Origin: Candidatus Cloacimonadales bacterium
GTDB lineage: Bacteria > Cloacimonadota > Cloacimonadia > Cloacimonadales > JAIOQZ01
Length of the DNA stretch: 64,000 nt
Direction: 5' to 3'
Assembly: GCA_963665815.1 (NCBI GenBank)
Contig: OY762463.1
Location: 256,001 to 320,000, forward strand
Shown here: positions 1 to 64,000 of the stretch, in pieces
How the letters are laid out: every line of letters begins with the position of its first letter
How positions within the stretch are numbered: the stretch's first letter is position 1
Program-made: the position numbers and the translations under genes
Notes under the pieces: generated by a model
What the model saw: only the letters and a program-made list of their open reading frames with translations
Databases searched by the model: none
What the model was told of the DNA's origin: nothing

Positions 1-704
1 ATTAACAAACTTACAGAATTATGATTATCGACATTAGAGTATATAGGTTCAATATAAGTTGCTAGTCTGTCCGCAATAACTACTTTTTTTATCATACCCC
101 AGAGTATAAGTCTGAAACCGCTGATTGCTCTTTGACTATCAAAAACCTTTTCTTTACTAAATTGGGGTAAGAGGTGTGAGGCTCTCTCAATTGGACCTGC
201 GACAAGTTGTGGGAAAAAACTAACAAAAGCGAAAAAATCAATAATACTGTCTGTAGGTTCAAATTCTTTTTTATAAATGTCTATTGTGTAGCTAAGTGTC
301 TGGAATGTATAAAAACTAATTCCTACCGGTAGTATTACATTCATCCTATTGAATTGAATTTCTTTGCCTAAAAAAGTAAAAGCTGTACAAAAACTTTCAA
401 TAAAGAAGTTGAAGTATTTGAAGTAAAGTAGCATACCCAGATTAACAAACAAGCTTATCAGTAATAGTATTTTTCTTTTCCTTTGCTCTGGGGTTGCAAA
501 AAGAACTTTACCAATATGAAAATCCAGATATGAGCTGATAACGATTAAGATTAGAAATCTCCAATCCCACCAACCATAAAAAATGTAACTGGCAATTACA
601 AGAAAAGTGTTTCTCATTTTTATACTTGTTCTATTAGAAAAGTACCAGTACAAAATAAATACTATCGGAAAAAAAATTAGAAATTCAATTGAATTGAATA
701 ACAT
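1..704 (-). CDS. MBOAT family O-acyltransferase (AlgI/DltB-like), 3' part runs off the window edge
   Basis: Absent from the ORF track; translated by hand from ATG 704: MLFNSIEFLIFFPIVF...YFKYFNFF...LPVGISFYTFQTLSYTIDIY...FFPQLVAGPIERA, typical AlgI-type motifs. Confidence 0.9.
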   Translation of the reverse strand, partial: MLFNSIEFLIFFPIVFILYWYFSNRTSIKMRNTFLVIASYIFYGWWDWRFLILIVISSYLDFHIGKVLFATPEQRKRKILLLISLFVNLGMLLYFKYFNFFIESFCTAFTFLGKEIQFNRMNVILPVGISFYTFQTLSYTIDIYKKEFEPTDSIIDFFAFVSFFPQLVAGPIERASHLLPQFSKEKVFDSQRAISGFRLILWGMIKKVVIADRLATYIEPIYSNVDNHNSVSLL

Positions 705-825
705 TTAGACGTCCCCTGATTAAAATAATGAGCATCTCTAAATATGCTCAATTCAAGGTTTGAATGATGTTGAATTATGTCAAATAAAATATGAGATGAA
801 TCATTGAGATATCATGAAGGTTATG

Positions 826-854
826 AAAAAAAGACTGCATTGAAAGCAGTCTTT
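826..854 (-). terminator. Intrinsic terminator downstream of pfkA
   Basis: aaagactgc-attgaaa-gcagtcttt hairpin; the A-run at 826-832 is a U-tail on the minus strand. Confidence 0.8.
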
Positions 855-876
855 AATAAAGATTTACATTGAGAAT

Positions 877-1995
877 CTATGAATAAATCACCGGAATTTC
901 ATCTCCGAGGCAAACACCAAGTCCTCTTGCTGTTTTTATTATGTTTGATTCAGGATCAATGAAATTGTAATTTTTTATAGCTTTTTTCAATGGTACGGCA
1001 ACAATGTTAGGATGCTTGTAAGCAACCATTTTACCAAAGTCTTTCTGCATTACAAGTTCAAATGCCTTAACACCGAATTGAGTTGCAAGAACTCTGTCAT
1101 AAGCACATGGTGTTCCTCCACGTTGGAGGTGACCAAGTATTGATACTCTGGTGGATGCCTGAAGACCGGCAGCTTTAAGTTCTGCATTAAGTCTGTTAGC
1201 CGCTCCCTTAAGAATAAGATTCTGATATCCGACTTCATTGCTGGATTCAAAAGAAAGCTCGCCGCCAATCGATTTTGCTCCCTCTGCAATTACTATGTTG
1301 CAGAAACCAACACCGCTGTCGTATCTTCTGCGGATTACTTCAAGGACTACTTCTATGTCATATGGTACTTCAGGAATAAGACATATTTCAGCTCCACCTG
1401 CAATTGCAGCGTAAATAGCAATCCAGCCTGCAGATCTTCCCATAACCTCCAGAATCATAGTTCTGTTATGACTTTCTGCAGTGGATACAAGTTTATCAAC
1501 AGCATCGGAGGCAATTTCTACGGCAGTCTGAAATCCAAATGTGAAGTCTGTTGACTGCAGGTCATTATCAATTGTCTTTGGAACTCCAATAATATTACAG
1601 CCTTTCTCATATAGTATCTGAGATATCCTCTGAGAACCATCACCACCAATGTTAATCACGGCATCAAAGTTATGTATCTGCAGCTTCTTGACAAGTTCAT
1701 CAGTTCTGTCAACTTCACCCCAGGATCCATCACTTTTTTTAACTGGCCAGTGAAGAGGACCACCTTTATTAGTAGTACGAATAATAGTTCCACCCTTTAC
1801 ATGAATACCGCTGACTGCTTCAAGATTTAGATCGACCAGATTCATTGGTTCTGTAAGAAATCCATTAAAAGCCTCTATTGAACCAACAACCTCCCAGTCT
1901 CTTTCTAAGGAAGCTCTCTTTACGATTGCCCTGATAACAGCATTTAATCCGGGACAGTCACCCCCGCCGGTCAGAACCAGAACTCTTTTTTTCAT
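877..1995 (-). CDS. pfkA: 6-phosphofructokinase (PfkA family, group III-like)
   Basis: TGGGDCPGLNAVIR, GGDGS, PKTIDND, EVMGR, LGHLQRGG motifs. Confidence 0.93.
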   Translation of the reverse strand: MKKRVLVLTGGGDCPGLNAVIRAIVKRASLERDWEVVGSIEAFNGFLTEPMNLVDLNLEAVSGIHVKGGTIIRTTNKGGPLHWPVKKSDGSWGEVDRTDELVKKLQIHNFDAVINIGGDGSQRISQILYEKGCNIIGVPKTIDNDLQSTDFTFGFQTAVEIASDAVDKLVSTAESHNRTMILEVMGRSAGWIAIYAAIAGGAEICLIPEVPYDIEVVLEVIRRRYDSGVGFCNIVIAEGAKSIGGELSFESSNEVGYQNLILKGAANRLNAELKAAGLQASTRVSILGHLQRGGTPCAYDRVLATQFGVKAFELVMQKDFGKMVAYKHPNIVAVPLKKAIKNYNFIDPESNIIKTARGLGVCLGDEIPVIYS

Positions 1996-2053
1996 ATATA
2001 ACCTCGCAAAATATCATAAATTTTTATGAATATATAAATTAGTATACGTTAAT

Positions 2054-2081
2054 AATGTACAGTTGATAAGGAAAGTGTCAA
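2054..2081 (-). promoter_or_regulatory. Putative sigma70 promoter of pfkA
   Basis: Minus strand TTGACA-16 nt-TACATT about 60 nt upstream of the start. Confidence 0.55.
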
Positions 2082-2099
2082 TTTTTTAAAATTGTAGGA

Positions 2100-3467
2100 T
2101 CAGATAATCTGTTCTTCTTCAACAGGTAAGTTTTCTGCATAAAAGAGAAAACGGTTTTTCCCTGCCTGTTTTGCTCTGTACATGGCAAGGTCAGCATTGT
2201 TTATCAGATTGATAACGTTGTCAGTATCATCAGGATAAATACTTATTCCAAGAGATGCGGAAACATGAATATCCTGCTGCTGAATCATATAATTCTTTGA
2301 TACATCATTGATAATACGGTTTGCAATGTGTTGGGTATTTATCCGCTTTTTTACATCCGGAAGAATAATAGCAAATTCATCACCACCGAGCCTGGCAACA
2401 GTATCAACTTTACGAACAGCACTTTTGAGACGTTCTGCAACATGTTTGAGAAGAATATCTCCCACATTATGTCCGTATGTATCATTAACTGCCTTAAAAC
2501 CATCAAGATCAATAAACATAACAGCAGTTTTGGTTTTAAATCGATTAGTCTGGGCTATTGCCTGATGAAGCCTGTCCTGGAAAAGTACTCTGTTTGGGAT
2601 ACCCGTGATAGCATCATGGTGAGCAATATGAAGTAATTCTGTCTCAAGTTCTTTACGTTCATGAATGTTTACTTGTGTTCCCACGATACGAATAGCCTCC
2701 CCGTCAGAATTCCATACAGCTTGGGCTCTGTATGCAAACCACATATATTCTTCGATTTTTGATTTTAATCTAATCTCTATATAAAAACTAACAACCTGTC
2801 TTTTGAGATATTTATCCAGTTCATCCTGGAATTTTTGAAGATCGTCTTCATGTATCAGACTATAAAAGTCTGCTTTAGTGTTTATTACATCTTCGTCATC
2901 ATATGCAAGAGCGTCTTTCCAGTGGGTGGAGAAGAACATCTCATCTGTTCTCAAGTTAAGATCCCAGATTCCCTCGTTAGTAGACTGCATGATAATTTTC
3001 CAGCGCTCTTCCAATGCATCAAGTTCTGTAGACGTCTCTTCATATTGTGTCTTCAGTTGATCTCTTTCCATTCTCAGTTTTTCTTCAGAAGCTTTCAGTC
3101 TCAGCATGGATTTTATCTGAGCAATAAGTTCAGCGATATGTACAGGCTTGTTAAGAAAAGTATCGGCACCAGCTTCAAGAGTTTTAATCTTGAGTTTACT
3201 TTGGGTATTCATCCCGGTGATTATTATTATTGGAATATATTGCGTCTCAGGATTTGCTCTTATAGCAGTACATAACTCAAGACCTGACTTATCCGGTAGA
3301 ATAAGATCAAGAAGAATCAATGATGGATTCTTGGTCATGACAAGTTCAAGTCCCAACATTCCTGTTGGAGCTGTAATAACTTCAATATCAGGCAAATATT
3401 CTTTTATTATATCACTGAATGTTTCAAGTATAAAGCGATCGTCGTCTATTATAAGTATTCTTTCCAT
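2100..3467 (-). CDS. Response regulator receiver-PAS-GGDEF diguanylate cyclase
   Basis: N-terminal REC (IIDDD...LLDLILP...KP), PAS/PAC, intact FIDLDGFK.VND.YGH..GD and RLGGDEF. Confidence 0.93.
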   Translation of the reverse strand: MERILIIDDDRFILETFSDIIKEYLPDIEVITAPTGMLGLELVMTKNPSLILLDLILPDKSGLELCTAIRANPETQYIPIIIITGMNTQSKLKIKTLEAGADTFLNKPVHIAELIAQIKSMLRLKASEEKLRMERDQLKTQYEETSTELDALEERWKIIMQSTNEGIWDLNLRTDEMFFSTHWKDALAYDDEDVINTKADFYSLIHEDDLQKFQDELDKYLKRQVVSFYIEIRLKSKIEEYMWFAYRAQAVWNSDGEAIRIVGTQVNIHERKELETELLHIAHHDAITGIPNRVLFQDRLHQAIAQTNRFKTKTAVMFIDLDGFKAVNDTYGHNVGDILLKHVAERLKSAVRKVDTVARLGGDEFAIILPDVKKRINTQHIANRIINDVSKNYMIQQQDIHVSASLGISIYPDDTDNVINLINNADLAMYRAKQAGKNRFLFYAENLPVEEEQII

Positions 3468-3832
3468 AACTTTTCACTAGTTTTTTCTTAAACATACTGA
3501 ATATACATTGTTTGTGTCAAGTTTATTATTGTGTCAACTTTGTTAAAGTTTAAAAATGATATGGTTATTGAGATAGACATCGCAGTTAAAAGGAATAAGT
3601 GAATAACTCTAACTGTCAGAAATAAAACGTATTACATGGTTAGTATGTATGCTATGTTATAAAATTGAATCAATTTCAAAAAAATGTTAAAAACATGATG
3701 AGATATTGAAAAAGATACCATATTTCACTACATATTAATAATAATTACACAAACCTTCATTTTACAGATAAAGACTTGACATTTTTAGTATCTTGCAATC
3801 GTATTTTCTGATGAATATAAACAGGAGTGAAA

Positions 3833-4219
3833 ATGAACTCAGATAAATGTGGACATATATACGGAAATTCAAATAATCCAATTATTAATATGCTTAAAAT
3901 AAGGCTTTGCGACTATATTGAGGGGCATTTGCAAAATCCTGAAAATCTGAGACTTCTTGCCGGACAATACAGAATTGATTCTCAACCAGAAAATGAAACT
4001 AAGGATTTTGAGTTTTATGTACAGCTGGAAAAGCTTGTACAGCGTGGGATTAGCGAAGGTTTATTCAGGGATCAGAACGTTGATTCTGTAGTTCAGTTTT
4101 TGTGGGCTTCTGTGTTTGGACTTAGCTGCCTGCTTGTACTCAGACATGGATTCCCATGGCAGGATGATATTGTGGAATCATCTGTATCTCAGATGATAAA
4201 TTCTTTGCTTTCGTTGTAA
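3833..4219 (+). CDS. Stand-alone TetR C-terminal (WHG-like) domain protein with no HTH
   Basis: YIEGHLQNPENLRLL...GISEGLFR...LWASVFGLSCLL..GFPW resembles TetR_C/WHG; AGGAG precedes ATG 3833. Confidence 0.55.
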   Translation: MNSDKCGHIYGNSNNPIINMLKIRLCDYIEGHLQNPENLRLLAGQYRIDSQPENETKDFEFYVQLEKLVQRGISEGLFRDQNVDSVVQFLWASVFGLSCLLVLRHGFPWQDDIVESSVSQMINSLLSL

Positions 4220-4240
4220 TTATTACAGAATGGAGTGCTC

Positions 4241-5137
4241 ATGAATTTCAAAAAGATTCTTTTCTTTTTATCTTTTATTCTTGTCTATCTGATAGTAAAA
4301 GAAGCAATTATCTTGACCTCTGCATGCTTCGGAATCAATCAGTACTTTGGTTATGCTGTAGTAATGATTATCTTTGGATTTCTAATCTGGTTCGGAGTCA
4401 TCCCGCTTATGAAGATGCTCCGATACAAAGCTGTATTTTCTCCTGTAAGATCGGAAGGCCTGATTCAGGAAAATCTGCATCAGCGGCTTGTTCACCTGAG
4501 AGATAATCCTAAACTTGCAGTCATTGCTGAAGCAGGAGATTTATCAGGGATGGATTTGTATGATAAGTATATGGTTGAATTACATGTGCATACGGAAAAA
4601 ATCAGAAGCAAATACGTTTCCCGTTTATTTATGAGTACAGCTGTTTCACAGAATGGATTTCTTGATGCTGTTCTGATATTCTCTGCCAGTGTAAATCTGG
4701 TTAAAGAAATATTCAAATTGTATAATGGGCGTGTTAACAACAGGGATATTCTCGTAATATTTAAAAAGATATATTACTCAATCGCAATTGGTGGATCAGA
4801 AGGTGTCGAAATCGCTGCAAACGAAATCTATTCAAAGCTGGCAAATGAAAGTATTCGAAAAATTCCATTCCTGAACATGATTACAGGCTCCTTATGTGAT
4901 GGTTTTGTTAATGCAGCTCTTTTAACAAGAGTGGCATTAATCACAGAAAACTATTGCAGCAAAATTTATATCAACAGGGACAGAGACCTGTATCCATCTC
5001 CTACATTTATTGTGAAAACAACAAAACACATTGTGACAGGCAGTATGGATATGTTTAGAAAAGAAGAAGAGAATGGTCATAGTGTAAAATCAGTTTTTTC
5101 TCGATTCAGGACTTTACTGAAAGGGAAAGAAGAATAA
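4241..5137 (+). CDS. DUF697/YcjF-like membrane protein
   Basis: Two N-terminal TM segments; TAVSQNGFLDA, lvkeIfkLYngR, DGFVNAALLTRV patterns. Confidence 0.7.
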   Translation: MNFKKILFFLSFILVYLIVKEAIILTSACFGINQYFGYAVVMIIFGFLIWFGVIPLMKMLRYKAVFSPVRSEGLIQENLHQRLVHLRDNPKLAVIAEAGDLSGMDLYDKYMVELHVHTEKIRSKYVSRLFMSTAVSQNGFLDAVLIFSASVNLVKEIFKLYNGRVNNRDILVIFKKIYYSIAIGGSEGVEIAANEIYSKLANESIRKIPFLNMITGSLCDGFVNAALLTRVALITENYCSKIYINRDRDLYPSPTFIVKTTKHIVTGSMDMFRKEEENGHSVKSVFSRFRTLLKGKEE

Positions 5138-5212
5138 ATTCTGATTTATGCACTAAATATGTATTTAGGAATATTTCTTGCAATATCTGAAGAAAACTTC
5201 TGAAGAGGACTT

Positions 5213-6112
5213 ATGAAAACAGTTGTAATAGTTATTGTTCTTGTATTAGTAATAATGGGTTCATTCCTGTTAATTGCAAACATTCTTGCGAATGATCCTG
5301 AGGAGATAGAAGTCTCGGAAGAAAAGAAACCGGTTAGTGGATCTGTAAGAGGATTTGTGAGATATGGTTTAGGTAAAGGTCATCCTCTGGAAGGAGTAGA
5401 AGTTAAATTTGGAGAGTTGAGTATGACTACCGGGATTGACGGATATTACAGCTTTAACAATCTCGCTGAGACTGAAGATAGATTGTATTTTTTTAAAGAA
5501 GATTATTATCACCTTCCCGAGGATGTAAAAGTGTATGGTGATACGGTAATTGTGAACATCAGCATGACGTCTGAAAAATATGTGAGGGATATTTCCGGAT
5601 TTATAAGAAATTTTGATAATAGCATACCGGTTTCCGAAGCAGAAATTATCCTTGAGTCTGAGAAAGCAGTTACTGATGATGAAGGTCGGTTTGAGCTCAG
5701 TGGAATTCCATTCAGTGCATATAGAGTCATAGTTAAACATAAGGATTTTCATTCCTATGATACTACAGGAGTAGTTATAAATAACAAATATGTGCCTGTT
5801 ACTTGTTATGTTAAACCTGGCAAACCTGTAATAAAATGGATCAAAGCAAGAACGTATCAGCTCAAGGAAGAAAATTATCATTGGACTCTGGATATTAAAA
5901 CAAAAGTGTTTGATCATGTTGGAATTAAGTATGTTTTCTGCACAGGAGTGTTTGTGGGGAATAATGAGGATTACAAACTATATTGTGAACCTGAAGAGAA
6001 TGGAGTGTATGCGCTTTTATATAAAGGATCTAGAAGATATAAACCACAATGGCTGCATGTTGTTGATGATGAAGATTTTGAAACAGTGGAAGAGATATTT
6101 TACGAGGATTAG
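5213..6112 (+). CDS. Membrane-anchored protein with two carboxypeptidase-regulatory-like (prealbumin-fold) domains
   Basis: N-terminal hydrophobic anchor; repeated G.V...P+.G..V......T..dG.y.+..+ units. Confidence 0.7.
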   Translation: MKTVVIVIVLVLVIMGSFLLIANILANDPEEIEVSEEKKPVSGSVRGFVRYGLGKGHPLEGVEVKFGELSMTTGIDGYYSFNNLAETEDRLYFFKEDYYHLPEDVKVYGDTVIVNISMTSEKYVRDISGFIRNFDNSIPVSEAEIILESEKAVTDDEGRFELSGIPFSAYRVIVKHKDFHSYDTTGVVINNKYVPVTCYVKPGKPVIKWIKARTYQLKEENYHWTLDIKTKVFDHVGIKYVFCTGVFVGNNEDYKLYCEPEENGVYALLYKGSRRYKPQWLHVVDDEDFETVEEIFYED

Positions 6113-6221
6113 TGGTGGATTTACAGCTGATTCTCATGACACAATTTTGCATAATCAGTATTAAAAACAATTTACTGGACATTTTTGAAAGAGTTTTACG
6201 ATAGTCGCTTTTGAGGATGAT

Positions 6222-7382
6222 ATGAGTAAAAAAATATTCTGGCTTGCCGGTGAGAAATCCGGTGATATCCATGCTGCTGGAGCAATTGCTGCCTGTAATA
6301 GAAATATTTCTGATGTTGAACATATCGGGATAGGTGGTCCGGCAATGCAGGAACAGGGTCTGAAACCCATTTTTCAGTTTGATCGTTTTCAGGTAATGGG
6401 ATTTCTGGAAGTCGTGAAGCATCTGGCTTTTTTCCGGAATGTAGAGAAAAAGATACTACATAGATTCAAGACTGATCCACCTGATCTGGCTGTAATGGTT
6501 GATTATCCGGGATTGAACATGCGTATTGCCAGAATGGCTGAAGAACATGAAATTCCGGTACTCTGGTACATTTGTCCTCAATTCTGGGCGTGGAAGTTCA
6601 AAAGAATCTATAAATTAAGAGATTACACTCGTCACGTTGCCTGTATTCTTCCATTTGAAGAAGAAATCCTCAAACGACACAGACTCAATGCAACTTACGT
6701 TGGACATCCAATTGCTGAAGAAATAAAATTCGAGACAACTCGTGAGCAATTTGCAGTAAGATACAGCATTAATCATGAGAAACAATGGATAGGATTTTTC
6801 CCGGGATCAAGAGAAATGGAAATCAAACGGCTCCTTCCTGTTCATCTTGATGCAATTAAAAATATGCCCTCAGCTAATTATGAATTTCTTATTTCGAAAG
6901 CAGATTCTGTAAACTCTGATTTATTCTACAATATTTTAAAAGAGTCCGGGCTGGAGAACATTCATATTATTCTACAGGATAATTATGATATGATGAAGCA
7001 TTGTGATTTCCTGACAATAACATCAGGTACAGCAACAATTGAAGCTGCATACATCGGAACTCCTGCACTTATAACATATAAAGCAAACAGACTATCTTAT
7101 GAAATAGGGAAGAGGATAATCCGGATAGATAAAATCGGGCTTCCCAACATTATTATGGAAGAGATGGTTTTTCCTGAACTTATTCAGGATGATGCAAACG
7201 GAAGAAAAATAGCAGATACTATAATGCTTCATTTAAGTAAGAAAGAAATTCTTGATGAAACAAGAACACGTCTCAAAGAACTTCATAACATTCTCGGGGA
7301 CAGGAAAGCATCAAACACTGTTGCTGAGATTGCAGGGAAAATCCTGAAAAACAAAATGTGGATACCTGAATCAGATGTATAA
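6222..7382 (+). CDS. lpxB: Lipid-A-disaccharide synthase
   Basis: AGEKSGD, GIGGPAM, DYPGLN, PQFWAW, ILPFE, YVGHP, PGSR..EI, SGTATIE, GLPNII. Confidence 0.96.
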   Translation: MSKKIFWLAGEKSGDIHAAGAIAACNRNISDVEHIGIGGPAMQEQGLKPIFQFDRFQVMGFLEVVKHLAFFRNVEKKILHRFKTDPPDLAVMVDYPGLNMRIARMAEEHEIPVLWYICPQFWAWKFKRIYKLRDYTRHVACILPFEEEILKRHRLNATYVGHPIAEEIKFETTREQFAVRYSINHEKQWIGFFPGSREMEIKRLLPVHLDAIKNMPSANYEFLISKADSVNSDLFYNILKESGLENIHIILQDNYDMMKHCDFLTITSGTATIEAAYIGTPALITYKANRLSYEIGKRIIRIDKIGLPNIIMEEMVFPELIQDDANGRKIADTIMLHLSKKEILDETRTRLKELHNILGDRKASNTVAEIAGKILKNKMWIPESDV

Positions 7383-7980
7383 AGTAGGTTTGTTTTTTGT
7401 GAAATATCTCGGAGCAATGCTCGTCAAGTTAATGGGCATGTTCTGGCGATATGAGATTATCAATAAGAATCACAATGATCGTGTGTTATATCTGTTCTGG
7501 CACAGGAATATCCTTCCGCTTCTGTATTTACGCAGAGGAGAAGGTGTTGGTGTAATGATATCTTCCTCAAAAGATGGTGATTATGTTGCAGAACCTGCTA
7601 AGGTACTGGGATTCCGTCCAATACGCGGCTCAATAACCAGAGGTGGTGCAAAGGCTGCACGTGAGATGATTAAGTTTGCCAGAGAAAACAGTATCTGTAT
7701 TGTTCCTGATGGTCCGAAAGGTCCTGCCTGTAAAATTAAAAACGGCGCAGGGATTGTAGCATTATTGTCTGGACTTCCAATCATTCCGGCTGTCGTTCAC
7801 ATTGACAGGGAATGGGTTTTTAACTCATGGGATAGATTCCGCCTGCCAAAGCCATTCGCAAAGATTTATGTTGAGTATGGTAAAGAATATAAAATAGATG
7901 ATAAGAAAAAAATATCAGAAGTGTTGACAGAAATTGAAGCAGATATGAGCAAGACATTAGAAAAATATTCTACAAAATAA
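7375..7980 (+). CDS. DUF374 lysophospholipid acyltransferase-like protein (LpxJ-like)
   Basis: FWH, ISSSKDG, IRGS, PDGPKGP, NSWDRFRLPKPF; overlaps the lpxB stop. Confidence 0.85.
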   Translation: MYKVGLFFVKYLGAMLVKLMGMFWRYEIINKNHNDRVLYLFWHRNILPLLYLRRGEGVGVMISSSKDGDYVAEPAKVLGFRPIRGSITRGGAKAAREMIKFARENSICIVPDGPKGPACKIKNGAGIVALLSGLPIIPAVVHIDREWVFNSWDRFRLPKPFAKIYVEYGKEYKIDDKKKISEVLTEIEADMSKTLEKYSTK

Positions 7981-7996
7981 TATATACGAGGTAATT

Positions 7997-9193
7997 ATGC
8001 AATTATCAGATCGAGCCATGAATATTCAGGCATCTCCTATCAGAAAACTGATGCCGTTTGCTAACAAAGCAAAAAAGGATGGTGTACATATATATCACCT
8101 TAACATAGGGCAGCCGGATATTCATACTGCACCGGAAATGATGAGCGTTTTCAGAAACTTCGATGAAGTTATTCTGACATACGGACCATCTGACGGACTT
8201 CCAGAATATAAGACATCACTTGTTGAATACTACAAAATGAATAATATTGCTGTTAAAGAGAAGGATATCATTGTTACAACTGCCGGATCAGAAGCTATTA
8301 TTTTTGCTCTTATGGCAGTATGTAATGAAGGTGACGAAGTAATCGTTCCTGAACCGTTTTATGCGAACTATAATGGTTTTGCAACAATGGCAGGTGTTAC
8401 AATTGTTCCTTTGACAACACATGCAGAAGATGGATTTGAACTTCCTTCCAGTGAAAAGATAAAAGAGCTGATTACCGAAAGAACCAGAGCTATAATCATC
8501 TGTAATCCTGGAAACCCAACCGGAGCTGTTTATACTGAAGAACAATTACTCAGACTTGAAAAAATAGCCAAAGATTACAGTCTTTATATTATCTCTGATG
8601 AAGTTTACAGAGAGTATGTATATGATGGAATGAAGCATAAAAGTGTACTTACACTTTCGGATTTTGATGATCATGCTATTATGATAGACAGTATCTCAAA
8701 AAGATATAGTGCCTGCGGTGCAAGAATCGGTTGTATTGTCAGCAGAAATGAAAAGCTTATGAGCTGTGTTATGAGATTTGCACAAACAAGACTTTGTCCT
8801 CCTACACTTGAACAGCTTGCTGCAAATGCCGCTGCTAATCTTGGAGAAGAGTACTTCAAAGAAATTCATGCAGAATGGGATAAAAGACGTAATATTGTAT
8901 TCAACGAACTGGATAAAAACGAAGATATTATCTGTGTAAAGCCTAAAGGCGCATTCTATGTAATTGCCAAGCTTCCTATCAAGGATTCCGATCACTTTGC
9001 ACAATGGCTTCTCGAAGAATACAGACATGAAAACGAAACTGTAATGGTAGCTCCTTGTGCAGGTTTCTATGCAACTCCGGGACTTGGAAAAGATGAAATT
9101 CGTATCGCTTATGCACTTAACGAACATGACCTGAGAAAAGGAATGCATATCTTTACGAGTGCTCTCGCAGAATACAGAAAGCATTTTGAATAG
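7997..9193 (+). CDS. PLP-dependent class I/II (aspartate-type) aminotransferase
   Basis: LNIGQPD, CNPGNPTG, DEVYRE, SISKRYSACGARIG, PKGAFY. Confidence 0.92.
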   Translation: MQLSDRAMNIQASPIRKLMPFANKAKKDGVHIYHLNIGQPDIHTAPEMMSVFRNFDEVILTYGPSDGLPEYKTSLVEYYKMNNIAVKEKDIIVTTAGSEAIIFALMAVCNEGDEVIVPEPFYANYNGFATMAGVTIVPLTTHAEDGFELPSSEKIKELITERTRAIIICNPGNPTGAVYTEEQLLRLEKIAKDYSLYIISDEVYREYVYDGMKHKSVLTLSDFDDHAIMIDSISKRYSACGARIGCIVSRNEKLMSCVMRFAQTRLCPPTLEQLAANAAANLGEEYFKEIHAEWDKRRNIVFNELDKNEDIICVKPKGAFYVIAKLPIKDSDHFAQWLLEEYRHENETVMVAPCAGFYATPGLGKDEIRIAYALNEHDLRKGMHIFTSALAEYRKHFE

Positions 9194-9204
9194 AACTTAG
9201 ATAT

Positions 9205-9230
9205 AAGCCCTGCTTTGCGGGGCTTTTTTT
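9205..9230 (+). terminator. Intrinsic terminator
   Basis: aagccctgc-ttt-gcggggctt followed by a T run, just after the aminotransferase stop. Confidence 0.88.
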
Positions 9231-9241
9231 GAGGGATAACT

Positions 9242-10216
9242 ATGAATATGAGGTGGACTGCCGGCCTGTTACTGGTTGTGCTTTTGTTAGGTTGTTCGTA
9301 TAAAAATACTGACACTATATCGCTTACTCCTGTTGACTCCATTGAATACGGCGAGCAGTCTCAATTTGCATTATCATACATTATGGATATGGATATTGCA
9401 GACAACAAACTGTATATAGCTGATTTCGAGTTAATGACCTGTCACTCTTTCAACACTGATGATCTCAGCTATATATCGACCATCGGATCTTTGGGGAAAG
9501 GTCCCGGAGAGCTTCTGATGCCATGCGATATAGCGGTGATGAAAGATAGAATACTGATTGAAGAATATGGAAACAACAGGATTCAGGAATTCTATATAAG
9601 CGGAAATAGTATGTCGGTATACAGGGATTTTTCTCCAACATTAGTTACTAACAGTATGCAGGTTTATGAAGAAGAGGTTTACTTTCGGCAAAAGGTATTT
9701 AATAAAGAGGACAACTGGCTATTCCGTTATGCAAACGGAAATGCTGTGCCGGTCTCAGACCTAAGCAGTCTTTCCGATGAACTTATTGAGAAATACAAGT
9801 CCAGAGGTAGCATCCAGATTGATTACACGATAATAAAGAATACTGCTTACATGAGCTTCTCAAAGTATAATGATTTTTATAAGGTTAATCTGGATTCAGA
9901 AGATAAAGACTTGATTCCAATGCCTGATTTTGCAGTCCCTACCGGATATGTTTCCGTAACTCTCTGTAAAGCTGACGATGATTTGCTAATAATGCTCTAC
10001 AATGACAGCGGTGGGAAGATAACAACTGCAAATGGACAGGAATTCAATGATTTTGCCTGTGATACAATAATCCGCAGCACAACTGAAGGGAAATTGCTGG
10101 CAACTTATAGGATACCGCGCAGGACATACCTTTCTATGGTTTATGACCAAGGTTATCTTTTTATCTCGGAGCTTGAAGATGCTGTGGTTTATAAGTTTGG
10201 AATAGGGAGAACTTAA
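9242..10216 (+). CDS. 6-bladed beta-propeller (NHL-like) lipoprotein
   Basis: Lipobox LLGC; IGSLGKGPGEL motif shared with the array at 55.3-60.6 kb. Confidence 0.75.
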   Translation: MNMRWTAGLLLVVLLLGCSYKNTDTISLTPVDSIEYGEQSQFALSYIMDMDIADNKLYIADFELMTCHSFNTDDLSYISTIGSLGKGPGELLMPCDIAVMKDRILIEEYGNNRIQEFYISGNSMSVYRDFSPTLVTNSMQVYEEEVYFRQKVFNKEDNWLFRYANGNAVPVSDLSSLSDELIEKYKSRGSIQIDYTIIKNTAYMSFSKYNDFYKVNLDSEDKDLIPMPDFAVPTGYVSVTLCKADDDLLIMLYNDSGGKITTANGQEFNDFACDTIIRSTTEGKLLATYRIPRRTYLSMVYDQGYLFISELEDAVVYKFGIGRT

Positions 10217-10221
10217 TGGAA

Positions 10222-10551
10222 CTACTTCCTCCATTTACCGAAGATATTAAGGTGTCTCAGAGAGAGGGCTAATCCACGCATCACTATGAAGCCAAGGATG
10301 AAGATAAAAGCGATATACACTAATTTATCATTAAAACTGAATAGTCTTTTGAAAACGCAAATTATGTACGATAGCTGAAGAGCAACAATGAAAACAATCC
10401 CAAGGATAAAAGAAACAGAAACCAGAGTCGATAACTCAGCCTTCTTGTCTTTCATGTAGCCAATTATCATCCTGCAGGCGAGAAAACCACCACCAATGAA
10501 AATAACAGCAAATAGACGATCTCTGATCAAGTCACTCCAGAATGCACACAT
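10222..10551 (-). CDS. Small hypothetical membrane protein (about 3 TM)
   Basis: Three hydrophobic stretches; GGA/GAGG upstream of ATG; converges on the propeller gene. Confidence 0.55.
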   Translation of the reverse strand: MCAFWSDLIRDRLFAVIFIGGGFLACRMIIGYMKDKKAELSTLVSVSFILGIVFIVALQLSYIICVFKRLFSFNDKLVYIAFIFILGFIVMRGLALSLRHLNIFGKWRK

Positions 10552-10701
10552 ACCTCAGTCCTTTTTTGAATTATAAGATTATCATAATAGCACATGATTA
10601 ATTTATAGATGGTTGGTTGTTACTTGTCAAGGGAAATGCATATAATCGTTTTTTTTCCAACAAACATTTGTTTCTAATGTATTTTTATAGTTAATAGTAA
10701 C

Positions 10702-11026
10702 TTATGTCGCAGATTTTCCCGACTTTATCGGGACTCAATCAACTTAAATAATTGATATACTATGATATAAAAGCTCCCTGACAGCCTGTGTAAAAACGCG
10801 AAATATCTTGAAATTTGCAATAATTTATGTCGCGATTTCGACCCCGCTCAATCAGCTTAACTTACTGAAAAAGTATGAGTTGTAAGCACCCTGATCGGAG
10901 TCGAAGGGTATTGGTTTTTGAGTGAATGAAGCGACGAAAATATGTTTTTACACACACTGTGAGCGGAGTCGAAGGGTATTGGTTTTAACTGATATAATCG
11001 ACAAAAATTACGTTTTTGCATAGTCT
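10702..11026. mobile_element. Older degenerate MITE/REP-like element, interrupted by a second copy
   Basis: ttatgtcgc...ctcaatcaacttaa...aagctccctga[insert]gcggagtcgaagggtattggtttt...cgacaaaaat..gtttttgcatagtct is collinear with the inner element; left end not recognisable. Confidence 0.7.
10782..10959. mobile_element. 178-bp non-autonomous MITE with 16-bp terminal inverted repeats and a 3-bp TGA target duplication
   Basis: Left CAGCCTGTGTAAAAAC vs reverse complement of right CAGTGTGTGTAAAAAC (14/16); TGA at 10779-81 and 10960-62; internal inverted pair ttcgaccccgctca / tgatcggagtcgaa. Confidence 0.8.
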
Positions 11027-11113
11027 ACAAGAAGCTTAGACGCTAATCTTCCAGAAAATCCTTCCAGGGCTTCAGGACTTCTTAACGGGAATATTTTCCA
11101 TACAGAGAAAGCC

Positions 11114-11187
11114 AGCTCCGTAGGCGTGATACTGTTTTCAGTATTTAGAGCAGACTACAAGATTTATGCTCCATGAGGAGCGATCTG
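11114..11187. repeat. Pair of degenerate REP-like palindromes
   Basis: agctccgtaggcgtgatactg and gctccatgaggagcgatctg share a gctcc-N-gg(a)gcga core, about 54 nt apart. Confidence 0.45.
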
Positions 11188-11363
11188 TGAATCCAAGAAG
11201 CGATTGATTACCGTCGCTGCTTTGGCATCCCAAAGAAAAATAATCCTCCCGAATTTTAACCTTGACAATTCCTGCGACCATCATATTTAAGTATCAAATT
11301 AAGTCTAAAAATCTTATTCGGCAACAGTACAGTTACTTAGCCGAATCAATAAAAAATAACAGT

Positions 11364-11392
11364 CCTTTAAATTGTCCAGAGAGGCAAAAAGG
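11364..11392 (+). promoter_or_regulatory. PyrR-binding RNA stem-loop in the pyr operon leader
   Basis: CCTTTAA-attGTCCAGAGAGGC-AAAAAGG matches the CUUUAA / GUCCNGNGAGGY consensus; upstream of pyrB, with pyrR in the operon. Confidence 0.9.
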
Positions 11393-11399
11393 AGGTGGA

Positions 11400-11423
11400 A
11401 TGCCACAGACAAAATACTATTGA
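11400..11423 (+). other. Candidate 7-codon leader uORF (MPQTKYY)
   Basis: AAGGAGGT 11389-96, then ATG CCA CAG ACA AAA TAC TAT TGA. Confidence 0.45.
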
Positions 11424-11531
11424 GTAGAAACTCTTCTTAATCCAATTATGCAATTCATTTATTTAATATCTGTTTCATAATTCGGATATACCTTGCAAAT
11501 CCCAAAATATTTCAAAAGAAAAGGAGAAAAA

Positions 11532-12470
11532 ATGCCAACTAAACATAATTTTCTGGGTCGCAGCATGTTCGATCTGGATACATATAATGCCGATGAAATC
11601 TACTCAATCATGGAAGCATCCAAAGTGATGAAATCTATCAACTTAAGAGACTACAAAAAACTGCCTACACTCAAAGGTAAAACAGTATGTACGCTCTTCT
11701 TCGAAAACTCAACAAGAACCCTGATGTCATTCGAACTTGCTGCAAACCGTCTCAGTGCAGACGTTGTCAGCTTCTCTGCAAAAACATCTTCATTGTCAAA
11801 AGGTGAATCACTTCAGGATACCATATATACACTCAACGCAATGGGTATCGACCTTTACATAATCCGCCACAGCTACCCGGGTTCACCACAACTTGTAAAC
11901 AAGTACTCCGGTAAACCAATTCTTAATGGTGGTGACGGACGTCATGCTCACCCTACTCAGGCTCTGCTGGATATCTTCTCAATCTGGGAAAAACGCGGAC
12001 CGCTCAAAGGTATGAAAGTAACAATAGTCGGCGACATTGCTCACAGCCGTGTTGTACGTTCTAACCTTATCGGAATGAAAACACTCGGTGCGGAAGTAAC
12101 CGTCTGCGGACCAAGAACACTCGTTCCGGGATTCCTCCCTGAAATTTACGGTTGTAAAGTTGAATACGATCTTAAAACTGCTCTCAAAGATGCAGATGTT
12201 GTAATGGGACTCAGAATGCAGATGGAAAGACAGGCTGACGGTCTGTTCCCAAGTCTGGAAGAATACACTAAAAACTATATCCTCTCCAAAGAATCAGTAA
12301 AATGGGCAAAAAAAGACGCTCTTATCATGCACCCGGGACCAATGAATCGCGGTATTGAGATTCTTCCGGAAATCGCAGACAGCTCTAACTCGGTTATTAT
12401 TGAACAGGTTGCAAACGGTGTTGCCGTACGTATGGCTCTGCTGTTCTTAATGCTCGGTGGAAAGTTATAA
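11532..12470 (+). CDS. pyrB: Aspartate carbamoyltransferase catalytic subunit
   Basis: FFENSTRT, KGESL.DT, HPTQALLD, GDIAHSRV.RS, MHPGPMNRG; AAGGAG before ATG 11532. Confidence 0.97.
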   Translation: MPTKHNFLGRSMFDLDTYNADEIYSIMEASKVMKSINLRDYKKLPTLKGKTVCTLFFENSTRTLMSFELAANRLSADVVSFSAKTSSLSKGESLQDTIYTLNAMGIDLYIIRHSYPGSPQLVNKYSGKPILNGGDGRHAHPTQALLDIFSIWEKRGPLKGMKVTIVGDIAHSRVVRSNLIGMKTLGAEVTVCGPRTLVPGFLPEIYGCKVEYDLKTALKDADVVMGLRMQMERQADGLFPSLEEYTKNYILSKESVKWAKKDALIMHPGPMNRGIEILPEIADSSNSVIIEQVANGVAVRMALLFLMLGGKL

Positions 12471-12484
12471 TCAGGAGGTGAAAA

Positions 12485-13753
12485 ATGACTATATTAATTA
12501 AAAACGGAAACGTATTCATAGATGGTAAATTTGTAAAAAAAGACATACTCATAGAAAATGACAAAATCAAAGCTGTAGAAGACTGCATTGAACAGGAAGC
12601 TGAAAAAGTCATCGATGCTGCCGGTAAATTTGTATCTCCGGGTTTCGTTGATCTTCATGCTCACTTGAGAGATCCGGGGCAAACCTACAAAGAAGACATT
12701 GTAACAGGAACAAAATCAGCGGCTAAAGGTGGATTCACCACAATCTGTGCTATGCCAAACACAGATCCTGTTGTAGACAATATTGCAACTGTTGAGTATA
12801 TCCGCAGAAAAGCTCACGATCTTGGTTCATGTAAAGTTGGAGTTATCGGAGCACTGACAAAGAAATCCGAAGGCAAAGAGATTGCAGAAGTTGCTACCAT
12901 GCTTGAAGGTGGAATTGTGGCTGTAAGCGATGATGGTAAATGTGTTCAGAACGCAAAACTTAAGTTCAACGCCATGAAGTATGTATCTGCTTTCAACATA
13001 CCTGTTATTACTCACCCGGAAGATTACAATCTTGCAGGAAGCGGACAGATCAACGCCGGTAAGATGTCCACAAAACTCGGACTTGGCGGAATTCCTGCTC
13101 TGGCAGAAGAAATCATGATTTCCCGCGACATTATGTTTGCTGAGAAAACAAAATGTCACCTCCACATTGCGCATATATCCACAGCAAAATCAATTCAGAT
13201 GGTTAGAGATGCAAAAAAGAATGGTGTTAATATTACTGCTGAAGTAACACCTCACCACCTGGTTCTTAACGAAGAAGCAACAGCGACATTTGACACTAAC
13301 ACCAAGATGAAACCTCCTTTAAGAACAGAGAAAGACAGACTTGCCTGCATCAAAGGTCTTATTGACGGAACAATAGATGCAATTGCAACAGATCATGCTC
13401 CTCATTCTGACTTTGAAAAAGAAAGAGAATACAACATAGCACCATTCGGTATAGTTGGCTTCGAGCATGCTTTTTCTATTCTTTATGATAGACTCGTTTC
13501 GCAAAACATAATCAGTTTTGAAACACTTATAGATAAAATGGCTGTTTCTCCTGCCAGATTCCTCAAACTTAATTCAGGCGAGATCAAAGAAGGAAAAACA
13601 GCAGATATCACAATACTTAACACAGAAGCTGAAACACTTCTCACAAAAGACAATATGCTTTCAAAATCATATAACACACCGTTTATTGATACACCTATGA
13701 AAGGTCTGGTGGAAACCACAATCTGTGATGGGAAAATAACATGGCAGGCGTAA
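12485..13753 (+). CDS. pyrC: Dihydroorotase (type I)
   Basis: DLHAHLRDPG, GGFTT..AMPNT, EVTPHHL, KMKPPLR, ATDHAPH. Confidence 0.96.
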   Translation: MTILIKNGNVFIDGKFVKKDILIENDKIKAVEDCIEQEAEKVIDAAGKFVSPGFVDLHAHLRDPGQTYKEDIVTGTKSAAKGGFTTICAMPNTDPVVDNIATVEYIRRKAHDLGSCKVGVIGALTKKSEGKEIAEVATMLEGGIVAVSDDGKCVQNAKLKFNAMKYVSAFNIPVITHPEDYNLAGSGQINAGKMSTKLGLGGIPALAEEIMISRDIMFAEKTKCHLHIAHISTAKSIQMVRDAKKNGVNITAEVTPHHLVLNEEATATFDTNTKMKPPLRTEKDRLACIKGLIDGTIDAIATDHAPHSDFEKEREYNIAPFGIVGFEHAFSILYDRLVSQNIISFETLIDKMAVSPARFLKLNSGEIKEGKTADITILNTEAETLLTKDNMLSKSYNTPFIDTPMKGLVETTICDGKITWQA

Positions 13754-14496
13754 AGAACGTAATCTGCAAAATTACCGAAAATCAGATTCTCAATGACAGT
13801 TATTTTATTCTGACAGTCAAGAGAAGCAAAGAATTTGGAGAAATCCTACCGGGGCAGTTCTTCGAGATGAGACTTCCGGACGATGAGTATTCTCTGAAAA
13901 TACCAATCAGTGTTTATGATGCTAATCCTTTTATCATCAGATTTATGATCAAGACAATTGGTGGAGGTACTGATTACCTTTCTACACTCGAGGAAGGAAC
14001 TGAACTTGAGATTATGGGACCTCTCGGCAACTCATTCCCAATGGTAGAAGATAAGAATGTTCTGCTTATCAGTGGTGGAATTGGTTATGCACCACTTTAC
14101 TATCTTGAGAATGAACTTTCCAAAAACAACAGCGTACAGTGGATACATGGAGGTAGAAGCGAAGAAGACATCTTTGATGCTGACATGATTGCTACCGATG
14201 ACGGATCCATCGGGCACAAAGGTTTTGTAACAGACCTGATCGATGAAGCTCTTAAAGTTGGTAAACCTGATGTTATATACTGTTGCGGACCTGATATAAT
14301 GATGAAAAACTGCTACAATCTGCTTAAAGATACAGGTATTCCGTTCTATGTTTCACTCGAAGAATACATGGCGTGCGGAATAGGGGTCTGTTATGGTTGC
14401 GTTGTTAAAATCAAAGAAGGTGACGAAGCTGTGTTCAAAACTGTCTGCAAAGACGGACCGATCTTTGATGCTTCAAAGGTGGTATGGGATGATTAA
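13741..14496 (+). CDS. pyrK: Dihydroorotate dehydrogenase electron transfer subunit
   Basis: PGQF, GPLGNSF, GGIGYAP, CGP..MM, EEYMACGIGVCYGC, VCKDGPIF. Confidence 0.94.
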   Translation: MAGVKNVICKITENQILNDSYFILTVKRSKEFGEILPGQFFEMRLPDDEYSLKIPISVYDANPFIIRFMIKTIGGGTDYLSTLEEGTELEIMGPLGNSFPMVEDKNVLLISGGIGYAPLYYLENELSKNNSVQWIHGGRSEEDIFDADMIATDDGSIGHKGFVTDLIDEALKVGKPDVIYCCGPDIMMKNCYNLLKDTGIPFYVSLEEYMACGIGVCYGCVVKIKEGDEAVFKTVCKDGPIFDASKVVWDD

Positions 14497-15394
14497 AACA
14501 AAACTTGGTAAACTCCATCTTGATAATCCTGTAACTGTTGCCTCCGGAACATTTGGAAAGGAATTTGGTGATCTTATAGATCTGAACAGACTTGGTGCTA
14601 TTGTCACCAAGACCATTACAATGGAACCTAAAGCCGGAAATCCTACTCCAAGGCTGTATGAAACAGAAGCGGGACTGCTGAACTCAATAGGACTTCAGAA
14701 TCCGGGATTGAAAAGCTTTATGCAGGATGTACTTCCTGAGTACGAAAAAATAGATTCTCCTTTACTTGTCAGTTTTTCAGGATCAACCACAGATGAATTC
14801 TGTAAAATGGTGGAGGAAATGGAATCTTCAGATGTAATTAAGGGCTATGAAGTTAATGTATCCTGTCCTAATGTGGAAAACGAAGGAATAGCTTTCGGGA
14901 CAGATCCGGAAGTTGTAAATAAACTTACAAAAGCACTTTCAGAAAGAACAGACAAAGAACTTATAATAAAACTTACTCCAAATGTCACAAATATCATGGA
15001 AATTGCCAAAGCAGCAGAGGAAGGTGGGGCAGATAGTCTTGCACTGATTAACACACTTCTCGGTATGGCAATAGACTGGGAAACGGGTAAAACCAGAATT
15101 GCCAGAGGTATTTCCGGATATTCAGGTATTGCAATCAAACCTGTTGCCCTTCAGAATGTATACAGAGTTCATAAAGCTGTGAATATACCTATTCTCGCTA
15201 TGGGGGGAATATTCAACTGGCAGGATGCAATGGAATTTTTCTATGCCGGAGCAAGTGCAATTGCAGTAGGAACAGCGAACTTTGTTAACCCGGAAGCCAC
15301 AATATCAATAATAGACTCACTGACAAGATACTTTGACAAAAATGATATAATACTGGAAAATGTCATTGGAAAAGTATCAGGAATAAGAAGTTAA
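14489..15394 (+). CDS. pyrD: Dihydroorotate dehydrogenase class 1B catalytic subunit
   Basis: ASGTFG, TKT, GNPTPR, NSIGLQNPG, NVSCPN, KLTPN, INT; start at ATG 14489 overlaps the pyrK stop. Confidence 0.95.
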   Translation: MIKTKLGKLHLDNPVTVASGTFGKEFGDLIDLNRLGAIVTKTITMEPKAGNPTPRLYETEAGLLNSIGLQNPGLKSFMQDVLPEYEKIDSPLLVSFSGSTTDEFCKMVEEMESSDVIKGYEVNVSCPNVENEGIAFGTDPEVVNKLTKALSERTDKELIIKLTPNVTNIMEIAKAAEEGGADSLALINTLLGMAIDWETGKTRIARGISGYSGIAIKPVALQNVYRVHKAVNIPILAMGGIFNWQDAMEFFYAGASAIAVGTANFVNPEATISIIDSLTRYFDKNDIILENVIGKVSGIRS

Positions 15395-15413
15395 CATTTA
15401 ACCGGAGATTTAC

Positions 15414-15962
15414 ATGGAAGAAAAAAAATATATAATGGATCAGGAATCAATCAACAGGGCACTTAAAAGAATGGCTCATGAACTTCTCGAACAGAACAGA
15501 AATCACGAAAATCTTTATCTGGTAGGAATCCGTTCTCGCGGCGTACCTATGGCAAACAGAATTGCTTCTTATTTAAGCCAGATTGAAAACATAGACATCC
15601 CTGTCGGTGTACTCGACATTACTTTGTACCGAGATGATCTTTCAACCATATCACACCAGCCTGTAATTAAAGGATCAGACATCGGTTTTGATATCGAAGG
15701 CAAAAATATTGTACTGGTTGATGACGTACTATATACAGGAAGAACAGTAAGAGCTGCCTTTGATGCAATTCTTGACTTTGGACGCCCACAGAAGATTCAA
15801 CTTTGTGTACTTGTAGACAGAGGTCACAGAGAGCTTCCGATTAAAGCTAATTATGTTGGAAAAAACATTCCTACATCAGCAGAAGAAATAATCAAAGTGT
15901 GTTTTGATGAAACTGATGGAGAAGATTCAGTAAGAATCATGGTCAAAAAGCAAAAGGACTAA
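15414..15962 (+). CDS. pyrR: Bifunctional pyr operon regulator / uracil phosphoribosyltransferase
   Basis: [43 protein letters not shown]. Confidence 0.97.
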
Positions 15963-15967
15963 TATTT

Positions 15968-16756
15968 ATGACATTTTTCGAAAAATATAATAAATCACGT
16001 GTAAAAAATGCTTCTTATGTATGTGTCGGACTGGATTCCGATATTACTAAGCTACCTGAAGCTGTGAAGAACGAGAAAAACCCTATATTGACATTCAACA
16101 AAGCTATAATTGATGCAACTAAAGACTTTGTTGTATCCTATAAACCTAACCTTGCATTTTACCTTTCAGCAGGAAAAATGGGACTTGATGCGTTATTTGA
16201 AACTTTTGCATATATTCCATCAGATATTCCTGTGATTCTTGATGCTAAATTCGGAGACATCGGCAACACAATGTTCCAATACGGTAAATTCGCATTTGAA
16301 CAGGTAAAAGCCGATGCCCTGACAGTCAATCCGCTTATGGGAGAAGATGTTGACAAGTCCATAGAAAGCTTTGAAGGAAAAATGAAATTCCTCCTCTGTC
16401 TCACATCAAATCCGGGAGCAAAAGACTATCTTATGCCTAATGAGCTGTATACTAAAATCGCTGCTGCTATTGGTGGAAAGAAAGATCTTGGAGCTGTTGT
16501 CGGTGGAACAAACTCTGAACAGCTGGAAAAAGTAAGATCTCTCATGCCTGAAACGATATTCCTTATTCCTGGGATAGGTGCCCAGGGTGGTAATCTTGAA
16601 CTTGTATGCCAGAAAGCTGCTGCATCAAAAGATGATGCGAGATTTGTTATTAACTCTTCACGAGGAATAATCTTTGCAGATTCATCTGTAGACTTTGCAG
16701 AAACTGCAGCAAAGAAAGCGGATGAGCTTCGTAAAGCTATAAATGAAAATCTGTAG
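15968..16756 (+). CDS. pyrF: Orotidine-5'-phosphate decarboxylase (type 2)
   Basis: CVGLD, YKPNLAFY, DAKFGDIGNT, LTSNPG, PGIGAQGG, NSSRGI. Confidence 0.96.
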   Translation: MTFFEKYNKSRVKNASYVCVGLDSDITKLPEAVKNEKNPILTFNKAIIDATKDFVVSYKPNLAFYLSAGKMGLDALFETFAYIPSDIPVILDAKFGDIGNTMFQYGKFAFEQVKADALTVNPLMGEDVDKSIESFEGKMKFLLCLTSNPGAKDYLMPNELYTKIAAAIGGKKDLGAVVGGTNSEQLEKVRSLMPETIFLIPGIGAQGGNLELVCQKAAASKDDARFVINSSRGIIFADSSVDFAETAAKKADELRKAINENL

Positions 16757-18569
16757 ACTAATCATTTCCCTGTTTGTCCTGAGTTGTTTCAGTTTTCTGA
16801 ATGCGGAGGAATTGTTCTTTAAATGGGATGACAATCCTGCATTCAACTCTGAAATCTACAAAAAGACAATAGGATTCAGATTAGTAAACTCAGATTACGA
16901 TACATTTGAACAATTAGGAAGGGTGAGTTATCTTCACCCTTCCAGACTTTATGGTAACACAAAGTTCCTTGCAGAAATGCAGAAAGCAGATGACTTCGAT
17001 CTGTATACAGCCGGAATAAGCTGGGGAAAACGAATCAATCCCGTATTCCATCTTGGTACCGGCCTGGAGCTTTCACGAAACATTGATGATAAGATTAACA
17101 CTATATCATTTCTTCCCGGTATTCAAATCAAATTCACAGGCAACCTGAGATATTCCGGCTATCTGTGTTTCCAAAAACTCGATAATGATCAGAAAACTTA
17201 TGTGAATTCTACTCTCTCATATTATCTCAATCCAAACCTTAGAACATCCCTTTCATATGATGTAGATGAAAAGTACAGAGCTGAGATTGACTTAATCAAA
17301 TCTATTGGTATTTCACTATTTGCACAATCTAACTTAAAGAATAACTTGAAAGATAATTTAACTGCAGGATTAACCTTTTCACTCAATCTGGCAAACAGTT
17401 TAGTCAAACTTGAAGGTGCAGTTGTTAATGATCCTGAAGATAAGCAGTACAGACAGTCTGCAGAATATATTTACAGTTTCGGTAAGTATACTCCCCCGAT
17501 TGTTTATGAAGCTCCTCTATATCCTGTTTCGGGAAATGCTCTCAACAAATACGGTCTAATGATAGATCAGCAACTGAGTGAAACAACGCAAAAAGATGTA
17601 GTTATTGTTGTTAAACCGGGAGACAATCTTACACAGATCAGCAGGAATCTACCCATAAACGCTCTTGACCATTACAAAGATAATGTTGCAGCAATATCTG
17701 AATATAACGACATAACAGATCCGTCCAGAATCAAAGTCGGTCAGAAGATAAAAATACCGGTAAAGGTACCATCTGCTTCCGATATTACAGTTTCAGATGA
17801 GGATAAATCAGAAGTTGATGAGCTGCTTAATACACTTTTAACAACAAATCTTGCTGAGATAAAGATTACTCAGGCATACTGGAACTTGCAGTTAAAAGAT
17901 ATCAATGCAATGAAAAAGCATACTCCGGGTAACATATTGAATACACCAGGTATGCTTAATATCAAAGCAATTGAAGCTGTTGCAGAAAACAATCTTGATG
18001 AAGCTGACAGATTACTGAAACAGGCAATATTAATTGATTCAACTTCTCATATCTATCTGTTTAACAAAGCGGTTATAGATTTTCAGACAGGTAAATATCA
18101 GGAGTCTTATGATAATCTTGTTAATAGTATTGAGCTTGGGGCAGGCTCAGATTATGCATTCAAGATATATAATCTTGTTAAGAAGAAAACACTATTGAAG
18201 GATTTCCCTGATACTGTAATTGCGTTACAACAGAACTTCAAAGCAGAGATTTCCTTGATACCAATGGACAGCCTTAAATCCGAATTTAAGCTGCAAAATG
18301 TTGAAAAACAAACAACTGAAAAAAAGCTTAATTTCCTGAGTGAGGAATTTGAGGATTACTTTACACAGAAAGCTACTTACTCAGAAGTTGAGAATACATC
18401 TAAAGCAGGTTCGGCATCTCACAATGAAGCTGTAAACATGCTTAAAATAATAAACAGAAAACTGGATCATATCAGTATGTCTTTAAGAACAGAACGTCAG
18501 AAACTTGTTATTTTGACTGACAACCTGAACATGATTAAACTGGAGCTGAACAGGAGAATGGCATGGTAA
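16743..18569 (+). CDS. Exported protein: beta-rich N-terminal region, LysM, TPR, C-terminal coiled coil
   Basis: Signal peptide; LysM VVKPGDNLTQIS...YNDITDPSRIKVGQKIKIP; TPR-like EADRLLKQAILID...YLFNKAV; overlaps pyrF by 14 nt. Confidence 0.75.
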   Translation: MKICRLIISLFVLSCFSFLNAEELFFKWDDNPAFNSEIYKKTIGFRLVNSDYDTFEQLGRVSYLHPSRLYGNTKFLAEMQKADDFDLYTAGISWGKRINPVFHLGTGLELSRNIDDKINTISFLPGIQIKFTGNLRYSGYLCFQKLDNDQKTYVNSTLSYYLNPNLRTSLSYDVDEKYRAEIDLIKSIGISLFAQSNLKNNLKDNLTAGLTFSLNLANSLVKLEGAVVNDPEDKQYRQSAEYIYSFGKYTPPIVYEAPLYPVSGNALNKYGLMIDQQLSETTQKDVVIVVKPGDNLTQISRNLPINALDHYKDNVAAISEYNDITDPSRIKVGQKIKIPVKVPSASDITVSDEDKSEVDELLNTLLTTNLAEIKITQAYWNLQLKDINAMKKHTPGNILNTPGMLNIKAIEAVAENNLDEADRLLKQAILIDSTSHIYLFNKAVIDFQTGKYQESYDNLVNSIELGAGSDYAFKIYNLVKKKTLLKDFPDTVIALQQNFKAEISLIPMDSLKSEFKLQNVEKQTTEKKLNFLSEEFEDYFTQKATYSEVENTSKAGSASHNEAVNMLKIINRKLDHISMSLRTERQKLVILTDNLNMIKLELNRRMAW

Positions 18570-20410
18570 GACAATTCATTCTTCTAATGTTTATATTCCT
18601 TATTCTGGGATGTGCTTCTGTTCCTCGAGACGAAGCTGAAACATACGAGCATGCTCTTGCTGTTTATCGTTCAGGTGATTATGAACAGGCAATTCCTCTG
18701 TTGAAACATGAGCTTGATAAAGATTCCGATTATGCAAATCTTTATGAAGTACTCGCTCATTCATTTTATATGACAGGCCATCCTGATTCCACTATGAAAT
18801 ACCTGAAAAAAGGTGAGAGCTTCTGGAAGAAAAACATCGAAAACGCTTTATTGTCGGTAAAAACACAGATTACTACAAAGGAATCCCAGAAAGATTTCCT
18901 CAGCTATGTTAACAGTGTTGCAAGAAAGTTTGATATGGATCCCGGACTTCTTCTGGCGTTCATGCATCAGGAAAGTGCTTTCAAGGTTGATGCCATTTCT
19001 TCTGCAGGTGCTGTTGGACTTGTACAGTTGATGCCGGCAACAGCAAAAGCTCTTGGCTTGAAAGTACCTCCGGAAAACTATGTAAAAGAACCGGAGATAA
19101 AAGACCATAAACAGGACGAGAGATTCCATCCCGGTAAAAACATTTATGCTTCAGCTCGTCATATCAGTTTTCTGCTTCAACACTACAAAAAGGGGAAGAA
19201 AAAAAGAACTGACTTGCAAAAGGCAATTGCTGCATATCTTTCAGGAACAGGTAATGTAAAAGACAGTATTCCAAACTATGCAAAGCATTATGTAAATAAG
19301 GTTTCCGGATATTATAAAGATTACAGATATAATGATAAAACAAAGGCAAAAGCAGCGGATTTGTATAACAAAAGAAATAAAGGGAAGCAATTCTTCAGTT
19401 CATATAGTACCGGGAAAATCTCAAAGGGACTGAATTCTGTCAGTAAATACATCAAAAAGATGAACAATCTTGGGATTGATATACAGCGTTCAGCTTTCTA
19501 CAACAATCTTGCACTTGCAAGCAATGCACTAGGGGAAAATCAGAAAGCGGATTCATTATTCAATATTGCTGTTTCTCTTGATCCAAAGAATGTAACAACT
19601 TATACAAACTATGCTGTTTTTCTGTATAATACGGATCAAATGGATAAATGTTTGAATCTCCTGCTTCATCCACCTACTAATGATCTTGAGTTGATCCTGG
19701 TTTTAAAATCCGGTATTTACCTGGCAAAGAAGCAATATAATAAGGCTGTAGGAACTGCTGAAAATGGAATCAGAATGTATCCTGACAATCTGCTTTTGAG
19801 TAATAATCTGGCTCTTGGATATTTCTTCACACGTGAACGAGACAAAGCATTGTCTATATTGAGCTCTCTAACAAGCGAAGCAGATAATCAGGTGATTATC
19901 AATAATTACCTCTGCGTACTATACGATTACTATTATGCTGAGCAATCTCGAATCACTTATACATTGTTTACCAGACTTAATGATGAAGCTCAATCTGAAT
20001 ACATATGGCCAACCGATAGAATTAACATTTCTTCTTATTATGGGTGGAGACCTAATCCGGTTCTACGTAATTGGGATGATAGACTGGAAGATTTGGATTT
20101 TCACTATGGGATAGATATTCCCGGTGCTGAAGGTGATCCTATCTATGCTGTGAAATCAGGTATCGTTACAACCTCTACATTCAATGATGTCTCCGGAAAT
20201 GTTGTTGTACTGCAGCATGATGATGGTGGATATTCTGTTTACTACCACATGAGTAAGAGGGTTTCCGCAAAAGGAGACAGAGTTAAGCAGGGTGATATTA
20301 TAGGAGAAATTGGAACAACAGGTCGTTCTACCGGAAATCACCTTCATTATGGACTTTACGACAAAAACTGGAAACCCCTGAATCCAATTCTTTTCTATCC
20401 ATTTTTCTAA
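18563..20410 (+). CDS. Lipoprotein with TPR, SLT lytic transglycosylase, TPR and M23 endopeptidase domains
   Basis: Lipobox ILGC; SLT MHQES, GAVGLVQLMP, AAYLSG; M23 FHYGID, YYH, TGRSTGNHLHY. Confidence 0.88.
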   Translation: MVRQFILLMFIFLILGCASVPRDEAETYEHALAVYRSGDYEQAIPLLKHELDKDSDYANLYEVLAHSFYMTGHPDSTMKYLKKGESFWKKNIENALLSVKTQITTKESQKDFLSYVNSVARKFDMDPGLLLAFMHQESAFKVDAISSAGAVGLVQLMPATAKALGLKVPPENYVKEPEIKDHKQDERFHPGKNIYASARHISFLLQHYKKGKKKRTDLQKAIAAYLSGTGNVKDSIPNYAKHYVNKVSGYYKDYRYNDKTKAKAADLYNKRNKGKQFFSSYSTGKISKGLNSVSKYIKKMNNLGIDIQRSAFYNNLALASNALGENQKADSLFNIAVSLDPKNVTTYTNYAVFLYNTDQMDKCLNLLLHPPTNDLELILVLKSGIYLAKKQYNKAVGTAENGIRMYPDNLLLSNNLALGYFFTRERDKALSILSSLTSEADNQVIINNYLCVLYDYYYAEQSRITYTLFTRLNDEAQSEYIWPTDRINISSYYGWRPNPVLRNWDDRLEDLDFHYGIDIPGAEGDPIYAVKSGIVTTSTFNDVSGNVVVLQHDDGGYSVYYHMSKRVSAKGDRVKQGDIIGEIGTTGRSTGNHLHYGLYDKNWKPLNPILFYPFF

Positions 20411-20446
20411 ACTTTTTCATACACTCAAATTCCTGAAAGAAAACAT

Positions 20447-20474
20447 TTGACTATATGCATAATACTTTTAGAAT
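20447..20474 (+). promoter_or_regulatory. Sigma70 promoter predicting a leaderless transcript at ATG 20481
   Basis: TTGACT-16 nt-TAGAAT, then 6 nt, then ATG; no SD. Confidence 0.6.
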
Positions 20475-20480
20475 ATTAGC

Positions 20481-21665
20481 ATGGAAAAATATTTTTTTAG
20501 ATGTATTAATTGCGGAAAGAGCTTTCATGATGTAAATTTCATGTATACATGTCCGGAATGCTATGAATCAAGATTTGATCAACCTCCCAAAGGTTATCTG
20601 AAAATGGAGTACAAGTATTCGGAAATCAGTGAAAAGCACTCATGTATTGATAAAGAACTACTTCTGGATCTACTGCCGTTAAAATCTCTGGCAAGCTTAC
20701 CTACACTTAACGTTGGCAATACTCCTTTGTATGACATTACTCACAATCTGAGTTTATCTGATAATAACTGTAGATTGTATGCAAAAGATGATTCACAGAA
20801 TCCGACATTCTCATATAAAGACAGAGCTTCTGCACTTGTTTCTGCTTTTGCTAAAGAGCAGGGAATAGATTCAATTGTGGCTGCTTCTACAGGAAATGCC
20901 GGATCGTCAATTGCAGGGATTTGTGCTAACCAGAACCAGAAAGCTATTGTTTTCGTTCCGGCATCTGCACCGGAAGCCAAATTAACTCAGATTAACCTTT
21001 ATGGTGCAGAATTAATAAGAGTAAATGGTACATACGATCAGGCATTTGATGAGAGCTTGAGGTATTCTGAGAAAACCGGTTGCTTTAACAGAAATACAGG
21101 ATATAATCCACTCACTGTAGAAGGTAAGAAAACTGCTGCTTTTGAACTGGTTGCCGAATTGGAATCCATAGACAGAATTTTTGTACCTGTTGGTGATGGT
21201 GTTATTATTTCAGGTGTTTTCAAAGGCTTTGAAGATTTGATTAAATGTGGGATGGCGAAGAAAATTCCTGAGATTATTGCAGTACAGTCAATTCAAAGCA
21301 GTAATCTTGTAAATAATCTTAGCTCAGATCAGTTTAACTCAGAGGAATGCACGACTGTCGCAGATTCAATATCAGTAGCCATTCCCAGAAACTTTTATAT
21401 GGCAAGGGATTATATAAACAGGTACAATTGCAGAACTGTATTGGTCTCTGATTCGGAAATCTTAGATGCATCCGCAGAGTTATGCAGAAAAACAGGTCTT
21501 TTCAGTGAGCCGGCCGGAGCATCATCCTATGCCGGATTCAAGAGGTACTGTGAATTATATGACAATTCAGGTGTGAACGTTATATTATTGACAGGAAGCG
21601 GTCTGAAGGATATAAAGACAATGCAGAGATATTTAAATCAACAAAAAGAAGGTATAAATGAGTAG
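20481..21665 (+). CDS. Threonine synthase-like PLP enzyme (fold type II)
   Basis: N-terminal CxxC...CxxC; NPTFSYKDR (PLP Lys), ASTGNAG, VPVGDG, EPAGA, LLTGSGLKD. Confidence 0.85.
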   Translation: MEKYFFRCINCGKSFHDVNFMYTCPECYESRFDQPPKGYLKMEYKYSEISEKHSCIDKELLLDLLPLKSLASLPTLNVGNTPLYDITHNLSLSDNNCRLYAKDDSQNPTFSYKDRASALVSAFAKEQGIDSIVAASTGNAGSSIAGICANQNQKAIVFVPASAPEAKLTQINLYGAELIRVNGTYDQAFDESLRYSEKTGCFNRNTGYNPLTVEGKKTAAFELVAELESIDRIFVPVGDGVIISGVFKGFEDLIKCGMAKKIPEIIAVQSIQSSNLVNNLSSDQFNSEECTTVADSISVAIPRNFYMARDYINRYNCRTVLVSDSEILDASAELCRKTGLFSEPAGASSYAGFKRYCELYDNSGVNVILLTGSGLKDIKTMQRYLNQQKEGINE

Positions 21666-23811
21666 TATTCTCAGAGTAGATGGAATAAGAAAACTCGAAG
21701 GTAAAACAAAATATGTAGATGACTATACTTTCCCTGCTATGCTTCACGGAGCTGTAATCTGCTCGACAATTCATAAGGGAAAGATTATTAAAATACAATA
21801 TCCTAATCAATTAAATCCGAGTGATTTCGTAATATGTTCAGCCAGCGATATTCCTGGAATGAATGTTGTGCCTGAACCTGTATCAGATGGTGTTTTCCTC
21901 ACTGATGGAGAAGTAAGATATTTGGGGCAGCCCATACTTTGTGCTGCACATGCAGATAAACAGATGCTTCATGAATTTATCAGAGATACAAAAATTGTAT
22001 ATGAAGAATACAGTGAAGAGCTTGCCTGCACAAATTACAAAAAGTGTCTTGAGAATGAGGCCAATGCATTTGGTAGAGCAATTGAGATTGATCATGGTAA
22101 AAAGCACGATATAGATGATTCCTGGGTTCATTTGAAGAAGATATACTTTACCCCACATCAGGAACAGGCTTATCTTGAAACTCAGGGAATGATTGCCAGT
22201 TATAATAAAGCCAGCGGAACAATGAATATTCTGGGATCAATGCAATGTCCGTATTTCGTGAAAGATGCAGTAGAACAGATTATGGGAGATGCTGTTTCAG
22301 AAGTAGTGGTTGAAGTAGCTGAAGGTGTAGGCGGTGCATTTGGAGGGAAGGAGGATTTCCCAAACAATATTGCGGGGTTTGCTGCTCTGCTCAGTTACAA
22401 ATCACATTGTCCTGTGAAGATAGTTTTAGATAGAAATCAGGATATGATGATTACAACCAAAAGACATCCATCCAGAATCGAAATTGATTCTTATGTTGAT
22501 CCTGAAACAAAGAAGATAAAAAAGATGTCTATAGATTACAGGCTTGATGCAGGATGTTTCCAGACGTTATCTCCTGTCGTGCTGTCTCGTGGTGTGTTAC
22601 ATGCATCAGGTGTATATGCTTGTGATGATGTGTACATTCTTGGTAGGTTGTTCAGATCGAATACTCCGCCTAATGGTGCATTCAGAGGTTTTGGTGCTCC
22701 TCAGGCAATATTCGCTGTTGAAAGCCATATTGAAGACCTTGCAGAGATGCTGAATGTTTCACCTGTAGAATTCCGAGAGTTGAATCTCCTTACTGATAAT
22801 GACAAACTTCCTTCAACACAGATGGTTGACACTTCACCCTTGTATGAATGCTGGAATGAATTGCTTAGTGAATCTGATTTCAGAGCAAAATACAAAGAAT
22901 TCGAGGACTGGAACAAGTCTCATAAGATAAAAAAGGGGATTGGACTTTCTCTGACTTATCATGGTGGAGGTTACACGGGTAATGGAGAAAAGGTTTTGGC
23001 ATCTGAAGTAAAAATTACTCTCACAGCAGATAGTTCTGTCGAAGTTTTTGTTTCCAATGTTGATATGGGACAGGGTTGCAGTACAACTCTGGCTCAGAGA
23101 GTTGCAGAAGGTTTGCAGTACCCTGTTGAAAAAGTTATTGTCAATACCCCGGACACAAGTAAAACACCGAATTCCGGTCCTACAGTTGCTTCCAGAACAA
23201 TCTATGTTGTAGGAAAAATCCTGTTTGATCTGGCAAAAGACATCAGAAATCAAGTTGGTGATATAGAAACATATTTTAATACTGGGAAAGCACTTCCTGT
23301 TGAGTTTAAAGGTAAGTTTGCTCCTGATCCTACAGTTGTATTTGATGAAGATACATATAAAGGAACAGGTTACAGAGATTACTCCTGGGCAGCCTGTGCA
23401 GTAGAAGTCACATATGATCCGGTTTTGTTTACTATCAAAGTTGATAAAATATGGAATGTACTGGATATCGGTAAAGTAGTGAATCCTTCAATTGCAGAAG
23501 GACAGGTCGCCGGAGCTGTTGTACAGGGAATTGGCTATGGAACAACTGAGATTACATATAAACCCGGAATTGGTAAAACTGCCGGACTTTCAAACTATGT
23601 TGTCCCAATAATTCAGGATGCACCGGACATACACATTAAATTTGTGAATACAGATTGTGATATTGCAAAGGGTCTTGGAGAAATTCCAATGAATTATCCT
23701 GCTCCGGCAGTGAGAAATGCCCTTAAACATGCTACGGGTATAACTCTTGATGAAATACCTCTGCTTCCTGAACTGATTTTTGATGAATGGAGTAAAAATG
23801 AAAACAAATAA
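21658..23811 (+). CDS. Xanthine dehydrogenase family molybdopterin-binding subunit
   Basis: QAYLE, GGAFGGK, TKRHP, AFRGFGAPQ, DMGQG, GPTVASR, EGQVAG, KGLGE. Confidence 0.93.
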   Translation: MSSILRVDGIRKLEGKTKYVDDYTFPAMLHGAVICSTIHKGKIIKIQYPNQLNPSDFVICSASDIPGMNVVPEPVSDGVFLTDGEVRYLGQPILCAAHADKQMLHEFIRDTKIVYEEYSEELACTNYKKCLENEANAFGRAIEIDHGKKHDIDDSWVHLKKIYFTPHQEQAYLETQGMIASYNKASGTMNILGSMQCPYFVKDAVEQIMGDAVSEVVVEVAEGVGGAFGGKEDFPNNIAGFAALLSYKSHCPVKIVLDRNQDMMITTKRHPSRIEIDSYVDPETKKIKKMSIDYRLDAGCFQTLSPVVLSRGVLHASGVYACDDVYILGRLFRSNTPPNGAFRGFGAPQAIFAVESHIEDLAEMLNVSPVEFRELNLLTDNDKLPSTQMVDTSPLYECWNELLSESDFRAKYKEFEDWNKSHKIKKGIGLSLTYHGGGYTGNGEKVLASEVKITLTADSSVEVFVSNVDMGQGCSTTLAQRVAEGLQYPVEKVIVNTPDTSKTPNSGPTVASRTIYVVGKILFDLAKDIRNQVGDIETYFNTGKALPVEFKGKFAPDPTVVFDEDTYKGTGYRDYSWAACAVEVTYDPVLFTIKVDKIWNVLDIGKVVNPSIAEGQVAGAVVQGIGYGTTEITYKPGIGKTAGLSNYVVPIIQDAPDIHIKFVNTDCDIAKGLGEIPMNYPAPAVRNALKHATGITLDEIPLLPELIFDEWSKNENK

Positions 23812-24280
23812 AATCTTTGTTAAGTTTAAACTTAATAACAATAAAACCAGGATAGAAGTTGATCCACTGAAACGTGTTCTGGATTTGCTAAGAGATGATT
23901 TTGATTTGAAATCACTAAAAGAAGGATGCGGTGAAGGTGAATGCGGAGCCTGTACCATACTGCTTAATGGAAAACCTGTTACAAGTTGTATATTCAGAGC
24001 AGGTCAACTTGAGAGTACGGAAGTACTAACTCTGGAAGGAATCAGAGAATCTGAGCTGGGAAAGATTATTATTGAAGCTTTTCATAACAATAATGCTGTA
24101 CAATGCGGATTTTGTTTCCCCGGATTTCTCATGACTACTTACGCATATATTCTGTCAGGTGGAGATACACGGCAGGATAATATTAAAAGAGCTCTGGCAG
24201 GGAATATCTGCCGTTGCACAGGTTATGACAAGATTATTAAATCTGTTATTGATGCAATCAATACTTATTGCCAGAAGTAA
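23798..24280 (+). CDS. Xdh-family (2Fe-2S)-binding subunit
   Basis: KEGCGEGECGACT, QCGFCFPG, GNICRCTGY. Confidence 0.95.
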   Translation: MKTNKIFVKFKLNNNKTRIEVDPLKRVLDLLRDDFDLKSLKEGCGEGECGACTILLNGKPVTSCIFRAGQLESTEVLTLEGIRESELGKIIIEAFHNNNAVQCGFCFPGFLMTTYAYILSGGDTRQDNIKRALAGNICRCTGYDKIIKSVIDAINTYCQK

Positions 24281-24289
24281 GGATAAACT

Positions 24290-25126
24290 ATGAACCATAA
24301 AACACATATTGTAACAGACCTTACCGAATTACTTACATTGATTAGCTCAGACACCAAACCCTGGTTCGTTGCCGGTGGAACTGATATAAGTCTGAACATT
24401 TCAAGAAATCAACTTCCGAAGAATTCTGATATATATTTTATCAGTGGAATAAAATGCTTGAAAAGTATTACGAAAAGCAATGGATATATAAAAATAGGAG
24501 CTCTAAGTTCAATCACTGATATTCTGGAGTCTTCAATTATTAATGAAAGTCTTCCATTTCTCAGGGAGGCTCTTAAAGATTTTGCTTCAGCACAGATCAG
24601 AAATGTTGCAACACTTACGGGAAATATTGCCAATGGTTCCCCCACTGCTGATACAATACCTATACTGCTTGTTCTTGAGGCGGAGCTTCTCTTAAGTTCT
24701 AACAAAGGCTCCAGAGTCGTATCACTCTCTGATTTCTTTACAGATTACAAAACGAATGTACTTGAGAATAATGAGGTTATTACCGAGATACTCATTCCGG
24801 ATAAAAATAAGAATTCTGAACTGTTCAGCTATAAAGTCGGCAATAGATCAGCTCTGACAATCGCAAAAGTAAACATTGCAATATTGAAGGGAGAAGTAGT
24901 AAAAATTGCTGCAGGAAGTGTTAATAGTTATCCTATAAGACTTTTTTCTCTAGAGAAACTGATAATCGAAAAAGGTATTGAAAGGTTGACAACACAGGAT
25001 ATAGAAAATGAATTGGCAAATCTGATAACACCAATAACCGACTTCAGATCAACTTCAGAATACAGATATACTGTTACAAGGAACCTTATATGCAGTACAT
25101 TAGATTCCATAAAGCAAAACTCCTGA
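24290..25126 (+). CDS. Xdh-family FAD-binding subunit
   Basis: AGGTD, QIRNVATLTGNIANGSPTAD, PITDFRSTSEYR. Confidence 0.93.
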   Translation: MNHKTHIVTDLTELLTLISSDTKPWFVAGGTDISLNISRNQLPKNSDIYFISGIKCLKSITKSNGYIKIGALSSITDILESSIINESLPFLREALKDFASAQIRNVATLTGNIANGSPTADTIPILLVLEAELLLSSNKGSRVVSLSDFFTDYKTNVLENNEVITEILIPDKNKNSELFSYKVGNRSALTIAKVNIAILKGEVVKIAAGSVNSYPIRLFSLEKLIIEKGIERLTTQDIENELANLITPITDFRSTSEYRYTVTRNLICSTLDSIKQNS

Positions 25127-25695
25127 TAGTTTTTTGCATAGCTTTATTTGGATGTGGTCCGGCTTTGTCCACATTTCAATCAGATTCACTTCGTTTATAT
25201 AAAGGAAACGGGTATCAAGTTTCATATCCTGTTTCCGCAAGAGTCAGAACAGAGCTTGCTAACACGGATGCTCGAGATGAACTTCATATAGAAGGAGCAC
25301 AGATAACAATTGAAGGCAGGCGTGTACCTTCTTTTGATCTCGTTATAAGAACTTACAAGAACAGAAACAGTAAAGGACTAAACAGGTGGATTTACGACTA
25401 TTATGAGAAGAAGTGGCAGCAGACAAGGAATCTGCTTAGTCCTCCGACTCTTCCTGTTGACATGCATGGAAATCTCTCCAGTAATTATGTAAGTGATACA
25501 ACTGTTGGCCCATACAAGGCTATCGTTGTGAATACACCTGATATAAAATACATTACGAGAACATTTTACGTGTGTAACAACAAAATAGTATATGCAATTG
25601 AATATAAAGATTTCGAGCTGGCATACAATCCTCTTGCAGATGTACAGCTTAGTATTTATTCCTTAATACTTAACACTTTTCAATTAACTCAGTAA
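25090..25695 (+). CDS. Hypothetical lipoprotein (possibly PsbP/Mog1-like fold)
   Basis: Lipobox LFGC; Y.VSYP near the N-terminus and ILNTF at the C-terminus; start uncertain (overlaps the upstream gene). Confidence 0.55.
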   Translation: MQYIRFHKAKLLIVFCIALFGCGPALSTFQSDSLRLYKGNGYQVSYPVSARVRTELANTDARDELHIEGAQITIEGRRVPSFDLVIRTYKNRNSKGLNRWIYDYYEKKWQQTRNLLSPPTLPVDMHGNLSSNYVSDTTVGPYKAIVVNTPDIKYITRTFYVCNNKIVYAIEYKDFELAYNPLADVQLSIYSLILNTFQLTQ

Positions 25696-25714
25696 ACATT
25701 CCGGGGAGATAAAA

Positions 25715-26803
25715 ATGGCAGATTTAAAATGCAGTTTATGGGGACATGAACTTAAAAATCCAATTATGCCTGCAGCGGGACCTAATTGTGTAGACGGTAA
25801 AATGCTTATTGCCGCATCAAGAGGTGGTGCAGGTGGACTTGTAATGAAAACAATATCTGTTGAACCTGCCAGAATACCTTACCCGAATATAAAACGAGTT
25901 AATAAAGATACCCTGATGAATGCCGAATTATGGTCTGAATATCCATATCAACAGTATTTAGATAAAGAATATGAGCTGGCTAAATCAACAGGACAATTTC
26001 TGATGGCAAGTATAGGCTATAGTGCTGATGAACTAAGTTTTCTGGGACCTCTCGTTGAGAAAACAGGCTTTGTAGATGCAATTGAATTCTCAGTGCATTA
26101 TGTTGGTAAGGATTATGCCACTGTTGTAGAAAATGCCAGAGCACTTAAGGAATCTGTTTCTCTACCGGTTCTGGTGAAAGTATCTCCCGGATTTCCCGAT
26201 ATTCCTGCATTCGTAAAGGCTATTGAACCTTATGTAGATGGTTTTATAGCAATTAACAGTGTTGGACCCGGATTGGATTTTGATCCGGTAACCCTTAAAC
26301 CTCTGATGGGCTCTGAAAATGGTTATGGGTATGTTTCAGGCAGGTCTATTTTCCCGATAGCTTTGCAGATTGTACATGAAATCTCTTTAAACACAGATAA
26401 ACCGATCATTGGAGTCGGAGGTATTTACTCAGGGCTGGAAGCAGTAAAAATGATGATGGCAGGTGCATCAGCCGTACAAGTATGCAGTATAATTATTGAA
26501 GAAGGACATTCAGCTTATTCCCGTATTGCAAAAGAAATGTCTGACTGGCTTGATAAAAACAGTTACAGCAGTGTGAATGAAATCGTTGGATTGTATTCTA
26601 AACAGCAGAATAATGCAGTTATGGAACGACCTTCAATGAGTATTGATTCTGATAAGTGTATCAGATGCGGAAAATGCATAAAGACATGTCTGCATCATGG
26701 TCTGAGTACAGGGGAGAAGCTGTTGCCAAAGTTTAATGAGAACTGTATTCAGTGTGGATTTTGCCAGAGTATCTGTCCTGTTAATGCTATTATAATGGAT
26801 TAA
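25715..26803 (+). CDS. PreA/dihydroorotate dehydrogenase-like FMN protein with C-terminal 2x[4Fe-4S] domain
   Basis: LKNPIMPAAGP, VMKT, NAEL, VKVSP, INS, GVGGI, AGASAVQVC; CxxCxxCxxxC twice; SCP replaced by SVH. Confidence 0.82.
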   Translation: MADLKCSLWGHELKNPIMPAAGPNCVDGKMLIAASRGGAGGLVMKTISVEPARIPYPNIKRVNKDTLMNAELWSEYPYQQYLDKEYELAKSTGQFLMASIGYSADELSFLGPLVEKTGFVDAIEFSVHYVGKDYATVVENARALKESVSLPVLVKVSPGFPDIPAFVKAIEPYVDGFIAINSVGPGLDFDPVTLKPLMGSENGYGYVSGRSIFPIALQIVHEISLNTDKPIIGVGGIYSGLEAVKMMMAGASAVQVCSIIIEEGHSAYSRIAKEMSDWLDKNSYSSVNEIVGLYSKQQNNAVMERPSMSIDSDKCIRCGKCIKTCLHHGLSTGEKLLPKFNENCIQCGFCQSICPVNAIIMD

Positions 26804-27260
26804 TCTTATGCATGTGCAACATAAATGCATTGCTGGATTCCTTTATATTAATGGAGCCATGGAGGAATGAAACTCATTTCCTTTTCTTAGCTGTAAACTA
26901 AAGTTTAACTCATACACTAAATCGATACCTGCATTTTCTCTACGAATTGTTTTACATTTAATATATTGATTAATATGACATTATGATTGAAGGATTGTTA
27001 TTTGATATGTAACATCCATGAACTCAAAATTAACTCCAATTTTTCCCATTTCAATTTTCGCTGACTAATGAAAAGAATCAATTCCAATTTCATTCAATCC
27101 GTTTCAGTCCATGTAAACCTGCAGTATATTAATTTTCGAGTATTTTATTTTTTGTGGATCAAATGAAATTTAGATTTTTCGGAATAATATGTGCTTAATA
27201 ATGTTAATAATATTAACTTTTACTTGACTGTGAAAAACATAGTCAGGATTAAATTGCAGT

Positions 27261-28961
27261 ATGAAAAAAATAATATTAGCTATTTCAATATATATCGTAC
27301 TTGCATCAGCGTTTGCATGTACAATAGGAGCAGCGTCCGGTATTGCTACCGAAGACGGTCGTCCAATGATTTGGAAAACAAGAGACAGGTCGGGACATGA
27401 AGATAACTTTATCATAATGGATACATCAGGATTGTACCGTTGCGTTTACGTAACAGACGTAGGAAAACCTGATGCCTGGATGGGACTTAATGAAACAGGG
27501 TTCTGTATAATGAACTCAACTTCGAACGATCTCACAGGTTTGAGACTATGGGGAGAAGGCGATCTCATGTATGAAGCTCTTAAACATTGTTCAACGGTTG
27601 ATGATTTCCAGATTTTTCTTGAAAATACTGTTGGTATACGAAGTGTTGCAGCGAACTTTGGTGTTATGGATGCCCAGGGGGGAGCAGCAATATTTGAGAC
27701 AAGCAGTGATCATTACTGGCGTTACGATGCAGAAGCAAGTGAAAACGGCTACGTTCTGAGGACAAACCATTCAGAGCAGGGTGGAAGTACATACGGGAGA
27801 ACAAGGTTGCAGCGCTCGCATGAGCTTATAGGCAACATGTATAATACTAATACTCTCAACTATAAAAATGTGCTGCAGGTGCAGATGAGGGATTTTATGG
27901 ATGATAATCAGGATGGAGTACCGGTTCCTTATGAGGGATTCTGGGAGTCCGGTATGCCCTATGGTTTTGTTGATATATATGGAAGCATATGTGGAAGAGT
28001 AACAGTTTCTACGGCTGTTTTTCATGGTGTTAGAGATGGGGAAGATCCGCTTTTGACAACTATGTGGACAATGCTTGGGCATCCTTCGTCAACCATTGCA
28101 TTCCCGATCTGGGCAGTTGATCCACCCGATAAAGTTACCGGTGAATACAGTTCTCCAATATGCACAAAAGCAAGAGAAATCAAACCACAACTTTTCAGAG
28201 ATGGAGTTTATTCGGACAGGCACATTGATACTTACCTCTTAAGAAATGATTCCGGTACAGGCATCTGGGACGTTTTCTTTGATGCAGAAGACAGAATATT
28301 CTCTCAGACAGATTCAATTCTCTCAGTATGGAGAGACAATGGATTTACTACTTCTGAACTCTATGACTTCAGCAGTAGTATGACCGAGTATGCTTACAGT
28401 GTAATGGATTCTCTTCAGATTAACAGATCAGCAGTAGTTAAGTTTTCATCTGATAAGCTGTCTGGGTTAGCTCCATTGAAAGTCCGATTCGCAGATGAAT
28501 CACTGCACAATCCTACAGATTGGTACTGGGATTTCGACAATGATGGTAATTATGAAGCGTACAGCAAAAATCCTGAATGGACATTTAATACACCCGGAAC
28601 TTATTCTGTCAGACTGACAGTTAATAACATTGAAGGTATTTCAACCTATACAGCCGATAGTCTAATAACTGTTTTTGATTCCGGTATAATACCTGAAATT
28701 CACTTAAGTCCTAATCCGTTCAGTAAGGATGTAATTTTTAATATTAAACTACCCGATCCTTCGTATGCAAAAATAAGGATTTATAATCTGAAAGGTCAGA
28801 AAGTACATGGATTTATGTTGGAAAATGACATTCTTGATGAGATAAATTACTTGTGGGATGGTACAGATTCAAATAATATTCAGGTTGCTTCAGGGATTTA
28901 TCTTTACAAAATTGAAACGATTTCTAAAATTTTCACTGGTAAAATAATAAGAATAAAGTAA
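27261..28961 (+). CDS. Secreted Ntn-hydrolase (C45/C69-like) with PKD domain and FlgD-Ig/T9SS-like C-terminal domain
   Basis: Signal peptide ending AFA, then CT.....G..T.DGRP++WK.RD, MGLNE.G; PKD WYWDFDNDG..NP.W.F..PGTYSVRL; SPNPF...YNLKGQKV...WDG..SGIY. Confidence 0.82.
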   Translation: MKKIILAISIYIVLASAFACTIGAASGIATEDGRPMIWKTRDRSGHEDNFIIMDTSGLYRCVYVTDVGKPDAWMGLNETGFCIMNSTSNDLTGLRLWGEGDLMYEALKHCSTVDDFQIFLENTVGIRSVAANFGVMDAQGGAAIFETSSDHYWRYDAEASENGYVLRTNHSEQGGSTYGRTRLQRSHELIGNMYNTNTLNYKNVLQVQMRDFMDDNQDGVPVPYEGFWESGMPYGFVDIYGSICGRVTVSTAVFHGVRDGEDPLLTTMWTMLGHPSSTIAFPIWAVDPPDKVTGEYSSPICTKAREIKPQLFRDGVYSDRHIDTYLLRNDSGTGIWDVFFDAEDRIFSQTDSILSVWRDNGFTTSELYDFSSSMTEYAYSVMDSLQINRSAVVKFSSDKLSGLAPLKVRFADESLHNPTDWYWDFDNDGNYEAYSKNPEWTFNTPGTYSVRLTVNNIEGISTYTADSLITVFDSGIIPEIHLSPNPFSKDVIFNIKLPDPSYAKIRIYNLKGQKVHGFMLENDILDEINYLWDGTDSNNIQVASGIYLYKIETISKIFTGKIIRIK

Positions 28962-28975
28962 ATTATATATAAGAG

Positions 28976-29440
28976 ATGATTATGAAAAAAATATACATGA
29001 TATTCATTATAGCTTTTTTAAGCAGTGTTCAGTTGTTTGCAGCTATTAATCTAAACGCTTTGAAGAGAGAAGCTGCAAAGGGAGATACTATTTCAATGTA
29101 TCAATTAGGAGCTTTTTACGAAAACCTTCAGCCTGCTCCGAAATATGAGGATGCTTTATATTGGTATAGACTTGCTGCCAATAAAGGTCATGTTAAATCC
29201 GAATATAAAGTTGCCATGTTTTTTGAAACAGGTAAAGGTGTCAGAATAAATTACAGGGAGTCCTTCAAGTGGTTCAGAAAAGCCGCAGAAGAAGGATATC
29301 CTGATGCTCTGTATAAACTCGGAGTAAAATATTTTCTTGGTAAAGGTGTATCGAAAGATATTGAGAGAGCTAACGAATACCTGAAGAAAGCTTCTGATGC
29401 AGGACATCTTCAGGCAAGATCAATGCTGGGGAATTTATAG
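28976..29440 (+). CDS. Sel1-like repeat protein
   Basis: Signal peptide; WYRLAANKG, WFRKAAEEG, LG..Y..GKGV repeats. Confidence 0.9.
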   Translation: MIMKKIYMIFIIAFLSSVQLFAAINLNALKREAAKGDTISMYQLGAFYENLQPAPKYEDALYWYRLAANKGHVKSEYKVAMFFETGKGVRINYRESFKWFRKAAEEGYPDALYKLGVKYFLGKGVSKDIERANEYLKKASDAGHLQARSMLGNL

Positions 29441-30006
29441 TGAGATCAATACTTGTATTTCTTTTATTATCATACTCTTTAATTTATGCTGTAGATATCA
29501 AAAAACTTGAAAAGGAAGCCAATGCCGGAGACAGAAAAGCTCAATACAATCTTGCAGAAGCTTATTTTCACGGAGATGGTACAAAGGTTAATCATCTGCT
29601 TGCTGTTAAATGGTTCAGAATGGCTGCAACAAATGGTGATTCCGTTGCAATGAACAATCTTGGATTAATGTACGAGAAAGGACTTGGAGTAAAATCAAGC
29701 CTTGAACTTGCCTTTAAGCTTTACACAAAATCTGCAGGGAAAGAATATCCGCAAGCTCAATATAATCTTGGAAGGATTTATTATAATGGTATACCCGGAT
29801 TGCTCGAACCGGATTATGAACAGGCGTATGTTTTTTATAAAAAAGCTGCTGAAAATGATATCGCGGTTGCCCAGTATAACTTGGCAATTCTATGTTTCAA
29901 TGGTCAGGGGTGTAAAAAAGATAAGTCTATTGCAGAAAAATGGTTTAGCAAAGCTGCTGAAAACGGATATACAAAAGCTGAAGATATTTTGAAGAAATAT
30001 TATTAA
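29440..30006 (+). CDS. Sel1-like repeat protein
   Basis: Signal peptide; AQYNLA..Y..G, AMNNLGLMYEKG.GV repeats. Confidence 0.9.
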   Translation: MRSILVFLLLSYSLIYAVDIKKLEKEANAGDRKAQYNLAEAYFHGDGTKVNHLLAVKWFRMAATNGDSVAMNNLGLMYEKGLGVKSSLELAFKLYTKSAGKEYPQAQYNLGRIYYNGIPGLLEPDYEQAYVFYKKAAENDIAVAQYNLAILCFNGQGCKKDKSIAEKWFSKAAENGYTKAEDILKKYY

Positions 30007-30192
30007 TATTTTCGTTAAATCAGTTATATTTCTGTGTTGCTATTCAAACGTTGTTATCTATTAAGCAACCTTAATTTCATTCAAGTTTAAATATTGACAT
30101 TGTGAAACTTCGATAATCTCAAATTTTCAAACTTTTAGTTGGCAAAAACACATCTTAATTTATTTTTTACATAACATTAAGAGAGGAAAAGA

Positions 30193-30549
30193 ATGAATAT
30201 GAATGATAAACCAAAATTCAGTCAAGATGAAATGTACATGTTGCTGAGAGAAGGTAAAATTGCAGAATTTAATGAAGCACGAAGAAAAGGTAAACCGGTA
30301 AACCTGAAAGGAACTAATCTCAGGATGCTTGATTTACGAGGTTTGAATGCTGATGGACTTGATTTGTCAGACACATATTTACGACAATGTGATTTAAGAG
30401 GTTTAGACTTAACTAATACTAATCTTGAAGGAGCGAGTATACACGGAGCCCATATTTCAGGCGCATACTTTCCTAAATCTGTTAGTTCTTCCGAGTTAAG
30501 ACTGTCTCTTGATCATGGAACACGACTACGCTATCGGGATGGTTTATAA
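30193..30549 (+). CDS. Pentapeptide repeat protein
   Basis: NLKGT NLRML DLRGL ... DLSDT YLRQC DLRGL DLTNT NLEGA; GAGG SD. Confidence 0.9.
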   Translation: MNMNDKPKFSQDEMYMLLREGKIAEFNEARRKGKPVNLKGTNLRMLDLRGLNADGLDLSDTYLRQCDLRGLDLTNTNLEGASIHGAHISGAYFPKSVSSSELRLSLDHGTRLRYRDGL

Positions 30550-30551
30550 AT

Positions 30552-31844
30552 ATGAATCTTTTCAATCACCTTAAAGGTGTATTGATTCAGCTTCAAATAC
30601 TTTACTTCGACATGGCTTCTTATCTTCTCTTTGGCTTAATTGTTGTCGGAGTTCTTCATTTATTTTTTAAACGAGAACTTATACTCAGATTTCTTGGCGG
30701 AAATCATTACAAAGCATCAGTAAATGCTTGTTTGTTAGGAGTACCTTTACCATTGTGCTCCTGTGGAGTAATCCCTACAAGTGTTTATCTGTCAAAAAAC
30801 GGAGCATCCAAAAGTGCAGTACTTGCCTTTCTGGTTTCTACTCCGCAGACAGGTGTAGACAGTATTATGGCTACATTTGGAACCCTTGGGCCTGTATTTG
30901 CAGTATTCAGACCTTTTGCTGCCTTTATTATGGGGGTGGTGACAGGTATTTTTACAGAACTTTTCAACCGAAAGGATGATGTAATATTTGATTCTGATGA
31001 ACCTGAAACTTGCTCTGGTGATTCTTGCAATGGTGAATCCTGTTCAACGGAACATCACGAGGAAAAGCCGGTAAACAGATTCAAGTACATGATGAATTAT
31101 GCTTTTGGTGAGTTTCTGGATGATATATCTATCCATTTTATTGTTGGATTAATAATTGCAGCATTGATCTCATTTTACATTCCGGATAACTTTTTTGCAG
31201 AGACATCTATAAATTCAGGTTTACTGGGAATGATTGTTGTAATTCTTATAGGTGTGCCTATGTATATCTGTGCTACCAGCTCAATACCTATTGCAGTAGC
31301 CTTAATAATGAAAGGATTTTCACCCGGAGTAGCTTTTGTTTTTCTTACGGTAGGTCCAGCTACAAATGCAGCGACAATAGCAATTTTATTCAAGGCAATA
31401 GGAAAAAAGAACACATTGATTTATCTGGCTTCCATAATAGCCGGTTCAGTAATCTTTGCCTTGCTTTTCGATTTATTCTTAAACACATTTGATATCTCAG
31501 TTAAAGAAGTTGTGCATCAACATTATCATGAAGCTGGCAATAATGTCATTAAGGTAATTGGTGGAATTGTATTCGGACTTCTTCTATTGAGATCTGTTTA
31601 TACAAACCTAAAACACAGATTTTCACGGAAAGAGGTAAAAGTGGAAGAAAAAGCTAAAACAATTGTTGTACACGGAATGTCCTGTAATCATTGTGCAAAG
31701 ACTGTGCAGGATGCTGTAATGAAATTACACAATGTTAAAGATGTGCAGGTTGATCTACAACATAATCATGTACATGTTGATGGCGATGTTGACCTGAAAG
31801 AAGTCAAAAATGCAATCGAAAGTGCAGGATATACAACTGAATAA
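30552..31844 (+). CDS. SO_0444/ArsP-type metal permease with C-terminal HMA domain
   Basis: PLCSCGVIP, STPQTGVDS, PMYICATSSIP, GPATN; Cys/His loop; GMSCNHC. Confidence 0.88.
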   Translation: MNLFNHLKGVLIQLQILYFDMASYLLFGLIVVGVLHLFFKRELILRFLGGNHYKASVNACLLGVPLPLCSCGVIPTSVYLSKNGASKSAVLAFLVSTPQTGVDSIMATFGTLGPVFAVFRPFAAFIMGVVTGIFTELFNRKDDVIFDSDEPETCSGDSCNGESCSTEHHEEKPVNRFKYMMNYAFGEFLDDISIHFIVGLIIAALISFYIPDNFFAETSINSGLLGMIVVILIGVPMYICATSSIPIAVALIMKGFSPGVAFVFLTVGPATNAATIAILFKAIGKKNTLIYLASIIAGSVIFALLFDLFLNTFDISVKEVVHQHYHEAGNNVIKVIGGIVFGLLLLRSVYTNLKHRFSRKEVKVEEKAKTIVVHGMSCNHCAKTVQDAVMKLHNVKDVQVDLQHNHVHVDGDVDLKEVKNAIESAGYTTE

Positions 31845-32676
31845 CACAAGAAAAGCCAATATAGTTTATTTCTCTGCTACAGGAAATACTCTTAAGATTG
31901 TTAAGGAAGCAGAGCAATTTTTACATTCAACTGGTTATGAAGTTATTGTCAATTCTTTTGGCAGTAACTTCATTCCATCTTTCAAGGATACAGCTCTCCT
32001 TATTATTTTTTTCCCTGTAGTATATGGAACGACATACAGATTCATCTTTAATAACCTTTTAAAGCTTCCTGAAGCAAAATCCTTGAAAACAATTACCGCA
32101 TGTACTTATGGAGGATATGCTCCGGGATTGATGGAAACTGTAAATGGAATTTTGTCTTCAAAGGGTTATTATATACTGCAGAGCCATAAATTGAAAACTG
32201 CTTCCATATTCAAGAAACAAGATATATCTGAAGATGATCTAAGATTAGTTGATGAATGTAGCAGATTTTTATGCAATTCTTTGCAAGAAGTTGTAAGTAT
32301 AAGATATACAGTAAGCTCAAAGGATAGTTGTTCAGATTCTGAATATTCAGAAGACATTGAACTATGGGAAAACCTGCATAAAAGTATATCAATTGATATT
32401 GATAGAGATAAATGTATAAAATGCGGTAAATGTATTGAGCTTTGTCCTACTGCCAGCATTGAAAATCGAAGTTTTAACATAAATTTTCAGGGATGCGATC
32501 TCTGCTTCAGGTGTTTTCTGTACTGTCCTGTTAATGCATTTTCCATTAAGGGACTTGACATTTTTAGAAACACATTGTTTACAGGTAATGAAATAAATTA
32601 TTCCTATGGATATACCAATGAAGACAAAAAAGAAGCAAAGCAAAGTAAAAAAGAAACACAAAAGATCACCATTTGA
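31810..32676 (+). CDS. EFR1-type flavodoxin-ferredoxin fusion
   Basis: YFSATGNT, FPV; CIKCGKCIELCP and CDLCFRCFLYCP; start uncertain. Confidence 0.8.
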   Translation: MQSKVQDIQLNNTRKANIVYFSATGNTLKIVKEAEQFLHSTGYEVIVNSFGSNFIPSFKDTALLIIFFPVVYGTTYRFIFNNLLKLPEAKSLKTITACTYGGYAPGLMETVNGILSSKGYYILQSHKLKTASIFKKQDISEDDLRLVDECSRFLCNSLQEVVSIRYTVSSKDSCSDSEYSEDIELWENLHKSISIDIDRDKCIKCGKCIELCPTASIENRSFNINFQGCDLCFRCFLYCPVNAFSIKGLDIFRNTLFTGNEINYSYGYTNEDKKEAKQSKKETQKITI

Positions 32677-32950
32677 CGTATTTGAGAAGTTTAAGATAAT
32701 CAGGTTCTTCAGAAGTTATGGATATACAGATAAAAATAATACAGTTGAGCTGAATGATCTTAAGGATTTCAAAGGCTATGTGCTGAAAGTACTGATCCAG
32801 AAAGAAATTTTGAACACTAAAGATGGAAGACACTATTATATGAGAGAAAAAGCGGCTAATGCGTTTGTTAAGAAAAGAATGAATGCTTTTATCAAATTCT
32901 CAGCCGGATTGATATTCTTTGTGACTATATTAATATGGGCAATGAAGTAA
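32618..32950 (+). CDS. Hypothetical basic protein with C-terminal TM helix
   Basis: Fills the gap between overlapping operon genes; hydrophobic C-terminus. Confidence 0.6.
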   Translation: MKTKKKQSKVKKKHKRSPFDVFEKFKIIRFFRSYGYTDKNNTVELNDLKDFKGYVLKVLIQKEILNTKDGRHYYMREKAANAFVKKRMNAFIKFSAGLIFFVTILIWAMK

Positions 32951-34032
32951 AGAAAATCCTGACAGGTCTGCTTCTTCTGCAGATTTTATTTCAGTTTGTA
33001 TCTTTACATGCAGCTGAAGATGAAAATGAGTTAAAGAAGACAATAGTCCCGGTCCTAATGTATTCTAACAGTGCAGGTTTGGGAAGTGGAGCTTATGTTA
33101 TGCTCAGAAGAAACTATAAAAAAACTTTCAAATTGGATAAATATTCTTTAGCAGGGATTTTCACTACAGAAAAGCAGATAATGACATTTGCTTCTCTTGA
33201 TAAGTATATCATGCAAAGCTTCAAGATGAAGGCAAGAATTTCATACAGAGATAAGCCTTCTACAATATACTTGCCCGGACATAATTCAACGTTTACAGAC
33301 CATGCTGATTACAATTTGCAGGAGTTCAGTATATCTTTGTATCCTACGATAGAAAAAGGTATATTTGAAGTTGGTCCAGCTGTTAACTATTCCTTGTTTG
33401 ATATTTCGGAAAGAGAAGAAGATAGAGAATATATCTTTGACTGTATAGATGGTTCCGATGATTATGTATTGTTTGGATATGGAACAAGAATATCAGCGGA
33501 CACAAGAGATAATGATAATTACCCTTTAACCGGATATTATTGGGAAACTGAATTTTTGAATTTTGATAAATCGCTTTATGGTGATTTTAGTTTTCAAGTT
33601 TTTGAATCTGATCTCAGGTATTTCTTTAATATCTCAGGAATTGTAATTGCTTCACAGTATTACTCCAAATTGACCTGGGGAGAAACTCCTGTACATAAAA
33701 TGCCGTCAATGGGATCAAATGATATCATGCGAGGTATATCGTCAAAAAGATATAAAGATATGGATATGATGGTTTTTCAATCAGAAATTAGATATCCGCT
33801 TTTCAGAAAATTTTCAGGAACGATTTTTGCAGGAATAGGGAACGTTGCTTCAAAAATTGAAAACCTTGAGATAGGAACATTGAAAGTCGCTTTTGGAATG
33901 GGATTACGTTATGCTGTTTCTTCTGACGATCGATTAAACCTTCGTCTTGATATGGGTTCTAATAATAGAGTTTCAAGCAATAAAGATGATGATTTGTTCA
34001 ATATCTATTTTTCAATAGGTGAAGCTTTTTAA
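32935..34032 (+). CDS. Omp85/BamA-TamA family beta-barrel without POTRA domains
   Basis: Signal peptide; ADTRD...P..G, MRG....RY.D, EIRYP, G.GLRY, LRLD, C-terminal SIGEAF. Confidence 0.85.
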   Translation: MGNEVKKILTGLLLLQILFQFVSLHAAEDENELKKTIVPVLMYSNSAGLGSGAYVMLRRNYKKTFKLDKYSLAGIFTTEKQIMTFASLDKYIMQSFKMKARISYRDKPSTIYLPGHNSTFTDHADYNLQEFSISLYPTIEKGIFEVGPAVNYSLFDISEREEDREYIFDCIDGSDDYVLFGYGTRISADTRDNDNYPLTGYYWETEFLNFDKSLYGDFSFQVFESDLRYFFNISGIVIASQYYSKLTWGETPVHKMPSMGSNDIMRGISSKRYKDMDMMVFQSEIRYPLFRKFSGTIFAGIGNVASKIENLEIGTLKVAFGMGLRYAVSSDDRLNLRLDMGSNNRVSSNKDDDLFNIYFSIGEAF

Positions 34033-34064
34033 ATGTTTATATAAACTAAAATCTTGGTATATTT

Positions 34065-37000
34065 ATGAAAAAACAGGAAGCCGTAGAAAAGAAGTTCATT
34101 AGTCTGCAGACAAAATTCAGCTTACAGGCAGCAATGATCACAATTATTGTTGCAGCAATAATTACTGCCAGTCTGTACCTTAATACAAGGTATCAGTTTC
34201 GTAAGGATGTATGGGAACGTCTGCATGATGTAACTGCCGTGGCTTCTATGCATATTGTACCAGATGATTTCAAGTCAATTATGCACCCCAAGCAGGAGTT
34301 AACTCATTACAACCATGTAAAAAACAAGTTAAGTGAGCTGGAAAAAGCCGGAACGGAAATTAACTCTGTGTATCTGATAAAAGTAAAGGAAAGTACTTTA
34401 TACTATGTAATCAGCGATTCTATTGAAGCATTACAGAGATCTCATTTAAGTGGAAAGAGAGATATTGAATACAAGATATGGAAGCATTTCTCAGAAACAC
34501 ACGAAACTGACATAAAGAACTACTTTTTTAATGATGCTGCCGGTGCCTGGCTAACGGGTTATGCAGCAATTACGAAGGGTGAAAAACTAATAGGACTGTT
34601 TGCAATAGAACTTGATGCTCATGAGATTATTATGAGAGAAAAGAAAATTATCTTTATTGCTCTGTTTATATTTGCCTGTACAATTCCTTTATCGTTGTTT
34701 CTTGGTTGGTATAGAGGAAAAAAACTTACAGCTCCTTTAACAATGCTCAGGGAATCTGCAGAAAATATATCCAAGCATCATATTGAGGAGGTAGAAGCTA
34801 TTGAGTCAAATGACGAGATAGGGGAGCTTTCTTCTGCCTTTCAGATGATGGCAAAACAGTTAAAGCTGAGTTTTGAGAAAATTGAGAATCAGAATAGATT
34901 TTTGCGTCAGGAAATTGACGAAAGGAAAATGGTAGAGTCGCAACTTAAAGAATATCGGGCAAAACTGGAAAATCTGGTTGAGCGAAGAACTGCCGATTTG
35001 ATGGAAAATCAAAGAATATTGTCAACTCTGCTCTCTAACCTTCAGGGTATAGCGTACAGAAGAAATATGGATGAAAACTGGACAATGCTTTTTACAAGTG
35101 AAGGTTTGTATTATGTCACGGGGTATTCACCTGAAGAAATGGTAGGTGGAAAAGGAATGTCATTTAAATCTATTATTCTTGATGAGGATTTACCGGAACT
35201 TGAAAAAAAAATTATTAAAGCTGTTGAAAATAATCTTCCATTTGAACATAATTATCGAGTAAAAACTAAAGATAATCAGATTGTCTGGGTATGGGAACAG
35301 GGAAGAGCTATATATGACGACTCAGGTAAAGTCAGAACAATTGAAGGTTTTATTACGGATATCAATGATTTGAAAAAAGCAGAGGATGCTTTGATAGATT
35401 CAGAAAAGAAATACAGAATTCTTGTTGAGGATATCAATGATGTAATCTTCTCTATTGATTCGGATACAGCATTAACATACATCAGTCCTCACTTCAAAAT
35501 ATTGACCGGAGTTGATCCTGCTAACGCTATAGGCTACAGATTAACAGAGTTTGTTTATGAAGAAGATTTACCTATTTTGATGGAAACAATTGAAGAAACC
35601 CTTTACGGAGAGCTCAATGCTGATACTGAGTTCAGGATAAAGACAGTTAAAGGTGATCCTATATGGATTCATTTCCGTGGAAGGAATGAAATTGCTGATG
35701 GTAAATTTGAAGGAATGCGTGGAGTTTTCTCAGATATCTCTGAACGGAAACAGGTTGAAGAGGATCTCAGGCATGCTAAAGAAGAGGCTGATGAAGCAAA
35801 TAGAACAAAAAGTATATTCCTGGCAAATATGAGTCATGAGATTAGAACACCTATGAATGCAATTCTTGGTTTCACGGAGGTTCTTGAAGGAAAAATTAAA
35901 GATGAGACTCAGCTTGGTTACTTGAAGTCTATTTCTGCCAGCGGTAAAAATCTGTTGGGATTGATTAATGATATTCTGGACCTCTCAAAGATTGAAGTCG
36001 GTAAAATTGTACTGAATTATGATGTTCTTCATATTGAAACGTTAATGGAAGAACTCAAACAGATTTTCAAATGGAAGATAGAACAGAAAGAACTTGAATA
36101 TATATACGAAAAACAGGATAGCGTTCCGGAATCAATATTCTTTGATGAAATCAGATTAAGACAAATTCTTATGAATCTCATTGGAAATGCCATTAAGTTT
36201 ACTGATGTGGGGCATATTAAAATATCATTATCTACTGAACAGAAGAGAGAAAAGCGTTGTAAGCTGGTATTTGAAATAATTGATACAGGGATTGGAATTG
36301 AAGAGAACCAGCATTCCAGAATTTTTGAAGCTTTCAGACAGAAATCAGGACAGAATGAAGCAAAATATGGAGGAACCGGATTAGGTTTATCTATCACTAA
36401 GAAATTAGTTGAGTTGATGGGTGGAACAATTTCTCTGACAAGTCAAGTCAATGAAGGAAGCTGTTTCAGAATAGAGTTTCCTGATGTAGAAATGAGAGAT
36501 AATAATGTCGTTAAGACAAAGACCAATGTTGATCCATCAATGATAGAGTTTGAAGAGGCTACTATTCTTATTGTTGATGATGTTGAACTTAACAGATCTC
36601 TTATTATGAGTTTACTGGAGAAGCATCATTTCAAGATGCTGGAAGCAACCAATGGTAAAGAGGCAATAGAAAAAGCTTTTGATTATAAACCTGATTTAAT
36701 ATTCATGGATATGAAAATGAACATTATGAATGGTTATGAAGCAACTAAGTTCATAAAAGATGATGATGAACTTAAGAATATTCCGGTTGTTGCTGTAACA
36801 GCTTTTGCTATGAAGGGTGAAGAAAAAAGAATCTATGATGTAGGATGCGATGACATCATTTTTAAGCCTGTGTCAAATCTTGGATTGATTCTTGCTATGA
36901 TGAAGTATATTCCTTATACTGAAATTGATACGATAATTGAGGAAGATGTCAGCAATGCCGATATCAATGAAGAAATTTCAAAAGAAGTATTGGAGAAACT

Positions 37001-37268
37001 ACCTGAACTTGTTAAAATGATTAATTCCGATTTAATGAAAGATTGGGAAAGTCTCAACCAGACTCCAATAATCAGTAAAATGCAGGAGTTTGCCGGAAAG
37101 ATTCAGCTTGTCGGAGAAGATTATGGTCTTGCTTTTCTGAAGAAATGGGGAGATACTCTCGTTAATCAGGCTCAGAACTTCGATGTTGAGAATCTGCATA
37201 AAACTTTCGATAAGTTTCCTGATATGATTCAGAAAATAAAAGTTTTAAGTTTAATTAGTGATTCTTAG
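34065..37268 (+). CDS. Hybrid sensor histidine kinase (TM-sensor-TM-HAMP-2xPAS-HisKA-HATPase-REC)
   Basis: SNDEIGEL (HAMP), FLANMSHEIRTPMN, NLIGNAIKFT, DTGIGI, GGTGLGL, FMDMKM. Confidence 0.95.
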   Translation: MKKQEAVEKKFISLQTKFSLQAAMITIIVAAIITASLYLNTRYQFRKDVWERLHDVTAVASMHIVPDDFKSIMHPKQELTHYNHVKNKLSELEKAGTEINSVYLIKVKESTLYYVISDSIEALQRSHLSGKRDIEYKIWKHFSETHETDIKNYFFNDAAGAWLTGYAAITKGEKLIGLFAIELDAHEIIMREKKIIFIALFIFACTIPLSLFLGWYRGKKLTAPLTMLRESAENISKHHIEEVEAIESNDEIGELSSAFQMMAKQLKLSFEKIENQNRFLRQEIDERKMVESQLKEYRAKLENLVERRTADLMENQRILSTLLSNLQGIAYRRNMDENWTMLFTSEGLYYVTGYSPEEMVGGKGMSFKSIILDEDLPELEKKIIKAVENNLPFEHNYRVKTKDNQIVWVWEQGRAIYDDSGKVRTIEGFITDINDLKKAEDALIDSEKKYRILVEDINDVIFSIDSDTALTYISPHFKILTGVDPANAIGYRLTEFVYEEDLPILMETIEETLYGELNADTEFRIKTVKGDPIWIHFRGRNEIADGKFEGMRGVFSDISERKQVEEDLRHAKEEADEANRTKSIFLANMSHEIRTPMNAILGFTEVLEGKIKDETQLGYLKSISASGKNLLGLINDILDLSKIEVGKIVLNYDVLHIETLMEELKQIFKWKIEQKELEYIYEKQDSVPESIFFDEIRLRQILMNLIGNAIKFTDVGHIKISLSTEQKREKRCKLVFEIIDTGIGIEENQHSRIFEAFRQKSGQNEAKYGGTGLGLSITKKLVELMGGTISLTSQVNEGSCFRIEFPDVEMRDNNVVKTKTNVDPSMIEFEEATILIVDDVELNRSLIMSLLEKHHFKMLEATNGKEAIEKAFDYKPDLIFMDMKMNIMNGYEATKFIKDDDELKNIPVVAVTAFAMKGEEKRIYDVGCDDIIFKPVSNLGLILAMMKYIPYTEIDTIIEEDVSNADINEEISKEVLEKLPELVKMINSDLMKDWESLNQTPIISKMQEFAGKIQLVGEDYGLAFLKKWGDTLVNQAQNFDVENLHKTFDKFPDMIQKIKVLSLISDS

Positions 37269-37278
37269 AAGGATAATA

Positions 37279-38223
37279 ATGAAGAAAATATTTTTTATTT
37301 TGTTTGCCGTTTTTACTCTGTTTTCCTGCAAAAATACCATAACAGGTAATATTGTGGATGGAGAAGGTAAGCTTCATTTTGTAACTGAATACAACAATGG
37401 AAACTACTTCGATAAAGTAGCCATAAGTGATGAGTATATTCTGGCTAATGATTCAGGGGACGGATTGTCACTGTTTTACGAACCTAATTCATCATCTATT
37501 TCATTTCTCCATAAACTGTATGCTGATGCAGAGTCTGTTTTTTTCTTTGAGAACAGGTTTGTTGTATATTATAGTGGAGCACTTCATTATTACGAAATAA
37601 ACAGCTCAAATGATTCTGAATACATTACATCATATCCAATAGGAAGTATCAAGAAAGTGGAAAAATATGGAAATGACTTTTTTCTTCTTGGAACTAATGG
37701 GGATATCAGCAGAATACGTCTCTATGATGAAGAGTTTACTCTTATTTCTGAATATCCAATGTCTGATGCTGCTGTTGATATGGTTCTGATATATCCTGTT
37801 CTGGCAGTTGTTGATGATTTCTTCATTAACATTTTTGATATTTCAAATTCTGATTTCCTGAACCTTGAGCATACAACTGCTTTTATAGGAGCAAAAGCCA
37901 TAGATGGATACAATGATAACTTATTCATTGCATCTGATATTGGTATTAAGCATTTTACACTGAATGATGATCAGGTACTTCAGGAAGTTAAAACTAAGGT
38001 TATCGGAAACAACTATACAAAGATCATTGTAGAATATCCTGAGATATATTGTGCTAACGGTTCCGGTGGAATTGATCTGCTCACAATCACATCTGGGTCA
38101 ATAGATTTTGTAGAAACATATGATTCAAGCGGAATTGTAGAGGATATTGCAGTAAAGGGAAGCTATGTATATATGGCAACCGGATATAATGGCATAGTAA
38201 AACTTAAATATAACTATTATTAG
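37279..38223 (+). CDS. LVIVD-repeat-like beta-propeller lipoprotein
   Basis: Lipobox LFSC; DIAVKGSYVYMATGYNGI-type blades. Confidence 0.7.
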   Translation: MKKIFFILFAVFTLFSCKNTITGNIVDGEGKLHFVTEYNNGNYFDKVAISDEYILANDSGDGLSLFYEPNSSSISFLHKLYADAESVFFFENRFVVYYSGALHYYEINSSNDSEYITSYPIGSIKKVEKYGNDFFLLGTNGDISRIRLYDEEFTLISEYPMSDAAVDMVLIYPVLAVVDDFFINIFDISNSDFLNLEHTTAFIGAKAIDGYNDNLFIASDIGIKHFTLNDDQVLQEVKTKVIGNNYTKIIVEYPEIYCANGSGGIDLLTITSGSIDFVETYDSSGIVEDIAVKGSYVYMATGYNGIVKLKYNYY

Positions 38224-38235
38224 AAAGGTAAAAGC

Positions 38236-38685
38236 ATGAGCGATGTAAAACTCACTGATTTAATGTCAAAGACTCATCCATCAAAAATGGAGACTTTGAT
38301 TAAGACAACTATTTTTGCGGTAATTATTATTTTCTTTTTAATATTTCCTGTAATTGTGCTGTCTCAGTGTTCTCAAAGTAAAATTCTGAATAGTGTTGAA
38401 ATTGTCGACTGGACTACTGAAGAAGACTACGATACAATGATTATTAACTTCAAAATATATAATGGCACTGATTTAAGAATCACGGAGCTGAATGTCAGAA
38501 TAGAGTATGAAGATGGTTCATTTGAGCACATTGGACTTGATAGTAATAAGCAGATAAGTATTGATCCGGATTATACAGAAAACTTGTTTTTGGCAAAACC
38601 TGTTTCACAGGAGATTATTGAAATAGTAATAAGCAAGGTTGGCGGATTCAGAGGTGATTCACATTTCATGTACATAAGAAAATAA
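38236..38685 (+). CDS. Hypothetical membrane-anchored protein
   Basis: Single TM helix then beta-rich region; AAAGG SD. Confidence 0.65.
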   Translation: MSDVKLTDLMSKTHPSKMETLIKTTIFAVIIIFFLIFPVIVLSQCSQSKILNSVEIVDWTTEEDYDTMIINFKIYNGTDLRITELNVRIEYEDGSFEHIGLDSNKQISIDPDYTENLFLAKPVSQEIIEIVISKVGGFRGDSHFMYIRK

Positions 38686-38695
38686 AGGAGGGTAT

Positions 38696-41600
38696 ATGCC
38701 GAAAATTTTCAGGGCGGTAATAATCGGTATACTGTACTTAATTCTAACAATTTCTTCGCTATATGGCAGTTTTGAGGTTCTTATTGAGAGTAATCAGCAG
38801 TTGTCAGTAAAATTCAAATTACCTGATTACACAATTGATGAAAACAGGAGGATCCTGTTCGAAAATAATCCTGAGCCTGATGTTGATCTTCAGCAGATGT
38901 TTGGCTTTTATGCTTATATACCAACAAATTGTGAGTATACGATAACTCATGAAGTAACTTCCCGTGAGAAGATGGACTTTATTGCAGAGCAGGATAAAAA
39001 TGATCCTGTTTTTATTTCTATGGATGGCTATTCCAGAGATCACAGAATGATATTAGTGAATGTAAATCCTCTATATGTAAATGAAGATGCATCATATGTC
39101 AATGAAGAAGTGATTATCAATCTTTCTTTTACCCTGTCATCAGAGTTTACTGAGGGGGCGAATAACCACGAGTCATATAGCTTTGATCAATATGTCAGAT
39201 CTTTGGTGATTAACAGAAATACGTTGCAATCAAACACTTCACAAAGAGGATCATACCTGATAATTCATCCGGATAATTTTTCTGTTACTACCGATATGTC
39301 TGATTTTATATTATGGAAGAAGATGAAAGGTCTTGAGGTGCACACTCGGGCTTTCAGCAGTAATTCAGCAAATACAGAAATACTCCAGTATATAAGAAAT
39401 GCTTATAATACATGGGATGTTGCTCCGGAATATGTGTTATTGCTTGGAAATGCTTCAAGCTCATTTGCTGTTCCAACCTGGTATGAAGATTTTGGTAATA
39501 ATATAGTCTATGGAGATCATCCTTATAGTCTGATGAACGACGGAGATATATTTCCAGACCTGCAGATTGGACGAATAACATATGAAAGCGCTGGGCAACT
39601 TCGTTCAATTCTTACTAAAATAATCAATTATGAGTATAAACCTGATCGAGCAGGATCGGACTGGTTTGAAAGATTGCTTCTTGTTGGAGATCATATAGAT
39701 TCTGGTTCTTCAACTGTTTTAACAATGCATTATGTAAATGATATGATGGATGACTTTCCGGTTGATTACTCCTATTCACTTGTATACAATCAACCATACG
39801 TCAATGGTATTCAAAACGCATTGAATAATGGTGTCGGAGCATATTTCTATCGTGGATTCGGGACATTCAGTCACTGGACAGAAACTGACACAGAAAATCT
39901 TCTTAATTACAATATGACACCATTAATATCTGCTATTACATGTTTTACAGGAAATTTTGATCAGGATTATGTTTCTTTTGTTGAGAAATTCCTGCATATC
40001 GGAACTCCGAATACTTCAAAAGGAGCAGTTGCAGCTTTAGGTTCTACTTCTGCAACTCACACATGCTTTAACAATATTATTACTGCCGGTATTGCCAGTT
40101 CATTTTATCAGGACGGGAATTTTAACATTTCTGCCGGACTAAACAAAGGAAAGCTGCAGTTGTATAGAAATTATCCATGGAATCCGGAATACTATGTGGA
40201 TTGGTATACACTTGGTAAAGAGCATTTTGGTGATCCCGAACTTACTTTAAGATGCAAAACTCCCGGCATAATGACATCTGAGCATTCTGATACTGTTTCA
40301 ATACATAACAACTTCTTTACCGGAGTAATAGAAGATGAAAACAGTATTGGTATACCTGATGCCTCTGTTACACTATATGATGCGGCAATAGATTCTTTTT
40401 TTACAGCTATAACAGATGCTAATGGTAATTACCGGATCAGTATAAATATTGATTCACAAACTGATCTGATGTTAACTGCTTTTCATCCTCAGATGATACC
40501 TTATGCAGATACAATATATGTGATTAATGACTATTCTGATATAGATTTAAGAAGCGAATTCACAGATAACATTATATCCGGAACAGTAAACACACTTAGG
40601 TTCAGACTTATTAATAATACAAACTCGGATGTTCAGAACGTTACTGTAAGAGTGTCATGTGATTCTCAGTATGTAAATGTCATTGATTCGGTTATATCCG
40701 TTACAAATTTACCTGCTGTATCGTCATCTGAATATAATGTTAATATTGATCCCGCATTTGCGATTTCAGATGGTGGTTCTCTTATATTGCATACTGAGAT
40801 TGATTATGGAGATGTAACAGAAGCATTTTCACATTCATTCAATGTTGAAAATACGGTTCTTGAGATTGAGAGCATTAATTTGCAGACTATCCCATCTCCT
40901 CAGGCAGATATTGATTTCTCAATTGAACTTGAAAATATCAGTAATATTCCTGTTGATTCGCTGACAATGGAACTTGAAACATTTGATAACAGGATAACAA
41001 TCACAGATAGTATTGCATATTTACAGTATGTACTAGATAATTCAATGATTTTTGTAAATGATAATTTTACATTCAGTTTTAACGATATTTATAATACGGA
41101 AGATTTTCATTTCTATATAAAATTCAGCAATAATAAGGGATTTTATCAGGAATCAGAGTTTGTTGTAGAGAATTTAGATCCTTCTTTAGATCAACCTACA
41201 GGTCCGGATCCTTATGGGTATATTGCAGTTAATAATAATGATGCGGCTGTATACCAGCCTGAAACATATGGCTGGATTGAAATTGATCCAGAAAACGGTG
41301 GTTCCGGAACAGTTCTGGATATGGTCGATTATGATTATGAAGGTTCAGGTGATATGGTGACTGTTCAGTTACCGTTCAGTTTCAGATTTTACGGTGATCT
41401 CTATTACAATTTAAGCATATCTTCAAATGGATTCGTTATGCCGGGTATACACTTCAACTATGGTTGGATGAACAGGACTATTCCCGGTCCAATGGTTCCC
41501 AGACCAATAATTGCTCCTTTCTGGGATGATCTGTTAATCGGAGAAAACTCAAGAATATCTTACTTTGAAGATGATACTAATCACACTTTTATTGTGCAAT

Positions 41601-43846
41601 GGACTGATTTACTCAGCAGGTTTGATAATTCACATCAACGCTTTCAATTGATTATTTATGACAATGAGTATTATTCTCTTCCCGGAAGAGAGAACTCATT
41701 TAAATTCCAATATAGTGAAATACACAATACTGATCAAGGTAACTACGGTGGTTTCTATGTGGATCATGGGGAGTATGCAACAGTTGGTATCTGTGATAAA
41801 ACAGGGCAGACAGGTCTTGAATACACATTTGCCAGCAGATATCCGGATACTGCACAACAACTGACCAATGGAACAGCTTTGACTTTCAAACATAATTTTG
41901 AGACTCCTGATAACGCATTTGTCATCCTTGATGATTATTCATCTGTAGATGCAGATAATAGCGGAGAAGTAAACAACGGTGAATCGGTGAATATGACTGT
42001 GAGTCTCAGGAACATTGGAAATCAGGATTGTGACTCTGTGACTGTAAGTTTTGAATCGGGATCGCAGTACCTTAGTATATCAACTGACCCTGTAACAGAA
42101 TACAATATTACATCAAATGCAGTTGCAGATGTTGATACTGATATAAACTTCTCAATAGATCCTCTATGCCCAAACAATGAGAATGTCAATCTGTTTATTA
42201 TAATAGAACATGATGGAAGAAGATCAGAATATGAGTGTTCCTGGATTGTGAAATCACCGGAATTGATTTATGAAAAATTCGTGTATGATGATAATGATAA
42301 TAATCAAATTGAAACAATGGAGAGTGGTGATTTTCATATCATATTCAGAAAATCAGGTAGTATAGATATCCTGAATCCTCTATTCAATATCAGATCGAAT
42401 GTCCCAGGGATAACACTTGGAGCTGTATCTTTTGCTGAAGAGGAAGAGTATTTAACAGTGACTATGCCGTTTATTACTGATAATACACTTGCTCAGGGAT
42501 TGAAGGTTGAGTTTACCGGATCAATATCATACAATAACGGATATCATAATGATTTCACATTTTACGATGTTTGCGGTAATCTCGAGATGGTCTTTTCAGA
42601 TGACTTTTCTAATAACTGGCAGGAATGGTGGATGAGAAATGGTACAATAGTCGGTACTTCTAATGCTGGTGGTACTTCTCCGGAATTGCTTATGTCTACT
42701 AATCCTGACTACGAGAGTGTTGTTGCCAACTATTCTTTTGTCGGAGATATTTATAGAAAACTGAAAGTCAAATTTAAGAATAAACTGGTGAACAGCCCAT
42801 TAAAAAGGTCTGTCAGAATTGTTGATATGTCGCCATTACGTAGAAGTTATTACTTTATTAATGAAACATTACCTACAGATGGAGCTGTAGAGGAAGAACA
42901 TTTCGTGATACCTCCCGTTAGATTCTATGATTTTGCTAACTTATATTTTACAGCCGGTGTTGAACAGCAGTTTACTGCACGCTGGTATATTGATGATGTT
43001 GTACTTGAAGGTGTAAGAATTTCCCGAATTCGTCTTCATGGATTAGTGAATCTGGAAGGGAATGCTTCAGACTATGAAAATGTCAGGTTGAGTGTGGAGA
43101 ATCAAGTCTTTAATCCTTATTCAGATGGGTTATACGAGATATACGTTGATGGGAATGCTGTTACTCTTGAAGTTAATACAAAAGGTTATGTGAATCAAAG
43201 TAATTTTTATGTACTTGCTTCTAATTCAGAAGATTCGGACGAGTTCAATTTTCATGAGGTTAATCTGGAAAGACTTCCCGAACCGGAAAACCTTCAATAT
43301 GACCTGAATGGAAACCATATCGACTTGGACTGGGACTTTAACAATGATTCTGATGTTACCTTTTCTCAGTTTAAGATTATCAGGGAAGCAAACAATATAA
43401 CGATTATTGATTCTACTACAAATTCTGATTACAGTGTTGATCTGCTTGATGACAGGAACTACAAGCTATATGTTTATGCTGAATTTGCAGATAATATGGA
43501 AAGTCACAATTCGGATACTCTTAGTATAAATTTTGTAGATAATGATGACATTAATAATGTGAAATTCGTTACAAGGCTATGCAATAATTACCCTAATCCG
43601 TTCAATCCTTCAACTATGATAAAATTCAGCATTGCAGAGGACAATACACATACCGATTTATCTGTATATAATATAAAAGGTCAGAAAGTGAGAACTTTAA
43701 TATCAGAAGAATTGACATCAGGACTGCATGAAATTTTATGGAATGGAGATAATTCACAACAAAAATCAGTTGCTTCCGGAGTCTATTTTGTAAGACTGAA
43801 AGCTAAAGATGATGTCCAATACAAAAAAATAATATTAATAAAATAA
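38696..43846 (+). CDS. Large secreted gingipain-like C25 family protein with propeptide, Ig/Fn3-like modules and FlgD-Ig/T9SS-like tail
   Basis: YLIIHP, WKKMKG, YIRNAY..W...PEYVLLLG, D.FPDL.IGR, ITCFTG.FD, GAVAALG, FGDP; NYPNPFNPST...YNIKGQKVRTL...WNG..VASGVYF. Confidence 0.88.
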   Translation: MPKIFRAVIIGILYLILTISSLYGSFEVLIESNQQLSVKFKLPDYTIDENRRILFENNPEPDVDLQQMFGFYAYIPTNCEYTITHEVTSREKMDFIAEQDKNDPVFISMDGYSRDHRMILVNVNPLYVNEDASYVNEEVIINLSFTLSSEFTEGANNHESYSFDQYVRSLVINRNTLQSNTSQRGSYLIIHPDNFSVTTDMSDFILWKKMKGLEVHTRAFSSNSANTEILQYIRNAYNTWDVAPEYVLLLGNASSSFAVPTWYEDFGNNIVYGDHPYSLMNDGDIFPDLQIGRITYESAGQLRSILTKIINYEYKPDRAGSDWFERLLLVGDHIDSGSSTVLTMHYVNDMMDDFPVDYSYSLVYNQPYVNGIQNALNNGVGAYFYRGFGTFSHWTETDTENLLNYNMTPLISAITCFTGNFDQDYVSFVEKFLHIGTPNTSKGAVAALGSTSATHTCFNNIITAGIASSFYQDGNFNISAGLNKGKLQLYRNYPWNPEYYVDWYTLGKEHFGDPELTLRCKTPGIMTSEHSDTVSIHNNFFTGVIEDENSIGIPDASVTLYDAAIDSFFTAITDANGNYRISINIDSQTDLMLTAFHPQMIPYADTIYVINDYSDIDLRSEFTDNIISGTVNTLRFRLINNTNSDVQNVTVRVSCDSQYVNVIDSVISVTNLPAVSSSEYNVNIDPAFAISDGGSLILHTEIDYGDVTEAFSHSFNVENTVLEIESINLQTIPSPQADIDFSIELENISNIPVDSLTMELETFDNRITITDSIAYLQYVLDNSMIFVNDNFTFSFNDIYNTEDFHFYIKFSNNKGFYQESEFVVENLDPSLDQPTGPDPYGYIAVNNNDAAVYQPETYGWIEIDPENGGSGTVLDMVDYDYEGSGDMVTVQLPFSFRFYGDLYYNLSISSNGFVMPGIHFNYGWMNRTIPGPMVPRPIIAPFWDDLLIGENSRISYFEDDTNHTFIVQWTDLLSRFDNSHQRFQLIIYDNEYYSLPGRENSFKFQYSEIHNTDQGNYGGFYVDHGEYATVGICDKTGQTGLEYTFASRYPDTAQQLTNGTALTFKHNFETPDNAFVILDDYSSVDADNSGEVNNGESVNMTVSLRNIGNQDCDSVTVSFESGSQYLSISTDPVTEYNITSNAVADVDTDINFSIDPLCPNNENVNLFIIIEHDGRRSEYECSWIVKSPELIYEKFVYDDNDNNQIETMESGDFHIIFRKSGSIDILNPLFNIRSNVPGITLGAVSFAEEEEYLTVTMPFITDNTLAQGLKVEFTGSISYNNGYHNDFTFYDVCGNLEMVFSDDFSNNWQEWWMRNGTIVGTSNAGGTSPELLMSTNPDYESVVANYSFVGDIYRKLKVKFKNKLVNSPLKRSVRIVDMSPLRRSYYFINETLPTDGAVEEEHFVIPPVRFYDFANLYFTAGVEQQFTARWYIDDVVLEGVRISRIRLHGLVNLEGNASDYENVRLSVENQVFNPYSDGLYEIYVDGNAVTLEVNTKGYVNQSNFYVLASNSEDSDEFNFHEVNLERLPEPENLQYDLNGNHIDLDWDFNNDSDVTFSQFKIIREANNITIIDSTTNSDYSVDLLDDRNYKLYVYAEFADNMESHNSDTLSINFVDNDDINNVKFVTRLCNNYPNPFNPSTMIKFSIAEDNTHTDLSVYNIKGQKVRTLISEELTSGLHEILWNGDNSQQKSVASGVYFVRLKAKDDVQYKKIILIK

Positions 43847-43864
43847 ACAAGATGAGGAGAAATC

Positions 43865-44617
43865 ATGAAAAAATTTGTACTTGCGATTTTTTTGATTATG
43901 GCTGTATTACCTGTATTTGCACAGGATTTGAAAGATCCTTATGAAATTCTGAGAAATGAACTTCAATCTCGGGGTGGAAAGGAAAAACTGGAATCCATTA
44001 CCAGCACAAGAACATCTCAAACAATTGAAATTAAAGCACAAGGACAGAAATTTAACCAGAAAGACACTAGCATTTTCTTTAATCCTGATACTTCAACAGT
44101 AAAAATCTATCAAAAGACTACATCCTCAAGAGGTAGTTTCGTTCTCGGATATAATGGTGAAACCGCCTGGAAAATTGAAAACGGTAAATTCTCATTAATT
44201 GAAGATGAAGATGAACAGGAAAATGTTGAAGAGAAAACGAAAACTCCGTATGATGAATACGAATATCTTAATCCTGAATCAGAATACTATTCAATTAAAC
44301 TGAAAGGTGTAAAGAAAGTAAAAGGAAGAAAATGCTATTATATCAGAATCAAAAATAAAGATAAAGGCATTACTACAAAGAGATACATTGATGTAGAAAC
44401 ATTCGATATTCTGAAGGACATCCGTACAGATAAAAATGGTACTACAGAAACTCTTTACTCCGATTACAAAACTGTGGACGGTTTCAGGAATCCTTATGTA
44501 AAAGAAATTCTTAAAGTTACTTATGATAGTCCTGAGCCTGTTAATTATAAAATAGTTGTTACACTTCTTGAATATAACGGCACTTTTGACGAAACAATAT
44601 TTGAACCACAAAAATAG
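43865..44617 (+). CDS. Exported LolA-like / outer membrane lipoprotein-sorting family protein
   Basis: Signal peptide; GGKEKL, GYNGETAW, V.GRKCY, YSDYKTVDG..P, F..P end. Confidence 0.65.
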   Translation: MKKFVLAIFLIMAVLPVFAQDLKDPYEILRNELQSRGGKEKLESITSTRTSQTIEIKAQGQKFNQKDTSIFFNPDTSTVKIYQKTTSSRGSFVLGYNGETAWKIENGKFSLIEDEDEQENVEEKTKTPYDEYEYLNPESEYYSIKLKGVKKVKGRKCYYIRIKNKDKGITTKRYIDVETFDILKDIRTDKNGTTETLYSDYKTVDGFRNPYVKEILKVTYDSPEPVNYKIVVTLLEYNGTFDETIFEPQK

Positions 44618-44712
44618 AAGAAACCTTTACAATATTGGGTAGTTGATTCGATTTCAGAATTCACAATAATCTAAACCCAATATCAGGTTCTCTGAGAAGT
44701 TTTTCTTAAAAC

Positions 44713-44746
44713 TGAAAAAGGCTGTCAGTATTCGACAGCCTTTTCA
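44713..44746. terminator. Bidirectional intrinsic terminator
   Basis: gaaaaaggctgtc-agtattc-gacagccttttc between convergent genes. Confidence 0.85.
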
Positions 44747-44751
44747 TGTAT

Positions 44752-45768
44752 CTAAATTTCTATTACCCAGCCGTCTGGTCCGGGAATATCACCGCATTGA
44801 ATTCCGGTTAGAAGTTTATAAAGCTCAGTTGTTTTTGGACCGGGAGTTTTTCCTTCATCATAGAAAAGTTTTTCCCTGCTATTATGTGTTATTGCCCCTA
44901 TAGGTGCAATAACTGCTGCAGTACCGCATGCTCCTGCTTCAATAAACTCTTCAATACTGTCTATCGGAATATCTCTTTCTTCCACCTTCATCCCAAGATT
45001 ATGCTCTGCAAGATATACAAGTGATCTTCTCGTTATACTTGGTAGTATAGAAGGAGAAACCGGAGTAACAAACACATTGTCTTTAGTTATTCCGAAGAAA
45101 TTAGCTGCACCTGCTTCTTCAATGTTTGTTTTTGTCTGGGCGTCAAGATAAATACAGTCGGCAAAGCCTTTTGCTTTCGCTTCTGAACCGGCTTTAAGGC
45201 TCGCGGCATAGTTACCACCTACTTTTACAGCACCTGTTCCGAAAGGAGCGGCTCGGTCGAACTTTGTTGTAATGAACTTACTTGTTGTAAAGCCATTCTT
45301 GAAATATGGTCCTACCGGTGTAACAAATATAGAGAACAGATATTCAGGGGCTGGCTTTACTCCAACATTTGGTCCTACTCCTATAAGATATGGTCTTATA
45401 TATAAAGATGAACCTGAACCGTAAGGAGGAATAAAATCACTATTAGCTTTTACTACTTTCTTAACAGCTTCAACAAACTTCTCTTCAGGATATGGTTTCA
45501 TTAAAAGTGCTTCACAGCTGTCTTTCATTCTTTTTGCATTTTCGTAAGGTCTGAAAAGAAGGATTCTGCCATCTTTGGCTCTGTATGCTTTCAAGCCCTC
45601 AAAACACTGCTGACCATAATGGATTGCTGTTGATCCTTCATGAATTCTAATGTAGTCATCTGTGGAAAGCTCACCTTCATCCCATGAACCATCTTTGTAA
45701 TATGAGATGAATCTGTAATCAGCTTTGATGTAATCGAATCTTAAATTTTTGAAATCAATATTTTTCAC
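44752..45768 (-). CDS. ilvE: Branched-chain amino acid aminotransferase
   Basis: HYGQQCFEGLKAY, LYIRP, KVGGNYAAS, EEAGAANFF, ILPSITR, GTAAVI; GTG start with AAGGAGG. Confidence 0.95.
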   Translation of the reverse strand: MKNIDFKNLRFDYIKADYRFISYYKDGSWDEGELSTDDYIRIHEGSTAIHYGQQCFEGLKAYRAKDGRILLFRPYENAKRMKDSCEALLMKPYPEEKFVEAVKKVVKANSDFIPPYGSGSSLYIRPYLIGVGPNVGVKPAPEYLFSIFVTPVGPYFKNGFTTSKFITTKFDRAAPFGTGAVKVGGNYAASLKAGSEAKAKGFADCIYLDAQTKTNIEEAGAANFFGITKDNVFVTPVSPSILPSITRRSLVYLAEHNLGMKVEERDIPIDSIEEFIEAGACGTAAVIAPIGAITHNSREKLFYDEGKTPGPKTTELYKLLTGIQCGDIPGPDGWVIEI

Positions 45769-46004
45769 GAATTCCTCCTTTTGTTTTTGCCATTCTCTTT
45801 GAATTCAGTCGGTTTTGTAAAGATAATTAAATGTTTAACTCCCATTAAAATGATTTTTCATTGACGAAGGAGCTTATAAAAGAAATTTGTCCATTCTTTA
45901 TAAACTGCTTATACTTACTAAGTAGTCGTATTTAAAAATAAACCGTTCAAATCGAATGAAAAGTATAAATGGAAAATTAAGTGACTAAACGAAAGGATAT
46001 TGAT

Positions 46005-47264
46005 ATGCCAGATAAATTTAAAACACAGGTTAATTCTGAAATTGGTGAACTGAAAGGTGTAATCTTACATACACCGGGACCGGAAATTGAGAATATGAAT
46101 CCGGAAAATGCCGAAAGGGCTTTGTATAGCGATATTCTTAATCTTGCCGTTGCTTCTAAGGAGTATGTACAGTTAAAGGAAGTGCTTGGAAAAACAGCCA
46201 GAACTTTTGAAGTAGAAGACCTTCTTAAGAACATTCTATATAACGAGAAAGTAAAACAAGATCTGGTAAAGAAGATTTGTGTTAATGAAAATGCTGAAAA
46301 TATTATAAATGACCTTTTAAGTATGAAGCCAGAAGATTTATCTAAAAGTCTGCTTCGTGGTGTACCTATGAAGAAGAATAATCTTACTAAATTCCTGAGT
46401 AAGGAATCTTATACATTAAAACCTCTGCATAACTTCTTTTTTACAAGAGATGCTTCGATGTCTGTAAGAAATCGTGTTTTGATTGGTAGAATGAAAAGCA
46501 ATATCAGAGAACGAGAATCGCTTATTATGGAGGCAATATTCGATTATAACTCCTATTTCAGTACAAAAACAGTCAACCCGGTCAATGACCCTGTTTTTGC
46601 CGGAACTGCCACAATTGAAGGGGGAGATGTTCTTGTAGCGAGAAAGGATATTCTCTGTATTGGTATTGGAGACAGAACTAACTCTCAAGGTGTAGATTTT
46701 ATCATTGAGCAACTCAAATCGAGAAAAGAAAAAAGACATTTGATTATACAGGAGCTGCCAAAAACTCCTGAGTCATTCATTCACCTCGATATGGTTTTCA
46801 CATTCCTTGATAAAGATGCCTGCATGGTATATAAGCCTCTGATTCTAAGACCAAACAGATTCCAGACAGTTCATATTGAGATAGATAATGGCAAAGTGGT
46901 TTCAATCAAAGAAAAAGAAAACCTGCTTTCAGTACTGAAAGAACTGGGTATGGACCTTAAACCTGTTCTCTGTGGTGGAGATAATGATGTCAGGATTCAG
47001 GAAAGAGAACAATGGCATTCCGGAGCAAATTTCTTTGCGATAGCTCCTGGCAAAGTTATTGGCTATGGAAGAAATGTTTATACTATAGAAGAAATGGCTA
47101 AAAACGGTTTTGAAGTAATTAAAGCTAAAGATATAATTAAGAATAAAGCGGATATTAAAAAAGCTAAAAAATGTGTTATAACAATTGATGGCTCTGAACT
47201 TTCCAGAGGCGGTGGCGGATGTCGCTGCATGACTATGCCGATAGTCAGAGCGGATGTTAAATAG
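46005..47264 (+). CDS. arcA: Arginine deiminase
   Basis: VNSEIGELK.V++H.PG.E, FFTRD, IEGGD, HLDMVF, REQW, GSELSRGGGGCRCMTMP. Confidence 0.93.
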   Translation: MPDKFKTQVNSEIGELKGVILHTPGPEIENMNPENAERALYSDILNLAVASKEYVQLKEVLGKTARTFEVEDLLKNILYNEKVKQDLVKKICVNENAENIINDLLSMKPEDLSKSLLRGVPMKKNNLTKFLSKESYTLKPLHNFFFTRDASMSVRNRVLIGRMKSNIRERESLIMEAIFDYNSYFSTKTVNPVNDPVFAGTATIEGGDVLVARKDILCIGIGDRTNSQGVDFIIEQLKSRKEKRHLIIQELPKTPESFIHLDMVFTFLDKDACMVYKPLILRPNRFQTVHIEIDNGKVVSIKEKENLLSVLKELGMDLKPVLCGGDNDVRIQEREQWHSGANFFAIAPGKVIGYGRNVYTIEEMAKNGFEVIKAKDIIKNKADIKKAKKCVITIDGSELSRGGGGCRCMTMPIVRADVK

Positions 47265-47282
47265 AATTTTTATTGAGATAAG

Positions 47283-47314
47283 AAAAGCCTGTTGAAATTT
47301 CTCAACAGGCTTTT
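47283..47314. terminator. Bidirectional intrinsic terminator
   Basis: aaaagcctgttga-aatttc-tcaacaggctttt between convergent genes. Confidence 0.88.
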
Positions 47315-47333
47315 AACTTATATAATACTAATC

Positions 47334-48074
47334 TTAGAATAAATCAAAGCAGGTAATAACACCAAAACTTATCATTAATCCTTCGTAATCATGAAAATCA
47401 TCTTCATTCATGGGACTAGAGCAGCATACCTGGAGCTGAGCTTTAAGAAATGGTGCACCGACTCGAGCAGTTATAGCCGGTTCCCAGAACCAGATATCTC
47501 GAATTGCTTTCAACTCGTCCACTTCTTCCTTATAGTAATTGCTCAGGTCTTCAGTGCTGAAACTATAATAATCCACATAAGAAAATCTGGATGATACTGC
47601 CAACTCAAATATTTTAAATCTTAAACCAATAGAAGGCTGAACAAACGGACGTGTAAATTTGGCTTTTATAGTTCCATCATCATGCAAATCGTTAAAAGCA
47701 GAACCCCATCCCATTCCTCCATAGGCTTCCAATACTAACGGTCCGTAATTTGTAAAGTATCCAGCGCCAAGATTAAAAATGTGCCCAGACCCGGTACCTT
47801 CCTCATCATCTTCAGGATCTTCATTAACCTCATTTGCAAGCATTACGCTTCCCATGACAGCAACATTATCCATAATGGCCATTGATCCTTGGAAACCTGT
47901 TGCACCAACATCTGTTCCGCCTGAAGTTCCACCGGCGATTCTCAGTTCACCTGCTTCCTTATGGAGGGGAGCATGTACTGTATCCGGTGCGTAATAAACA
48001 GGTGAACATCCTGTAGTAATAAAAATTGTAACACTCAACAATATTAACCCTGATATTAATTTTAAGTACCTCAT
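47334..48074 (-). CDS. Hypothetical lipoprotein with beta-barrel-like pattern
   Basis: TTGC lipobox, C.PVYYAP; alternating aromatic/Gly strands; terminal Phe; AAGGAG SD. Confidence 0.65.
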   Translation of the reverse strand: MRYLKLISGLILLSVTIFITTGCSPVYYAPDTVHAPLHKEAGELRIAGGTSGGTDVGATGFQGSMAIMDNVAVMGSVMLANEVNEDPEDDEEGTGSGHIFNLGAGYFTNYGPLVLEAYGGMGWGSAFNDLHDDGTIKAKFTRPFVQPSIGLRFKIFELAVSSRFSYVDYYSFSTEDLSNYYKEEVDELKAIRDIWFWEPAITARVGAPFLKAQLQVCCSSPMNEDDFHDYEGLMISFGVITCFDLF

Positions 48075-48103
48075 TATATTCTCCTTCAAAGCCTTTTTAA
48101 ATG

Positions 48104-48550
48104 TTAAGCATTTTTTGAACCAATCTCTTTAACTTTACTCTTATGGATGTACTCTTCTTCGGCAATCTTTTGTATTTTCTGAGAAGCATCAAGCATAATT
48201 TCTGCTCTTGTTTTCATATATTTTGCAATCTGCTCATAAGCATATCCGAGCAATCCTTCAGCTTCTTCCAACAGTGAACTGATTTCATCCTGATCAGATG
48301 CATCATGCAGTTTATTAAGCAGATTGGCTTTCAATTTGTTCACAAAAGCCAGATATTTGGATTTATTAAATGGTGTATCATTATATCTGTCAACAATTCC
48401 ATGGAGAGTTTTGCTATGGTGTTGAGAGTGAATACTCATAAACTTGAAGATTTCATCGTATTTTTCCAGAGCTTTCATTTCATGCAGTTTTGTGTAGAAT
48501 TGAGCAACATCATCTTCAATTTGTGCCATCATTTGCAGAATATCTTTCAT
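48104..48550 (-). CDS. Ferritin/rubrerythrin-like four-helix protein
   Basis: A.IE...aqFY, HSQHH, E.AE....aY, IAEEE.IH; AAGGAG SD. Confidence 0.6.
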   Translation of the reverse strand: MKDILQMMAQIEDDVAQFYTKLHEMKALEKYDEIFKFMSIHSQHHSKTLHGIVDRYNDTPFNKSKYLAFVNKLKANLLNKLHDASDQDEISSLLEEAEGLLGYAYEQIAKYMKTRAEIMLDASQKIQKIAEEEYIHKSKVKEIGSKNA

Positions 48551-48564
48551 AAATATCTCCTTCA

Positions 48565-49935
48565 TTAAGAAAAAGGGTAACCTTTTCTTTTTATTTTATC
48601 CAACAAAATATCTTTACTTATGTACGGGTTATCCATATAAATATCTTCAGCTATTTTCAAAGCAGTTCCAATATCACTGCCTTTAAGTTTCAAGTGTTTT
48701 ATAATATCTCTACCATTAACAGGCAATGGCGAAACTTTAAGTTCTTCTTCTGCGCTTTCGAGTTTTAGTCTTATCATCTTTGTCTGTTCCGGATACTGAT
48801 GTTCAGGGGCGTGAGAAATGTTATCGGCATGTATCAGATGCAGAAGATTATCGCAGTAATCCTTGGTGTCCCGTAAAAATTTCCTTGCAGCTTTCTTTGT
48901 CATATGTTCTGCATTCGCACCAAATGACTTTGTCCTCATATGGTTTTTAATCAGGAAGTTAACTTCTGAAACAAGTTTTCCGGAGTATTTCAATTTTTTC
49001 AGGATTTCCTTTGCTATTTTGGCAGAAGTGTTCTCATGGTTAAAGAATCGTCTGACTCCATCAACTTCATTCATACAACGTAGTTTGCCTATATCATGAA
49101 ACAAAGCACTTAACCTCAATTCGGGTAGTGGTGGAACGTTTTCAACAACAGACAATGTATGATGCCAGACATCTTTATCGTGATATTTATTCTGCTCCAG
49201 ATTAAGCATTTCTCCGAGTTCAGGTATAATGCTCTTATACATTTCAGTTTTGATAAGCAGTTCCAGACCTTTTGCCGGTTTATCCGATGTAAGGATTTTT
49301 GTGAATTCACAATTTATTCTCTCTATTGTTAGATTTTTTAATAAATGATGGTTTTCTTTAATGCTTTGAAGACAATCTTCTGATATGTCAAAATCGAGTT
49401 GCGCAGCAAATCTGACAGCTCTTAGTATTCTCAGTGGATCTTCAATGAAGACATCTGATGGAGCTGCTATTGTTCGAATCAGTTTGTTCCTGATGTCGTG
49501 AATACCTTTACCGGTGAGATCAAATATGCTGTTATCTTTCAGATTCAGAAGTAGAGAATTAATTGTAAAATCCCTTCTGAGAACGTCTTCATCAAGACTA
49601 CCGAAATCAACTGAGGGAAACCTGCATCTTTTTCGGTAGGATTCTTTTCGGGTCATTACAAACTCAATCGAGTAACCCAGAATATCTGACTTTGCAGTAC
49701 CGAATGTCTTATAGATTGCAGGATAAGTTGAGATTCCTTTTTCGTGAAGGAAAAATGCAAGATTCTGACCACCATTTTCGAGATTAACTACAATATCAAT
49801 ATCGTCAGAAGACCTTTCAAGCTGCAAGTCTCTTACAAATCCTCCTGCAACGTAAGTTCTACCTTCAAATTCTGTGTTTTTTATTGCCTCAGATATAAGA
49901 TTGAGGATTTTTGCTGATTGATTAGTACTATTCAT
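48565..49935 (-). CDS. cca: CCA tRNA nucleotidyltransferase / poly(A) polymerase family with HD domain
   Basis: YVAGGFVRD, DIDI, RRDFTINS, EDPLRILRAVRF, ERI..E, LFHDIGK. Confidence 0.88.
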   Translation of the reverse strand: MNSTNQSAKILNLISEAIKNTEFEGRTYVAGGFVRDLQLERSSDDIDIVVNLENGGQNLAFFLHEKGISTYPAIYKTFGTAKSDILGYSIEFVMTRKESYRKRCRFPSVDFGSLDEDVLRRDFTINSLLLNLKDNSIFDLTGKGIHDIRNKLIRTIAAPSDVFIEDPLRILRAVRFAAQLDFDISEDCLQSIKENHHLLKNLTIERINCEFTKILTSDKPAKGLELLIKTEMYKSIIPELGEMLNLEQNKYHDKDVWHHTLSVVENVPPLPELRLSALFHDIGKLRCMNEVDGVRRFFNHENTSAKIAKEILKKLKYSGKLVSEVNFLIKNHMRTKSFGANAEHMTKKAARKFLRDTKDYCDNLLHLIHADNISHAPEHQYPEQTKMIRLKLESAEEELKVSPLPVNGRDIIKHLKLKGSDIGTALKIAEDIYMDNPYISKDILLDKIKRKGYPFS

Positions 49936-49945
49936 TCAAAAACTA

Positions 49946-52015
49946 TTAATCGTTTAAGTTCAATCCGGGATATAGTTTTTTCTGGCACTCCGGACAGATT
50001 GAATGAGTAAACTTGAGTTCCGGTACTTTTTGAGAAAGAAAATCAGTTGGAGATTCCCATTTTCCTTTCTCTTCATCATCTCTGATTTTGAAGCATGAAG
50101 CACATATAGGAATAAGCCCGGTATGATTTACTTTTTGCTCACTGAGACGTTTCAGTATTGCTTTTTGCTCTGAGAAATCTCTGAAAACACAATAAGTTCC
50201 CGTCAGCTTACCCTCCCTATTCTTTCTCGGAGTTATCGTAACCAGTAAAGGCATTGTTGCATCAGGTCTTTGAAGTGGAATTTCAAAGGATGCTTTTCCA
50301 TGCAAAATCATTGTATCAATGTAATTCATTGCACGTTCAATATCTTCCGGACTGAAAATATCTGTAATGTTAAGTTTGCAAAGTTCTTCTCTTTTCATTC
50401 CAAATATTTTTTCTGCAGATGGATTGGCATATGTAAAATAAAAGTCTTCTGACAGTATAACAATTCCTTCCCCTTGGTTTTCCACGAGGGTTCTCAGAAG
50501 TTCTTCATTCTCTTTTAGTTTTCTTTCTGAAGTTATACGGTGAGTAATGTCAATTCCTGAAGATAGAACAGATACAATTTTCCCATTATCATCCCTAAGA
50601 TAAGTATTATGCCAGGAAATGGTCATTTCTCTGCCATCTTTTGCAATAATATCATTTTCAAAGTGCTCCGGGTAATCTGTTTCATTATCAATTACTTTTC
50701 TGAATACATGTCTGATTTTCTCTCTTTCATCTGCTTTGATACATAAATCAAACCAGTTTTTACCAACGACTTCATCACGATTATATCCAAGAAGAACAAG
50801 CCCTTTCTGGTTCATCATCAGTATATTCTCATTAGCATCAATGTTAACAAAAATTGATCCTGCCATATCAAGATAGAGCTCTGCTGTTTCCTTAGCTTTA
50901 ACTAATGCTTTCTCTGCGGCTTTTTCTCTTGTGATATCATGGATTATGGAGTACAACAAATCTTTACCTCTAATGTTAATTCTGTTAGTGAATACATTAA
51001 CATCTTTAATTAAATTATTGGCTGTCCTATGTTTAAAAATGAAGTGACTTCTGTTTCCTGCTCTTGCTTTCATCATTTCTGCTTTAACTTCATTATCGGT
51101 CAGGATATTAATATCTGATATACTCATTGAGGTCAGCTTTTCATAAGGGTATCCGTAAAAATTTACTGCGCTGTCGTTTGCGTCTTCAATTTTTCCATTT
51201 GCAGGATTAATGATCAGCATTATAGATCTGTTTTCTTCAAACATTTTTCGATATTTTAAATCACCCTGGTTGAATACATGATCATTAGAAATAGCATTAT
51301 CCAATTGCTTAACAATTCCAAAAACAACCATCTCTCCATCAATTTCATCCTTCCATGTTTGTACTTCAACAGGAAACTCATTACCAGATATAGCTTTGTG
51401 TATTGAATTAAGCAAATAGCGTTTTTTAGGATCTTTATTCATCCAGAATTTTCTAAACAAAGTATCACTATAGTACGTATCAATATCGGAAACAGATAAT
51501 TTCAGAATATCTTCTTTTGATCTTCCCAGTATGTTACAATATACTTCGTTTATATCCAGAATATTCCCATCTAAATCTGTAATAATCAGAGCATCTTCAG
51601 CATTAGAAAAGAAGTTACTGTGATATCTGTTACTCTTTTCAATTCTGTTAGTTTTAATCCTGAATAAAATCATTTCAATCCGGTTTGACAACTCTTTAAG
51701 TGAGTAACCGGTTACCAGAAAATCATTTATAGGGGATTCTATTGAACTAAAAGTCTCTAAGTGTTCTCTATAGCTAGTATTTAAGAATATCTTATATAGA
51801 TTACTTGAAAGTAGCATTTTTTGAAATTGTGAATTGAAGCCATTCATAAATTTTGTATCGATAATCAATATACTGAATGTATCCAAATCATAACTTGCTA
51901 AATCATCAGGGGTACTGCATATTCTGATATCTATATCTTCAGAAAAAACAATACTATTCAAATGTTCATGCAATTTATTACTCTCAGATACCAGTAGAAC
52001 TTTATTACTCTCCAT
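49946..52015 (-). CDS. Cytoplasmic sensor: degenerate REC, 4 PAS domains, C-terminal Cys/His Zn-ribbon
   Basis: Four PAS/PAC repeats; C-terminus IPICASCFKIRD...W...FTHSICPEC; no kinase or cyclase domain. Confidence 0.82.
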   Translation of the reverse strand: MESNKVLLVSESNKLHEHLNSIVFSEDIDIRICSTPDDLASYDLDTFSILIIDTKFMNGFNSQFQKMLLSSNLYKIFLNTSYREHLETFSSIESPINDFLVTGYSLKELSNRIEMILFRIKTNRIEKSNRYHSNFFSNAEDALIITDLDGNILDINEVYCNILGRSKEDILKLSVSDIDTYYSDTLFRKFWMNKDPKKRYLLNSIHKAISGNEFPVEVQTWKDEIDGEMVVFGIVKQLDNAISNDHVFNQGDLKYRKMFEENRSIMLIINPANGKIEDANDSAVNFYGYPYEKLTSMSISDINILTDNEVKAEMMKARAGNRSHFIFKHRTANNLIKDVNVFTNRINIRGKDLLYSIIHDITREKAAEKALVKAKETAELYLDMAGSIFVNIDANENILMMNQKGLVLLGYNRDEVVGKNWFDLCIKADEREKIRHVFRKVIDNETDYPEHFENDIIAKDGREMTISWHNTYLRDDNGKIVSVLSSGIDITHRITSERKLKENEELLRTLVENQGEGIVILSEDFYFTYANPSAEKIFGMKREELCKLNITDIFSPEDIERAMNYIDTMILHGKASFEIPLQRPDATMPLLVTITPRKNREGKLTGTYCVFRDFSEQKAILKRLSEQKVNHTGLIPICASCFKIRDDEEKGKWESPTDFLSQKVPELKFTHSICPECQKKLYPGLNLND

Positions 52016-52169
52016 CTTGACTCCAGAATTTAAAGGTTAACTCTGATCAAAATATATTATTTTTTATCTTTAAGTCAATTTTTTATGGAAGATGATATTA
52101 TTAAAAAATACGAATATTTGTTAGCGTTTACAAGTAACATGGTTAAATTGTAAAATAAACGGAGGAAAA

Positions 52170-53069
52170 ATGAGAAAATTAATGTTAATTTTATTCCTCT
52201 TTACAGGAGTTATAATGAATTCTCAGGAATACAATAAATTGAATGAAATAGAAAAATACGTGATTGAGGAGAAAGGGACAGAGAGGCCTTTTTCAGGAAT
52301 TTATACCGATCATTTTGATTCTGGTGTTTATAAATGCAAAAAATGTAATACACCTCTTTTTGAGTCTGACAGCAAATTTCATTCAGGATGTGGTTGGCCG
52401 AGTTTTGATGATGCTATTGAAGGCAGAGTGAAACAGGTCCCCGATAAAGACGGTGTTCGCACAGAAATAGTATGTAGTAATTGTGGGGGGCATCTCGGAC
52501 ATGTGTTTAAAGGTGAAAAATACACACCTAAGAACACGCGATTTTGTGTAAACTCAGTGTCTCTTGACTTTTATCCGGATGAAGTAAAACCAGAAACTGC
52601 AATTTTTGCAGGAGGTTGCTTCTGGGGAGTCGAATACTACTTTATGAAACAGAATGGAGTAATCTCAACAGATGTAGGTTATACAGGTGGAACTCTGGAG
52701 AATCCGGAATACTATGACGTAACAACAGGTGCTACAGGTCATGCAGAGGCTGTTAAAGTAGTATATGATCCATCAAAGGTCAGTTATGAAACTCTGACTC
52801 GTCTTTTCTTCGAAATACACGATCCAACTCAGGAAAACAGACAGGGTCCTGATATTGGAACTCAATACAGATCTGAAGTATTTTATTCTGATCAAAAACA
52901 GAAGGAAACTGCTCAACGACTAATAAATATTCTTAAGGCAAAAGGATATGATGTAAAAACTAAGCTTACAGAGGCTGATGAATTTTATAAGGCAGAAAAT
53001 TATCATCAGGATTACTATAAGCGTAAAGGCTCTAAACCCTATTGTCATTTCAGAAACAAAAGATTCTGA
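52170..53069 (+). CDS. msrAB: Bifunctional methionine sulfoxide reductase (MsrB-MsrA fusion)
   Basis: GTERPF, SGCGWPSF, HLGHVF, RFCVNS; then AGGCFWG, GHAE, QYRS, AENYHQDY. Confidence 0.95.
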   Translation: MRKLMLILFLFTGVIMNSQEYNKLNEIEKYVIEEKGTERPFSGIYTDHFDSGVYKCKKCNTPLFESDSKFHSGCGWPSFDDAIEGRVKQVPDKDGVRTEIVCSNCGGHLGHVFKGEKYTPKNTRFCVNSVSLDFYPDEVKPETAIFAGGCFWGVEYYFMKQNGVISTDVGYTGGTLENPEYYDVTTGATGHAEAVKVVYDPSKVSYETLTRLFFEIHDPTQENRQGPDIGTQYRSEVFYSDQKQKETAQRLINILKAKGYDVKTKLTEADEFYKAENYHQDYYKRKGSKPYCHFRNKRF

Positions 53070-53074
53070 ATAGA

Positions 53075-53108
53075 TGACCTGCTGATAATACGGCAGGTCA
53101 ATTTCTAT
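53075..53108 (+). terminator. Probable terminator hairpin after msrAB
   Basis: tgacctgc-10 nt-gcaggtca followed by atttctat (weak U tract). Confidence 0.55.
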
Positions 53109-53331
53109 AGAACCTGAGAGCTTTGCTAAATTGGTAGTACATCTAAAGGTTTGATGAGTACGTTCAGATGGAATATTGATTTCCATCATTAGTATTCCTT
53201 ATAATCAATATTGCGTTGATGTAATCAGTAATCATGTTATAGGATTCATAAAATTTATGATCAGTGATTATTCCAATTATGCAAAACATTCCAGTAATAA
53301 CCATGAAAGTTTATGAAAGGATAAATTCATC

Positions 53332-54222
53332 ATGAATAATAAAACAAAATCGTTGATATATATATTGCTGTCATCTTTATCATTCGCATTCATGTCTGTG
53401 ATAGTTAAAGATCTCAATAATATACCACTTATACATAAAGTATTCTTCAGAAATCTGATAAGTCTTCTAATAACACTTATTATAATCAGAAAATCAGGTC
53501 CGGAGAAATGGGGAAGACCTGAAAACAGGAAGTATCTTGTAATGCGATCAGTACTGGGATTAGGTGGAATATTCCTTTATTTCCATGCTATCAGTAATAT
53601 GGATCTCGCCGATTCATCCATGTTGAACAGAATCTCACCCTTTTTCGTGACTATCTTCGCTTTTTTCTATCTCGGTGAGAAGATATTCAAACAACAGATA
53701 TTCGCTTTATTTGTAGTGTTTGCAGCTTCTCTTCTGATTATTCAGCCTGAGTTTAACATGTCAGCACTTCCGGCAGTATCCGGATTTCTTTCGGCTGTTT
53801 TTGCCGGAGCTGCATATACTATTGTCAGACTCTTAGCCTTAAGACAAGAAAAACCACAGACAATTGTGTTCTACTTCTCATTAATTTCTGTTATTGCAGT
53901 ACTGCCTTTTTTCCTTATGGATTTCAGTATTCCTGAACCGGGAACAATGGTGAAGCTCCTACTGATAGGTGTTTTTGCTGCAGGTGGACAGTTTGGGCTG
54001 ACTTATGCTTATAAGTATGCAAAAGCTTCTGAAGTGTCCATATTTAACTATACTAACATTATCTTTGCAGGTATACTGGGTTTTCTTGTCTGGAGAGAAA
54101 TACCGGATATGCTTAGTCTCACTGGAACAATATTTATTGTTGCAGCCTCAGTTTATATTTTCCTCTTCAATCAAAGGAGTGTAAAACATGGGAAAAAACT
54201 TGGCAATTGTGTTCATTGCTAA
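53332..54222 (+). CDS. DMT/EamA family transporter (paralog 1)
   Basis: About 10 TM in two EamA halves; FFRNL, SPFF, AYKYAKASEVS. Confidence 0.9.
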   Translation: MNNKTKSLIYILLSSLSFAFMSVIVKDLNNIPLIHKVFFRNLISLLITLIIIRKSGPEKWGRPENRKYLVMRSVLGLGGIFLYFHAISNMDLADSSMLNRISPFFVTIFAFFYLGEKIFKQQIFALFVVFAASLLIIQPEFNMSALPAVSGFLSAVFAGAAYTIVRLLALRQEKPQTIVFYFSLISVIAVLPFFLMDFSIPEPGTMVKLLLIGVFAAGGQFGLTYAYKYAKASEVSIFNYTNIIFAGILGFLVWREIPDMLSLTGTIFIVAASVYIFLFNQRSVKHGKKLGNCVHC

Positions 54223-54481
54223 CAATTACACTAGAAAACAACAGTTCTGTGAGTTTATGGAAGAATAAATCCAATTATGTACATCCGGAGTTGAAATCAT
54301 TTAGTATAAACGTTTGAACCTACCTCAGACAAGTTTTCATCTGAATGCATTCAGCTCCGGCAGTGTGTAGTCCAAAAGCAGCATGTGAGCGTTAAGTGTC
54401 CCTAATGGAAGGAAATCGACTTGGAAATTGATTTTTGACTTACAGGTTGACATAATGAGCTACATCAAAAATCACAACAGC

Positions 54482-55336
54482 ATGAATAACAAAACAAAAT
54501 CGTTGATATACATATTGCTGTCATCGTTATCATTTGCATTCATGTCGGTAATAGTGAAAGATCTCAATCATGTTCCAGTGCTGCAAAAAGTCTTTTTCAG
54601 AAATCTTGTAAGTCTGATTATAACTCTATTTATAATCAGAAAAGCACGTGTAAGACTATGGGGGAGACCTGAAAACAGGAAGTTCCTTATCCTGAGATCT
54701 TTGCTGGGACTAAGTGGAGTCTTTCTTTACTTTTTTGCCATAAGCAACATGAATCTGGCTGATTCTTCCATGTTGAACAAGATATCTCCTTTTTTCGTAA
54801 CTATTTTTTCATTTCTCTTCTTAAGGGAGAAGATATTCAAGCAACAGGTTCTTGCATTAATTGTTGTTTTTGCTGCCTCCCTGCTTATTATCAAGCCAGA
54901 ATTTAAATTATCTGTACTTCCTGCTTTATCCGGGTTTCTTTCAGCAATTTTTGCGGGAGCTGCTTATACTACCGTAAGATTCCTGGGAGTAAGGAATGAG
55001 AAACCTCAGGTCATAGTTTTCTATTTCTCGTTGATCTCCGTAATTGTTGTTTTGCCTTTCTTCCTGATGAACTTAAATTTACCGGATTTTGGTACATTGA
55101 TAAGGCTTTTCCTGATTGGTACATTTGCGGCAGGAGGGCAGTTTGGACTTACTTATGCCTACAAATATGCAAAAGCTTCTGAAGTCTCCATATACAATTA
55201 CACAAACATTTTGTTTGCAGGGATTATGGGTTTCTTAATCTGGAAAGAGATACCGGATAATCTGAGTATGGCAGGTTCGATAATTATCATTGCAGCATCA
55301 GTTTACATTTTTATGTATAACAGGAAAAAGTCCTGA
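54482..55336 (+). CDS. DMT/EamA family transporter (paralog 2)
   Basis: First 29 aa identical to paralog 1; collinear throughout. Confidence 0.9.
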   Translation: MNNKTKSLIYILLSSLSFAFMSVIVKDLNHVPVLQKVFFRNLVSLIITLFIIRKARVRLWGRPENRKFLILRSLLGLSGVFLYFFAISNMNLADSSMLNKISPFFVTIFSFLFLREKIFKQQVLALIVVFAASLLIIKPEFKLSVLPALSGFLSAIFAGAAYTTVRFLGVRNEKPQVIVFYFSLISVIVVLPFFLMNLNLPDFGTLIRLFLIGTFAAGGQFGLTYAYKYAKASEVSIYNYTNILFAGIMGFLIWKEIPDNLSMAGSIIIIAASVYIFMYNRKKS

Positions 55337-55348
55337 CAGTAGTTTGGA

Positions 55349-56395
55349 TCAATTCAATATTTTGATTTTAATTACTCTGGATCCATTATCATCAAAGATT
55401 AACATTCTATCATCTTCGGTAAAAGTATATGTCTTAACAGTTATGTCCGGAATAGTAAAGCAACCCGTTTGAATTCCATCTGAGTTGAATCTCAGTAATT
55501 ATGACACCTCATCAGATTCGGATTTGCTATTTGTGATAGCGTAAATGTTTCCTGATGCGTCAACTGCTATTCCATTTGAATTAGGCTGTAATACCAATCG
55601 CTGCTGAGTATTATCTCCAGTAAGCTGTGACTTTGATTTTGAGAACGTTTCTCTAATTATATTCAGTTCAGGTAGAGTATCACTGTAAACTGTGATTTTA
55701 TCTGTTCCAACATAGTTCAGGTAGAGTTTATTTTTCTTATGTGTCAGTGCAAGCATATTCTTCAAATATGATTCCTGTGGGTTAGATGATAATCCTGCAT
55801 CTACAAATGATTTTACATATTTTAAATCTTTATCATATTGCTTTACAAGCTTGAGTGATTTACCTGTTCCTCCGGTTCCAAGTGCAAGTCCAACAGTATA
55901 GATCATATCATTTTCGTCAATTGTAAAGCCCATAGGGAAGAAGTCTTCAGTTTTGTTTGAAGTAACAAAGTTTCCATCTGAATCAAAGACAATAAAAGTC
56001 ATTCTCTTTACATCGAATGTGATCAGTCTATCATCGCTGGTAATAATAAGAGAAACGGCATTTTCAATTTCACCGGGACCAGATCCCTTGTGTGAGAATA
56101 CTTTGATGAAATTTCCATTCTTATCGAACTTCTTGATATTGCATTCACCGGCATCAATCATGTAGATATTCCCGTCTTTGTCTTCTGCGAAGTCAGAGAT
56201 TGAGTTGAATACATATTGAGAAGTATCTTCTGATATCTCCATCTCGATCTTATACTTCAGCTCCTCAACAGGATATTTTTTGTTAATGACAGTCTTTACA
56301 CCGTTTCTTTGTTGTATTTCCGGTTTATATTTGTTTGTGTTGCATGCAGTCAGCAAGAGAATAAAAATTGTTGTGAGGGCTATCTTTTTAATCAT
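55349..56395 (-). pseudogene. Beta-propeller lipoprotein (array member 5) with in-frame premature TAA at 55499-55501
   Basis: Frame continues past TAA for 49 codons (LLRFNSDGIQTGCFTIP...IKILN) to TGA 55349, homologous to paralog tails (VLQVFN..GIQI); full length 348 codons vs 335-345. Confidence 0.8.
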
Positions 56396-57425
56396 AATTT
56401 TCTCCTGTTCCTGAATCAGTTATGAACGATCCGTATTTTCTCAAAGTATTGTCATCACATCCATATCCGTATATTTTGTTGTTTCTAATTTTGATTTCAG
56501 TTATATAGCCTGGTAAAGCCATGTTTGCAATCTGCTTTCCTTCCGGATTAAATACCTGCAATACACTAACAGGTTCTGATTCATTAATTTTTCTCATAGT
56601 ATCCTGAACGTAAGTTATAAGATAAATATTTCCTTCAGAATCCATATTAAGGCAGTTAGAAGTTGAATTTACAAATGTACAGTAATCATCTTTCTCAATA
56701 CCACCTTTGAAATAAAGCTTTCTTTTGATATGTAAAACAGGGATCTTATCTTTTAGAACAGTTATATCATTGTCAATTGTGTTATTAATGACGATCCTCC
56801 CATTATATTCAACAAAAGAATAAGGAGTATCAAGATTTTCAATTTCAAAGAAGGAATCAATTAATTCAAACTCAGAATTAAATCTGTGAAGCAAATAGTT
56901 TCTATTTACAGAATGTTTTAATAAAATACCTGAGACTAAGTAGGTGTTATCAGGGTTTCTTAAAATCTGGACAGGACGAACTATTTCTATCTTTTTACGT
57001 GAAAGGTAATTCCCTTCCGCATCGAATTCATTAAGTATAGTTAGTGAAATATCCTGAATCAATAAAGTATTGTGGGGAGTATAATACATGTAAGCTGGCT
57101 TGTGCAGTTCACCAGGACCCTCTCCTTTTTGGGATATGGTTCTCAGGAACTTACCTGTTTCATCAAACTTGAAAATTTTACTTTGAGACATATCAAGGAA
57201 ATAAATGTTATTATCCTTATCAACCTCTATATCCCTTATGTCTGTAATAGCATAATCAGGTGATTCTCCTGGGATTTCCAGCTCAGTTTTTAGAGAAAAT
57301 TGAGTTATTGGCATTTCCGGATTAACTGCTGTTTTGACTCCATCAATCATTTTTACTTCATAGCTCTTTTGTGTACAAGCTGCTATGCATATAAAAAGTA
57401 GAACAGCTATTATCGAATTCCTCAT
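56388..57425 (-). CDS. 6-bladed beta-propeller lipoprotein (array member 4)
   Basis: IAAC lipobox; KGEGPGEL; DSEGNIY; LQVFN. Confidence 0.82.
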   Translation of the reverse strand: MRNSIIAVLLFICIAACTQKSYEVKMIDGVKTAVNPEMPITQFSLKTELEIPGESPDYAITDIRDIEVDKDNNIYFLDMSQSKIFKFDETGKFLRTISQKGEGPGELHKPAYMYYTPHNTLLIQDISLTILNEFDAEGNYLSRKKIEIVRPVQILRNPDNTYLVSGILLKHSVNRNYLLHRFNSEFELIDSFFEIENLDTPYSFVEYNGRIVINNTIDNDITVLKDKIPVLHIKRKLYFKGGIEKDDYCTFVNSTSNCLNMDSEGNIYLITYVQDTMRKINESEPVSVLQVFNPEGKQIANMALPGYITEIKIRNNKIYGYGCDDNTLRKYGSFITDSGTGENYD

Positions 57426-57446
57426 TTCTCCCCCTATTCAGGCTAT

Positions 57447-58454
57447 TTATATTGGTTTGTATCTTGTTATACTGGATGAATTGTAATTGTATGTGTAGAT
57501 GAAATCATTGTCGAGACTAATGTAACATATATTTTCATCCAGAGCCATATTTATTATCTGAATACCGTCTTTGTTAAAAACCTGCAGTACGCTTTCCGGC
57601 ATGTCTTCGGCTTTATCTTCTTTCTGATAGTTATGAGTTGTTGCAATAGTATAAATGTTCCCTTTGGAATCTGTTGCCAAACACCGAGAACTTGGAGTAA
57701 CATGGGTTCCATGACCTACTCTTTCTATTTTCCCTTCTATATACAGATGTCTTTTAATAGAAAGTTCTGTCTTTTCATTTTTCAGAATATCAATTTTATT
57801 CTCAGTTCTTTGAGTTAATATAATTTTATCTCCAAACTTAACTATTGAAATCGGTGTTGAAACATCAGATACTTGATAATACGATTTTGTAACTTTCAGA
57901 TTTGAATCAAGGGTATAAAGTGCATTTTTTATATCATTTGCTTGCCCATAGTATTTACCAGAGCATATATAAGCAGAATCCGAAGTTGATACTAAATCTC
58001 TGAGAAAGAAGTTCTCCATTCTATACTGCATTACATAATTGCCTTCCAAGTCAAATGAATGTATGATTCCTCGACTTTTTTCGCGAATCAATATTTCATT
58101 TCTGTCAGTGATAAAAATACTTCCGGGATAAGAAAGTTCACCGGGGCCATTCCCTTTGTGTGAAAGTATTTTATTCAGTTTACCAGTTGTATCAAATTTT
58201 TTAATATTACATTCTTTTGAGTCCAACACATAAATATTTCCCTCTTTATCAAAAGCAATATCTTCTATATTATTAATTATGTAACCGTCACCTTCATCAG
58301 GTATTGTCATATCTTTCACCAGTGAGAAAGGTGCAATTGGCATTTCATGGTTAATAACGGTTTTCACCCCATCGATAGTCTTTACTTCGTAGTTCTTTTC
58401 TGTACAAGCTGTTAAGCATACAAAAAGTAGTGCGTAGATAAAAATCGTTCTCAA
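57447..58454 (-). CDS. 6-bladed beta-propeller lipoprotein (array member 3)
   Basis: TTG start with GGAGG; LTAC; KGNGPGEL; DSKGNIY. Confidence 0.82.
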   Translation of the reverse strand: MRTIFIYALLFVCLTACTEKNYEVKTIDGVKTVINHEMPIAPFSLVKDMTIPDEGDGYIINNIEDIAFDKEGNIYVLDSKECNIKKFDTTGKLNKILSHKGNGPGELSYPGSIFITDRNEILIREKSRGIIHSFDLEGNYVMQYRMENFFLRDLVSTSDSAYICSGKYYGQANDIKNALYTLDSNLKVTKSYYQVSDVSTPISIVKFGDKIILTQRTENKIDILKNEKTELSIKRHLYIEGKIERVGHGTHVTPSSRCLATDSKGNIYTIATTHNYQKEDKAEDMPESVLQVFNKDGIQIINMALDENICYISLDNDFIYTYNYNSSSITRYKPI

Positions 58455-58474
58455 AGTACCTCCATGAAATAAAA

Positions 58475-59512
58475 TTAGATTTTCACAGGTTTATATCGGA
58501 TAAGACATGAATTCTCATTTGAATAAGCATATAAGTAGTCATTAATAATAGTGAAACTGTCGATATCCATATCAATAATACCTATATTTGCTATCTGAAC
58601 CCCATTATTAGTAAAGATTTGCAGAACATATTCAATCTCTGAATCATCATGTTCTTCTCCCAATGGAAACCTTGGTGCAATTATATAGACATTGCCTTTA
58701 GAGTCAACTTCATTGTGAAAAGCTGTGTAATTTCTTTGATAATAGACATTTTTACCGCCCAGAGAAATCTCTTTGGTGCCACCCTCAACATATACATGTC
58801 TTTTAATTACTAAACTTGGTTTCTTATCAACAACTTTCACAATCAGATTCTCGGTGAGAAAATTTATAAAGAAATCTTTGTTATACATACTCAGGGCAAC
58901 TGATTTCATTGGGGATTCCTCTTTACTCAAGGTTGGACTGAATGCCGCTAAATGTTCATAAGATTCAGAAAAAGGATAGATATCCATTTTTGAATTTTCA
59001 GTACTCCAGTTTGAGCCAACACAGAAAATAGTATTGTCATCTCCTATGCAAAAATCATTGATAAGAAAGCTCTCAACCTTATGGCTGGAGATGTAATTTC
59101 CATCTAAATCAAGTGTTTTTAGTATATTCTGACCTGAATCGTATACAACTAACTCATCTCTGTTGTTGATCCTGAATAAAATCGGATAGTTCAGCTCTTC
59201 AGGACCTTGCCCTTTATGGCAAAGAGTTTTCAGGTAATTCCCATTATGGTCGAATTTCTTTATATTCGCTTCTTCATAGTCCAGAACATAAACATTACCG
59301 TCCTTATCCTCAAGAATGCTGCTGATCTGGCTAATTGTGAATTGTGATAGATCTTCCCTGAAAAGAACGTCAGGCTCAAACTCATAAACCTGAATAGGCA
59401 TCTCCTTATTGATAATTGTTTTGACTTCGTCTGTGGTTGTAATTTCGTAGTTGGATCTTGTGCAAGCTGCTATGCACATAAAAACTAATGCGTACACAAA
59501 AATTGTTCTCAA
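58475..59512 (-). CDS. 6-bladed beta-propeller lipoprotein (array member 2)
   Basis: TTG start with AGGAGG; IAAC; KGQGPEEL; DSKGNVY. Confidence 0.82.
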   Translation of the reverse strand: MRTIFVYALVFMCIAACTRSNYEITTTDEVKTIINKEMPIQVYEFEPDVLFREDLSQFTISQISSILEDKDGNVYVLDYEEANIKKFDHNGNYLKTLCHKGQGPEELNYPILFRINNRDELVVYDSGQNILKTLDLDGNYISSHKVESFLINDFCIGDDNTIFCVGSNWSTENSKMDIYPFSESYEHLAAFSPTLSKEESPMKSVALSMYNKDFFINFLTENLIVKVVDKKPSLVIKRHVYVEGGTKEISLGGKNVYYQRNYTAFHNEVDSKGNVYIIAPRFPLGEEHDDSEIEYVLQIFTNNGVQIANIGIIDMDIDSFTIINDYLYAYSNENSCLIRYKPVKI

Positions 59513-59534
59513 ATTACCTCCTGTTATGAAAATA

Positions 59535-60572
59535 CTATAGTTTTGGCGGATTATATCTTATAAGCTTAGAACTATTGAGTCCATAAGTATATATCTTGTC
59601 ATTAATAACTTTTATCCTCATAATATCCTGATCAGTAATCCCCATGTTCATTATCTGAAAACCATTTCTGTCGAAGACCTGAAGTATTCTTGACGGTTGA
59701 GTTTCATCTGTCTCTTTACCTGGAAGAAAGCCAACAGCAAGTGTATAGATATTACCTTCAGAGTCCAGACAAATACTTTCGGAACTGAAATTCGTCATAT
59801 AGCCGATTTGTCCGTTCCCGAAATCAAGTTCCTGAGTCCCCCCTTCAACATAAAGGTGTCTTTTAATAATCAGATCAGAATTTTTATCATAAATTCGTAA
59901 AATTAAGTTTTCTGTCAAATAACTTAAATAAGTTTCACTTCCTTTATTACATATTGATACAAAATTCATTGGAGAATCATCTTTGCTCAGCGATTTGTAA
60001 AAAGAGGGAAGAGGTTCAAGATTTTCAGATAATGGATAAATATCATGCTTTTCTTTAGATGTATCGCTCCAGTTGATACCTACTCTATATAATGAGTTAT
60101 CATCTCTTATACAGAAGTCCGATACATTAAGGTTTACGTCCTTATAACTATCAACGTAGTTTCCGTTTTCATCGAAAATCTTTATTGTGGACTGAGTAGC
60201 ATCATATACTATAAGCTCGTTTCTACTATTGATAGCAAGTATTGTCGGTCCATTAAGATCTTCAGGACCGTTTCCTTTCTGGCTTATTGTCTTGATAAAG
60301 AGTCCGTCATGAGAGAATTTCTTGATGTTTGCTTCATTTGAATCAAGTACATATACATTCCCATCCTTATCTTCAGCTACATCTGCTATGCTGCTGATAA
60401 TGTAATTCTGATTCTCTGTAGCAAATTCTAGATCTACGTCCAGATTGAATTCTGTAATTGGCTGTTCATGGTTATTGATAGTTTTAATTCCATTAGTTGT
60501 AGTTACATCATAATTTTTTTCTGAACATCCCATAATCAGAATAATCAATGAAAAGAAAAGTGTGTGTTTCAT
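59535..60572 (-). CDS. 6-bladed beta-propeller lipoprotein (array member 1)
   Basis: IMGC lipobox; KGNGPEDL; DSEGNIY. Confidence 0.82.
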   Translation of the reverse strand: MKHTLFFSLIILIMGCSEKNYDVTTTNGIKTINNHEQPITEFNLDVDLEFATENQNYIISSIADVAEDKDGNVYVLDSNEANIKKFSHDGLFIKTISQKGNGPEDLNGPTILAINSRNELIVYDATQSTIKIFDENGNYVDSYKDVNLNVSDFCIRDDNSLYRVGINWSDTSKEKHDIYPLSENLEPLPSFYKSLSKDDSPMNFVSICNKGSETYLSYLTENLILRIYDKNSDLIIKRHLYVEGGTQELDFGNGQIGYMTNFSSESICLDSEGNIYTLAVGFLPGKETDETQPSRILQVFDRNGFQIMNMGITDQDIMRIKVINDKIYTYGLNSSKLIRYNPPKL

Positions 60573-60683
60573 AATTCTGCTCCTGATTTTAAAATCTGAC
60601 CTTTTTCAGGAATACTAGTATTCTGGTAAAAGGTTAGTTCTCTCTAAATAAATACAAGGATTACGGAAAGTTACAAAAAATAT

Positions 60684-60717
60684 AAAAAAAAAGACCTGTT
60701 GATATTCAACAGGTCTT
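60684..60717 (-). terminator. Intrinsic terminator ending the rpsB-tsf-pyrH-frr-fdx operon
   Basis: aagacctgttga-tat-tcaacaggtctt with a long A-run (U-tail on the minus strand). Confidence 0.88.
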
Positions 60718-60735
60718 AAAGTCACATGTTATATG

Positions 60736-60912
60736 TTATAACTCTTTTTTTCCTCTAATCGCCTCGACAGGGCAAACTTCTTCACATTTACCACATGAAA
60801 CACAAGAATCAGTGATAATGTAAATTCCTTCACCTTCGACAATCGCTGAAACAGGACAAGCGTCAACGCATAAACCGCAGCTTACACATTCAGATGTAAT
60901 TACATAAGACAT
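60736..60912 (-). CDS. 2x[4Fe-4S] ferredoxin (58 aa, below the ORF track cut-off)
   Basis: MSYVITSECVSCGLCVDACPVSAIVEGEGIYIITDSCVSCGKCEEVCPVEAIRGKKEL; AGGAG SD. Confidence 0.95.
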   Translation of the reverse strand: MSYVITSECVSCGLCVDACPVSAIVEGEGIYIITDSCVSCGKCEEVCPVEAIRGKKEL

Positions 60913-60923
60913 TTAATCTCCTA

Positions 60924-61478
60924 TCAGATCTCTAAGACTTCTTTTTCTTTATTTTTTGCTGATTCAGAAATCTTTTCTATCCAGCTATCTGTTAAATCCT
61001 GAATATCAGAGAGCAGTTTCTTTTCATCATCTTCAGTTATTTCACTGCTTTTCTTCATTTTCTTTCCGGCATCATTACCATCTCTACGGATGTTTCTGAT
61101 ACCTATTTTTGCGTCTTCGGAAAGTTTTTTAACCTGTTTTACAATATCTTTTCTCTTTTCTTCAGTAAGCTGAGGGAAAGGAAGACGAATAACGTTTCCG
61201 TCATTCTCAGGTGTAATTCCGAGATTAGCAGCAAGTATTTCTTTTTCTATATCGGCTAAAGTAGTCTTATCCCAAGGTTGTATAACAATAAGACGTGATT
61301 CCGGTATAGAAATATTACATAACTGTTTTATAGGAGTGGAAGCACCATAATAGTTAATTTTAACATCATCCAGAACTGAAGCAGATGCTCTGCCTGTTCT
61401 GAGTTTACTGTATTGATTGAGTAAACTATTAAAAGCTTTTTCCATTTTCTCTTCAAGATTCATTAATAAAGTATCCAT
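60924..61478 (-). CDS. frr: Ribosome recycling factor
   Basis: LRTGRAS, IQPWDK, NLGITP.NDG, LTEEKRK, RNIRRD. Confidence 0.97.
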   Translation of the reverse strand: MDTLLMNLEEKMEKAFNSLLNQYSKLRTGRASASVLDDVKINYYGASTPIKQLCNISIPESRLIVIQPWDKTTLADIEKEILAANLGITPENDGNVIRLPFPQLTEEKRKDIVKQVKKLSEDAKIGIRNIRRDGNDAGKKMKKSSEITEDDEKKLLSDIQDLTDSWIEKISESAKNKEKEVLEI

Positions 61479-61493
61479 AATCTCTCCAATTGG

Positions 61494-62225
61494 TTAGCTT
61501 TGTGTAGGATAAACGTAAGTTCCAACATCTTTATTAAGGATAGCTTTTTCGAAGTTACCTTTTTTCAGGACATTGAATACTTTAACAGGCATGTTATTAT
61601 CTCTGGCAAGAGAAAATGCCGTCATATCCATCACGTTAAGTTTTTTACTAAGTACTTCGTCAAAATCGACTGCTTCTAGAAATTCAGCTTCGGGATCTTT
61701 TTCAGGATCTGAAGTGTAAACTCCATCTACTTTAGTACCTTTTATAACTATATCAGCATCTAATTCCACCGCACGTAGAACTGCAGCAGTATCGGTTGTA
61801 AAATAAGGATTACCGGTTCCGGCGCAAATAATGCATATTCTTCCTTCTTTAAGAGATGTTTTAGCTCTTAAAGGAGTATAAAATTTAGTGAATCTATCCA
61901 TCTGGACTGCAGAATAAACTTCAGAGTTAATATTATGCTGATGAAGATATTCGGAAAGTACAAGAGAATTCTGTACAGTAGCGAGCATTCCGATACTGTC
62001 TGCTATTACTCTTCTCATTCCTGCATTACTTCCATTGATACCTCTGAAGATATTTCCTCCTCCGAGAACTATGGCAATACTGACTCCAAGTCTTTTGACG
62101 GCGATTATATCATCAACGATAGATTTAATTGTTTCGTCATCATAGCCAAATCCTTTACTGCCACTGAGAACTTCTCCACTAAGTTTAAAGAGTACGCGAT
62201 GCACTTTTTCCGGTTTATAATACAT
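61494..62225 (-). CDS. pyrH: Uridylate kinase
   Basis: KLSGE, GGGNIFRG, GMLAT, GNPYFTTDTAAVLRA, VDGVY, VMDMTA. Confidence 0.97.
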   Translation of the reverse strand: MYYKPEKVHRVLFKLSGEVLSGSKGFGYDDETIKSIVDDIIAVKRLGVSIAIVLGGGNIFRGINGSNAGMRRVIADSIGMLATVQNSLVLSEYLHQHNINSEVYSAVQMDRFTKFYTPLRAKTSLKEGRICIICAGTGNPYFTTDTAAVLRAVELDADIVIKGTKVDGVYTSDPEKDPEAEFLEAVDFDEVLSKKLNVMDMTAFSLARDNNMPVKVFNVLKKGNFEKAILNKDVGTYVYPTQS

Positions 62226-62242
62226 AATTACAACCTCTGAGA

Positions 62243-62836
62243 TTATTCACCAAGAGAAAAACGTACAAATTTTGCAATCTGGATGTTTTCTCCAAGTTTT
62301 GCTACATATTCATGCACAAGGTTTTGTATTGTTTTGTCAGGGTCTTTTACAAATTCCTGATTTAAAAGACAATTTTCTTTCTTGAATTTTGCAACTTGAC
62401 CGGCAACAATCTTATCAACGATTTTTTCAGGTTTGCCATCGTTGAGGGCTTTATTTTTATAAATTTCAGCTTCTTTTTCAATTAAGCTACTGTCAATATC
62501 ATCTTCGCTGAGAGCAAGAGGATTTGTTGCTGCAATATGCATTGCGATGTCACGGCATAAACCTTTGAAGTCATCTGTATTTGCAACAAAGTCTGTTTCG
62601 CAGTTAATTTCTATAAGTACACCAAGTTTTCCGTTTGAGTGAATATATGACTGAACAAGACCTTCTTTTGTAGCTCTGTCAGATTTTTTTGCAGCCTTAC
62701 TGAGGCCTTTTTCTCTAAGGTATTTAACTGCAGCTTCGAGATCGCCGTTTGTATGTACGAGTGCTTTTTTGCAATCCATCATACCAACACCGGTTTTTTC
62801 TCTGAGATCTTTTACCATCTTTGCACTGATACTCAT
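62243..62836 (-). CDS. tsf: Translation elongation factor Ts (short form)
   Basis: LREKTGVGMMDCKKAL, EINCETDFVA, AMHIAA. Confidence 0.97.
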   Translation of the reverse strand: MSISAKMVKDLREKTGVGMMDCKKALVHTNGDLEAAVKYLREKGLSKAAKKSDRATKEGLVQSYIHSNGKLGVLIEINCETDFVANTDDFKGLCRDIAMHIAATNPLALSEDDIDSSLIEKEAEIYKNKALNDGKPEKIVDKIVAGQVAKFKKENCLLNQEFVKDPDKTIQNLVHEYVAKLGENIQIAKFVRFSLGE

Positions 62837-62861
62837 TTTGTTTCTCCCAAAATTTTATTTG

Positions 62862-62886
62862 AAAAAAAAGAGAGGCAATGCCTCTC
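62862..62886 (-). terminator. Intercistronic terminator/attenuator between rpsB and tsf
   Basis: gagaggc-aat-gcctctc with an 8-A run (U-tail on the minus strand). Confidence 0.75.
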
Positions 62887-62894
62887 AATATTTA

Positions 62895-63698
62895 TTATTC
62901 AGAAGCTGAGGCTTCTTTCTGGTTTTCTGTTTTCTTTTCCTGTGTTCCCTCATCAGCTACTTCAACATTTTCAGTTTGTTCCGCATCCTGTTGTGCATCA
63001 TCAGCACCTTCGGCAGCTGTTTGTCTACCATCTATTACAGCATTTGCCATAATATCAGAAATAAGATTGATTGCTCTGATAGCATCATCATTTGCAGGGA
63101 TCACATAATCTATAATATCAGGATCACTATTTGTGTCGACCAATCCTACGATAGGTATATTAAGCTTTCTGGCTTCGTTTACAGCAATTTGCTCGTTCAT
63201 TGTATCTACAATAAATACTGCACCCGGAGTTTTATCCATACCACGGATCCCACCGAGAGCTTTTTCGATTTTATCATGCTTTCTCTGCATTCTAGTAGCT
63301 TCAAGCTTAGTAAAGCTGCTGATTCTGCCATCTTCCTGAATTTCTTCGATATATTCCATTCTTTCAATACTTCTGCGTATGGTTCTCATATTAGTAAGCA
63401 TTCCACCATACCATCTATTGCTTACAAAGAAAGCTCCACATTTTTTGGCAGCAGCCTGAACAGCATCTTGTGCTTGTTTTTTGGTTCCGACGAATAATAT
63501 ATGTTCACCTTGAGCTGCTATTTCTTTTAAAAACATGTAAGCTTCATTAACTGCATCTACAGTCTGTTTAAGATCCAGTATATGAATACCGTTTCTTTTT
63601 AAGAAGATATACTTCTTCATTTTTGGATTCCATTTATGAGTCTGGTGACCAAAATGAACTCCGGCTTCTAAAAGTTGTTTCATTGATACAACTGACAT
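62895..63698 (-). CDS. rpsB: 30S ribosomal protein S2
   Basis: LLEAGVHFGHQ..KWNPKM, FVGTKKQA, RW.GGMLTN, VDTN.DPD, PANDDAIR. Confidence 0.98.
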   Translation of the reverse strand: MSVVSMKQLLEAGVHFGHQTHKWNPKMKKYIFLKRNGIHILDLKQTVDAVNEAYMFLKEIAAQGEHILFVGTKKQAQDAVQAAAKKCGAFFVSNRWYGGMLTNMRTIRRSIERMEYIEEIQEDGRISSFTKLEATRMQRKHDKIEKALGGIRGMDKTPGAVFIVDTMNEQIAVNEARKLNIPIVGLVDTNSDPDIIDYVIPANDDAIRAINLISDIMANAVIDGRQTAAEGADDAQQDAEQTENVEVADEGTQEKKTENQKEASASE

Positions 63699-63699
63699 T

Positions 63700-63812
63700 T
63701 TGTCTCCTTTACGGTTGTTTCATTATCGAGCATTCATCTATCAATCCCGCATGGGACACCGCTACATGAATTCTGGTAATCATCTGTAACCATCTCGATA
63801 AGTAGTGTTGGA
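63700..63812 (-). ncRNA. rpsB 5' leader (S2 autoregulatory / t44-like structure)
   Basis: Minus strand CACTACTTATCGAG...GGTG...CTCGATAATGAAACAACC, stem-closed leader directly before rpsB. Confidence 0.6.
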
Positions 63813-63814
63813 AA

Positions 63815-64000
63815 TTAACGTTTAGAGAATTGGAATCTCTTACGTGCTTTAGGCTGACCACTTTTCTTACGTTCAACCATTCTTGGATCTCTTGTGAGTA
63901 ATCCAACTTTCTTCAACACAGGTCTCATTTCTTCATCATATTTTACTAACGCTCTTGCTATACCATGTCTGATAGCTCCAGCCTGTCCGGAAAGTCCGCC
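63815..64000 (-). CDS. rpsI: 30S ribosomal protein S9, C-terminal part (truncated by the window edge)
   Basis: [18 protein letters not shown]...[27 protein letters not shown]. Confidence 0.97.

Follow-up and report, generated by a model that had tools for sequence, protein, structure and literature searches.

Organization of the cluster

Within the window, by which we mean the whole 64,000-nucleotide stretch of DNA analysed here, six open reading frames (ORFs) on the + strand overlap or follow one another closely, just as the initial annotation had described and as their coordinates and junctions in the window's ORF list bear out. The first encodes a ThrC-like fold-type II PLP enzyme of 394 aa (20481..21665; PALP in Pfam, 215 bits, 1.8e-63). 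Its gene overlaps by 8 nt (ATGAGTAG) that of an Xdh-family molybdopterin subunit of 717 aa (21658..23811; PF01315, PF02738 and PF20256 in Pfam), so that the reported overlap between a 'threonine synthase' gene and a Mo-subunit gene is real. A further overlap of 32 nt leads to the gene of a [2Fe-2S] subunit (166 aa, 23780..24280), listed with a TTG start and having ATG as its next codon, and a 9-nt gap separates this gene from that of an FAD-binding subunit (278 aa, 24290..25126). The latter overlaps by 37 nt an ORF for a lipoprotein-like protein (201 aa, 25090..25695), and 19 nt further on begins the gene of a PreA/PydA-like protein (362 aa, 25715..26803).

The six genes had been placed behind one promoter. 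Promoter-like hexamers (TTGACT-16-TAGAAT, matching at 10 of 12 positions) are present on the + strand at 20447..20474, 7 nt before the region of the ThrC-like start codon, but matches of this kind are not enriched in comparison with shuffled sequence (24 found against 25.3 expected), and a single promoter for the cluster is no more than putative. The gene upstream, on the same strand, ends 70 nt before the cluster; downstream of 26803 no terminator-like site was found, and the following ORF begins at 27261. The cluster sits in a long series of + strand genes.

The ThrC-like protein is not a threonine synthase

The genome carrying the window (G000) is complete (1 contig, 98.66%), and the ThrC-like gene is its sole ThrC homologue; a class-II ThrC N-domain was not found in it. 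By the initial annotation's own reckoning, being the only ThrC of the genome would count against a catabolic role. That part is true, yet neither homoserine dehydrogenase nor homoserine kinase was found in G000, so the singularity of the gene does not overturn the catabolic reading. For homoserine dehydrogenase, PF00742 gave no match in G000 and the control was found in 14 of 14 genomes; for homoserine kinase, TIGR02535 gave no match and TIGR00191 reached 32.9 bits at most. The suggested search for separate thrABC genes thus uncovered no pathway that would supply a threonine synthase with its substrate. Across the order, homoserine dehydrogenase is present in one of the 41 genomes and was not found in the other 40; the ThrC-like gene occurs in 32 of them.

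Every ThrC equivalog model scored the protein below its curated cut-off: TIGR00260 gave 151.3 bits against 167.1, PRK06450 175.9 against 301, PRK05638 173.5 against 421, and PRK08197 167.6 against 303. The fold itself is that of a fold-type II PLP enzyme, with an invariant Schiff-base lysine (K113) and the PLP lysine motif S-x-K-D-R retained. An AF2 model of the protein (pLDDT 94.2) has class-I ThrCs as its nearest folds (TM 0.70-0.87, 29-34% identity), and serine racemases are also among the matches. Relative to the class-I ThrCs of B. subtilis (6CGQ/6NMX), A. aeolicus (2ZSJ), T. thermophilus (1UIM) and M. tuberculosis (2D1F), the ThrC-like protein shares the fold and the S-x-K-D-R motif but shows three replacements, T to A, R to T and N to D, and carries an additional zinc-ribbon (CxxC...CxxC) at its N terminus.

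The replacements lie in the motifs ASTGNT, NP[YH]R and PVGNAGN of solved ThrCs, which read ASTGNA, NPLT and PVGDG in the ThrC-like protein; in each of three alignments to solved ThrCs, A140, T212 and D239 stand where the solved enzymes have T, R and N. These we take to be phosphate-binding positions. All three residues are invariant in the 120 closest homologues (120/120) and in each of the 14 distinct relatives left after removal of 3 duplicates from 17 loci. Among the 120 full-length sequences within the best 150 representatives, query included, 103 have the A..x..D pattern without the Arg, and just 2 have the Arg. The Arg-less, Asp-bearing clade, whose members bear the name 'threonine synthase' in databases, amounts to 585 clusters at 50% identity (E<1e-30).

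With ThrC scores below cut-off, pocket residues changed and genes for the supply of O-phosphohomoserine not found, we rejected threonine synthase as the function of this gene; the label is wrong. The suspicion that the PLP enzyme was no bona fide ThrC was therefore justified, both by TIGR00260 and by the three invariantly replaced residues. Nor is the protein a member of the DpaL family, whose model TIGR03528 gave 24.4 bits against a cut-off of 532.25; its identity to E. coli YgeX is 21% over 129 aa.

The Xdh-type trio and the putative ring reductase

Together, the three subunits encoded after the ThrC-like gene contain the domains expected of the Xdh family (PF01315, PF02738, PF20256, PF01799, PF00941 and PF03450). 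The three Mo-hydroxylase domains of the 717-aa subunit were matched at 6.5e-60, 2.9e-52 and 1.9e-10 in Pfam. Fer2_2 matched the [2Fe-2S] subunit at 2e-23 (XdhC_XDHase, 157 bits against a cut-off of 217), and FAD_binding_5, at 3.1e-42, and CO_deh_flav_C matched the FAD subunit (XdhB_XDHase, 163.8 against 310). The best NCBIfam match of the Mo subunit, xanthine_xdhB (TIGR02965), gave 325 bits against a cut-off of 849.5 and a second xanthine dehydrogenase model 323.7 against 780, which leaves the subunit below equivalog level. It forms a group apart, with 25-30% identity to other Xdh groups, and both Xdhs of G000 share 25-28% identity with E. coli XdhA and XdhD.

Among solved structures, the Mo subunit comes closest to bovine XDH/XO (214 bits) and R. 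capsulatus XDH (167 bits). The window enzyme differs from these in being split into three subunits and shares approximately 25-30% identity with them. The GGKE Glu, the LSRG Arg and the AFRGFG motif of bovine XOR nonetheless align in the Mo subunit, as they do with R. capsulatus XDH, although the alignment to XOR ends short of the equivalent of Glu1261. We take the Glu and Arg to be purine-pocket residues of XOR (bovine numbering). As judged from its sequence, the trio is a putative purine hydroxylase.

The PreA-like protein combines a DHO_dh TIM barrel (102 bits, 3.9e-29) with two C-terminal [4Fe-4S] clusters (Fer4 families); Pfam detected no FAD/NAD(P)H domain, and the PreA model gave 161 bits against a cut-off of 335. 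A housekeeping pyrK-pyrD pair lies separately in the window, at 13741-15394. Orthologues of the PreA-like protein (53-92% identity) occur in family f1 only and always within this cluster. YgfK, in turn, exceeds its cut-off in 6 of the 41 genomes, including four of the five in family f11 and none in f1. A lineage-wise alternation of YgfK with UacX has been described for the urate pathway, UacX being a PydA-like protein (PF01180) without FAD domain that replaces YgfK in Clostridioides difficile (PMC12507026). Compared by described architecture, the PreA-like protein has the same DHO_dh barrel and Fe-S clusters as UacX and, like it, takes YgfK's place in a lineage-specific manner; unlike G000, in which YgeX was not found, the C. 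difficile variant retains YgeX. We propose that the PreA-like protein would be a UacX-type ring reductase replacing YgfK.

The 201-aa ORF matches no Pfam or NCBIfam family. Its translation begins with a signal peptide whose end carries a cysteine (LFGC), which makes the term lipoprotein plausible. Membership in the pathway, as implied by the initial annotation, fared less well: the ORF has a counterpart of 83% identity at the equivalent place in the sister genome G001, but none in the cluster of G005, where the FAD and PreA-like genes abut. A further copy in G000 was not found. The ORF is probably a genus-specific insert outside the core of the pathway.

Urate-pathway-type genes: linked in relatives, dispersed in G000

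The pathway, thought uncharacterised when the cluster was first annotated, resembles one that has since been characterised: the reductive route of urate degradation through 2,8-dioxopurine was solved in 2025 (Li et al., PMC12507026; Liu et al., bioRxiv 10.1101/2025.04.24.650524). The uricolytic cluster of E. coli K-12 reads ygeW-ygeX-ygeY-hyuA-yqeA ... mocA-ygfK-ssnA-ygfM-xdhD (PMC12507026; 10.1101/2025.04.24.650524).

A Mo-subunit gene lies on the same contig, no more than 7 kb away, in 27 of the 32 relatives that carry the ThrC-like gene, and in 12 genomes an orthologous Mo-subunit gene (51-89% identity) follows it directly. Both ThrC-like gene and Xdh are present in 32 genomes and neither in 8; Xdh occurs alone in one, the ThrC-like gene alone in none. 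A pathway-type neighbour was present at 39 of the 42 metagenome loci of at least 6 kb and was not found at the remaining 3; the neighbours were CysK-like (32 loci), Mo subunit and YgfK (25 each), carbamoyltransferase (20), SsnA and YgeY (16 each). Linkage of the PLP gene to xdh, on which the original proposal depended, is thus conserved in relatives and in long metagenome loci alike. In genome G031 the operon runs guaD-xdhA-xdhB-GltD/PreA-ssnA-ygeY-x-ThrC-like-hydantoinase-Mo-FeS-ygeW-CysK-like, and in G025 Xdh-FeS-ssnA-ygfK-ygeY-ygeW-CysK-like-ThrC-like-Mo-FeS-FAD; that of G035 resembles the latter. Purines, pyrimidines and pyridines had all been considered as substrates. With ssnA, ygeY and ygeW genes in these operons, we predict purine/urate as the substrate class, not pyrimidine or pyridine.

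The ssnA/ygeY/ygeW/hyuA-type genes that share an operon with the ThrC-like gene in relatives are encoded elsewhere in G000, where, unlike in E. coli, pathway genes are spread across at least 5 loci. Homologues of the E. coli proteins in G000 (29-49% identity) comprise Xdh-type Mo hydroxylases, a flavin/Fe-S ring reductase, SsnA, hydantoinase, carbamoyltransferase, YgeY, carbamate kinase and a fold-type II PLP enzyme. In contrast to E. coli, the PLP enzyme is ThrC-like, a CysK-like enzyme (489 aa, at 1.62 Mb) is extra, and YgeX and full YgfK were not found. YgeY (497 bits against 321) and carbamate kinase (371.6 against 358.25) exceed their cut-offs, and guaD was found. The SsnA-like protein (305 bits against 444) and the hydantoinase-like protein fall below theirs, the two Xdhs and the PreA-like protein are likewise below cut-off or of another subtype, and the carbamoyltransferase is OTC-like and not of YgeW type (225 bits against 453). 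Since an arginine deiminase gene lies in the window (45981-47264), this OTC-like enzyme and carbamate kinase could also serve the arginine deiminase pathway. The region at 471-478 kb holds SsnA-like, Xdh (Mo+FAD) with FeS, and hydantoinase-like genes, the second Xdh at 473-476 kb adjoining the other two. Of the Se-cofactor proteins YqeB and YqeC, which the known pathway requires, the YqeB model had no match in G000 and E. coli YqeC none above 60 bits; G000 does have SelD, as well as an XdhC-like stretch with a match to the N terminus of YqeB.

A DpaL orthologue was found neither in 80 loci nor in G000, and a YgeX homologue above 60 bits was not found in G000, consistent with the idea that the ThrC-like enzyme stands in for DpaL. 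The DpaL model reached at least 279 bits in 3 of the 41 genomes and never in G000. Because a DpaL-like gene (approximately 505 bits) persists elsewhere in the genomes G031 and G026, which also have both PLP genes, the ThrC-like gene is not strictly a substitute.

A proposed module of reductive urate degradation

On balance, we favour the view that a variant of reductive urate degradation is encoded at dispersed sites in G000 and that the window contributes one module, made up of the Xdh trio, a UacX-type reductase and a ThrC-like terminal lyase acting alone or with the CysK-like enzyme; one module, and not the whole pathway, is the best reading of the cluster. Beside the observed gene content, altered pocket and conserved linkage, and with neither a threonine pathway nor DpaL found, we infer all of the following substrates and reactions. 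The window's trio would most likely be the XDH, converting hypoxanthine and xanthine to urate, and the second Xdh the DOPDH, converting urate to 2,8-dioxopurine, an assignment drawn purely from synteny. The PreA-like Fe-S flavoprotein, with electrons from a low-potential carrier, would dearomatise 2,8-dioxopurine in YgfK's place. Ring opening and loss of two ureido groups would fall to the SsnA-like, hydantoinase-like and OTC-like enzymes, YgeY and carbamate kinase, all encoded elsewhere. Finally, the ThrC-like enzyme, either by itself or jointly with the CysK-like PLP enzyme encoded at an unlinked site, would release pyruvate and ammonia by alpha,beta-elimination from 2,3-diaminopropionate or from a precursor with one ureido group. 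This would be the YgeX/DpaL step of E. coli. The ThrC-like enzyme and YgeX/DpaL are both fold-type II PLP enzymes with equivalent places in their gene clusters, and the proposed reaction is identical; any activity common to the two would be of independent origin within the fold.

Context supports the ThrC-like enzyme as the stand-in for DpaL, but the CysK-like enzyme competes for the role. It may be the CysK-like enzyme that truly substitutes for YgeX, with the ThrC-like enzyme performing another late step, either racemisation of an (R)-configured diaminopropionate or ureido-amino acid or beta-elimination of the ureido group of albizziin; we consider this unlikely, if deserving of attention. 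The two genes occur together in 29 genomes and one without the other in 4, each of at least 140 contigs. The CysK-like gene is the commonest neighbour at long loci (32/42), directly adjoins the ThrC-like gene in 29 informative flanks, and encodes the protein better conserved across families (54-73% identity, against 38-57% for the ThrC-like one). Racemisation would also suit the fold shared with serine racemases and the (R)-configuration of the pathway intermediates (Liu et al., bioRxiv 10.1101/2025.04.24.650524). Nevertheless, in family f1 the PLP genes are unlinked and the ThrC-like gene is still joined to the Xdh operon, and the DpaL model weakly matches the ThrC-like protein in 29 genomes and the CysK-like protein in none.

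It is highly improbable that the ThrC-like protein serves as a maturation factor of the Mo hydroxylase, for example as a C-S or C-Se lyase for the sulfido/selenido ligand. Such a role would account for the stop/start overlap of the ThrC-like and Mo-subunit genes and for YqeB and YqeC not being found, known enzymes needing Se, and would agree with the position directly upstream of orthologous Mo subunits and with an Xdh FeS or Mo gene being next downstream in 20 of the 55 informative flanks. However, loci L062, L068, L071 and L074 have ygeY, carbamoyltransferase and both PLP genes with no Mo-subunit match. Known Moco sulfurases are of another fold type, with fold-type I, NifS-like PLP domains, and the vacant YgeX step would still need an enzyme.

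Slighter still is the chance that the six genes constitute a complete pathway of their own for a different N-heterocycle, such as a pyrimidine or nicotinate, and not for urate. The Mo subunit does form its own group, uracil is reduced by PreA-type enzymes, and in f1 the module is located away from ssnA and hyuA. Against this, the module lacks a ring-opening amidohydrolase, the XOR Glu and Arg are retained, and in f11 the ThrC-like and Mo/FeS/FAD genes close an operon with ssnA, ygfK, ygeY and ygeW. An ordinary threonine synthase, as annotated, is scarcely credible: the protein is the only ThrC homologue of G000, has class-I ThrCs closest by sequence and by fold and has relatives so named in public databases, but its homoserine-pathway partners were not found, its model scores all lie under cut-off, its pocket is altered across the clade and its gene neighbourhoods are those of purine catabolism.

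Implications for the distribution of urate degradation

The order is known for amino-acid and propionate fermentation; if our proposal is correct, it would be, without threonine synthesis throughout, a purine/urate fermenter. We tentatively suggest that the Arg-less, Asp-bearing clade could be an unrecognised PLP family that carries out, whether or not assisted by a CysK-like partner, the final C-N cleavage when urate is degraded anaerobically in most lineages beyond the enterobacterial and clostridial models. Its substrate (D-diaminopropionate or a ureido-amino acid) or its mechanism may differ from that of YgeX.

Published surveys would miss the ThrC-like variant, one through its threshold of at least 50% identity to C. 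sporogenes YgeX (Liu et al., 10.1101/2025.04.24.650524), the other by taking any PF00291 protein as YgeX (PMC12507026), a way of counting that hides the replacement. Threonine synthase, ThrC and Bacteroid* are unmentioned in both Li et al. (PMC12507026) and Liu et al. (10.1101/2025.04.24.650524), preprints included, and our literature search found no paper pairing 'threonine synthase' with 'dioxopurine'. If the proposal holds, urate degraders would be more widespread than reported, extending to Cloacimonadales-type and Bacteroidota anaerobes. The anaerobic urate pathway is of interest for urate lowering in gout, and the enzyme would provide a new PLP lyase usable for engineering. A large family now named threonine synthase would, moreover, be misannotated, which would distort predictions of amino-acid auxotrophy.

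A six-gene cluster of overlapping reading frames

The cluster at 20481-26803 consists of six + strand ORFs in the ORF listing of the window. The first two junctions are overlaps of 8 and 32 nt, the third is a gap of 9 nt, the fourth an overlap of 37 nt and the fifth a gap of 19 nt. At the first junction, the stop of the ThrC-like gene overlaps the start of the Mo-subunit gene in the sequence ATGAGTAG. These coordinates and junctions bear out the initial annotation, which had described six co-oriented, tightly packed or overlapping genes. The single promoter that it also proposed found no support: the hexamers at 20447-20474 were not above chance (24 promoter-like matches against 25.3 expected in shuffles), a promoter and terminator scan gave no signal above chance, and a co-oriented gene stops just 70 nt 5' of the cluster.

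Pfam and NCBIfam searches identified ORF 1 as a fold-type II PLP enzyme with threonine synthases as its top models, ORFs 2-4 as the Mo, 2Fe-2S and FAD subunits of an Xdh-family enzyme, and ORF 6 as a DHO_dh/PreA-like barrel with two 4Fe-4S motifs. ORF 5 encodes 201 aa without a family match, and its translation begins with a lipoprotein-type signal. Because every curated NCBIfam equivalog scored below its own cut-off, the five recognisable proteins are not standard members of their families. Upstream on the + strand (11493-16756) lies a complete pyrB-pyrC-pyrK-pyrD-pyrR-pyrF pyrimidine biosynthesis set, with two cell-wall genes, encoding a LysM protein and an SLT/M23 protein, between it and the cluster; since this set is complete, the PreA-like gene is not the housekeeping dihydroorotate dehydrogenase. 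The lipoprotein-like ORF is 83% identical in the sister genome and missing from the cluster of G005, a member of the same family (f1), in which the FAD gene is directly adjacent to the PreA-like gene. It looks like a genus-level insert.

A ThrC-like enzyme other than threonine synthase

The genome is a single contig of 3.96 Mb, 98.66% complete. Searched with TIGR00260, it yielded the ThrC-like gene as its sole match, at 151.6 bits against a cut-off of 167.1, and no class-II ThrC N-domain was found in it. The initial annotation had considered a separate thrABC set to be informative. No homoserine dehydrogenase was found in the genome, by a search that was positive in 14/14 control genomes, and no homoserine kinase of either type (top GHMP match, 32.9 bits). 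Among the 41 genomes of the order, homoserine dehydrogenase occurred in one and the ThrC-like gene in 32; threonine or methionine synthesis from aspartate appears impossible order-wide.

The substrate pocket is altered as well. In the printed alignments, the ASTGNT, NP[Y/H]R and PVGNAGN motifs of three solved ThrCs correspond to ASTGNA, NPLT and PVGDG, so that A140, T212 and D239 occupy the positions of Thr, Arg and Asn. In the T. thermophilus ThrC structures, this Thr and Arg presumably bind the substrate phosphate. The three residues are invariant across the 120 closest ThrC-like homologues and retained in all 14 distinct relatives (17 loci, including 3 duplicates). When the best 150 representatives from a library of 1.84 billion proteins were surveyed, 103 of the 120 full-length sequences (query included) carried Ala, a non-Arg residue and Asp, and only 2 had Arg. 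The clade counts 585 library representatives at E<1e-30. Judged by curated HMM cut-offs, pocket residues and gene context, threonine synthase was rejected: TIGR00260 stays below its cut-off, homoserine dehydrogenase and kinase are missing from the genome, and three pocket residues are changed.

A confident AF2 model of the protein (pLDDT 94.2) had class-I ThrCs as its nearest solved folds. Next came threonine deaminases, serine racemases and serine dehydratases, and the fold matches listed did not include DpaL. A protein atlas offered only generic 'threonine synthase family' clusters, and a contig scan with the ThrC-like protein as lone query returned one locus, in the sister genome.

Gene context in relatives points to a probable urate-type purine pathway

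Across the 41 genomes, 32 encode both the ThrC-like protein and Xdh, 8 neither, one only Xdh and none only the ThrC-like protein; these genomes are related to one another and so are not independent. The ThrC-like gene has a Mo-subunit match within 7 kb on the same contig in 27 of these 32; the five exceptions are G002, G010, G016 and G034, with 290-460 contigs each, and G013, with 60. An orthologous Mo subunit (51-89% identity) directly follows the ThrC-like gene in 12 genomes, comprising 7/8 of f1 and 5/5 of family f11. Thus, linkage to Xdh is conserved in relatives.

The wider contexts identified the pathway. In one relative, G031, a single operon encodes guanine deaminase, xdhA, xdhB, a GltD-PreA fusion, ssnA, ygeY, a 285-aa unknown protein and the ThrC-like enzyme, followed by a hydantoinase-like protein, Mo and FeS subunits, ygeW and a second, CysK-like PLP enzyme. 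In another, G025, the order is Xdh (Mo+FAD), FeS, ssnA, ygfK (1331 bits), ygeY and ygeW, then a 490-aa CysK-like gene, the ThrC-like gene and window-type Mo, FeS and FAD genes; the operon of G035 resembles it. The genes ssnA, ygeY and ygeW, proposed earlier as markers, therefore share one operon with the ThrC-like gene in both G031 and G025, whose gene contents match the reductive urate pathway. The 285-aa protein of G031 belongs to no family (L014:11011-11868, between ygeY and the ThrC-like gene) and has a 31% identical homologue in the window's own genome (G000:C1:1016423-1017229).

Metagenomes, as an independent sample, gave a similar picture. A clade alignment retrieved 80 loci, 42 of them at least 6 kb long, and 39 of these 42 had at least one pathway-type neighbour: CysK-like in 32, Mo subunit in 25, YgfK in 25, FeS in 22, carbamoyltransferase in 20, SsnA in 16, YgeY in 16 and hydantoinase in 7. 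The other three were L028 (unrelated neighbours), L094 (a MobA-like transferase) and L066, and no threonine genes were present among the ORFs scanned there. Immediate same-strand neighbours of the ThrC-like gene were, upstream, CysK-like (18) or an OTC-like carbamoyltransferase (7) in 54 informative flanks and, downstream, Xdh FeS or Mo (20) or CysK-like (11) in 55.

According to Li et al. (PMC12507026) and Liu et al. (bioRxiv 10.1101/2025.04.24.650524), XdhD reduces urate to 2,8-dioxopurine, whose dearomatisation falls to YgfK or, in C. difficile, to UacX. Ring opening is the task of SsnA and HyuA, YgeW and YgeY strip off the ureido groups, and YgeX turns diaminopropionate into pyruvate. Much of this set has counterparts in the genome of the window, dispersed over several loci. 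An SsnA-like gene (305 bits against a cut-off of 444) lies at 471-478 kb together with genes for a 207-aa unknown protein, a Mo+FAD Xdh of 1057 aa with its FeS subunit, and a hydantoinase/allantoinase-like protein. YgeY (497 bits, cut-off 321) lies at 2.996 Mb, and the CysK-like gene is accompanied by that of an OTC-like carbamoyltransferase at 1.620-1.624 Mb. Guanine deaminase and carbamate kinase (371.6 bits, cut-off 358.25) are also encoded. As for a Se cofactor, which these enzymes may require, SelD is present, the YqeB model had no match in the genome, E. coli YqeC had none above 60 bits, and E. coli YqeB matched only in its N-terminal XdhC-like part. Orthologues of the OTC-like enzyme (49-66% identical) occur in 12 of the 80 metagenome loci, mostly just 5' of the ThrC-like gene. 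A urate role for this enzyme and carbamate kinase is complicated by an arginine deiminase gene within the window (45981-47264, + strand; PF02274, 2e-62), as the two may also, or instead, serve arginine fermentation by the ADI pathway.

The data support the cluster as a variant of the known urate-type purine pathway, with all functions predicted from genes. The catabolic N-heterocycle role first suggested is supported and narrowed to purines.

Two Xdh enzymes

Mo subunits of the order fall into three groups, the window type (members 52-56% identical), the 1057-aa type (43-53%) and classical XdhB; identity between groups, and to E. coli XdhA or XdhD, is only 25-30%. The two Xdhs of this genome could not be distinguished by whether they resemble E. 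coli XdhA or XdhD more. Li et al. (PMC12507026) likewise assigned C. difficile XdhD by gene proximity, at 25.6% identity. In the pathway literature, C. sporogenes too is described as employing two such enzymes. Here, the 1057-aa Xdh adjoins the SsnA-like gene, as xdhD adjoins ssnA in E. coli. This synteny makes the 1057-aa Xdh the stronger candidate for urate reduction, and the window trio would then be the better candidate for XDH. The GGKE, LSRG and AFRGFG motifs of bovine XOR are conserved in the aligned window Mo subunit.

Candidate ring reductases

YgfK exceeded its cut-off in 6/41 genomes, four of f11 plus G010 and G011, and in none of f1, where only its GltD-like part matched; genomes lacking the pathway gave matches to that part, too. 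The YgfK proteins of E. coli and G025, used as queries on this genome, hit the GltD-like part only, as did the YgfK model. PreA-like orthologues (53-92% identity) are restricted to f1 and always lie inside this cluster; other families have an 820-835-aa GltD-PreA fusion. The PreA-like domain make-up agrees with that of UacX as described by Li et al. (PMC12507026), and the distribution of YgfK and PreA-like proteins in the order mirrors the published YgfK/UacX alternation. Three forms of candidate ring reductase thus far are YgfK, the GltD-PreA fusion and the PreA-like protein on its own; a split GltD-like and PreA-like gene pair (G010:C218:2358-4736; G033:C9:10279-12649) is a fourth.

The vacant YgeX step

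The initial annotation had cast the ThrC-like enzyme as a possible stand-in for DpaL. Consistent with this, DpaL/YgeX was not found in the genome, E. coli YgeX giving no match above 60 bits, and the DpaL model touches the ThrC-like gene. Within the order, this model reached at least 279 bits in only 3/41 genomes (G031, G026 and G010), never exceeding its cut-off; elsewhere, its weak matches fall on the ThrC-like gene only. With the DpaL-like protein of G031 as query, no orthologue appeared in the 80 metagenome loci or in this genome.

The CysK-like protein, encoded in 30/41 genomes, is the other contender. Both PLP genes occur in 29 genomes, the ThrC-like alone in 3, the CysK-like alone in 1 and neither in 8; all four genomes with one gene only are assemblies of at least 140 contigs. 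In f11 and f12, they are neighbours or share a cluster. In each of the eight f1 genomes, including that of the window, the best matches to the two are distant from each other or on separate contigs, and the ThrC-like gene remains joined to the Xdh operon. In G005, an IS3-family transposase directly 5' of the ThrC-like gene (L017:10733-11980) fits a module that moved away from the other pathway genes.

Judged from sequence, the candidate replacement for YgeX would be the ThrC-like enzyme, the CysK-like enzyme or both. We place the ThrC-like enzyme first because its anion pocket is remodelled (Arg to Thr, Asn to Asp) and because it is the sole protein touched by the DpaL model. Threonine deamination is reported for a cyanobacterial ThrC relative in PMC12172450, which would make elimination chemistry plausible on the ThrC-like scaffold.

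Other features of the window

Five tandem ORFs of 298-345 aa (55499-60572, - strand), two of which match the DUF5128 six-bladed beta-propeller family, look like a paralogous array. A C45-like/PKD protein with a T9SS sorting domain (27261-28961, + strand) and a 1716-aa C25 (gingipain-family) peptidase (38696-43846, + strand) suggest secreted proteolysis via the type IX system. Finally, the ORF at 30552-31844 (+ strand) encodes a Cu/Zn efflux permease of the SO_0444 family (361 bits, cut-off 300) that carries a fused heavy-metal-associated domain at its C terminus.
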